Shown here in pieces: positions 1 through 32,204 of a DNA stretch of 32,204 nt. The DNA comes from Fidelibacterota bacterium (GTDB lineage Bacteria; Fidelibacterota; Marinisomatia; Marinisomatales; UBA2128): assembly GCA_046861645.1 (NCBI GenBank), contig JBHHUM010000024.1, positions 1 to 32,204 on the forward strand, read 5' to 3'. How positions within the stretch are numbered: position 1 is the first letter of the stretch; every line of letters starts with the position of its first letter. A program made the position numbers and the translations under genes. The notes beneath the pieces were generated by a model. It saw nothing but the letters and a program-made list of their open reading frames with translations. It did not search any database and was not told the origin of the DNA.

Positions 1-240
1 GGAAATGACTACCTTTCTGTTTCAGTAGCTACTGGTGCTGGAAGCGCACGTAACACTATGATTGCCAACTCTGTGCAAGGGGCCATCGCTATTGATGGAT
101 CATATGGAACACTATCAGAAATAGGTCACACACTCCGTATGGGTAAACCTGTGGTCGGATTAGATACCTGGGATATAGAGGGAGTAGTAGCTGTGGAGAG
201 TCCGGAAGAGGCTGTAATCAAAATAATGGAGCTGATATGA
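1..240 (+). CDS. TIGR00725 / LOG(SLOG)-family protein, 5'-truncated by window edge
   Basis: Frame is open from base 1: GNDYLSVSVATGAGSARNTMIANSVQGAIAIDGSYGTLSEIG...GKPVVGL. The TG-x-G-x-ARN and G-x-GTLSEI motifs are typical of this family. Confidence 0.85.
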   Translation, partial: GNDYLSVSVATGAGSARNTMIANSVQGAIAIDGSYGTLSEIGHTLRMGKPVVGLDTWDIEGVVAVESPEEAVIKIMELI

Positions 241-518
241 GTGATAATGTGAGTGCCAAGATTCGAGTAACGGGTCGAGTCCAATTGGTTGGTTACAGAT
301 GGTTTACCCGTCAATGGGCGGATGATTTTGGTCTCTATGGTTGGGTGAAGAACGAGCGAGATGGTTCGGTTTCAATCCAAGTGGAAGGGAATCGTAGTCG
401 CATTGAGCAGCTTGTTAAGGAACTTAAGATGGGACCAGCCAATGCCAGAGTGGAAACCGTGGATGTCCAGTGGGGTAGTTTCCTGAATCAATTCAGGGAG
501 TTTGAGATTCGATATTGA
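237..518 (+). CDS. acyP: Acylphosphatase
   Basis: 93 aa with GRVQLVGYR (GRVQGVGFR-like phosphate loop), GWVKNERDGSV, GP-x-x-ARV and a terminal FEIRY. Start overlaps the upstream stop (ATGA). Confidence 0.93.
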   Translation: MSDNVSAKIRVTGRVQLVGYRWFTRQWADDFGLYGWVKNERDGSVSIQVEGNRSRIEQLVKELKMGPANARVETVDVQWGSFLNQFREFEIRY

Positions 519-561
519 CAAGAATCAATCACGTGACTTATAAAAGAAGACAGAGTATCAA

Positions 562-2175
562 GTGAAAATAGCAATCTGCCAGATCAACACCACGGTGGGC
601 GATTTTGAAAATAATTGCTTGAAGATTCTGGATTATTATCAACGGGCAATAAAACAGGGTGTAGATCTGGTTGTCTTTCCAGAAATGGCAGTAACGGGTT
701 ATCCTCCTCAAGATTTACTCACAAAACGCTCGTTTATTCGTAAGAACGATGAGATGGTGGCCAAGCTTGTTGCCAACAGTGAGGAACCTTATCTTATTTT
801 TGGCTATGTTCGCACCAACGATCGGGCTCTGCATAACTCGGCCATGATTGCTCAGCTGGGAAAGACCATAGCGTTCTATGATAAAATTCTCCTGCCAACC
901 TATGATGTCTTCGATGAACACCGTTATTTTCGTCCCGGAACCTCCTTAGCTCCGGTAGAACTCAAATTTCAAGACCGAAAAGTTAATGTCGGCATACAGA
1001 TCTGCGAAGATTTATGGGATAGAGATTATGATCAAAAAGTTACTGATGAATGTGTCGCTTTCGGAGCTGATATTATAATTAATATTTCCGCCTCGCCTTT
1101 CAACGTGGGCAAGCGTTTTGAACGAGAGCAATTGATTCTGAAAAAGGTACGAGATTTAGGTGTACCGTTTATTTACTGCAATCTTGTAGGTGCTCAGGAT
1201 GAGTTGGTTTTCGACGGACATTCGCTTATTTATAATGATTCAGGAAGTCTCATTGGGGAAGGTCCTCAATTTGAAGAGAGTATGGTAATCTTTGATCCAT
1301 TTCATTCGACGACTATCAAGCCATCTGATTACGATCGGGAAGGGGAGTTATTTGGAGGTTTGATATTAGGAATTAGAGATTATTTTCTTAAAACCAGTCA
1401 TCAGAAGTGTGTGATTGGATTGAGCGGAGGAATTGATTCCGCCTTGACGGCCTGTCTTGCTGTTGAAGCTCTGGGGAGGGAAAATGTTACCTGTCTGTAT
1501 ATGCCTTCACCTTACAGCTCGGAACATAGTAAAATCGATGCCGAGCAACTCACTTCTAACCTGGATGTAAAACTTATCACCCTATCTATAGATAAACTCA
1601 TGAAAGATTACGAAACCGCTCTTAGCAAATTTTTTTCAGGAAGGGATCACGACATTACAGAAGAAAATATCCAGGCCAGAATTCGGGGAAATATTCTCAT
1701 GGCTTTTTCCAATAAATATGGATATCTGGTTTTATCCACCGGAAATAAGACTGAATTAGCTTTAGGGTATTGTACGCTGTATGGAGACATGAGCGGTGGA
1801 CTCGCTGTGATCAGTGACCTGAATAAGAGTGATGTTTATGCTGTCTCCCACTGGTACAATTCAAAATGTGGTGAGACCATTATTCCCGAGAGTATTATGC
1901 TAAAAGTACCCTCTGCAGAATTGGCTCCCGGACAGATTGATCCTTTTGATTATGAAAAGATCAGTCCCTTGGTTGATGCAATTGTAGAAACTAAAGCGTC
2001 AAGGAGGGAGTTGATCGAACAGGGATATGATGCCAAACTGGTAGACGAAATGACTTTTCTGATCCAGCGAGCTGAATTCAAACGACGTCAGGCAGCTCCT
2101 GGTATCAGGGTGACCAGAAAAGCCTTTGGTATAGGGCGGCGTATCCCGATCGTAAATCACTTCAGGGAGGATTAG
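562..2175 (+). CDS. nadE: Glutamine-dependent NAD+ synthetase
   Basis: N-terminal nitrilase/CN-hydrolase domain (FPEM, K-x-LLPTYDVFDEHRYF, ICEDLW). C-terminal NAD synthase domain (GLSGGIDSA, ENIQARIRG, STGNKTE, GYCTLYGD, PSAEL, EFKRRQA). Confidence 0.97.
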   Translation: MKIAICQINTTVGDFENNCLKILDYYQRAIKQGVDLVVFPEMAVTGYPPQDLLTKRSFIRKNDEMVAKLVANSEEPYLIFGYVRTNDRALHNSAMIAQLGKTIAFYDKILLPTYDVFDEHRYFRPGTSLAPVELKFQDRKVNVGIQICEDLWDRDYDQKVTDECVAFGADIIINISASPFNVGKRFEREQLILKKVRDLGVPFIYCNLVGAQDELVFDGHSLIYNDSGSLIGEGPQFEESMVIFDPFHSTTIKPSDYDREGELFGGLILGIRDYFLKTSHQKCVIGLSGGIDSALTACLAVEALGRENVTCLYMPSPYSSEHSKIDAEQLTSNLDVKLITLSIDKLMKDYETALSKFFSGRDHDITEENIQARIRGNILMAFSNKYGYLVLSTGNKTELALGYCTLYGDMSGGLAVISDLNKSDVYAVSHWYNSKCGETIIPESIMLKVPSAELAPGQIDPFDYEKISPLVDAIVETKASRRELIEQGYDAKLVDEMTFLIQRAEFKRRQAAPGIRVTRKAFGIGRRIPIVNHFRED

Positions 2176-2176
2176 T

Positions 2177-2614
2177 ATGAAAAATTTATTGATGAGTATT
2201 GTATTAGTAAGTACCATATTACATGCTCAACCTGAAAGTGATAGCGAATATTGGCTCTCCTTGACACAAGAACAGAAGATAACCTTCCTTCAAGGTATAT
2301 ATACAGGTATAACTAAAAGTCTCCAGGTTTTAACTGAGGAAGCTACCCGACAAGAGAAAAAGGATCGTTTCTGGTCACCTCCTTTTGTTCATGAAAACAG
2401 TATCAAACGTTTAAATGAACTCTATTCGGAAAAAGTAGGTCAAGATTTTGAATGGATGGCAACCCTGGTAAATTCTTTCTATGCCAATCCTGACAATTAT
2501 CACATCTCTATTATGGATGCTCTTCAAATACTCATGCTCCACGAAAGTGGAGAAATTTCCAGAGCAAATGAATTATTATTAGTTAAACAAAGGGCTCAGC
2601 TCGAGGGAAGGTGA
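2177..2614 (+). CDS. Hypothetical secreted, probably helical protein
   Basis: GGAGG RBS directly after nadE; signal-peptide-like N-terminus (MKNLLMSIVLVSTILHA|Q). No family recognised. Confidence 0.75.
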   Translation: MKNLLMSIVLVSTILHAQPESDSEYWLSLTQEQKITFLQGIYTGITKSLQVLTEEATRQEKKDRFWSPPFVHENSIKRLNELYSEKVGQDFEWMATLVNSFYANPDNYHISIMDALQILMLHESGEISRANELLLVKQRAQLEGR

Positions 2615-2744
2615 CTTATTTCTAATATCAAACAGGTGTAAAAAGATAATAGTGCCATACATTCGCATTCTCGGTGGGGGAATACAAGAGAGGGTGGAAT
2701 TATAGTGAACTCTTGTAAGCTATCGATAGTGCTCTTGATACAAC

Positions 2745-2832
2745 AGGGGAAGCTTGGGGAGGTGAAGATTACGAATGATCACCTTTACCCAAACCCTCTC
2801 CCAAGTCTGACCAGGCAGACAGGCATCAGGGA
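2745..2832. repeat. Degenerate GC-rich REP-like palindromic element
   Basis: AGGGGAAGCTTGGGGAGGTGA is imperfectly complementary to TCACCTTTACCCAAACCCTCTCCC. It is followed by a small GTCTG-accagg-CAGAC hairpin, all within an AT-rich intergenic gap. Confidence 0.4.
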
Positions 2833-3200
2833 AGATGAATACTTCAAATCAATGAAAGATTAGTGAATTGGAAAAGGATTATCTTCTCTTTCAAGAGCGG
2901 TATAGACGAACAATAATTATTAAACGTTAAGAATCCAATTGTGGAATATACCAGATATGTAAAACTCCTATCTGAAAACATTCCTCGATGAAGTAGAAGA
3001 GTTCTTGTACACTCAGGTTTAATTAGATAATATTGTATAGATTTTTTCCCTCTCAAATAGGAAATAGATAGATGTAGTATTTTTGTTTCATCAGTATAAC
3101 AAATTCTAAGTTTCTGATTGGTTGATGGATACAATATTTGATTGATTAATATTATGCTGACCCGTGATCCTATACAGGATGTGAATATTGGATTGAAGTC

Positions 3201-5576
3201 ATGAAAATTAAATTATTTTTCTCTAAGGCGCCTTTGGCGCCTTTTGCTTTACTCTTCTGTTGTGGTATTTTTTTGCAAAAGCTCTTTCCTCTGCCACTTT
3301 GGTTATCTCTGGTGGCCACATCATTACTACTTCTTCTAACTTTTCTCCCACGATTAAGAATATTAACAAGCCCGCTGTTTCTTTTAGTTCTCTTTGGAGG
3401 AGTTCTCAGGATGGCCAGCAGCCAGTGGTATACGGCTCAAATCGAAGCCAATCTGGCGCAATTTCATAGTGAAGTAGTTAGAATTACCGGAGAGGTAACT
3501 GAGATAAGAGAAACTGAACGGGGCTTCAGGTATACAGTATTAATTGCAAACATTGTAAATAATAGTGTAGAAATAAGAGAATCTGTTAAAGTACTTCTTT
3601 ACACCGAGAGTGATTATTTAGCCTCTGTTGGTGATAATATTAATGTTGTTGCTGAATGGCGGAATATATCTTCCCCCCGAAATCCGGGAGAATTTGATTT
3701 TCAGAAGTATTACAAACAGCAGAATATCTGGGCTAAAGCCTTTTTGAAGGAGAATGAAGTCGCGACAGTAACTAAAAATGAGGAATTCTCATTTTCATCC
3801 ACTATTTACAATCTCAGGATGAATATTCGTGATCTATTTAATAAAACCGTAGGAGGTGATGCCGGCAAGCTTTTATCCGCACTTATTCTTGGTCTACGGG
3901 AAGAAGTACCAGGAGATATTAAGCAGGATTTTGTGGATACAGGTGTCATTCATGTTTTAGCCGTATCGGGTCTCCACGTGGGTTACGTGTTAATAATTGT
4001 GATGATGCTGGTGAAGATGCTACCGGTCCCCTGGCGGTTGGGGAAAATCTTAATTATACTATTACTTGTATCCTATGCTGTCCTGTCAGGTGGTAAAGCG
4101 AGTGTCTGGCGAGCAACTATTATGGCCAGTTTATACGTGCTGGCGCCTCTTTTCTACCGGAAAGCCAATTTATGGAATATTATTTCTGCGGCAGCCCTTA
4201 TCCTGTTGGTTTATAATCCAAACTATCTGACTGATCTAGGTTTCCTTATGTCATTTTCGGCGGTAATTTCTATTGTCTTCTTCCTGGATCAGTTTGCTAA
4301 TTTTCTACCGGAAAGATTACAGATAAATAATATAAGAAATCCTTTCTTTAAAGGAGTTTGGGGTTTATTTCTGGTATCGATCTCTGCCCAAATAGGTACC
4401 CTACCTTTTACCTGGAGCTTTTTCCACCGAATTCCAATTATATCTATAGTAGCTAATATTATCATTGTTCCAGCTATTGGTCTGGTTGTTTCACTCGGGT
4501 TTGCAATTACACTATTAGGAAGTTGGCTGTCATTTGTGGGTGTAGCCCTGGGAAACTCAGTCTGGTTATTGTGTGAGTTTATATTCTGGCTGACACGTCA
4601 ATTAGGGAGTCTAACTTTCTCTTATCTTGAGACATCAGTACCGACTATTACCTCAATTCTGATCTATGCAGGTCTTATTACTGCCATTTTTATTTTCTGC
4701 AATGCTCGAGTTCGACAGAGGGCGATCTTTCCTGCGCTTGTGAGTGCGTGTCTTATCATCTGGCCGTGGGCTCTTAAAGAGAAAAATATAGACATCATTT
4801 ACCTCGATGTTGGACAGGGAGATGCTGCTGTAATCCGCGTTCCAACCAATTCAGGACTAAAGACCATACTTATAGACGCAGGTTATAAAAATTGGAATCG
4901 TGATATGGGCGAACGGGTTGTGGTGCCTGTACTGAAATACTTTGGTATTAAAAAAATTGATCTGCTTGTCATGTCACATCCCCACAGCGATCATATTGGT
5001 GGAGTGGAAATTATCCTTAAGGAGATTGAAGTAAAAGAGATATGGGATTCACACGGCAGCTACGGCTCCTGGATGTATGCTCGTATTCAGGAGTTGGCGG
5101 AAGAGATGGATGTCAATTACCGCCAATTAGAGACAGGTTATATAGACAGCGTATTTTTACCACTTTTGATGACCATTTTCCATCCTGACAGTGTTTATAC
5201 GACTATAGAAGAGAATGTTAATAACAACAGTCTTGTGATCAAGATGAGTTACGGGGAGAGCGATTTTCTCTTCGTAGGTGATCTCGAAGAGGAAGGGGAT
5301 GAAATGATCGTTCCTTTTGATACTCTGTTGAACTCGGAAGTATTGAAAGTAGGTCACCATGGTTCTATCACCAGCAGCTCACAATCGTTATTAGATGCTG
5401 TTGATCCGGATTGGGCCATTGTCTCTGTGGGGGAAGGGAACAAATTCCAGCACCCCTCAGACATTGTAATGACCAGACTGGAGAAAAGTGGCGCAGAAGT
5501 TCTTCGTACTGACTATGAGGGAGCGGTCTGGCTGAAATCAGATGGACGTGATATTTGGAGGTATGATTGGCGGTAG
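3201..5576 (+). CDS. comEC: DNA internalization competence protein ComEC/Rec2
   Basis: OB/DUF4131 region with RNPGEFDF; Competence domain (DTGVIHVLAVSGLHVG, LGFLMSF); C-terminal metallo-beta-lactamase domain (LDVGQGDA, SHPHSDHIGG, GDLE, LKVGHHGS, HPS). Confidence 0.97.
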   Translation: MKIKLFFSKAPLAPFALLFCCGIFLQKLFPLPLWLSLVATSLLLLLTFLPRLRILTSPLFLLVLFGGVLRMASSQWYTAQIEANLAQFHSEVVRITGEVTEIRETERGFRYTVLIANIVNNSVEIRESVKVLLYTESDYLASVGDNINVVAEWRNISSPRNPGEFDFQKYYKQQNIWAKAFLKENEVATVTKNEEFSFSSTIYNLRMNIRDLFNKTVGGDAGKLLSALILGLREEVPGDIKQDFVDTGVIHVLAVSGLHVGYVLIIVMMLVKMLPVPWRLGKILIILLLVSYAVLSGGKASVWRATIMASLYVLAPLFYRKANLWNIISAAALILLVYNPNYLTDLGFLMSFSAVISIVFFLDQFANFLPERLQINNIRNPFFKGVWGLFLVSISAQIGTLPFTWSFFHRIPIISIVANIIIVPAIGLVVSLGFAITLLGSWLSFVGVALGNSVWLLCEFIFWLTRQLGSLTFSYLETSVPTITSILIYAGLITAIFIFCNARVRQRAIFPALVSACLIIWPWALKEKNIDIIYLDVGQGDAAVIRVPTNSGLKTILIDAGYKNWNRDMGERVVVPVLKYFGIKKIDLLVMSHPHSDHIGGVEIILKEIEVKEIWDSHGSYGSWMYARIQELAEEMDVNYRQLETGYIDSVFLPLLMTIFHPDSVYTTIEENVNNNSLVIKMSYGESDFLFVGDLEEEGDEMIVPFDTLLNSEVLKVGHHGSITSSSQSLLDAVDPDWAIVSVGEGNKFQHPSDIVMTRLEKSGAEVLRTDYEGAVWLKSDGRDIWRYDWR

Positions 5577-5586
5577 CCCCTGCTTT

Positions 5587-5641
5587 AAGTCCCCGTCACT
5601 TCCTCCAAATGAGTCCCTGCGGGAAAAAGTGTCGGGGACTT
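5587..5641. repeat. Long stem-loop (REP-like element or terminator) after comEC
   Basis: AAGTCCCCGTCACTT (5587-5601) pairs with AAGTGTCGGGGACTT (5627-5641) at 14/15 positions. The loop contains a further mini-palindrome, TCCCTGCGGGA. Confidence 0.65.
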
Positions 5642-5851
5642 CATTTCAAATTGGCATTCGTCTTGAATTGCAATAAAAGGGAGTAAAATTTAGATTCCGT
5701 TATTAAACAGTTTTGCTTATTGTATGTTGAGACTTGAATGATGTTATGGAGCAGAATAAAAGTACTCACACTACTAATAATACAGCACTGTTACGATTGT
5801 TGGATGTTCTAATCTTGCCAGTGAACAATTTTTATTAGGAGTTTTAGTTAG

Positions 5852-5977
5852 ATGATTAAGGACCTGATTCGTAAGAACCGGAGTTACCGAAGATTTTATC
5901 AGGAAGACCAAATTGATAAGAAAACCCTGGAAGGTACTAGCCTCACCGAGTCTGATCTGGGAGCAATACTTAAGTAA
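5852..5977 (+). pseudogene. Truncated nitroreductase-family gene remnant (41 aa; below ORF-track cutoff)
   Basis: AGGAG RBS, then ATG...TAA reading MIKDLIRKNRSYRRFYQEDQIDKKTLEGTSLTESDLGAILK. The L-I-x-K-N-R-S-Y-R-R-F segment is the FMN-binding N-terminus of nitroreductases. Similarity stops after about residue 27. Confidence 0.75.
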
Positions 5978-6029
5978 AATGTGGGAATACTATCAAAGTA
6001 AATTCTTACTTCATGAAGGGGGATTAACT

Positions 6030-8144
6030 GTGAGGAATCATACTGTCATTTTCATTATAGCTACTTTACTGTCAAGTCTAACAGCAGAGGATATAATGCT
6101 CACCGCTCCAGACGGCTCATCCGTGACTATCCACCGGGATGAGTATGGTGTACCCCATATCTTTGGTGAGTCGGAAACGGGCATCTTTTTCGGTCAGGGT
6201 TATGCGGTGGCTGAAGACCGATTGACCCAGTTAGAGTTTAACCGGCGAGGAGCTGAAGGTAGACTATCTGAGGTTCTCGGGTCAGCTTACCTGGAGTGGG
6301 ATCGCTACCGGAGAACTATTGGTTACACTCCAGCAGAAAAAGAAGCCCATTTCAGTCAGCTTTCAGTTGAACTACAGAATGCACTGGAATCATACAGTGC
6401 TGGTATCAATACCTATTTAGACAGTGTGGCGGCCGATCCCTATCTTAAACCTTTGGAATTGATCCTTCTGGGGACTGAATTGGAGCCATGGACAGTCTAT
6501 AACACCTTTTCTGTCCTGTACTACATGACCTGGGACTTTGGTGCTTTTGGCGGTCAGGAACTTGATCGTCTTTGGGAGCTCCAGAATTATGGACAGGAGT
6601 GGTTGGATGCCAACCGTCCCCTTAATGATCCCTCTGCACCCACTACAATTGAAGGAGGGTTTGCTAATCAGTCGCTGACCTGGACCTACTCTGGGATAAC
6701 GGTACGTAATGAAGTCATCGAAGAGTACCAACAGTATCGTGAGCACCTGGAGGAGCTGCGAGCGGCTGCAGGGTTACCTGGTACTTTTGGTAGTTTTGCG
6801 GTGCTGACTTCCCCTGCGAAAAGCGCATCGGGAAACGTTATGCTTTTGGGATGTCCTCAAATGGGTGAACCCCAGGAAGATACTCCCCAGATCAATAACG
6901 AAGTGGAACTATTATGCCCGACCATTCATGTGGGAGGCATGTCTATCGCTGGTATCCCCGGAGTCATAATTGGGCATACGGAGCATCACGGCATGAGTAT
7001 GACCAGCTCTATCAGTGACAATCTGGATATTTATATCGATTCAACCAATGACGTCTCTGGAACTCAATATTGGTACGATGGTGCCTGGCATGAAGTGGAA
7101 GCCATCACAGATACCATTAAACTACAATACGGAATGGAGGATATCTTTACCCATTATCGAACTATTCATGGGCCCGTAATAGATGATGACCTGGAAAATC
7201 ATCAGCTTTTTACTCTGAAAGCAACTTTCCGTGACCAGGAATTCCGTGCTTTGCAGTTTTTTTATGATAGTTGGCAAGCTACTTCTCTGGAAGAATTTGA
7301 ACAGGCCGCAGGGGAAAATTTTGTTATGGGATTCAATGTTGTCTATGCCGATCAGGATCAGAACATTAAATACTGGCATCTCGGTCTTTATCAGGATCGA
7401 ACCGACGGGGTGGACCCCCGTCTTCCTCACAAGGGGGATGGTTCTGAAGAATGGGGAGGATTGATTCCTTTTAGTGAACTTCCTCAAGCAAACGGTACTC
7501 AACAGGACTATTTTGCCAACTGGAATAATAAACCGGTAGCCTGGTGGAATAATGGTGATAACGTACCTTGGGTGGGAGATCATTATGTTACTTATATTAT
7601 GGATTACATAGATACTATTTCTCAACTTTCCTTCAGTGATTTGAAAGCTACTCCTTACAACATCAGTTCTCACGGGACTTATCAACAGGCATTGGAGTTT
7701 CAGGGAATTGCAATTCGTGATGAAAATATTCTCCCTCCCGGTCAAAGTGCTTTCATTAACTGGCAAGGAATCCCAAGTCCCCATTTTGATGATCAATGGC
7801 CACTGCATATTGCCTGGGATTATAAAGATCAGCAGTTCGGGCTTGACGATGCGGGAGTAATGACTCCTGGAGCGCTTCCGGAAGTGGTGGTGTTGGGACA
7901 GAACTATCCTAATCCCTTCAATGCCAGAACTATCATCCCCTTCTTCCTTAAGGAAACGGCTGAGGTAGAGTTGGTGATTTTCGATGTCCTCGGACAGGAA
8001 GTCGAAGAAATAGTGAGTGGCAGGATGGCTGCTGGTAAAAAAGAAGTAATGTGGGAAACAAATAATGTATCCAGTGGTCTCTATTACTACCAACTTACCA
8101 CTAACCATTCACAACTCACCAAGAAACTTGTTGTTTTGAAGTAA
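6030..8144 (+). CDS. Penicillin acylase family (Ntn hydrolase, S45) protein with C-terminal T9SS-type sorting domain
   Basis: VTIHRDEYGVPHI and GQGYAVAEDRLTQLE in the alpha chain; G|SFAV...GCPQMG beta-chain start; YRTIHGPV; NWNNKP; PPGQSAF; tail GQNYPNPFNA...GLYYYQL...KKLVVLK. A GTG start at 6030 is preferred over 5913 because of the GAAGGGGGA RBS and the signal peptide that follows. Confidence 0.92.
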   Translation: MRNHTVIFIIATLLSSLTAEDIMLTAPDGSSVTIHRDEYGVPHIFGESETGIFFGQGYAVAEDRLTQLEFNRRGAEGRLSEVLGSAYLEWDRYRRTIGYTPAEKEAHFSQLSVELQNALESYSAGINTYLDSVAADPYLKPLELILLGTELEPWTVYNTFSVLYYMTWDFGAFGGQELDRLWELQNYGQEWLDANRPLNDPSAPTTIEGGFANQSLTWTYSGITVRNEVIEEYQQYREHLEELRAAAGLPGTFGSFAVLTSPAKSASGNVMLLGCPQMGEPQEDTPQINNEVELLCPTIHVGGMSIAGIPGVIIGHTEHHGMSMTSSISDNLDIYIDSTNDVSGTQYWYDGAWHEVEAITDTIKLQYGMEDIFTHYRTIHGPVIDDDLENHQLFTLKATFRDQEFRALQFFYDSWQATSLEEFEQAAGENFVMGFNVVYADQDQNIKYWHLGLYQDRTDGVDPRLPHKGDGSEEWGGLIPFSELPQANGTQQDYFANWNNKPVAWWNNGDNVPWVGDHYVTYIMDYIDTISQLSFSDLKATPYNISSHGTYQQALEFQGIAIRDENILPPGQSAFINWQGIPSPHFDDQWPLHIAWDYKDQQFGLDDAGVMTPGALPEVVVLGQNYPNPFNARTIIPFFLKETAEVELVIFDVLGQEVEEIVSGRMAAGKKEVMWETNNVSSGLYYYQLTTNHSQLTKKLVVLK

Positions 8145-8270
8145 ATTGGTTCTCAGACGTGATTTATCTATGAGAAATTGTTGTTTGTAATTACGGCTGA
8201 ATTCGGGAGAGATAATTTTCAAAAGGGTTAGAACCTTCCCTATGAAGCAAAATGTAAGGAGGAAACGATA

Positions 8271-8879
8271 ATGAAACCGATCATCAAGTTTTTGAGCCTA
8301 TCAATAATCTTCTCTTCAAGTATGGGAAGCTACTTAACCGCTGATCCGGCTAGTCATCATGTGGCAGTATCCCTGCATGAAGATATGATTAACAATTTCT
8401 TCACGTCAATCGGAGAGATATCAGGAAAAGGGTCTAAGAAAGTTTTTGGGAAAAAAGTTAAATACACTTGGACTGTTAAAGACCCCTATGTGGATATTGA
8501 ACCCGGAACGGCCAGTTTTAAGGCAAAAGTAGAGATTAAAGCCGGTGCTTTTAAATCCATCAAAGAAGCTAATGGGAAGATGGAGATTACCTATCTTCCG
8601 GAGTCCAATCGGATCAAGATAAAAGTTAAAGAGACAAAAGTGAAATTATCCTTCAAATTTTTGGGACAAAAAGTCCCTATTGGGTCAATTAATCTTGCCA
8701 AGTATTATAAACCGTCTTTTGAATTTGCTGGTCCTCAACCCATTCAAAATCAAATCGAAGTTGAATTGCCTGATGATAGTAAAAGAGTAATTAACATTAT
8801 AACAAGACATGGTGACTTGGTTTTGGGAAAAGACAATGTAACAGTTTTCTCAAATCTAGAGTTTAATTCAGGTTTATGA
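8271..8879 (+). CDS. Hypothetical secreted beta-rich, Lys-rich protein
   Basis: AAGGAGG RBS, signal peptide and alternating beta-strand pattern. No family firmly recognised. Confidence 0.8.
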   Translation: MKPIIKFLSLSIIFSSSMGSYLTADPASHHVAVSLHEDMINNFFTSIGEISGKGSKKVFGKKVKYTWTVKDPYVDIEPGTASFKAKVEIKAGAFKSIKEANGKMEITYLPESNRIKIKVKETKVKLSFKFLGQKVPIGSINLAKYYKPSFEFAGPQPIQNQIEVELPDDSKRVINIITRHGDLVLGKDNVTVFSNLEFNSGL

Positions 8880-8962
8880 ACCATGCTTAATATAGTTAAA
8901 TGAATTAATTTGAACTGTGAAAAATCAACCTTGTTGAATTAAATGCTTATAGTACATTAAAA

Positions 8963-10369
8963 ATGATGAATACATTAATCAGAGCAACTATTATCTCTCT
9001 ATTTCTAGTGATTAATATATTCAGTACGCTTTTAGCCCAGGACAGTACTTCTCTCGAACTCGTAGGTAGAGTCTGGTTTGAATCACAGATTTGGTCCAGT
9101 GGTGATACTACTGGAGGTTCAGATGTCTGGGGTTACACGGCTCCGGATAGTGAAGAATATGCCCTAATTGGAATCTTAAACGGAGTGGCGATTGTTCGTG
9201 TTTCTGATATGGAAGTGATAGATCTTGTTCAGGGACCCGTAAATGGTGATTATTATTACCATCGTGACATAAAGACTTATGGTCATTATGCTTATGTTGT
9301 TTCTGAGATGTACGGCTTTCGCCAGGGCATGGTGATAATCGATTTGTCACCACTACCAGATAGTGTCCGGTATGTCAACACCTACACCTATGGTAGTGAT
9401 GTGCGATCACACAATTTCAGTATAGATACGACTACAGGCTATGCTTATATTTTAAAACAAAATTATACCGGCTTTCGTGTGGTAAGTCTGGTTGATCCTG
9501 AAAATCCCGAGGAAATTAACTCCGTTTCAACACCCAATATTCACGATGTCTATGCGCGGAATGATACTATATACGTGGCAGAAGGATATGCGCATTCATT
9601 CTCTATCTACGACCTTTCAGATAAAGGAAACCCGGTCCTTTTGACGCGGGTATCTATTCCTGGGGGAGGATACGTCCATAATATCTGGCCTACCGCTGAT
9701 GGCTCAAAAGTTATGACCACTGAAGAAACTACCGGAAAGACTGTTAAAATGTGGGATATACATGACCTTGATAATGTCGAAGTGGTAGGTGAATATTTAG
9801 GAGTGAACAGTCTGGCTCATAATGTACACATTATGGGTGATTCGGTCTATATTTCCCACTATAAAGCGGGAATCACCGTAGTAGATATCAGTGATCCTAC
9901 CAATCTCATTGAAATTGCCCGTTACGATACTTATCCTTTGAATGATGATCCCGGATTCAAAGGGTGCTGGGGAGCGTATCCCTTTACTAAAAATGGCATG
10001 ATTTTTACCAGTGATATTGAAGGTTATCTTACCGTATTACAATTTTCCGATAGTACGGTTTCAATAGTCGGTAGTAGTAAAATTCCTGAGAGTATTACAC
10101 TACACCAGAACTACCCCAATCCGTTTAATCCGTTGACGACTATTGGATTTGTATTACCTGAAGAAGCTGAGGTTAAGCTTGTAGTGTATGATATCCTGGG
10201 CAGAAGGGTGGCAGAATTAGTAAGTGGTAGAGTAATGAGTGGAACGAATTATGTAAAATGGGATGCTTCAGATATTTCCAGCGGTTTTTACTTTTATAGA
10301 CTTTCAACAACTCAAGATGCTACCTTTCGTAAAAAGGTTATGACCAGGAAGATGGTGTTAGTAAAATAA
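8963..10369 (+). CDS. Choice-of-anchor B / LVIVD-repeat beta-propeller protein with T9SS-type sorting domain
   Basis: SDVWGYT...EYALIG, RDIKTYGHYAYVVSE, repeated His-containing blades (SHN, IHD, VHN, AHN), GCWGAYPF; tail HQNYPNPFNP...RKMVLVK. Confidence 0.88.
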   Translation: MMNTLIRATIISLFLVINIFSTLLAQDSTSLELVGRVWFESQIWSSGDTTGGSDVWGYTAPDSEEYALIGILNGVAIVRVSDMEVIDLVQGPVNGDYYYHRDIKTYGHYAYVVSEMYGFRQGMVIIDLSPLPDSVRYVNTYTYGSDVRSHNFSIDTTTGYAYILKQNYTGFRVVSLVDPENPEEINSVSTPNIHDVYARNDTIYVAEGYAHSFSIYDLSDKGNPVLLTRVSIPGGGYVHNIWPTADGSKVMTTEETTGKTVKMWDIHDLDNVEVVGEYLGVNSLAHNVHIMGDSVYISHYKAGITVVDISDPTNLIEIARYDTYPLNDDPGFKGCWGAYPFTKNGMIFTSDIEGYLTVLQFSDSTVSIVGSSKIPESITLHQNYPNPFNPLTTIGFVLPEEAEVKLVVYDILGRRVAELVSGRVMSGTNYVKWDASDISSGFYFYRLSTTQDATFRKKVMTRKMVLVK

Positions 10370-10390
10370 TATCTCCTTTCAGCAGGTAAA

Positions 10391-11623
10391 TTGTCTAATC
10401 CTAAAAAGCTAATGCTGTCCCGTCTGTTTGGAATATGCTTATTCGCTTTATTGAATATAGACTGTTCATCAACCGCTAATCACCCTCAACCTCCTACAGG
10501 ACCCGGTGCCCGATTTCCAAATATCTCTATCTCTTATGACAATTCATTTTACCTGAATTGGTTTCAGCCTGATACAGATGGTGAAATGGGATTGTATTTC
10601 TCCAAATTTGATCAGGGGTCTTGGAGTGAACCCAGTCAGGTAGTAAAAAATCAACTTTTATTTGTCAATTGGGCTGATAGACCTTCCCTGTTTCCCCTGG
10701 GAAAGAATGCTTTAGTAGTACATTGGTTACAGAAGGAAAATGAAGACGATCATGGCTATGGCATCCGCTTGGCTATTTCCCATGACAAGGGGAATTCTTG
10801 GATAGAGTCACGTCGCCCTCATCCTATAGAATTGGGGCAGGAACATGGTTTTTTGAGTTTTTTCTTTAAGGGAGATAAAGTTGGTTTTGTTTGGTTGGAT
10901 AGCCGTGAGAAGACAGATTATGATTTGGCGACTCACACTGTGTTAGGCAACATGGCTCTCTTTTCGTCATATATTTCAGTCAATGGGTCAGTGGGTAAGG
11001 AACAAATCATCGATCATCGAGTTTGTGACTGCTGCCCTACAGCGGCATTTTCTCTGGATGGCAATGCCTTGATAGCCTATCGTGATCGAGCTGAGGATGA
11101 AACGCGCAATATTAGTGTTATGCGACTGACCAATGAGGAATGGTCAGCACCTGAAATCGTTCATAATGATGGCTGGAGGATACCCGGTTGTCCGGTCAAT
11201 GGTCCGGTAATGGCTGGTCATGATAATTCAGTAGCTGTCGCCTGGTTTACTGCTCCAGATGGAGAAGCCAGAGTCAATCTTACTTTCTCCAATGACAATG
11301 GCAAATCCTTTGAACCACCTGTTCGAATTGATAAGGGAGAACCTATTGGAAGACCAGCTCTGACATGGCTTGGAAATGACCAGGTTGCTATTTCTTGGGT
11401 AGAATACAGTAGGGAGGGTGTAGTTATACTTCTGCGGAAAGTGACAAAACAAGGTGATCTCGGTAAAGTCGTATCGGTAGCATTCCTACCCGGTGCACAT
11501 GGTGACTTTTTTCCTAAGATGGTGCTTAACCGCGAATCACTATTTATTGTTTGGACAGATTCTCGAGAAGAATTTTCTATCAGGAGTAAATGGCTATCGT
11601 TGGATGAGTTATTCCTTCAATAG
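10391..11623 (+). CDS. BNR/Asp-box repeat (sialidase-fold) probable lipoprotein
   Basis: Asp-box motifs SHDKGNSW and SNDNGKSF; FVNWADRP, VWLDSRE, VCDCCPT, YRDR and GWRIPGCPVNGP; possible lipobox (LNIDC). The start may be the ATG at 10412. Confidence 0.8.
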   Translation: MSNPKKLMLSRLFGICLFALLNIDCSSTANHPQPPTGPGARFPNISISYDNSFYLNWFQPDTDGEMGLYFSKFDQGSWSEPSQVVKNQLLFVNWADRPSLFPLGKNALVVHWLQKENEDDHGYGIRLAISHDKGNSWIESRRPHPIELGQEHGFLSFFFKGDKVGFVWLDSREKTDYDLATHTVLGNMALFSSYISVNGSVGKEQIIDHRVCDCCPTAAFSLDGNALIAYRDRAEDETRNISVMRLTNEEWSAPEIVHNDGWRIPGCPVNGPVMAGHDNSVAVAWFTAPDGEARVNLTFSNDNGKSFEPPVRIDKGEPIGRPALTWLGNDQVAISWVEYSREGVVILLRKVTKQGDLGKVVSVAFLPGAHGDFFPKMVLNRESLFIVWTDSREEFSIRSKWLSLDELFLQ

Positions 11624-11728
11624 TGGATATACTCTCATTTACGAAGTATATTTATTGCATAATGAAAAGGGATTACCCTTATTAATCTCAGTTATGCCAT
11701 CCTTAACCGTTAAAAAAGAGAGTAGAAA

Positions 11729-13630
11729 ATGAAAAAAGATCTACAAGCCCTAATATTAGCAATTATTGTCGGTGGACTTATTTATTTGGGTTTCGATCTG
11801 AAAAATCAAGAACGACCAGCACCGATAATTCCTATGGAAGATTTTTTTCGTAATCCGACCAAGACTGGTTTTAAAATCTCTCCAGACGGGAGCAAGTTAG
11901 CCTTCTTGCAACCATGGAAAGATAGATTGAATGTTCATGTTCAGGAGATTAGTTCAGGAGAAATAACTCGAGTAACGCAATCAGAGGAACGAGATATCGC
12001 CGGTTATATATGGAATGGAAATAACCGATTAACCTACGTTAAGGATCAGGGCGGTGATGAAAACTGGCGGATTTATGCTGTTAATACAGATGGCTCGGCA
12101 GAGAAACTGTTAACCCCATTTGACAAAGTACAGGCCCGCTTAGTGGACGATTTGGAGGAGGATCCTGAACATATTCTGGTAAGTCTGAACCAACGGGATC
12201 CACGGTTTCATGATGTTTATCGTTTGAATGTGATGACCGGAGAATTGGTATTATTGGCGGAAAATCCAGGGAATATATCCTCTTGGATGACCGATCATGA
12301 TGGTAAGCTGCGAATCGCTACAACTACTGATGGTGTGCATGAAAGTATCCTGTATCGTGACACTGAAGATGACTCTTTCCGAGTCATAGTGACCGTAGAT
12401 TTTAAGGAAACACTCAGCCCTCTGTTTTTCACCTTTGACAATGAGAATCTTTATGTTGCTTCAAACCGGGGTCGAGATAAATCAGCTATCTTTAAGTTTG
12501 ACCTGAGGACTGCCACAGAAGGGGAACTAATTTTCGAACATCCAAAGGTTGATGTTTATGGTCTTATGTATTCCAAAAAAAGGAAAATCTTGACTGGAGT
12601 TAGCTATACTGAGGATAAAACTACCTACGTTTTCTTTGATGAGGATCGTGAAGATCTCCAGAATGAATTGGAAAAAAGGTTGCCAGATGTAGAAGTTCGA
12701 GTAACAGATTTCAGTAAAGATGAATCTAAAACGCTTGTACGAGCTTTTACTGACAAAACTCGAGGGAAGTACTATTTCTATGATCGCAATAGTAAGGATT
12801 TGGTTGAATTGGCCAATATAAGTCCCTGGTTGAACGAGGAATACATGGCCTCCATGAAACCTATTAAGTACACCTCCCGGGATGGGTTAACTATTCACGG
12901 TTATCTGACCCTGCCAATAGGCAGAAGAGCTAAAAACTTGCCCATAGTGGTCAATCCACATGGAGGTCCGTGGGCTCGTGATTATTGGGGATTTAACCCT
13001 GAAGCTCAATTTCTGGCCAATCGTGGTTATGTTGTCTTGCAGATGAACTTCCGGGGGAGTACAGGTTATGGCAGGGAGTTTTGGGAATCAAGCTTTAAGG
13101 AGTGGGGCAAGTCTATGCAGGATGATATCACCGATGGCGTCAATTGGCTCATTAAAAAGCGTATTGCTGATCCAGATCGTATTGCAATTTATGGGGGATC
13201 TTATGGGGGGTATGCAACTCTAGCAGGGGTTACGTTTACTCCAGACTTGTACGCCTGTGGTGTGGATTATGTGGGACCATCCAATATTTTCACCCTGTTA
13301 GCTTCCTTTCCACCTTATTGGGAGTTGTATCGTGAAATGTTCTACGAAATGGTGGGTGATCCCGAAGAGGATAAAGAGCTTTTAGAGGAAATATCACCCC
13401 TATTTCATGTGGATAACATCAAAGTTCCCCTCCTTATTGCTCAGGGTGCTAATGATCCCCGCGTAAAACAGGCAGAAGCAGATCAAATAGTTTCCGCTTT
13501 GCAAGAAAAGGGAATTGAGTACGAATACTTGCTAAAAGAGAACGAAGGTCATGGTTTTCGGAATGAAGAAAACCGGTTTGACTTTTATAGAGCAATGGAG
13601 AAATTTCTGGAGAAACATATTGGAGGGTAG
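11729..13630 (+). CDS. S9 family (prolyl oligopeptidase / acylaminoacyl-peptidase-like) serine peptidase
   Basis: N-terminal anchor and propeller; HGGPW, NFRGSTGYG, nucleophile GGSYGG, catalytic Asp in GANDPRV and His in EGHGF. Confidence 0.95.
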   Translation: MKKDLQALILAIIVGGLIYLGFDLKNQERPAPIIPMEDFFRNPTKTGFKISPDGSKLAFLQPWKDRLNVHVQEISSGEITRVTQSEERDIAGYIWNGNNRLTYVKDQGGDENWRIYAVNTDGSAEKLLTPFDKVQARLVDDLEEDPEHILVSLNQRDPRFHDVYRLNVMTGELVLLAENPGNISSWMTDHDGKLRIATTTDGVHESILYRDTEDDSFRVIVTVDFKETLSPLFFTFDNENLYVASNRGRDKSAIFKFDLRTATEGELIFEHPKVDVYGLMYSKKRKILTGVSYTEDKTTYVFFDEDREDLQNELEKRLPDVEVRVTDFSKDESKTLVRAFTDKTRGKYYFYDRNSKDLVELANISPWLNEEYMASMKPIKYTSRDGLTIHGYLTLPIGRRAKNLPIVVNPHGGPWARDYWGFNPEAQFLANRGYVVLQMNFRGSTGYGREFWESSFKEWGKSMQDDITDGVNWLIKKRIADPDRIAIYGGSYGGYATLAGVTFTPDLYACGVDYVGPSNIFTLLASFPPYWELYREMFYEMVGDPEEDKELLEEISPLFHVDNIKVPLLIAQGANDPRVKQAEADQIVSALQEKGIEYEYLLKENEGHGFRNEENRFDFYRAMEKFLEKHIGG

Positions 13631-13639
13631 AAGGATATC

Positions 13640-14065
13640 GTGAATAAAAAATACAAAAATGTGATGATGGCTCTGGTACTAGAAGAAGCGGAAGAACGTC
13701 TCATCCGTGAAGCAGCAGCTATTGTAGAAATGACCCATTGTAAATTAACGGTCGTTCATGTAAATGATCCTCATGCAGGTGAAATGAGTATGATGATGGA
13801 TATGCCTGGTAAAGAAGTCAATGAAGAAAATGTACGAAATCTATTTCGTTCCTCTGGTTTCGATAAATTAGCTGAAAAAATAAAAGTAATCATTGTGGAG
13901 AGTAAAAATCCTGCGGTAGCTATTTCCGAAACAACGACAAATGCCGATCTCTTGATTTTAGGACACCGCAAAATGAATACTTTTAAATCCAAGTTCTTCG
14001 ATTCAGTTGATGAAGGAATTGTAAACAATGTAGATTGTCCTATATTAGTTATTCCTAAAAATTAG
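13640..14065 (+). CDS. Universal stress protein (UspA family)
   Basis: 141 aa with LTVVHV, ADLLILG and the terminal SVDEGIVNNVDCPILVIP signature. Confidence 0.9.
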   Translation: MNKKYKNVMMALVLEEAEERLIREAAAIVEMTHCKLTVVHVNDPHAGEMSMMMDMPGKEVNEENVRNLFRSSGFDKLAEKIKVIIVESKNPAVAISETTTNADLLILGHRKMNTFKSKFFDSVDEGIVNNVDCPILVIPKN

Positions 14066-14080
14066 GAAAGGAGTAGAGTT

Positions 14081-14551
14081 GTGGATAGAGAGATTCAAGG
14101 GAGTATTATAGGGCTAATTGTCATCGCCATGATTTTAGTTTTCAGTTTTACTCGTCAAACTGTTGTGGGCAGATGGTCCCTTAATAGTATTACTATTACA
14201 TATAACTCCAAAAATGGTGAGGAAGGCAATGATGACATCGATTATAAATCCATTACCAGTCTTCCCGTAACTGAATATTCATTAAACATGATGCCGAATA
14301 ATACCTTTGATGAAATGTGGGTTTCTGATTTGGGTGAAACTTCACGTGTAGCTGGAAAATGGACAATCGATGATAATGAAATCAATATCGTACAAACTAT
14401 GAAAAATGGGCTGGAGGATGATGAAGTATATGATGTTCAAATAGAATTAGCCCCTACTGGAAATATGATTACCTGGAGTCGTGTCGCTGATTTGGACAAT
14501 GATGGTGTAGCAGACGATCTATTCAAGTACGTTACCTATCGTAGTAAATAA
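14081..14551 (+). CDS. Membrane-anchored lipocalin-like hypothetical protein
   Basis: N-terminal TM helix, then VVGRWSL and GKWTI (G-x-W lipocalin-like motifs) and a DLDNDG (DxDxDG) loop; AGGAG RBS. Confidence 0.65.
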   Translation: MDREIQGSIIGLIVIAMILVFSFTRQTVVGRWSLNSITITYNSKNGEEGNDDIDYKSITSLPVTEYSLNMMPNNTFDEMWVSDLGETSRVAGKWTIDDNEINIVQTMKNGLEDDEVYDVQIELAPTGNMITWSRVADLDNDGVADDLFKYVTYRSK

Positions 14552-14563
14552 GGAGGATCTAAA

Positions 14564-14833
14564 TTGAATGTTTCATTGTTAACATCTTTTTTCCTATTAA
14601 TGATACTTTTCTCTACTGGTTGTAATGATACATCTAACTGTGAAGATTGTGGAGGTTCATTGGATGAAGGATTCCTGTTCAAATATGTTGAAGCGACAGA
14701 TATTCCTGATTTGACTGAAATAGAAGGAATTGATGTTGGAGCCTGCATCCGCTATAAACTTGCCGGAGAAGAATTCGATCTCGACAATGTAGCAGTAGTG
14801 GATGACTGCTGCTGTGAGACGTTAGGGTATTAA
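14564..14833 (+). CDS. Small acidic Cys-rich lipoprotein
   Basis: AAGGAGG RBS, TTG start, lipobox FSTGC; six further Cys (CEDC, C, CCC). Confidence 0.75.
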   Translation: MNVSLLTSFFLLMILFSTGCNDTSNCEDCGGSLDEGFLFKYVEATDIPDLTEIEGIDVGACIRYKLAGEEFDLDNVAVVDDCCCETLGY

Positions 14834-14913
14834 TTTAACTTGAAGGGAAAAGTTATTTTTTATGCATTCCTGAAGTATTATGATAAAATCTTATAATGGA
14901 AATACTCCATAAT

Positions 14914-14944
14914 GAAAAAGGCAGTCAACTTGACTGCCTTTTTC
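14914..14944. terminator. Bidirectional intrinsic terminator between convergent gene blocks
   Basis: Perfect inverted repeat GAAAAAGGCAGTCAA-C-TTGACTGCCTTTTTC, giving a U-tract on both strands. It lies between the stops at 14833 (+) and 14968 (-). Confidence 0.85.
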
Positions 14945-14967
14945 TATTATAAATATTATTAGCAGGG

Positions 14968-17745
14968 TTATTTTAAGTACACCATTTTTCTTACAGATCT
15001 GAACGATCCCATTTTCAAAACGTACAGGTAGGTTCCTGCACTTAAACCTGTAGCTTCGAATTGTATCTGATATGTACCTGCGACTTGGGTTCTATTCACC
15101 AGTGTAACCACTTCCCGACCTAATATATCGTACACTTTCAGACTTACAAATCCATCCTCAGGTAGTGTATAGGCGAGCGTTGTACTGGGATTGAAAGGAT
15201 TGGGGTAGTTCTGGTCCAAAGCAAAGTCTGTTGGAATAACCTCAAACTCAGGCTCACTTGACCACGCCATACGTTTAGAGTTTCCACCGGTTCCAGAGAG
15301 ATCAAAGAAACTGTCCAGAGTTAGATCAGCTTTCTTGTCTACTTTCACTTCTAAAGCCCAAAAGGCACCGGTAACTTCCGCTTCATTTTTAATTTCCAGT
15401 TTACTGTTTGGTGCATAGACGGAAGCAAAGATCTTGCCCTTCTTTTCAAACTTCACTTTATTCTCATCGTCATCATCACCAGATCCAATTCCAGCCACAT
15501 AGAAAATAATGTCAGAAGCATCGATGGCAGACCCATCCGCTGGACCCAAGTAAGCCTCCTTACCGGTCTCCAAATCCTCTTCTATCCGGACTTCCGAAGC
15601 ACTTTCTATTCGTAGTTTAGCCTTCTTCTTCAGCTTGATCTTTTGAACGTTATAGATACCCCCAGTGAAGGTCAGCTTGCCGTTATCTTTAACTTCTATT
15701 TTGCCATAATCTCCCGGTTCCAGATCGAGGGATTGGTTTTTACCCACGGTGATATTCTGGCTACCAGCCGGAGCCGACTTGAAGGGGGGAAGAGTGGTGA
15801 ACAAAGGGACACTCAAGGGAGTAAATTCACTTCCGTTGATGTCTCCTTTATTGTCAAGTTCATTGAAATAGACATCGCTGTCGATTTCGGTATCTTTCTT
15901 AACCTGGATTCGATTTGCCTTCAAGGCATATCCTCCAGCAATGGTGACTTTCTTGTCCACCTTAAGCTCAAATGCGTCATCATCCTCGTCATCATCATCA
16001 TCTTCATTTACAAGTACGTCATTGACCAACACATTACCGGAAAATACCTCTACTTCTTTTTTCAATTGAGCTCTGTTCAAGGCAAAGACAACGGTTTGTG
16101 CCAGATCCTCAACCACGTTAACAGTCACCGCAAAATCATCTTGGACACTTGCACCACAACTATCTTCCGCGGTAACCGTTACTACCGTTTCCCCGAAATC
16201 CACAGCTGAAACTGAAAGAACAGAACCTGATAATGCTGCAGAAGCTACATTATCGTCGGAATTGGATATTGAGAAACTCAATAAGTCCCCTTCTGCATCA
16301 GAAAAGACTGTATCCAGGTCTATCATTGCTGTAAGGTAACTATTACCGAAAGAGAGATCAAAATCAGCTACACCACTGGCTACTGATGGAGCAGAATTAG
16401 CATCAACTGTGACGACCACATCATCACTGGCTGTGCCTCCGTTGGCATCATCCACGGTTAATGTAAAAGTGTACGATCCTCCACCCAGCGATGTCGTGAA
16501 AGATGCGGCTGTTGAAACTTCTGAAATGCCGTCTGACCAGGAATAAGTGAGTACATCACCATCGGGATCAGAAGAATCTGAACCGTCCAACGTTACTGAT
16601 AGGCTACCAATTACACAGTCAAATGACTGGTCTAAACCGGCGTTGGCTACTGGAGTCTGGTTGCTTACATTCTCAGCAGGTTGCAGTTCAAACCCTTGAT
16701 CGGATATCATAGTTAATTCAACGCTATAATTTAATCCAACAATTCCACCCCAGTCTATTAATTGAACTGTAATTTCATTTAAACCCGTTTGCAGAGCTTG
16801 ATTGACCGTCAGGTCTGGCACAGGACCCCCGCCCTGTCCTATAACATCGGCAACTTGAATACCATTTATTGAAACAATTCCTTCATTATCAGCCTTCAGT
16901 TGAAATGTCATAGTAGGATTTGAAAAAGTTGAGGGTATGTAAAACTGAATACGATAATCTGTTGTGGTATTAATTCCTACAGTATTATCAGGATCAAAGT
17001 TTACCCAAGAGTTAGTACCTGGGACAAATCCCCAAGGATGCCACCCCGTCAGGTAGGCTGGTCCCCAGGTCACTCCGCCATCTGTAGATGCATCAATATA
17101 GGGATCTATATCACCTATATTTCCATTTCCTCCCAGCAATGTAAGGGTTTGTACTGTAGGAATGGGAGGGGTAATCGTCTGACCATTAAGGACAACATTT
17201 GCACTCTGTAAGTTATTCCCTACTGGACAGTCATCAACCTGAGTGACAACAACCCGGTTTTCACCTGTAACGATGTAACTTGCTAAGTCTGAAGTTCCAG
17301 TGCCTCCGAGATAAACGTAACTCCCTGGAACGACAATGCCACTCGGATAATCCGAATTGAAAATTGTAACCCGACCACCATCATCTATACCCGAGAATGC
17401 AATGGTGAATGTTGTAACAGTTGTATTAAGAGGTACTGTCACGAATGTTTGAAAATACGTGTAGTCTACAGACGATAGGCAGTTGCCTGGAAGGATAGAT
17501 GCTTCAGAAAACCCGATCGTTTCAGGATTTGGAGCAGGTTCCCAGTTGGGGTCGGTTGTAGGCGGGATAACAGCGTTGACGTATGCACTGTTCTCCCCAT
17601 GAAACGATAGTGTAAAACCAAGGTAGGACCAACCCAAGCCCCTGTTCATCTCCCAAGGTGTTCTGCTTACGCTTTGTGCCTGTAAAAAACTCATGGTGCT
17701 CAATATTATTAGACACATTAGTATTAAATATCGAGATGTTTTCAT
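14968..17745 (-). CDS. Large secreted multidomain lectin/adhesin-like protein with T9SS-type sorting domain
   Basis: AAGGAGG RBS and signal peptide. Two jelly-roll-like domains (IDDGGRV..GENRV; ADNEGIVSING..LQTGLNEI), a PKD domain (PVANAGLDQ..LDGSDSSDPDGDVLTYSW), a cadherin/Ig-like domain (DLDTVFSDAEGD), a probable beta-helix region and the tail DQNYPNPFNP..RKMVYLK. Confidence 0.85.
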   Translation of the reverse strand: MKTSRYLILMCLIILSTMSFLQAQSVSRTPWEMNRGLGWSYLGFTLSFHGENSAYVNAVIPPTTDPNWEPAPNPETIGFSEASILPGNCLSSVDYTYFQTFVTVPLNTTVTTFTIAFSGIDDGGRVTIFNSDYPSGIVVPGSYVYLGGTGTSDLASYIVTGENRVVVTQVDDCPVGNNLQSANVVLNGQTITPPIPTVQTLTLLGGNGNIGDIDPYIDASTDGGVTWGPAYLTGWHPWGFVPGTNSWVNFDPDNTVGINTTTDYRIQFYIPSTFSNPTMTFQLKADNEGIVSINGIQVADVIGQGGGPVPDLTVNQALQTGLNEITVQLIDWGGIVGLNYSVELTMISDQGFELQPAENVSNQTPVANAGLDQSFDCVIGSLSVTLDGSDSSDPDGDVLTYSWSDGISEVSTAASFTTSLGGGSYTFTLTVDDANGGTASDDVVVTVDANSAPSVASGVADFDLSFGNSYLTAMIDLDTVFSDAEGDLLSFSISNSDDNVASAALSGSVLSVSAVDFGETVVTVTAEDSCGASVQDDFAVTVNVVEDLAQTVVFALNRAQLKKEVEVFSGNVLVNDVLVNEDDDDDEDDDAFELKVDKKVTIAGGYALKANRIQVKKDTEIDSDVYFNELDNKGDINGSEFTPLSVPLFTTLPPFKSAPAGSQNITVGKNQSLDLEPGDYGKIEVKDNGKLTFTGGIYNVQKIKLKKKAKLRIESASEVRIEEDLETGKEAYLGPADGSAIDASDIIFYVAGIGSGDDDDENKVKFEKKGKIFASVYAPNSKLEIKNEAEVTGAFWALEVKVDKKADLTLDSFFDLSGTGGNSKRMAWSSEPEFEVIPTDFALDQNYPNPFNPSTTLAYTLPEDGFVSLKVYDILGREVVTLVNRTQVAGTYQIQFEATGLSAGTYLYVLKMGSFRSVRKMVYLK

Positions 17746-17789
17746 TTCTCCCTCCTTATTTTAGTTATTGTGTATAAGATGTTGTTGAT

Positions 17790-17975
17790 TCATTTAACTT
17801 CTTTACCAGTCTTGTCATGCTTTTCATGATCCTCAACGATAAACTTTTTTAGTATTTTTAATTCCGCTTTTGCCTTATCAATTTTTTTATCTTCTTCACT
17901 ATTCAGAATAATTTCCCCCACATCAGGATTGAGTTTTTCCTTATGTTTTTGAGGTTTACTATTGTCTTTCATCAT
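17790..17975 (-). CDS. Possible small highly charged protein
   Basis: 61-aa Lys/Glu/Asp-rich ORF co-oriented with, and just upstream of, the large secreted gene. No clear RBS or motif. Confidence 0.4.
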   Translation of the reverse strand: MMKDNSKPQKHKEKLNPDVGEIILNSEEDKKIDKAKAELKILKKFIVEDHEKHDKTGKEVK

Positions 17976-18059
17976 ATTATTGCTTTTTTGTTTTCTGAGG
18001 CATGGTTCTCATTACCTGATTACATTTTAATACAAGCGATAGTGACTTTTACTATAAGG

Positions 18060-18091
18060 AAACCACTATACACCCTAATAAAACCACTATA
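18060..18091. promoter_or_regulatory. Direct-repeat candidate operator
   Basis: AAACCACTATA occurs at 18060-18070 and 18081-18091 (21-bp period). Extra ACTATA copies are at 18051 and 18221. The site is upstream of the minus-strand genes. Confidence 0.55.
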
Positions 18092-18304
18092 TTTTTCAAA
18101 ATAATGAGACCTACGTTACAATAACTTGAATAGACAGGGGCTTTAAGTCATTCTGATGTAAGATTTTAACAGTTTAGTTTTAAAGAAAAATCTCATTGAT
18201 CGAAAAATAAAAAAAGAGGGACTATACGGGGGAAATAGTAACCTGCTTATTAAATATCCTTAGTGGATCGTTAGTCGTAAGTAAATATGAAGACCTTAAT
18301 ATTG

Positions 18305-21300
18305 TTATGATAACTGTGAGATAAATTTATAGAGATTTTCTCCGGGTGCGAGTTTCAACTTTTTTCTTAATTGAGTGCGATATACTTCAATCGTTTTTAC
18401 GGCAAGGTTGGTTAAGCTGGCAATGTCTTTTGTATTCAGGTTGAGCTTTAAGAATGCACAGATTTTCATCTCTCGAGAAGTTAGTTCAGGATAATTCTCA
18501 GTAAGAATCTTAAAAAAGTTTTGATGAACTTCTTGAAACCACAACTCGAATTCATCCCATTCATGACCTGAACTAATCTGATAATTCAGTTTAGTAAGGA
18601 TATTTTTGATTCGTTTTTTATTATCATCATGACTTATCGAGTACAGGTTCTGAACCTCTTTAATGATATCAACTAATATTTCTCGATCATTGGCCATGTG
18701 CATGGCTTTAGTTGTTAATTCTTTATTTCTAGCTTCAAGATTTTCTTTTAACTTGTTTTCGAGTTCTTTTCTCTCAGTAATATCAGTCCAATATTCTATC
18801 ATTTGAACAACATTGTCGTCAGAATCAAAAATAGGGAATGCATTAATTTCCGCATAGACTGTTTTTCCATGCAGATCTACGTATTGTCGCTCGTAAGTGA
18901 CCAGCTGTTTGTTTTTCTTAACATCTGGTAGAGGACAATAGTGATTGGAATGATTGCAAGGTTCGTTATTATTAAAGAGTAGTGAATGACAAAACATTGC
19001 ACCAGATTTTACTCTTTTCATGGCGGCTGAATTTTTTAGTACTGTTTCATATGTATTTGCATCAATTACATAAAATGGCTGGGAAAGTGATTCGATGACA
19101 CTATTTAAAAATTGGTTTTGTCTTTCAATTTCTTTCTGATTATGCTGAATTTCTACGGTTCTTTCTAGTACCTGCCTTTCAAGGAGTGCTTTTTGTTTTT
19201 TTATCTGCTTCAGCCTTAATTGAATGGTAGTAAAGAAAAGGCCTAACAGTGCTAAAACATAAAAGGAATACGCCCACCATGTTTTCCAAAATGGGGGTAT
19301 TATTTTGATAGGTAAGGATATACCTGTTTTATTCCAAATACCATCATGGTTTGTACCTTTGACTTTAAATGTATAATTACCAGCAGGTAAATGGGTGTAA
19401 GTCGCAAATCGTTTAGATGCGTCTGTATATATCCAATTAGGGTCATAACCTTCCATTTTATATGCATATTTATTTTTCTCTGGGGCGGTAAAGCTTAGTG
19501 CTGAAAAAATGAAAGTAAAATCCCTGTCTTTATAGGATAATATAAGTTCATCTGTCTCAGTAATATGACTGTGAAGTATTGTGCCGCTTTCTAATGTCTC
19601 TCCAATCGGAACTGATTTACTGAATATTGTTAAATCAGTCAAAACAATTTCTGGGGCGATACTGTCATTTTGAACTTTTTCTGGAAAAAAAGCGTTCAAT
19701 CCCCCAATACCACCAAAAAACATTTCACCCGTCCAACTTTTATAATATGCTCCTGTGTTGAATTCATTATTTTGAAGCCCGTCGCGGATATCAAAATTTC
19801 TAAATGTCTCTTTTTCAGGATTAAACTTTGATATGCCATTATTAGTACTTAACCAAAGATTCTTTTTGGCATCCTCTAATATACCATATACCACATCGTT
19901 GGGGAGTCCATCTTTAACTGTGTAGTATTTAAATATTTGACTGTTATGATCGAATTTGTTCAATCCTCCGCTACTGGTACCAATCCAGATGATACCAGAT
20001 TGGTCCTGATAAATACACTTGATGCGATTATTACTTATAGTATTGGTATTTTGGGGATCATGGGTATAACGGACAAACGTTTCTGAATGGTTGTCAAAAC
20101 GGATTAAGCCGGATACTTCTGTTCCAAGCCATAAGAATCCATCCTGATCAATTATGATAGAATTGACCGTTATTTCACCCAAAAGAGAAGAATAATTAAC
20201 GAAATGCCCGTTCTTCATATTTTCATAAGATAATTGAGAGAGACCTTCTTCTGATCCAATCCATAGATTGCCATTTTTATCTAATAGTAATTCAAATATG
20301 AAATCTCCAGGGAGATTCGACGGATGATTATTATCACCGTAATGGGTAAAAATTTCCAGTTCCGGGTTAAAATGGTACAGACCACCCCCTTCAGTTCCTA
20401 CCCAAAGCATTCCGTCAATATCTCCAACGATAGAGTAAACATTTGTGTTTTGTAAACCATGGGGGTTTTCGGGATCAAATCCATAGTGAGTTGATTTGTA
20501 AGCTTTTCTATCAAACTTATCCAAGCCGCCGTAAGAACCAACCCAAAGGACACTGTCACGGCTTTCGTATATCGCTCGAATAATCGTACTGCTTAAGCTA
20601 TTTGAATCAGTAGAAATATGGGTATAGTTTTTGAATTTTGGAGTAAGAGTAAATCGGGCTAATCCAGATCCATTCGTTCCAACCCAAATGAGATTAGCAT
20701 TATCCCGATACAAGACGAGTATTCCACTCAAACTCAAACCAGATGAATTGTTTGAGTCATGTTGAATGTATTGATAAGATGTTGTTTTTGGATCAAAACG
20801 GAACATTCCTTTACCGCTTGCGCCAATCAAGAGAATTCCAGAATCGTCTTCTGTAATTGCAGTAACTTCTGTCAATTTCCCATCTAACAGAAGGGGAAAA
20901 TTTATAAGTTTTTTAATTCTACGATCAAACAGGTTCAACCCTATATTGGCCCCGATCCAGAGGTTGTTATAACTATCTTCCCAAATATACTGAATCCGGT
21001 TTTGGTCAGGTGTGGTTTGGGTATTTCCAATGGATAGAAAATTTTCAAAACTTTTTGTTTTAGAATTATATTGGCTCAAACCTCCTTTTTCTGTACCGAT
21101 CCAAAGAATATTGTTTTGATCTTTATACAAACACCGAATATGATCATCATTTAATTGATTTCCGGAAGAATGACTGATGTGAATAAATCGATTATTCTTA
21201 ATATCAAATAATTCTAAGCCATCTCCCCAGGTTCCGATCCATAGCCTACCATTTTTCTCTTCAGAGATAGCCCAAATGCGATTATTTGACAAACTATTGG

Positions 21301-21700
21301 TATCGGCAGGGTCATGGCGGTAACTCACAAAAGTTTCTTTTTTTCTATTAAACCGATTGAGTCCTCCATTCTCAGTGCCTATCCAAAGTGTTCCAGATTT
21401 ATCCTCATAGAGGCATCTAACGTAGTTATCAGAAATGGTGGTAGAATCAAAAGGATCATGTTTATAGATAGTAAAAGTATATCCATCATATTTATTTAAC
21501 CCATCCTGGGTGCCAAACCACAGATACCCTTTGCTGTCTTGCAAGATAGAATGGACTGTACTTTGAGATAATCCTTCATCGATGTTAATATGATCAAATT
21601 TGATGGAGGGAGTCTGAGCATAGAGGGGAGTTAGGAGGATATTTCCACCTAGCTGGAATAAAATTAAACCTGAAATGATGAATTTGTCTAGTTTTCTCAA
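18305..21700 (-). CDS. Membrane-spanning one-component regulator: Reg_prop beta-propellers + Y_Y_Y + TM + PAS + LuxR-type HTH
   Basis: GLSQSTV..QDSKGYLWFGTQDGLNKYDGY repeats; YAYKMEGYD..ATYTHLPAGNYTFKVKG; PPFWKTWWAY TM; PAS/PAC ending TDITERKELE; YPELTSREMKICAFLKLNLNTKDIA..VEVYRTQLRKKL. No H-box or receiver seen. Confidence 0.9.
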   Translation of the reverse strand: MRKLDKFIISGLILFQLGGNILLTPLYAQTPSIKFDHINIDEGLSQSTVHSILQDSKGYLWFGTQDGLNKYDGYTFTIYKHDPFDSTTISDNYVRCLYEDKSGTLWIGTENGGLNRFNRKKETFVSYRHDPADTNSLSNNRIWAISEEKNGRLWIGTWGDGLELFDIKNNRFIHISHSSGNQLNDDHIRCLYKDQNNILWIGTEKGGLSQYNSKTKSFENFLSIGNTQTTPDQNRIQYIWEDSYNNLWIGANIGLNLFDRRIKKLINFPLLLDGKLTEVTAITEDDSGILLIGASGKGMFRFDPKTTSYQYIQHDSNNSSGLSLSGILVLYRDNANLIWVGTNGSGLARFTLTPKFKNYTHISTDSNSLSSTIIRAIYESRDSVLWVGSYGGLDKFDRKAYKSTHYGFDPENPHGLQNTNVYSIVGDIDGMLWVGTEGGGLYHFNPELEIFTHYGDNNHPSNLPGDFIFELLLDKNGNLWIGSEEGLSQLSYENMKNGHFVNYSSLLGEITVNSIIIDQDGFLWLGTEVSGLIRFDNHSETFVRYTHDPQNTNTISNNRIKCIYQDQSGIIWIGTSSGGLNKFDHNSQIFKYYTVKDGLPNDVVYGILEDAKKNLWLSTNNGISKFNPEKETFRNFDIRDGLQNNEFNTGAYYKSWTGEMFFGGIGGLNAFFPEKVQNDSIAPEIVLTDLTIFSKSVPIGETLESGTILHSHITETDELILSYKDRDFTFIFSALSFTAPEKNKYAYKMEGYDPNWIYTDASKRFATYTHLPAGNYTFKVKGTNHDGIWNKTGISLPIKIIPPFWKTWWAYSFYVLALLGLFFTTIQLRLKQIKKQKALLERQVLERTVEIQHNQKEIERQNQFLNSVIESLSQPFYVIDANTYETVLKNSAAMKRVKSGAMFCHSLLFNNNEPCNHSNHYCPLPDVKKNKQLVTYERQYVDLHGKTVYAEINAFPIFDSDDNVVQMIEYWTDITERKELENKLKENLEARNKELTTKAMHMANDREILVDIIKEVQNLYSISHDDNKKRIKNILTKLNYQISSGHEWDEFELWFQEVHQNFFKILTENYPELTSREMKICAFLKLNLNTKDIASLTNLAVKTIEVYRTQLRKKLKLAPGENLYKFISQLS

Positions 21701-22116
21701 TTTAGGGGGTGAGTTATGAACTGTTGTTTTAATGATTCAATAATTTACTTCTATCCCTAATAAAAACAAATAACAGTCCATTCAGGTTTGAGTAATAAGT
21801 TGGAGTCAGCAAATCTTTTTATTCTCAGCTGTAATGAAACTGAGGAAAAGTTATTTACTCTGAAACTGGGGAAACTGTTGAAATAAATATCTTTAAAAAG
21901 TAAAATTGGATAGCATTAAGAGCGCTTTTAACCAACAAGCCATGTGAAAAGGATAAATAGTGACCTTGAAACTATTTTTTACCTGCTTTGCTAACATGAC
22001 AGAGAATTGATATCTCCTTAAATGAGTAAATCATTTGAACTTCGAATTTCTCTTAATAATCTCAATTTTCTATTCCAATCATAATGTAATCATCTGATCA
22101 AACTTATGAATACTAG

Positions 22117-23469
22117 TTGATTACATTGAAGATATCTGGTATCAACATTTATTTTATCATTTCAGTTTTATATAGTGTAAGTATATCTCAAGACAATTTC
22201 ATCACTCAATCACAATCCGAAATAGATACCCTTAAGCAAACTATAGCTGATAAGGAACAGAATAAAGTTTCCCTCTACCATTTCGAGCAAAAGGATTCCA
22301 CCAAAGAGATACTCATAAACCTTTCAGGAGAGGAAATTCCTACAATAGATATTGAAACCGCAACTCATGTTCTGGCTAAGCCCTGGTACAGGAATATTGA
22401 CATTACTGGATTTGGAGGAACTGGTTTTCTGGATACAGGTGAAAAAGGAACCAGGCCTTACGGTGGGTTTCTAATTAAAGAAGCCTCTCTTTTCTTAGAG
22501 GGCGATGTTTGGGAGGATGTTACTTATTATCTTGAAATTCAAACAAACCGACTGGGAAAGGATAGCACTTTATTCATTCGTACCGGAGAGGTTTATATTC
22601 ATTTCTATGATGTTTTCAGGCAAATGGATCGGAGTTCAGTTGGACTTAAAATAGGAAGAATTGATGTTCCTTTCGGAGAAGAATACCTTTGGCAGGATGC
22701 CTCAGAGAATCCCTTAATTTCCAATTCTGCCGCATATCCTTATGGATTTGATGAAGGTATATTAATATACGGAAAGCTTTCAGGTCTTGGATGGATAATA
22801 GCTGTAACGGATGGTACTCAGGTACGAAGTTATGATGATCATTCAGACAAAGCATTCAATGTTAAAGTCTATGGGAATCTAAGGAAGGGACTTTATCTTA
22901 GTGCAAGCTTTATGGACAATGGTGAAGCCGGTATTAGTGCTGTCGAGTTTGGGGGTAGTCACTTTGAACCCGTAGGAGTAACTTATCAATCGAGTGCTGG
23001 CGTCTCCATTAGTGAAACGATAAGAGCACGGCTTTATGAAATAGATGTCCAGTATAGTATGGGAGAATCAATTGAATTTGTTCATTTATATTCGTCATTT
23101 GGAAAAGCATTCTTGATAGACAGTGATGAATCTTTCAGCCGGGATTGGAATTGGTTTGTGTTGGAACCATTTTTAAGTATTTATCAAAAAGGTTATTTTG
23201 TTGCCAGATACAGTGAGATTGGTACCTATGATTCAAAAAGTGGTTACCATTTTGAAGGTAAAACTACAGCAGGTGGGAAAGATGCTTTTGGTTATGATAT
23301 TAAACGATTCAGAAGGTTGTCCTGGGGACTGGGCTGGAAGCCTAACCCACATGTAACTTTTAAATTGGAAGTTGGTCGAGATTGGTTTGATTTAATTGAT
23401 CAATCGATTATTGATCCTCATAATAACAAAAGAAAGCTGATAGGGTTTGAAGTCGTAGCTCAATTTTAA
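22117..23469 (+). CDS. Outer-membrane beta-barrel protein (OprO/P-like porin)
   Basis: Signal-like N-terminus, short coiled coil, LKIGRIDVPFGEEY motif typical of this porin class, amphipathic strands and a C-terminal Phe (FEVVAQF). Confidence 0.8.
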   Translation: MITLKISGINIYFIISVLYSVSISQDNFITQSQSEIDTLKQTIADKEQNKVSLYHFEQKDSTKEILINLSGEEIPTIDIETATHVLAKPWYRNIDITGFGGTGFLDTGEKGTRPYGGFLIKEASLFLEGDVWEDVTYYLEIQTNRLGKDSTLFIRTGEVYIHFYDVFRQMDRSSVGLKIGRIDVPFGEEYLWQDASENPLISNSAAYPYGFDEGILIYGKLSGLGWIIAVTDGTQVRSYDDHSDKAFNVKVYGNLRKGLYLSASFMDNGEAGISAVEFGGSHFEPVGVTYQSSAGVSISETIRARLYEIDVQYSMGESIEFVHLYSSFGKAFLIDSDESFSRDWNWFVLEPFLSIYQKGYFVARYSEIGTYDSKSGYHFEGKTTAGGKDAFGYDIKRFRRLSWGLGWKPNPHVTFKLEVGRDWFDLIDQSIIDPHNNKRKLIGFEVVAQF

Positions 23470-23479
23470 TATAGAATAA

Positions 23480-24532
23480 ATGAGTCTATCTCCTAAAAAA
23501 CATCCAGTTATTACTTTTACATTAAGTATAGCTTTAAGTTTTTCTATCTGTATATCGTCTCAAGTTGAAGAGCTCCAAGAAAGTAATATCAACCCTATTA
23601 TGTTACAATTAAGTAATTCTATCATTGGAATACAGAAGGCTTTGACGAGAAGCGATAGAGAGGCGTTAATACCATATATAAACATAATGGTTAGTGCTAC
23701 CAATGAAATAGACATATTAGAGCCCCAGATTAATAAAAACCTGATGGATATATTCGACAATTATCGTAAAGATATTAAACAACTTGCTTCAGATTTGAAA
23801 TCCACTGTTAAGTCGAAATCCTTAAAGCAGGTGCATCTTGTTGTGAAAGAAATTCGGAAGACTTGTATTAGCTGCCATGTAATATTTCGGGAATTTACAA
23901 GTGACTACGATTTATTTCCCAGCATAGGAAATATTATTACAGGAAAAGTTAAGATTATCAAATATGATGGAAAAGCAAGATCGGATCTATCTGATGTAGT
24001 TGTTTTCATAGATCGAGTGTACAACCAAAAGACACAGATGATTACCAGAGATTACCCTTCGGTTTCACAAAAGGACCGTAAATTTGATCCCCGGGTACTT
24101 CCCATTCTAAAGGGGACTACAGTAGAATTTCCTAATGATGACTTAATATTTCACAATGTATTCTCTCTTTCAAAATGTAAACCATTTGATTTAGATGTCT
24201 ACCCACCAGGAACGTCTAAATACGTGACTTTCGATAAAACTGGTTGGGTGAAAGTTTATTGTAACATTCATCCTCAAATGGTATCTCATATAATTGTTCT
24301 TGATAATTCTTATTTCTCTATAACAAACAGGAGTGGTTTGTTTGTTATCCCAGATGTTCCCGATGGCGAATATACTTTAAGGGTCTGGTACGAATTTGGA
24401 TCCGATATACATAGAGAAATACAGTTGTCTGGACCTTCATTATTCAATACTTCCTTCTTAATAAATGAGGATAAGAAATTTATCCAGCATAGAAATAAGT
24501 TCGGTAAACCCTATCGTGGGAAGTACAAATGA
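23480..24532 (+). CDS. Periplasmic fusion: cytochrome c'-like helical heme c domain + cupredoxin/carboxypeptidase-regulatory-like domain
   Basis: Signal peptide; helical ~110-aa domain ending in CISCH (23864-23878). Then QKDRKFDPRVLPILKGTTVEFPNDDLIFHNVFS and YCNIHPQM (His..Cys-x2-His-x2-Met type-1 Cu ligand set), and VPDGEYTLRVW. Confidence 0.85.
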   Translation: MSLSPKKHPVITFTLSIALSFSICISSQVEELQESNINPIMLQLSNSIIGIQKALTRSDREALIPYINIMVSATNEIDILEPQINKNLMDIFDNYRKDIKQLASDLKSTVKSKSLKQVHLVVKEIRKTCISCHVIFREFTSDYDLFPSIGNIITGKVKIIKYDGKARSDLSDVVVFIDRVYNQKTQMITRDYPSVSQKDRKFDPRVLPILKGTTVEFPNDDLIFHNVFSLSKCKPFDLDVYPPGTSKYVTFDKTGWVKVYCNIHPQMVSHIIVLDNSYFSITNRSGLFVIPDVPDGEYTLRVWYEFGSDIHREIQLSGPSLFNTSFLINEDKKFIQHRNKFGKPYRGKYK

Positions 24533-27018
24533 TTAAGGCAACAATAAGAGTTAAGTACTTTCTTGCTATTTTTGTGGTTTCCTTTATCTTCATTCTGATA
24601 TCAGTAATTGTTATGAATATTTTTCTTTCCCGATTGGCCATGAATGAAATTACTCAAGGTCTGCGAAGTGGAGTATTAGCCTTTGAGCGTTTTGCCGCAC
24701 TTAGAGATGATTTGTTAGCAAATCAGGCCAGATCTATATCCCAAACTCCCCACCTGAAAGCTGTTATGAACATTCCAGATGTGGATTCTAAAACAGTTTA
24801 TTACACTGCTAGAGAACTCTATGATATTAACAATATAGATTTAATGCTTTTAATTGATGATGAAGGAAAACTTATTGCAGATGCAGAAGATACACTCAAT
24901 TATGGTAGTGATATGACTTCATTCCCAGGTGTTTTGAATGGATTAGATGGTATAGAGTATAATGGTATATACAGCTATAAAGGTGACCTTTATTTGGTTG
25001 CTCTTACCCCTGTTGTAATTGGTAAACAGTTACTGGGATTATTGATTATAGGGGATCGAATTGATTCTACAACAGCAGAGGATATTCGAGAATTCACCGG
25101 TAGGGATGTCTTGTTAGTTTACTCTCAAATGATTATTTCACAATCTAACCAAAACAAGGCATTTTTATCCGTAAACCAGAATGAGTTGACAACACTGTTG
25201 GACCACTTTCAAACATTTAATTCCCCATTTTATTGTACTTTAGGAGAAAAAGACTGTTTAGCTGTTGTCATATCCCTCAAAAGTTCAGGTGGATATACAG
25301 TATTATTCAGAGCTCTTGATGAAGTGAACAGTGTTTTGACGGTTGCTAAGATCTCATTATTGGGAGCTGGAGGAGCCACCATTCTTTTAGCAGCAATATT
25401 AAGTTTCTGGCTTTCAGCTCGGGTCAGTAGACCCATTCTAAATCTGAGGGATGCAGTCAGACAATTTGGAGCGGGAAAACTTGATCAGCGTATTACTGTG
25501 CCTTCACAAGATGAGCTGGGACAGTTATCGAGCGCCTTTAATAAAATGGCCGAAGATATTCACTCTGCCAGAAAAGCTTTAGAATCAGAAAGAGACTATG
25601 TTCACAGTATTCTGCATTCCATGATTGAAATGCTGATTGTACTTAATCCTGATGGAAAAATTCGTGCAGTCAATCAAGCAGCAGTGAAGTCACTTCATTA
25701 TTCGGAAAGTGAGCTGGTTGGAAGATCTTTTCAAACTATCATCTATTCCGCCAGGGAAGCTTCAGAAAAAAAACCTCTAAAGGACATTTGGGAGACTCTC
25801 ATTAAGAATCGCTTCGTGCGTGATATTGAAGGAGTACTCCTATCAAAAGAAAATAGAGAGATCCCGGTGATCATCTCATGTTCGGTTATGAGTGATAATC
25901 AGGATAGAATCCAAGGTGTTGTTTGCGTTGCTCAAGATATTAGTGTAAGAATAGAGGCTGAGAAAGACATTCGTAAGTTGTCCGTGGCAGTAGAGCAGAG
26001 CCCAAGTGCAGTTGTGATTACTGATATTGATGGAAATATTAATTATGTAAATCCCAAATTCGAAAAAGTATCAGGATATATGGCTGAGGAGGTGTTAGGA
26101 AAGAATCCTCGGATTCTAAAATCGGGTAAGCAGCCACGGGAGTATTACAAGGAACTATGGGATACTATTAAATCTGGGAAAGAATGGCGGGGAGAATTCT
26201 GTAACCGTAAAAAGAATGGTGACATATTCTGGGTTCATGCATATGTTTCACCCATCATTGATGGGGAAGGTAATATCACTAATTTTCTTTCTGTTCAGGA
26301 AGATATTACTGAGCGCAAACGATCGGAAAAACTTCTGGAGAATTCTCAAAAACAGTTACAAGCCTTATCATCCCACATACAACGCTTACAGGAGGACGAG
26401 CGAGCCCGGATTGCCCGAGAAATTCACGATCAATTGGGACAATCATTAACTGGTATGAAGATGGATCTAGCCTGGTTGAAAGATGAACTACCTGAAAAAT
26501 ACAAACCCCTGATTGATAGTATTATAGATCTGGCGAATTCAACAATGACTTCGGTACGTAAGATTTCCACCCAGTTAAGACCTGGAGTTTTGGATGATTT
26601 AGGTTTGATGGCGGCAATTGATTGGCAGGTAGAAGAATTTCAAGAACGATCTGGAATAGAATGCGACTTACGTATCGATTCAGAAGATATTACTATTGAT
26701 CACGATAGGTCTACGGCAATATTCAGGATTTTACAGGAAGCTTTGACGAACGTGCTGCGACACGCAGACGCTAGCAAAGTGATAATTTCTTTGAGTGTGA
26801 AAGATGGGATACTACAGATGAAAGTTGTTGATAATGGAAAAGGAATACATAAGACTCAAGTTAACGATAGAAAATCTTTAGGATTACTTGGCATGAAAGA
26901 GCGCCTTCTTCCCTGGGGCGGTAGGTTTAAGATTGGTAGTGTCAATGGTTCTGGGACAATTGTGAATGTATGGTTACCTCTAATAAATGAGCAATCTACT
27001 CCTGAAGTGAAGGTTTAA
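24529..27018 (+). CDS. Sensor histidine kinase (periplasmic Cache-like, HAMP, 2x PAS, HisKA_3, HATPase_c)
   Basis: Two TMs; DELGQLSSAFNKM (HAMP); two PAS/PAC domains; RIAREIHDQLGQ H-box; LRPGVLDDLGL; QEALTNVLRHA; DNGKG; LGLLGMKER. Start overlaps the upstream stop (ATGA). Confidence 0.95.
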   Translation: MIKATIRVKYFLAIFVVSFIFILISVIVMNIFLSRLAMNEITQGLRSGVLAFERFAALRDDLLANQARSISQTPHLKAVMNIPDVDSKTVYYTARELYDINNIDLMLLIDDEGKLIADAEDTLNYGSDMTSFPGVLNGLDGIEYNGIYSYKGDLYLVALTPVVIGKQLLGLLIIGDRIDSTTAEDIREFTGRDVLLVYSQMIISQSNQNKAFLSVNQNELTTLLDHFQTFNSPFYCTLGEKDCLAVVISLKSSGGYTVLFRALDEVNSVLTVAKISLLGAGGATILLAAILSFWLSARVSRPILNLRDAVRQFGAGKLDQRITVPSQDELGQLSSAFNKMAEDIHSARKALESERDYVHSILHSMIEMLIVLNPDGKIRAVNQAAVKSLHYSESELVGRSFQTIIYSAREASEKKPLKDIWETLIKNRFVRDIEGVLLSKENREIPVIISCSVMSDNQDRIQGVVCVAQDISVRIEAEKDIRKLSVAVEQSPSAVVITDIDGNINYVNPKFEKVSGYMAEEVLGKNPRILKSGKQPREYYKELWDTIKSGKEWRGEFCNRKKNGDIFWVHAYVSPIIDGEGNITNFLSVQEDITERKRSEKLLENSQKQLQALSSHIQRLQEDERARIAREIHDQLGQSLTGMKMDLAWLKDELPEKYKPLIDSIIDLANSTMTSVRKISTQLRPGVLDDLGLMAAIDWQVEEFQERSGIECDLRIDSEDITIDHDRSTAIFRILQEALTNVLRHADASKVIISLSVKDGILQMKVVDNGKGIHKTQVNDRKSLGLLGMKERLLPWGGRFKIGSVNGSGTIVNVWLPLINEQSTPEVKV

Positions 27019-27072
27019 TATTCAAAATGATGATAATATTGAGTTATTTTACTATTGAGGATATAGTCTGGT

Positions 27073-27723
27073 ATGATTAGGATATTTGTTTTGGATGATC
27101 ATGCTATAATCCGAGAAGGATTACAACGCATTATCTCAAAGACCAATGATATAAAAATTGTAGGAGAAGCCGGGGATGCCAAAGAAATTATCAAGAAGGT
27201 AGTGAATCGTGAATGGAAAGTGGATATAGTACTACTGGATATCACACTTCCTGGCAGAAGCGGTATAGAAGTGATGAATGAACTAAAAGCCATTAGACCC
27301 GAGTTACGTTTCCTTGTTCTTAGTATACATCCCGAAGATCAGTATGCAATTAGGGCTCTCAGATCAGGTGCTTCAGGGTATATGACGAAGGATAGCGCAC
27401 CTGAACAATTAGTCGGAGCTATTCGAAAAATCTTTTCAGGAGGAAAGTATATCAGTCCCAGTCTTGCTGAGAGACTGGCCAGTTATGTTCGACAAGATTA
27501 TGATAGACCTGTTCATGAAACCCTTTCCAACCGGGAATTTCAGGTAATGTGCATGATTGCTTCTGGGAAGACAGTCTCTGAAATTGCTAAAGAATTGACT
27601 CTAAGCGTAAAAACTATCAGTGCTTATAGATCTAAAGTATTAGAAAAAATGAACATGAAAACAAATGCTCAACTGACTTTGTATGTTCTTCAGAAGAAAC
27701 TGACAGATTGGTCAGCTGTATAG
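27073..27723 (+). CDS. NarL/FixJ-family response regulator (REC + LuxR HTH)
   Basis: LDDHAIIREGL, LLDITLPGRSG, GASGYMTK, LSNREFQV...LSVKTISAYR. Confidence 0.96.
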   Translation: MIRIFVLDDHAIIREGLQRIISKTNDIKIVGEAGDAKEIIKKVVNREWKVDIVLLDITLPGRSGIEVMNELKAIRPELRFLVLSIHPEDQYAIRALRSGASGYMTKDSAPEQLVGAIRKIFSGGKYISPSLAERLASYVRQDYDRPVHETLSNREFQVMCMIASGKTVSEIAKELTLSVKTISAYRSKVLEKMNMKTNAQLTLYVLQKKLTDWSAV

Positions 27724-27820
27724 TAGAGAATTCTCTTACAATATATCCATAAATTATAAGACAAAATCCTTAGTTAAAAGTAGGTACAGTCTTATGTAAA
27801 AAATCGGATACGTCTGATTT
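27723..27820. promoter_or_regulatory. Array of imperfect palindromes, candidate NarL/RcsB-type operator sites
   Basis: AGAGAATTCTCT (27725-36), TAAGA-caaaa-TCCTT (27757-71), TAGGT-acag-TCTTA (27781-94) and AAATCGGA-tacg-TCTGATTT (27801-20). The last three are centred about 23 bp apart. Confidence 0.55.
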
Positions 27821-27911
27821 TCAATACTAAACTCTTAGCGTACATTATCCTAGAAGCTCTTTTCCAGCTAAAGTACATACAAAATGAGATTGATTGCTAT
27901 GAAATCACATA

Positions 27912-28292
27912 ATGAAAGTAATAGTTGTAGATGATTCAGAAATCGTCCGGAAGAGAATAGATAACATGTTGTCAAAACTGGAAGGAGTTGAAAACGTATT
28001 TGTCGTGAGTAGTCGTAACGAAGCCATTGCAATGCTTGGAAAACGAAAGTTAGATGTGGCTATCATCGATATTCACCTCCCTGAGGGTAGTGGAATAGAA
28101 CTCTTGAAGTATATCAAAAAATATTTTCTGAATATGAAGGTAATTATGCTCTGTAATTCCGCTTTAATCCAATATCGTAAAATATGTTATGAAAGCGGTG
28201 CTGACTTCTTTTTCGACAAATCATCTGAATTCGAGGAAGTAAGTAAGCTCCTTCTTCGGATAAGTGATACAAAACCCCAAAACTCAACTTAA
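27912..28292 (+). CDS. Stand-alone receiver-domain response regulator
   Basis: VVDDS, IIDIHLPEGSG (phospho-Asp), GADFFFDKS; no output domain. Confidence 0.92.
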   Translation: MKVIVVDDSEIVRKRIDNMLSKLEGVENVFVVSSRNEAIAMLGKRKLDVAIIDIHLPEGSGIELLKYIKKYFLNMKVIMLCNSALIQYRKICYESGADFFFDKSSEFEEVSKLLLRISDTKPQNST

Positions 28293-28310
28293 TTGAAAGG
28301 AGTTCATACC

Positions 28311-29435
28311 ATGAAATGGAAATATCAAAAGCCCCTAGGTTTTTTAATAGTCTCGTTGAGTTTATTCTATGGTTGTGAAGGACCTCAAGGACCAGCAGGC
28401 GAACCTGGAGCTAACGGTAGTGATGGTGTCGATGCTACTGCACTACCACCCGCTAACACTTTTTTCAGTTTAGCTGTAAATAATAATGCTGGAGATATGC
28501 AATTTGGATCATTTGTCAATTATTTGGCTTTCGATTCAATCGATGCTGAGATTTCAGTAAATTATCCTGATGCTCCTCAGGTAGTGTCCTATAAAACCCC
28601 TTTACCTCCAGAAATTGACGGTACTGAAGCCGAAGGTGAATGGATAGGAAGTGGAGCTACTATCTCCCTCGAACTGATCGAGGAATTTGAGAAATATGAT
28701 GGAATAGATCCACCAGGTGTAACCTCGGTAAATGTTAAGGCCATGTATGATGAGTTATATGTTTACTTTCAGCTTTCATGGAATGATGCTGATGAAAGTG
28801 ATGAATTAAGCAAACTTGAATATAATAGTGCGACTGGTTGGAGTAGTTCAGGGAATGAGGATCGATTTTACTTTCATTGGCCAATTACTGGCTTTCCCGA
28901 CACTGATTTTGCCGATGGGAATGGCTGTGATGCCTTCTGTCATTTCGACACTAATGCCGCTAATGGAAAAGGTTATATGTTTACAGAATTTCCAGATCAG
29001 TTAGTAGATACCTGGCAATGGAAAGCTTGTCGTTCCAATCCTAAAGGCTACGTTCATGATAAACACTTGATTTACCAGGATGAAGCTAATTTAGTTGACT
29101 TAACAACTAAATGGAGTGGACGTAAGGGAGATCAGGGGAATGATCCCTATATTGAAAATAAATTACAAAGTACTGGGTTTCCTAAATATATGCACATCAA
29201 TGATCCCAATGCTAACGCCGGTTATCCGTCATTCACATATGAAATGATACCCTTCGATACGTCTGCTTTATTTAATGATGGGGCGACGATTCCAGGGATT
29301 TTTCTGAGAGATCCGAACGGAAGCGGAGCTGATGTCCATGCAAAGGGTATATATTCCGATAACGGTTGGGTTGTTGAACTCAAACGTCTTCGAAATACTG
29401 GTCATGGTGATGATCATCAGTTTCTTCCAGAATAA
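28311..29435 (+). CDS. Lipoprotein with collagen-like linker and ethylbenzene-dehydrogenase gamma-like (EB_dh) heme domain carrying CX3CH
   Basis: AAGGAG RBS before ATG 28311; lipobox FYGC; six G-X-Y triplets (28380-28433). Domain motifs PPEIDG..EW, VKAMYD..VYFQLSWND, EDRFYFHWP, GCDAFCH, DTWQWKA and GWVVELKRLRNTG..DD.QF. Confidence 0.82.
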   Translation: MKWKYQKPLGFLIVSLSLFYGCEGPQGPAGEPGANGSDGVDATALPPANTFFSLAVNNNAGDMQFGSFVNYLAFDSIDAEISVNYPDAPQVVSYKTPLPPEIDGTEAEGEWIGSGATISLELIEEFEKYDGIDPPGVTSVNVKAMYDELYVYFQLSWNDADESDELSKLEYNSATGWSSSGNEDRFYFHWPITGFPDTDFADGNGCDAFCHFDTNAANGKGYMFTEFPDQLVDTWQWKACRSNPKGYVHDKHLIYQDEANLVDLTTKWSGRKGDQGNDPYIENKLQSTGFPKYMHINDPNANAGYPSFTYEMIPFDTSALFNDGATIPGIFLRDPNGSGADVHAKGIYSDNGWVVELKRLRNTGHGDDHQFLPE

Positions 29436-29493
29436 TCATTCTGTAAAATTAGTAGAATATGGAAATGCTAATTATGAATCCTAATAACGGGGA

Positions 29494-30444
29494 ATGGGGA
29501 AAACGCGAATAGCGGTTTTAAGCTATTTATACACGGTAGGGGCATTCTGTGTATTTGGGTTTTTATCTGCCCAGAATGTCCCTTATTCTAATTTCCTAAG
29601 TGGTGAAAATACTTATATTTCCTATTGTGCACCATGTCATGGAGTTAGGGGTGATGGCCACAGCCCGGCGGCAAGAGCAATGTCTCCATCTCCCCGAGAT
29701 TTTTCCTCAGGATTGTACAAATTCAGGTCGACCCTATCAGGATCTTTACCTACCGATGATGATTTAATATTGTCTATAAGTAACGGACTACCAGGCACTT
29801 GGATGCCTAGTTGGAAAGGTGTTCTTTCTGATGAGCAAATTGAAGACGTAACTGCTTATATAAAAACTCTCTTGAACAGTGAGCAGAAGTGGAAACAATC
29901 GGAGTCTCTACCCTCACTTTCATATAACCCTCCTTTGGCTTCATCAGAATTATTGAGGGATGGTAGAGGATTTTATCTGTTACTTGAATGCTGGACTTGT
30001 CATGGTTTGGATGGAAAAGGAAATGGACCCTCAGCAATGGCTTTGAAAGATAGTAAAAACAAGCCAATTAAACCTACAAACTTAACGGAGAAAAAATATC
30101 GTGCAGGTACTTCAGTTACAAATATTCGAAAAACGATTCTGACTGGTCTTACAGGTACACCGATGCCAAGCTACAAGGATCTTTTCCTTTTGGCTAAGGA
30201 GGATATTAATGAAATAGAGTTTTCGAAAGATTTACCACACTCCAGTAGAGAGATTTTTCACAGTTTTGTTTCACAACTTCCTTCAAATACTGAATTGAAC
30301 AGTCTGACTGAAGAAATGATTACAGAACTTTCAATCAGGAATGAGTGGGCATTAGCATATTATGTACGTTCTCTAATAAAGAAAGAAAGTTGGTACGATT
30401 GGTTGTTTAGATCTAATCCAGAGGATGTACAACTTTCTGAATAG
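29494..30444 (+). CDS. Periplasmic diheme c-type cytochrome
   Basis: Signal peptide; CAPCHG (29626) with PRDFSSGLYKFRST..GSLPTDDDL..GLPGTWMP; CWTCHG (29989) with P-x-NLT..GLTGTPMPSY. Two His/Met class I domains. Confidence 0.92.
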   Translation: MGKTRIAVLSYLYTVGAFCVFGFLSAQNVPYSNFLSGENTYISYCAPCHGVRGDGHSPAARAMSPSPRDFSSGLYKFRSTLSGSLPTDDDLILSISNGLPGTWMPSWKGVLSDEQIEDVTAYIKTLLNSEQKWKQSESLPSLSYNPPLASSELLRDGRGFYLLLECWTCHGLDGKGNGPSAMALKDSKNKPIKPTNLTEKKYRAGTSVTNIRKTILTGLTGTPMPSYKDLFLLAKEDINEIEFSKDLPHSSREIFHSFVSQLPSNTELNSLTEEMITELSIRNEWALAYYVRSLIKKESWYDWLFRSNPEDVQLSE

Positions 30445-30913
30445 TAAGATTAATCTTTTTCTCTTTACAACATGTTTAATATTCTTGATTACATGTGTAG
30501 GTGATGGTGTAGGTCTGGATGAGTTTGGAAATCCTATCGCTCCTGAAGATTCGACAGATTCTACGGGTAATGGTGATAATGGTTCAACAGGTCTGAGAGC
30601 AACGCTTAGTAGCATTCAGACGAATATATTTGATCAAATCTGTGCTGTCAAGTGTCATAAATCACCCCGGCCTAAAAAGAATCTTAATTTGGAGACGGGA
30701 AAAGCTTATGATAATCTTGTAGATATTCCGAGTAAAGAGATACCGGCAATGATGCGTGTTCTGCCAGAAGATTCAGAAAATAGCTATATCATCTGGAAAT
30801 TAGAGGGGCGTGATGGTATAAATGGGAAGCAAATGCCTCTGAATCAGACACCCTTAGAAGATAATCAGATTCAGGTTATCCGAGATTGGATCGATGCAGG
30901 AGCATTGCCATGA
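30425..30913 (+). CDS. Monoheme cytochrome c lipoprotein (planctomycete cytochrome c-like), atypical CX3CH
   Basis: Lipobox LITC; acidic Gly/Ser/Thr linker; IQTNIFDQICAVKCH; RVLPEDSENSYIIWKL; QMP..L..QI..IRDWIDAGA. Confidence 0.8.
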   Translation: MYNFLNSKINLFLFTTCLIFLITCVGDGVGLDEFGNPIAPEDSTDSTGNGDNGSTGLRATLSSIQTNIFDQICAVKCHKSPRPKKNLNLETGKAYDNLVDIPSKEIPAMMRVLPEDSENSYIIWKLEGRDGINGKQMPLNQTPLEDNQIQVIRDWIDAGALP

Positions 30914-31971
30914 AATGGAGAATAATGAAAATTATCTTCGTCTTTTTCATCCTATTACACATCCGATCAATTTATGCTGAACCGTACATTGCCATTCGTA
31001 CCGGATTTAAATGCAGTCAATGTCATGTAAATTTAACTGGAGGCGGGAAACGAACTGACTTAGGGAACATTTTCACTTTAAAATTTCTTCCCTTTCATTT
31101 CATAAAAACATCCCAACCTGTGATATTTTCTCCACAGCTTTCCCGTACTGTCTCTGTTGGTGCTAATCTGCGTATTTATAACTCAATTACCTATGGATAT
31201 ATCGATACGTCTGGAATACTGACTCCAGATGATTATTTATTAGACATAACCGAGGGTAATATTTACATGGAAGTCAGATTGATACCGGAAGTATTGACGC
31301 TATACTTTGATCAGATGGTAAGTCCTAACCCCGGTAATAGAGAAGCCTTTGGTATTTTACAAGGTCTACCATTTAATGGATACATTAAAACCGGTAAAAT
31401 TCTCCTTCCTTATGGACTGAGGCTATGGGATGATAATGTCTTTATCAGGGAAGCAACAGGTTTCAACTACTCATCACCAGAATTAGCTGGAGAAATGGGA
31501 TTTGAACCTGGAAATTTCTCGATAAGTTCTGCTATTACAAGCGATCAGTTTTCTGGTCTAGCTTATTGGATTCGAAAACATGGAAGAGTTGGATTCTCTT
31601 GGCAAAAAGCGACTGATGGGTCGAAACTTTTTATGTTAGGTTCTTTTGTGGGTTTCCATGCAGGTCGATTTACTTTTCTGAGTGAATTGGATCGTATTCA
31701 ATTTTCTAACATAAAACAGCAGGTCTATTTTGCGGAGTTGGATTTTTTATTGGTTCGTGGTAGTAATTTCAAGTTATCATACAATCTACTCGATAGAAAC
31801 CTTAATGTACCTATAGATCGAGATGGACAGGAAAGAATTACCCTGGGATGGGAAGTCTTTCCGATTCAATTTTTTCAATTTTCAATATATTATCATTTTA
31901 ATCGCTTTATTCCACAAAATATCTCTTTAAATCGAGATATGTTGGAGATAGAATTACATTTTTTCTTTTGA
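30910..31971 (+). CDS. Cyc2-like monoheme cytochrome c / outer-membrane beta-barrel fusion
   Basis: Signal peptide ending IYA|EPYIAIRTGFKCSQCH (heme motif 31012-31026), then GGGKRTDLGNIF. Followed by amphipathic strands (YIKTGKILLPYGLR) and the C-terminal beta signal LEIELHFFF. Start is ATG 30910 (overlapping the upstream stop) or 30925 (GGAG RBS). Confidence 0.8.
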   Translation: MKWRIMKIIFVFFILLHIRSIYAEPYIAIRTGFKCSQCHVNLTGGGKRTDLGNIFTLKFLPFHFIKTSQPVIFSPQLSRTVSVGANLRIYNSITYGYIDTSGILTPDDYLLDITEGNIYMEVRLIPEVLTLYFDQMVSPNPGNREAFGILQGLPFNGYIKTGKILLPYGLRLWDDNVFIREATGFNYSSPELAGEMGFEPGNFSISSAITSDQFSGLAYWIRKHGRVGFSWQKATDGSKLFMLGSFVGFHAGRFTFLSELDRIQFSNIKQQVYFAELDFLLVRGSNFKLSYNLLDRNLNVPIDRDGQERITLGWEVFPIQFFQFSIYYHFNRFIPQNISLNRDMLEIELHFFF

Positions 31972-32204
31972 AAAGAATATGAATTGAGTTATTTAAAAAG
32001 TCCATTTATTATGATATAAATATTGGTTAAATCCTAAATGAAGATAGAGTGTATTGATCTTAACTGAAATATTTTCATTTAATTTTCCAGAGTCTTTCAA
32101 AAAGTTAAACTTAAAGATAGTTCATATTCCTCAGGATAGAATGTTAAATGGATGTATATCAAAAGTTGTGGTGATTTTGTTATCGTATGGAACACAAGAC
32201 AAGT

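Follow-up and report, generated by a model that had tools for sequence, protein, structure and literature searches.

Cyc2 and FoxE are the nearest characterised relatives of the system described here, and both are Fe(II) oxidases. Keffer et al. (PMC8406198) name OprP and OprO as templates for Cyc2. The rus operon has the order cyc2-cyc1-cup-coxBACD-rus (PMC10654088). The window analysed in this work is an entire contig of 32,204 nt, and it carries nine co-oriented open reading frames (g1-g9) on the + strand between 22117 and 31971. On balance, this stretch is probably a conserved respiratory-type gene cluster that consists of two modules, A (g1-g4) and B (g5-g9). The g9 system can be read as a relative, so far little known, of the machinery with which Cyc2 oxidises iron. 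The literature search found no description of this gene combination, in agreement with the earlier note, which knew of none. The T9SS tails and the Marinimicrobia best matches also agree with the FCB-type genome proposed in that note. The features of the cluster are as follows.

22117..23469, + strand: g1, exported OprO/OprP-like porin with an N-terminal extension of ~60-85 aa (ORF, Pfam, atlas).
23480..24532, + strand: g2, exported protein that fuses a class-II (c556/c'-like) haem c domain to a type-1 copper cupredoxin and to a CarboxypepD_reg-like sandwich (Pfam, invariant residues).
24529..27018, + strand: g3, membrane sensor histidine kinase with a CHASE4 periplasmic domain, HAMP, two PAS, HisKA_3 and HATPase_c (Pfam).
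27073..27723, + strand: g4, NarL/LuxR-type response regulator with REC and GerE HTH domains (Pfam Response_reg 4.6e-24, GerE 7.7e-17).
27755..27824, + strand: conserved non-coding blocks in the 188-nt gap between g4 and g5 (TATAAGACAAA at 27755-27765, GTCTGATTTTCAA at 27812-27824).
27912..28292, + strand: g5, receiver-only response regulator that abuts g6 (Pfam Response_reg 1.1e-20).
28293..29435, + strand: g6, lipoprotein whose haem domain has the EB_dh fold, with a Gly-X-Y linker, likely start ATG 28311 (Pfam).
29494..30444, + strand: g7, exported dihaem cytochrome c with two CXXCH (Pfam Cytochrome_CBB3, Cytochrom_C).
30425..30913, + strand: g8, small lipoprotein monohaem cytochrome, FoxE/PSCyt1-like (invariant residues, profile match).
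30886..31971, + strand: g9, monohaem cytochrome fused to a 16-strand porin, likely start ATG 30910 (longest ORF from TTG 30886).

All nine tightly packed genes and the three overlaps that had been reported were recovered. The overlaps are 4 nt between g2 and g3 (24529-24532), 20 nt between g7 and g8 (30425-30444), and 4 nt between g8 and g9 when ATG 30910 is taken as the g9 start. The contig stops 233 bp past g9 and hides what follows, and truncation of the cluster is therefore possible. The complete order g1-g9 is found in loci L005 and L007, and the whole gene order is conserved across L005, L007, and G222 at a protein identity of 42-78%. The trio g7-g8-g9 is syntenic in at least eight phylum-level groups, where it often adjoins canonical-motif Cyc2, cupredoxins, two-component systems, bd-like or haem-copper oxidases, or a Rieske/cytochrome b complex. 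In the ~13 kb fetched downstream of the g1-g2-kinase unit of genome G115, g6-g9 are absent; the two halves are separable modules. It is very improbable that the nine genes are chance neighbours without joint function. The separation in G115 fits such a reading; the promoter-like and terminator-like scans stayed at chance level and speak neither for nor against an operon. However, the order kept at 42-78% identity, the three start/stop overlaps, and the synteny of the trio across many phyla largely refute it.

Four haem motifs of the cluster are of the CXXCH type (CISCH in g2, CAPCH and CWTCH in g7, CSQCH in g9) and two are of the CX3CH type (CDAFCH in g6, CAVKCH in g8). The six motifs in five proteins counted previously are therefore correct if CX3CH is included and drop to four by CXXCH alone. 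Both CX3CH motifs are conserved: that of g6 is present in 10/10 sequences, and g8 and its relatives have either CX3CH (here) or CXXCH (in other phyla) in 21/21. CXXCH occurs in just 32 of the 1772 six-frame ORFs of at least 150 aa in the whole genome, so the haem-motif content of the cluster is beyond chance. The scan of the 12 other ORFs of the window, three of which have no family match, yielded no Mo/Fe-S enzyme, quinol oxidoreductase, or ccm gene. This absence was also pointed out earlier; the lack of quinol-linked partners is confined to the window, and in a relative with 62% identity a Rieske/cytochrome b complex lies directly upstream. The same genome has ccm genes, and it has two Rieske/cytochrome b-type (bc) complexes and COX1 on other contigs.

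The database copy of g9 (P0001) has 353 aa and starts at ATG 30910, and its signal peptide was assigned by inspection. The AF2 model (pLDDT 74) has 16 predicted strands, and Foldseek placed OprP (2o4v) at the top and OprO (4rjw) at rank 12, which are the same templates as those of Cyc2. The family comprises 357 relatives, 376 genome loci, and 297 clusters at E<=1e-30. The residues E32, P33, R38, G40, C43, C46, H47, N49, GGG52-54, R56, and the C-terminal FF are invariant. The N-terminus AEPYIAIRTGFKCSQCH has the same spacing as AVPSFARQTGxxCxxCH of Cyc2-motif proteins. Direct comparison of g9 with Cyc2 gave a weak hhalign alignment confined to 63 C-terminal columns, the g9 HMM reached E<0.01 for just 4 of the 17 Cyc2-motif proteins, and profile comparison with the cluster Cyc2 family gave 74.8%. 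The g9 family matches an intermediate Marinimicrobia group with a profile probability of 100% (E 5e-47), and this group matches Cyc2-motif proteins at 96.7% (E 3.5e-10) across 327 columns in which the haem motifs line up. These barrels all share the porin fold, so some of the signal may be generic. The direct link is weak, and the link through the intermediate group is clearer. We read g9 as a putative sister family of Cyc2.

The identification of g9 as Cyc2 proper was rejected, as it fails the published criteria of motif, PXL, and length. None of the 75 g9 family members matched a loosened Cyc2 motif regex, PXL is lacking, and the length is 353-361 aa compared with the Cyc2 threshold of 365. 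Canonical-motif Cyc2 was also identified near g9 in 10/80 loci, besides a Cyc2 variant in L001, and this co-occurrence means that g9 may have a role other than that of Cyc2.

The putative partners of g9 in module B are haem proteins. The g8 gene lies directly upstream of g9 (position -1) in 56/75 loci. It has no Pfam match, and its residues C73, C77, H78, M137, and W155 are invariant. Among solved structures, FoxE (5mab) is the closest to g8, whose profile matches both of the FoxE haem domains (E 7.2e-9). The g7 gene is at position -2 in 32/75 loci, and its product matches PDB 6h5l_B (E 1.2e-46); Cyc1/Cyc41 chains were unmatched in the PDB search at E<=0.01. The g6 protein scores 87 bits against Pfam EB_dh (cut-off 33.3), NxrC (7b04_C, E 2e-5) is its best relative among solved structures, and C212, C216, H217, M229, and K244 are invariant in 10/10 sequences. 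Architecture and fold, together with a distant profile similarity and strong synteny, support the proposal that 28311-31971 encodes an outer-membrane-to-periplasm haem chain around a Cyc2-like cytochrome-porin.

From the gene content, motif conservation, fold, and synteny, we infer the electron flow, partners, substrate, direction, and regulation of the system. We lean towards a Cyc2-type conduit that would carry electrons from the outer membrane to the periplasm, with inward flow under two-component control. A soluble extracellular reductant would be oxidised at the g9 haem, with Fe(II) as the best guess for the donor. The g8 protein would act as the periplasmic partner of g9, and g7 and g6 would pass the electrons onward. 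The likely acceptors are the Rieske/cytochrome b complex and the haem-copper oxidase encoded on the other contigs. In favour of this reading are the g9 architecture, the profile links to Cyc2, the synteny, the FoxE match of g8, the conserved blocks ahead of g5, the ccm genes, bc complexes, and COX1 of the genome, and the presence of the DNA in hydrothermal-vent metagenome runs. Against it stand the failed Cyc2 criteria and weak direct Cyc2 similarity of g9, the window without a quinol-linked enzyme and with its contig end, the frequent co-occurrence of canonical-motif Cyc2, the undetected RuBisCO, and module A of G115 with no g6-g9 in the stretch fetched.

The inward direction is the most likely, and nothing in the sequence fixes it. 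Electrons from quinol could instead pass through a bc-type complex to g7/g6, g8, and g9 and reach an acceptor that is extracellular or pore-accessible, for example Fe(III) or Mn(III/IV) complexes or a different oxidant, which would make the cluster a respiratory outlet rather than an intake. Such outward flow fits the Rieske/cytochrome b/multihaem complex directly upstream of EB_dh-g7-g8-g9 in L001 and the two such complexes in the own genome. RuBisCO was not found in the 94% complete genome, so lithoautotrophy is not indicated, and its absence from the Marinimicrobia here fits heterotrophic respiration. We nevertheless consider outward flow unlikely. The modules of many relatives adjoin bd-like/COX1 oxidases and blue-copper proteins, as in the donor-oxidising rus operon, and Cyc2 and FoxE act on Fe(II) as oxidases. 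The neighbours of g9 in other taxa include cupredoxins and a bd-like oxidase, COX1/COX2 lie beside the module in two Marinimicrobia, and the g9 neighbourhood in relatives mirrors the rus operon.

A role in redox homeostasis or metal handling instead of energy, where Fe, Cu, or reactive species are oxidised or reduced at the envelope, serving either detoxification or uptake in vent fluids, and the two-component system switches the response on, appears less likely still. The contig DNA is present in hydrothermal-vent metagenome runs, a carbon-fixation marker was not detected in the genome, g1 and g2 are tied to a kinase, and the window has no membrane energy-coupling enzyme, all of which suit this role. 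However, the relatives are repeatedly syntenic with bc complexes and terminal oxidases, and several dedicated carriers in a fixed conserved order go beyond the needs of a detoxifying oxidase.

Under the preferred inward conduit, module A would provide control through the CHASE4/PAS kinase g3 and the NarL-type regulator g4, alongside the porin g1 and the carrier g2. The g1 protein scores 18.9 bits (E 9.5e-4) against Pfam Porin_O_P, under the cut-off of 20.9, and the atlas assigns it as OprO/OprP-like by features (0.97) and by structure (TM 0.70-0.72 to Porin_O_P clusters). Together with the g9 barrel, this supports the two beta-barrels proposed earlier. The motif scan found no C..CH in g1, and a relation to Cyc2-type barrels was not detected (hhalign probability 1.5-6.6%). 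Orthologues of g1 occur in 5/301 phylum genomes, g2 is adjacent in every one, and the kinase is next in all four genomes whose contig continues.

The Pfam matches of g2 are all under cut-off. The haem residues M41, C129, C132, and H133 and the type-1 copper set H225/C261/H264/M267 are each invariant in 26/26 full-length relatives, which verifies the copper site that had been proposed. There are 2234 relatives (JGI label 'plastocyanin/cytochrome c556'), and the copper ligands are retained in 33-34 of 36 g2-like proteins of related loci. The invariant Met-His haem, the type-1 copper, and the copper-domain relatives next to bc complexes and oxidases make g2 look like an electron carrier and not the small-ligand sensor of the earlier note. 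An extracellular sensor, in which a solute or redox signal enters via g1, is read by the g2 haem/Cu, and is received by the kinase, is possible though doubtful. The constant g1-g2 pair (5/5) with the kinase next (4/4), the g2 stop that overlaps the g3 start, and the canonical-motif Cyc2 and cupredoxin that occupy the g1-g2 position in other phyla beside a kinase and regulator are in its favour. However, Met41 is the likely sixth haem ligand, so that g2 is c556-like and not a five-coordinate gas binder, g2-like cupredoxins also lie beside bc complexes/oxidases without a nearby kinase, and g3 already carries CHASE4 and PAS domains for sensing. Under the preferred reading, the kinase may read the redox state of g2 or a solute let in by g1.

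Pfam confirmed the kinase and the two receiver proteins (g3, g4, and g5) named previously. The second PAS domain of g3 matches NifL residues 8-134 (E 4e-30). A receiver-only gene occupies the g5 position ahead of the effector genes in L005, L007, L015, and L021. Both TATAAGACAAA and GTCTGATTTTCAA are common to four orthologous loci and occur once each in the window, with further near-matches at chance level; this region is a candidate operator or promoter for g5-g9. The suggested two-component link recurs: Marinimicrobia, Gemmatimonadota, KSB1, and others have such genes next to the module, with differing regulator classes.

The cluster shares features with several known systems. Both g9 and Cyc2 (Acidithiobacillus, Mariprofundus PV-1, Leptospirillum Cyt572) have a signal peptide, one CXXCH near the mature N-terminus, the motif spacing A-x-P-x-hydrophobic-A-x-x-x-G-x-x-C, a 16-strand OprP/OprO-like barrel with a C-terminal aromatic residue, and genes for a dihaem cytochrome, cupredoxins, and oxidases beside them. 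Unlike Cyc2, g9 has IAIRT for FAR[QK][TY] and an invariant GGG-K/R loop in place of PXL, is shorter, is accompanied directly upstream by a FoxE-like lipoprotein gene that is near-obligate, and often shares its cluster with canonical-motif Cyc2. In Acidithiobacillus ferrooxidans, the rus operon likewise has a cytochrome-porin of the outer membrane, a dihaem cytochrome of the periplasm, and a blue-copper protein, and relatives of this cluster share its terminal oxidase in the same cluster. The window differs from it by having no oxidase, extra EB_dh and FoxE-like haem proteins, and an embedded two-component system. The porin-cytochrome complexes MtrAB/MtoAB/PioAB and PCC share the concept of a trans-outer-membrane wire made of a barrel and a separate periplasmic cytochrome. 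Those systems have 26-strand barrels and deca-/multihaem cytochromes, whereas the barrel here has 16 strands, bears haem, and has a monohaem partner.

The g8 protein aligns with both domains of FoxE (Rhodobacter ferrooxidans SW2) at the haem motif, the RMP Met, and the WIxxGA end. In contrast to FoxE, g8 has one domain instead of two, is a lipoprotein, carries CX3CH in the Marinimicrobia, and pairs with an outer-membrane barrel, and foxY and foxZ are not among the genes annotated by general annotation. The g6 protein shares the EB_dh fold with EbdC and NxrC, the gamma subunits of type II DMSO reductases, but is a lipoprotein, contains a Gly-X-Y linker, and has no catalytic Mo or Fe-S subunits nearby. 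Its invariant CX3CH suggests that, unlike EbdC and NxrC, g6 binds haem covalently.

Nine open reading frames, g1 to g9, had been claimed by the earlier note, and each was found on the plus strand where it had been placed. The domains identified in their products are listed below.

Features of the nine-gene cluster (22117-31971, plus strand)
g1, +, OprO/P-like porin (Pfam match below cut-off; atlas 0.97, TM about 0.7)
g2, +, haem c, cupredoxin and CarboxypepD_reg-like domains (Pfam)
g3, +, CHASE4-HAMP-PAS-PAS-HisKA_3-HATPase kinase (Pfam)
g4, +, REC-GerE regulator (Pfam)
g5, +, receiver domain only (Pfam)
g6, +, EB_dh lipoprotein (Pfam, 87 bits)
g7, +, dihaem cytochrome c (Pfam)
g8, +, haem motif at 30641-30658; no family match in Pfam or NCBIfam
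g9, +, 30910-31971 (ATG start) or from 30886 (TTG start), fused monohaem cytochrome-porin; no family match in Pfam or NCBIfam

The haem motifs of the cluster consist of four CXXCH and two CX3CH. CXXCH is present in just 32 of the 1772 long six-frame ORFs of the genome.

The downstream genes (28311-31971) had been proposed to form a Cyc2-like wire across the outer membrane. In the article by Keffer et al., Cyc2 is defined as a porin of at least 365 aa with AXPXFAR[Q/K][T/Y] before CXXCH and PXL after it, and OprP (2o4v) and OprO (4rjw) are named as its structural templates (PMC8406198). The criteria taken from this article also include a signal peptide with one CXXCH close to the N-terminus, 16 strands in an OprO/OprP-like fold, similarity to reference Cyc2 (blastp 1e-5 or FeGenie HMM) and Fe(II) oxidase activity. 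The g9 protein exhibits a signal peptide, judged by eye, with a hydrophobic leader that ends IYA before EP, and a single N-terminal CXXCH (CSQCH, residue 43 when counted from the long-ORF start). The AF2 model of g9 (pLDDT 74) exhibits a 16-strand porin, with the haem region at low confidence, and Foldseek ranked OprP 2o4v first and OprO 4rjw twelfth against this model. The phmmer search of g9 against PDB sequences gave nothing meaningful. In place of the upstream motif, g9 has AEPYIAIRT. The haem motif is followed by HVNLTGGGKR in place of PXL, where GGG is invariant in 20/20 relatives, and the protein is shorter than 365 aa from either start (353 aa from ATG 30910 and 361 aa from TTG 30886). 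The N-terminus EPYxAxRTGxKCSQCHVNxTGGGKR and the C-terminal FF are invariant across twenty g9 relatives. A loosened regular expression of the Cyc2 motif matched none of the 75 g9-family ORFs, versus 10 ORFs outside the family across the same 80 loci.

The Cyc2-motif proteins used for comparison were fetched from genomes by a back-translated pattern and are not named reference sequences. The motif is placed 5 residues upstream of CXXCH in the text of the Cyc2 article (PMC8406198). The pattern with this 5-residue gap gave one non-motif match in 401 genomes, and the pattern with a 3-residue gap between [T/Y] and the first Cys gave 20 matches, spread over 15 of 151 genomes, and none in the control. 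These 20 matches (L153-L172) have the form AVPSFARQTGxxCxxCHTxxPxL and are 419-511 aa long; the motif-to-Cys spacing of g9 is the same as theirs. The hhalign comparison of the g9 family with the motif proteins gave 94.8% over only 63 C-terminal columns, and the g9 HMM matched 4 of the 17 motif-bearing proteins fetched by pattern at E<0.01. A weaker Marinimicrobia group (ALPRFAxxxGxxCxxCH), which includes a g9 paralogue on another contig of the source genome (C180), gave 100% with the g9 family (E 5e-47) and 96.7% with the motif proteins (E 3.5e-10) over 327 columns with the haem motifs in register. The haem-less OprP-like porin g1 served as a rough negative control in the profile comparisons, with 4 sequences. 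Since g9 departs from the published motif, PXL and length and shows these profile relationships, we conclude that it is best placed as a member of a sister family of Cyc2 and not as Cyc2 as published. The evidence supports the proposed outer-membrane conduit as Cyc2-like and not as Cyc2 itself.

The g9 family consists of 357 proteins and 376 genome loci. The clusters at 50% identity number 1711 at E<=1e-3, 888 at E<=1e-10 and 297 at E<=1e-30. The g9 profile was matched in 95 of the 301 genomes of the phylum sample, nine of them at E<=1e-100. No description of the family or of the nine-gene combination was found in the literature searched. 'Cyc2' homologues are mentioned in a Gemmatimonadota survey for MAGs that occur among the g9 loci (PMC11316326).

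Gene order was compared among the best 80 of the 376 loci, and g9 was kept by ORF selection in 75. The g8 gene is at position -1 from g9 in 56/75 loci and g7 is at -2 in 32/75, with contig ends cutting many loci. The complete g1-g9 order was found again in two loci (L005, from genome G222, and L007). Other layouts are listed below.

Gene layouts at related g9 loci
Gemmatimonadota: kinase, sigma-54 regulator, g2-like cupredoxin, 416-495-aa porin, receiver, cupredoxin, g7, g8, g9, g2-like protein, bd-like oxidase, further cytochromes
L006 (Marinimicrobia): g2-like protein, Cyc2, kinase, sigma-54 regulator, EB_dh, g7, g8, g9
L001 (g9 62% identical), directly upstream: HEAT protein, Rieske, cytochrome b, multihaem cytochrome
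L001, directly downstream: Cyc2 variant (PAFGRKY)
G047 and G199 (Marinimicrobia): g7-g8-g9, Big_2 protein, g2-like protein, COX2-cytochrome, COX1

The canonical Cyc2 motif is present in the 416-495-aa porin of the Gemmatimonadota type (for example, IPAFARKYRTSCSTCHTAAPKLN). Canonical-motif porins occur in 10/80 loci (5 strict and 5 loosened), and those of the g9 loci gave 99.9% with the motif proteins. In loci of Fibrobacteria and others (L014, L016, L019, L024, L053 and L075), the region downstream of g9 repeatedly has radical SAM/SPASM proteins and PCP_red-bearing Usp proteins behind the bd-like oxidase genes. The bd-like oxidase, the 335- and 429-aa cupredoxins and Usp-PCP_red had no tblastn match in the source genome at E<1e-6.

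The FoxE-type haem domain is recognised by three features, namely CXXCH, the methionine of RMP and a C-terminal helix with WIxxGA. The invariant residues of g8 are the haem Cys-Cys-His, M137 and WI..GA. The g8 profile matches FoxE, an iron oxidase (5mab), in both of its haem domains (E 7.2e-9 in total and only 0.013-0.015 per domain), and hydrazine synthase alpha in its C-terminal haem domain. FoxE has two such domains, whereas g8 has one and uses CX3CH in this lineage. The g8 motif is CX3CH in the Marinimicrobia copies, including the C180 paralogue, and CXXCH in Gemmatimonadota, Fibrobacteria, KSB1 and others. CX3CH is shared by g6 and the Marinimicrobia g8, and System I ccm genes are located on contig C113 of the source genome. 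The g6 protein passes the Pfam gathering threshold of EB_dh (PF09459; 87.0 bits vs 33.3), its C212-x3-C216-H217, M229 and K244 are kept in 10/10 sequences, and its best solved relative is NxrC. The g7 protein matches chain B of 6h5l (E 1.2e-46), which we take to be the dihaem protein that partners an HAO-like enzyme of Kuenenia. The entry 6H5L is given as Kuenenia HAO in a preprint.

The upstream half (22117-27723) had been proposed to sense a cue and switch the wire on. Class II cytochromes c' and c556 are four-helix bundles with CXXCH towards the C-terminus, and the low-spin c556 also has a Met near the N-terminus. The N-terminal domain of g2 scores 18.7 bits for Pfam Cytochrom_C_2, under the cut-off of 26.5, and PF01322 is precomputed on several relatives. 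The middle domain has the His, Cys, His and Met ligands of type-1 copper with the C-x2-H-x2-M loop, and scores 19.7 bits for Copper-bind, slightly under the cut-off of 21.2. M41, C129/C132/H133 and H225/C261/H264/M267 are invariant in 26/26 sequences, and the copper ligands are kept in 33-34 of 36 g2-like proteins. The relatives of g2 number 2234, some of which are named plastocyanin/cytochrome c556 by JGI. With its invariant Met-His haem and type-1 copper site, g2 looks like an electron carrier, and a sensory role for g1-g2 is therefore not supported in the form proposed. A five-coordinate cytochrome c' gas sensor was rejected for g2 on account of the invariant Met41. A haem-less Cyc2 derivative was rejected for g1, with an hhalign probability of 1.5-6.6% from an alignment of just 4 sequences. 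Orthologues of g1 occur in 5/301 phylum genomes, and g2 adjoins them in all five, as does the kinase where the contig continues.

The kinase and regulator are of the NarL class, with HisKA_3 and HATPase_c in g3 and REC and GerE in g4, all above the Pfam cut-offs. In g3, the second PAS domain can be aligned with the N-terminal PAS of NifL, a hint of cytoplasmic redox sensing. The largest gap in the cluster is that between g4 and g5 (188 nt), with two blocks (27755-27824) that four orthologous loci have in common and that occur nowhere else in the window. These blocks are a candidate operator or promoter for g5-g9. Neither the sigma-70 promoter scan (39 vs 36.9 expected) nor the terminator scan (7 vs 6.0) rose above chance. 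In another genome of the phylum sample (G115), further regulators come after a g1-g2-kinase unit, and no g6-g9 were found in the ~13 kb of downstream sequence fetched; the two halves are therefore modules. A 1131-aa regulator (18305-21700, minus strand; Reg_prop/Y_Y_Y propeller, PAS and LuxR HTH) is divergent from g1 and is not conserved beside g1 in G180 or G115.

The source genome consists of 2.5 Mb in 184 contigs and is 94% complete, and the window is the entire 32,204-bp contig C78. Near-identical DNA was found only in one study's sequencing runs, all labelled hydrothermal vent metagenome, with no RNA run among them. Marinimicrobia is indicated by best matches that bear the names Candidatus Marinimicrobia or Neomarinimicrobiota. 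T9SS C-terminal sorting domains are present on three window proteins (5913-8144, 8963-10369 and 14968-17745), namely a penicillin amidase-like protein, an LVIVD repeat protein and a PKD protein, and these tails indicate an FCB-type genome. RuBisCO was not found in this 94% complete genome. Four related loci are located on other contigs.

Related loci on other contigs of the source genome
C165, 306-15996, minus (L083), with a sigma-54 two-component system and a bc complex: PAS kinase, sigma-54 regulator, motif-type Cyc2 (433 aa, PSFSRKY...CSTCH...PKLN), g2-like cupredoxin, another cupredoxin, Fer4_5 membrane protein, COX2-like cupredoxin-cytochrome, FAD/Fe-S oxidoreductase, Rieske, cytochrome b, multihaem cytochrome, cytochrome c
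C180, 7762-10270 (L081): paralogous cytochrome-porin module with PSCyt1 cytochrome bearing a T9SS tail, g8 paralogue (CX3CH), g9 paralogue (PRLAVQNGVSCITCH), small CytoC_RC-like dihaem protein
C67, 6103-14999 (L082): HEAT protein, Rieske, split cytochrome b, 1002-aa multihaem cytochrome (second bc complex of the genome), then g2-like cupredoxin, Rrf2 regulator, COX1
C167, 29-7437 (L085): 4Fe-4S protein, NrfD-like membrane protein, two cytochromes c, second EB_dh protein (same CX3CH), 420-aa protein of no assigned function, MtrC-like multihaem protein, PSCyt1 cytochrome

The C180 module is also conserved in a genome of the same genus (L103; 64-73% identity), and the C67 genes are 39-88% identical to those directly upstream of EB_dh-g7-g8-g9 in L001. 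With the Cyc2 of C165 besides the other modules, the genome has three different cytochrome-porins.

Cyc2 is the main genetic marker for inferring microbial iron oxidation from genomes. The family identified in this work is related to Cyc2 and lies outside its motif and length filters, yet conserved gene order ties it to cytochromes, bc complexes, oxidases and blue-copper proteins. A joint reading of both halves, which we hold to be possible and rather doubtful, takes g9 and g8 as a second cytochrome-porin conduit lineage and g1-g2 as a split cytochrome-porin that probes redox for the kinase. Under this joint reading, the second lineage would be unrecognised and would have an obligate FoxE-like lipoprotein partner; the current motif and length filters for Cyc2 miss it. 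It spans eight or more phylum-level groups, and roughly a third of the sampled Marinimicrobia have its superfamily. A haem-less OprP-like porin and a haem-copper fusion protein would have replaced Cyc2 and a cupredoxin beside the kinase, and g1-g2 could be an extracellular redox probe that acts through the kinase to switch the main conduit on. If g9 and g8 do form such a lineage, outer-membrane electron exchange is undercounted by marker-based surveys.

With this family related to Cyc2, more organisms would be suspected of outer-membrane electron exchange, among them the Marinimicrobia and other heterotrophs abundant in the deep sea. The fixed g8-g9 pair is a concrete and expressible two-protein target for biochemistry, and the recurrent two-component linkage gives a way into the poorly understood question of how these pathways are turned on. 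The gene layouts of the g9 loci follow the same logic as the rus operon (PMC10654088).

Follow-up and report, generated by a model that had tools for sequence, protein, structure and literature searches.

A heme-copper fusion protein encoded between a porin and a dCache_3 kinase: candidate periplasmic co-sensor of an undescribed redox-signalling system

The gene at positions 23480-24532 of the window, our term for the whole 32,204-nt stretch of Fidelibacterota DNA analysed here, encodes a predicted heme c domain fused to a blue-copper domain. The fusion is real, conserved and, as far as we searched, uncharacterised. Its place between a porin and a membrane receptor in relatives from several phyla makes it a likely sensing component of a redox-signalling system not yet described, one that probably reads electrons rather than NO or CO. 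Redox sensing outside the bacterial cytoplasm has been little charted, and for many Cache-domain receptors no ligand is known. The gene and its parts are as follows, with conservation given over a 115-row alignment:

23480-24532, plus strand: fusion gene, 350 aa (ORF call)
23480-23563, plus strand: probable signal peptide, about residues 1-28, the end approximate and set from hydrophobicity (15-residue mean 2.1, low pLDDT)
23576-23899, plus strand: four-helix class II/cb562-like heme c domain, residues 33-140 (model helices; cb562 E 3e-7)
23600-23602, plus strand: Met41, predicted sixth (distal) heme ligand, aligned to b562 Met7 (114 of 115 rows, one gap)
23864-23878, plus strand: CxxCH heme attachment motif, CISCH at residues 129-133, comprising Cys129, Cys132 and His133 (115 of 115 rows)
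23930-24475, plus strand: transthyretin/carboxypeptidase-regulatory-like beta sandwich, about residues 151-180 and 277-332, with the cupredoxin inserted (5aq0 match)
24044-24307, plus strand: amicyanin/plastocyanin-type cupredoxin, residues 189-276 (Cu ligands in 115 of 115 rows; structure matches)
24488-24529, plus strand: conserved basic tail, His337-x2-Lys340-x-Gly...Tyr349 (His337, Lys340 and Tyr349 in 115 of 115 rows)

The chain therefore reads, in order, as a signal-like leader, the heme bundle, the sandwich carrying the cupredoxin, and the tail. The initial annotation had picked out three motifs, CISCH followed by FR, HNVFS and CNIHPQM, and all three lie in the 350-aa ORF, the last two at the positions it gave: VIFR comes directly after CISCH, HNVFS begins at His225 (24152), and CNIHPQM spans residues 261-267 (24260-24280). 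The translational coupling to a sensor kinase that it described was likewise borne out, as the two genes share 4 nt: the fusion ends with TGA at 24530-24532, and the kinase begins with ATG at 24529-24531. By chance, CxxCH is expected in the host genome at 4e-4 and CxxHxxM at 1.2e-3 per 350 aa; the two motifs occur together in 1 of 1277 host ORFs of at least 250 aa, the fusion itself. The leader is the only hydrophobic stretch, and a lipobox-like pattern was present in just 2 of 136 fused proteins; hence the fusion is probably a soluble periplasmic protein. The host encodes cytochrome c maturation proteins (two Cytochrom_C_asm proteins).

A homolog search with the fusion gave 2234 matches, most of which probably cover the C part only. 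We examined the best 120 of these, namely 119 homologs and one record identical to the query; with the query itself added, the set comprised 121 proteins. The Cu motifs were kept in all 121 and CxxCH together with both Cu motifs in 120, the sole exception being a shorter record of 256 aa that lacks the heme-motif region. We conclude that the fusion is a real family and no accident of assembly. The distance from heme His to Cu Cys was 123-131 residues in 136 of 136 fused proteins and exactly 128 in 85 of them. Among variant forms, one 348-aa fused-type protein (P0236) has the Met column and the cupredoxin part without CxxCH, a possible loss of covalent heme attachment. In another locus (L007, 8004-9015), the fused gene is split over two overlapping frames between heme domain and cupredoxin, and representative protein P0122 shows the same break, which may be a sequencing error or a true frameshift.

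We modelled the fusion with AlphaFold2 from the 115-row alignment, as protein only and without cofactors (pLDDT 89.9, pTM 0.85). The model has four long helices within residues 39-136 (39-56, 60-75, 86-112 and 115-136) followed by a beta C-terminal part, and structure searches divided the chain into a four-helix bundle, a cupredoxin and a transthyretin-like sandwich. The four-helix bundle proposed in the initial annotation was thus recovered, with CxxCH at the end of helix 4. The high pTM and the narrow heme-His to Cu-Cys spacing suggest that the domains are packed in a fixed arrangement.

What kind of heme does the bundle hold? Its structure matches were cytochrome c' 6a3k (Z 13.9, rmsd 4.4), NaxLS 6r6n (Z 13.1, rmsd 3.0), the b562 fusion 3u8p (Z 12.6, rmsd 2.3) and b562 entries (Z about 12.5, rmsd 2.3-2.6), all with Z values near the level that generic helical bundles reach. 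By rmsd, the bundle was closer to b562 (2.3-2.6) than to c' (3.9-5.7). Only Met41, Arg126, Cys129, Cys132, His133 and Arg137 were conserved at 85% or more in the bundle. The near-invariant Arg126 precedes CxxCH, and an Arg at this -3 position occurs in 43 of 44 fused proteins vs 13 of 81 stand-alone relatives. When solved structures were searched with two profiles, cb562 variants came out on top across the full domain (E 3e-7 and 8e-6), while true c' entries matched the C-terminal half of the heme domain only. Similarly, Pfam PF01322 scored 18.7 bits against residues 90-137 only, under its gathering score of 26.5, although some fusion homologs carry PF01322 as a precomputed annotation. HMMER alignments set Met41 on b562 Met7 and His133 on His102. 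Met7 and His102 are the axial ligands of b562, and His/Met ligation marks the low-spin electron-transfer cytochromes b562 and c556. The alignment of Met41 with Met7 of cytochrome b562/cb562 therefore points to a six-coordinate His/Met electron-transfer heme. Judged from the sequence, a c'-type heme is unlikely and a low-spin one with His/Met ligands probable. This divides the earlier proposal of a cytochrome c' domain: the class II four-helix c-type fold stands, and the high-spin, NO/CO-binding c' heme no longer leads, given the invariant Met41 and the full-length matches, best to cb562.

Searching a library with the heme domain, we found 288 representatives at E of 0.001 or below. Among the best 150 of these, 45 had the cupredoxin part and 105 lacked it, and 82 of the 105 had CxxCH and a Met in the same column. 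Hence the heme domain appears to have its origin in a broader family, that of small cytochromes c of the Met/His four-helix kind. Many members (P0135, P0140, P0141, P0152, P0170 and others) are stand-alone proteins of 110-200 aa; the set also includes tandem two-domain and three-heme forms, and its members resemble natural cb562 analogues.

Perhaps the protein is instead a sensor of gas or of reactive nitrogen or oxygen species, in which the heme binds NO or CO with Met41 displaced or unbound and the change is relayed through the cupredoxin to the kinase? A Met at the b562 Met7-equivalent place need not ligate iron, since it is unbound in R. molischianum cytochrome c'. Moreover, the top structural match is a cytochrome c', tied with NaxLS. 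NaxLS is termed an electron/NO shuttle in the accessible part of a preprint (10.64898/2026.02.25.707902), and the available portion of PMC12889525 describes heme-c Cache domains that can sense NO; both would favour a gas sensor. The invariant Met at the b562 ligand position, the lower rmsd to b562 and the half-length sequence matches of c' entries argue the other way, and with the genomic evidence below we consider the gas reading unlikely.

The four predicted Cu ligands, His225 (24152), Cys261 (24260), His264 and Met267 (24278-24280), are each present in 115 of 115 rows. Among solved structures, the domain aligned with amicyanin 1aac at Z 12.7 and rmsd 2.0 and with plastocyanin 7zqe at Z 12.6 and rmsd 1.4. 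A Foldseek search likewise gave a cupredoxin fold (E 5e-8), and the loop is the C-x2-H-x2-M of amicyanin. The type-1 copper ligand set of the initial annotation is therefore upheld by both conservation and fold. The hosting sandwich matched 5aq0 over model range 151-332 (Z 11.3, rmsd 2.2, 81 residues aligned), with a weak Pfam match to CarboxypepD_reg; in the model, cupredoxin and sandwich together form a MauL-like blue-copper unit. C-part residues conserved only in fused proteins lie largely in the beta sandwich and not around the Cu ligands, a pattern confounded with clade. Because of this clustering, direct heme-to-Cu transfer stays a candidate only. The tail is found in most unfused relatives as well and is absent from some receptor-linked ones. 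We ruled out that it tracks the porin or the receptor: tail-less cupredoxin loci had the same porin family in 7 of 8 cases and the receptor in 8 of 8. The invariant Met41, the sandwich that hosts the cupredoxin and the invariant His337-x2-Lys340...Tyr349 tail had all been missed before.

The fusion gene sits in a compact array:

22117-23469, plus strand: outer-membrane porin gene, predicted 16-strand barrel of the OprP/OprO/DcaP solute-channel type (model, Pfam)
24529-27018, plus strand: sensor histidine kinase, TM - dCache_3/CHASE4-like periplasmic domain (about 24619-25344) - TM - HAMP - two PAS - HisKA_3 - HATPase (Pfam, structure match)
27073-27723, plus strand: NarL/LuxR-type response regulator, receiver and GerE, probable cognate output (domain search)
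27912-28292, plus strand: single-domain receiver protein, candidate system member (domain search; same order in L002)

The porin matched Pfam Porin_O_P at E 9.5e-4, under the cut-off. Its model has 16 strands, an N-terminal helix and a C-terminal Phe, the sequence has no CxxCH, and it was far closer to OprP (Z 26.2, rmsd 2.9, 306 aligned) than to MtrB (Z 11.3, rmsd 9.1). An MtrB-like/MtrAB or Cyc2-type conduit was ruled out by the 16 strands, the likeness to OprP and the lack of CxxCH. Gases need no dedicated solute porin, so that the porin would be superfluous for a gas sensor. The kinase periplasmic domain had an Atlas structure match to dCache_3 (TM 0.91); no solved structure was found to match the receptor sensor profile.

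A GTDB scan found at least 587 relative stretches. Among the best 80, which we kept, 14 loci were fused, and these came from KSB1, Neomarinimicrobiota, Gemmatimonadota, Latescibacterota and Planctomycetota. Our full locus set had 92 rows, 74 unfused and 18 fused, with one fused locus counted twice and hence 17 distinct. The order porin - fusion - dCache_3/HAMP receptor was found in 16 of the 17; in the other (L009), the contig starts inside the gene. By row, the dCache_3 receptor was present in 18 of 18 and the porin in 17 of 18. In 15 of the 16 fused loci other than the window, the receptor start lay, by eye, -4 to +3 nt from the fusion stop, and in the remaining one about 17 nt. All Pfam-scanned receptors of fused loci were histidine kinases except that of L007, whose ORF stops after HAMP. 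A heme-domain pattern scan of metagenomes returned only two loci, both fused triads.

The receptor accompanies the unfused cupredoxins too. Using the window's sensor region alone as query, we found a homolog in 65 of the best 80 of the at least 587 GTDB loci. The receptor profile was positive in 66 of 74 unfused loci, from some of which it had been built; of the eight negatives, five had less than 1.5 kb downstream and three were real misses (L060, L073 and L075). Outputs in the unfused loci included SpoIIE, Ser/Thr kinase, cyclase with kinase, GGDEF/HD, GGDEF/EAL and Hpt kinases. Such counts should be read with the knowledge that profiles A4 and A5 were built partly from counted loci and that related genomes are not independent. 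Across 301 genomes of the host phylum, the receptor profile matched 13 places in 12 genomes, eight of them outside the profile-building set: 12 places were beside a cupredoxin unit and the 13th was at a contig end.

In the same 301 genomes, the C part was matched (E of 1e-40 or below) in 19 and the full fusion in four, the host included; a fifth genome has the porin and then the heme domain at a contig end, and three genomes of the host genus had neither C-part match nor fusion. With just four full fusions, the form is patchy and not common, which answers the objection, foreseen in the initial annotation, that such fusions might be commonplace. In a FastTree of the C part (124 rows, the fused ones being 40 sampled of 136 plus six from loci), all 46 fused rows fell in one branch (support 97), which also takes in three unfused ones, those of L013, L014 and L025. 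This sequence tree fits a single fusion origin with a few losses or early offshoots. One divergent fused subclade, of Planctomycetota (L011, L012, L016 and L018), has a shorter helix 3-4 region, and in four of four loci its fused gene lies downstream of a saccharopine dehydrogenase-like gene. The host phylum also has a tail-less unfused variant (L112-L119) in the order cupredoxin - dCache_3 kinase - porin, whose porin has an insert that the window's porin lacks.

Is the fusion simply an electron carrier, a partner of some periplasmic redox enzyme that is co-transcribed with the regulator and does not signal to the kinase? The host genome encodes three unfused, tail-less cupredoxin paralogs near respiratory or cytochrome genes and with no receptor. 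Two rhizobial plasmid loci likewise have the cupredoxin without a receptor, beside SCO, Sox or oxidase genes, and in the window cytochrome genes follow the regulator. These cases support a carrier, and the host paralogs indicate that the wider cupredoxin family is not all for signalling. However, the same sensor domain family is attached across phyla despite exchanged outputs, intergenic spacing is near zero in 15 of 16 loci, and in the 301 genomes the receptor family is almost never found away from the cupredoxin. We therefore rate the carrier reading as very unlikely. The host genome abounds in respiratory clusters and large multiheme cytochromes with 32, 17, 13 and 8 CxxCH motifs (C165 3314-17184, C67 12034-25421 and C142 11065-16144), and on C165 a CxxCH-tipped barrel-like gene adjoins a cupredoxin paralog.

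The heme part proved exchangeable. In 17 of 74 unfused loci, nearly all from Myxococcota or relatives, a separate multiheme gene (4-5 CxxCH, within 4 kb) lies between cupredoxin and receptor. In two more of the 74, the only CxxCH gene is a diheme one; the other 55 lack a CxxCH gene, none gave a globin match in the DNA examined, and several of them are short. With no heme gene detected in 55 of 74, heme appears dispensable for the cupredoxin module. Plasmid records matching the C part numbered 54, of which nine, from 30 listed, were examined. Besides the two rhizobial loci, one from Comamonas has cupredoxin and receptor without a heme gene, and six from Burkholderiaceae encode DUF3034, a group 1 truncated hemoglobin, a 'methylamine utilization protein' and a Cache/EAL receptor (in L127, from ORFs). 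The truncated hemoglobin has a signal-like leader and occupies the same gene slot as the heme domain; four receptors tested matched the dCache_3 profile (E 1e-21 to 5e-20). The barrel gene is also exchangeable across loci, being BBP2-like, Porin_5-like or of an unnamed family ending in Phe. In 80 loci (the best 80 of at least 587), no unfused cupredoxin had a split heme-domain gene beside it. A 130-aa gene between porin and cupredoxin in L013 was ruled out as a split heme domain, as it is hydrophobic and lacks CxxCH. The initial annotation had described such cupredoxins as often lying beside porins and Cache-domain proteins without a heme domain; the neighbours are indeed these, and the absence of heme holds only in part, given the 17 multiheme and six truncated hemoglobin loci.

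These swaps bear on two alternatives. The signal-peptide-bearing truncated hemoglobin in the slot favours a gas sensor; that most unfused modules have no detected heme gene speaks against one. The second alternative is a sensor of copper or other metal availability: the porin would admit the metal, dCache_3 would read the type-1 site as apo or holo, and the heme would merely set Cu(I)/Cu(II). Every version keeps the Cu site, and no other element is so shared; the 55 loci without detected heme accord with this; so does work, cited in the accessible part of PMC13380032, on CHASE4 domains able to sense copper, heme and iron. However, no copper efflux or chaperone families were found among the window genes or 74 scanned neighbour proteins, and three independent additions of heme fit a redox role better. 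Type-1 copper sites, too, are built for electron transfer. Overall, we find a metal sensor improbable.

Our best explanation is that the fusion is a periplasmic redox co-sensor for the neighbouring dCache_3 kinase, a reading that in our judgement stands an even chance of being right. Several lines of evidence lead to it, among them these: the sensor input is constant while outputs vary (His kinases, SpoIIE, Ser/Thr kinase, cyclase, GGDEF/HD and EAL); 12 of 13 receptor matches in the 301 genomes adjoin the cupredoxin; unrelated heme proteins fill the slot elsewhere (multiheme in 17 of 74, truncated hemoglobin in six loci); and the Cu ligands are invariant, with Met41 and His133 on b562 ligand positions. 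The Burkholderiaceae truncated hemoglobin counts against it, since it suggests O2/NO chemistry and keeps a gas or oxidant reading alive. On this co-sensor model, the fusion would be an exported protein that holds a single low-spin heme c with His/Met ligands and a single type-1 copper. The co-encoded solute porin would let in some small polar redox-active species, and this species or the periplasmic electron pool would shift the oxidation state of the copper, the fixed heme acting as electron relay or buffer. The dCache_3 domain would bind the cupredoxin unit and read its state, a step suggested by genomic context, and HAMP/PAS/HisKA_3 would then phosphorylate the LuxR-type regulator. The cupredoxin unit would be the core, and heme an optional, replaceable add-on that is fused here. 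Of the earlier proposal of a redox or gas sensor feeding the kinase, the redox half and the kinase link are thus retained, and the gas half does not lead, given Met41 and the solute porin. More tentatively, and with somewhat less confidence than in the co-sensor role itself, we propose that this is the fused single-chain form of a widespread trans-envelope redox module, in which a porin feeds a blue-copper co-sensor, dCache_3 reads its oxidation state, and three unrelated heme proteins (cb562-like, truncated hemoglobin and multiheme cytochrome) were independently recruited as electron partner.

Downstream of the receiver gene, 28293-31971 encodes an EB_dh-type lipoprotein, a diheme cytochrome c, a 162-aa protein and a CxxCH-tipped protein ending in Phe, which we take to be Cyc2-like. 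This cytochrome cluster is a possible target of the response regulator. Its order after the fused operon recurs only in L002 among the best 80 of at least 587 GTDB loci, and with this single other fused locus no conserved target genes emerged. A promoter and terminator scan stayed at chance level (38 vs 38.0 and 7 vs 6.3). The sequencing runs listed with the stretch include none of RNA; it is present in four DNA runs from one sample of one study, possibly its source. Upstream, a large Reg_prop/Y_Y_Y/PAS/GerE sensor (18305-21700, minus strand) is divergent from the porin, and L007 has a homolog in front of its porin as well, in that case on the porin's own strand. G+C over 18000-24000 is 33-37%, vs 43% for the genome; together with the patchy distribution of the fusion, this may mark acquired DNA.

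In the literature searched, which excludes subscription papers and supplements and so does not establish absence from print, we found no paper on either the fusion or its wider module. What this analysis adds is the heme-fused form, the correction concerning the Met ligand and the three-way comparison of the heme slot. The locus points to a dCache_3 subfamily whose signal comes from a metalloprotein partner and not from a free metabolite. It also offers a testable role for many genes mislabelled 'methylamine utilization protein' and for the adjoining hemoglobin gene in culturable Burkholderiaceae. As both coloured cofactors would sit on one small soluble chain, redox state, gas binding and receptor binding should be directly measurable. 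If the module proposal is right, the fusion would serve as a two-component input that reports on electrons relayed from heme to copper within one molecule, and no other member would be simpler to reconstitute.

Compared with known systems, the heme domain shares with cytochrome b562 and engineered cb562 the four-helix bundle, the C-terminal heme His and a helix-1 Met at the Met7 position (Met-His spacing 92 vs 95 residues, rmsd 2.3-2.6), at an identity of only 12-16%. It differs in its natural CxxCH, the joined cupredoxin unit and the signalling operon. The class IIb cytochrome c556, with its His/Met low-spin heme, is presumably a close known kind, though not matched by name. Cytochrome c' (class IIa, PF01322) has the same fold (Z 11.6-13.9), and its CxxCH, too, lies where helix 4 ends. 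Cytochrome c' keeps an open distal heme site, whereas the fusion has, by sequence, an invariant Met there, matches Pfam below threshold and is not a stand-alone protein. NaxLS (Kusta0087/0088 of Kuenenia stuttgartiensis) is a further cytochrome c built as a four-helix bundle (Z 13.1, rmsd 3.0); aligning 34-147 with its 25-135 would bring Met41 near its residue 32, which is mutated to Met in the entry, a correspondence at the level of ranges only. It is without cupredoxin fusion or receptor and, according to the accessible text of PMC8388095, is a two-protein complex that binds hydrazine synthase.

The copper domain shares with amicyanin and plastocyanin the cupredoxin fold and the C-x2-H-x2-M loop, and here it is inserted in a transthyretin-like sandwich and fused to heme. 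It is 46% identical over 111 aa (E 1e-25) to a MauL-like 'methylamine utilization protein', an annotation that is a label only. None of the 22 window proteins matched a methylamine dehydrogenase family, so the window shows no mau cluster, and the part of PMC2474590 available names MauL only as a mau accessory protein. The Burkholderiaceae cluster of DUF3034 - group 1 truncated hemoglobin - MauL-like - EAL, for which we found no describing paper in the literature searched, has the same order of barrel-like gene, heme protein, cupredoxin and receptor with a homologous domain. It differs in its non-homologous barrel candidate, separate b-type globin, lack of the tail and c-di-GMP output.

In the TorT-TorS and LuxP-LuxQ systems, a soluble periplasmic protein is encoded with a kinase bearing a periplasmic sensor domain. 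The fusion resembles TorT and LuxP in being co-encoded and co-distributed with a receptor sensor domain, a likeness of predicted role and not of observed binding. In contrast to these systems, its accessory protein is a heme/copper redox protein rather than a solute-binding protein, and it comes with its own porin.
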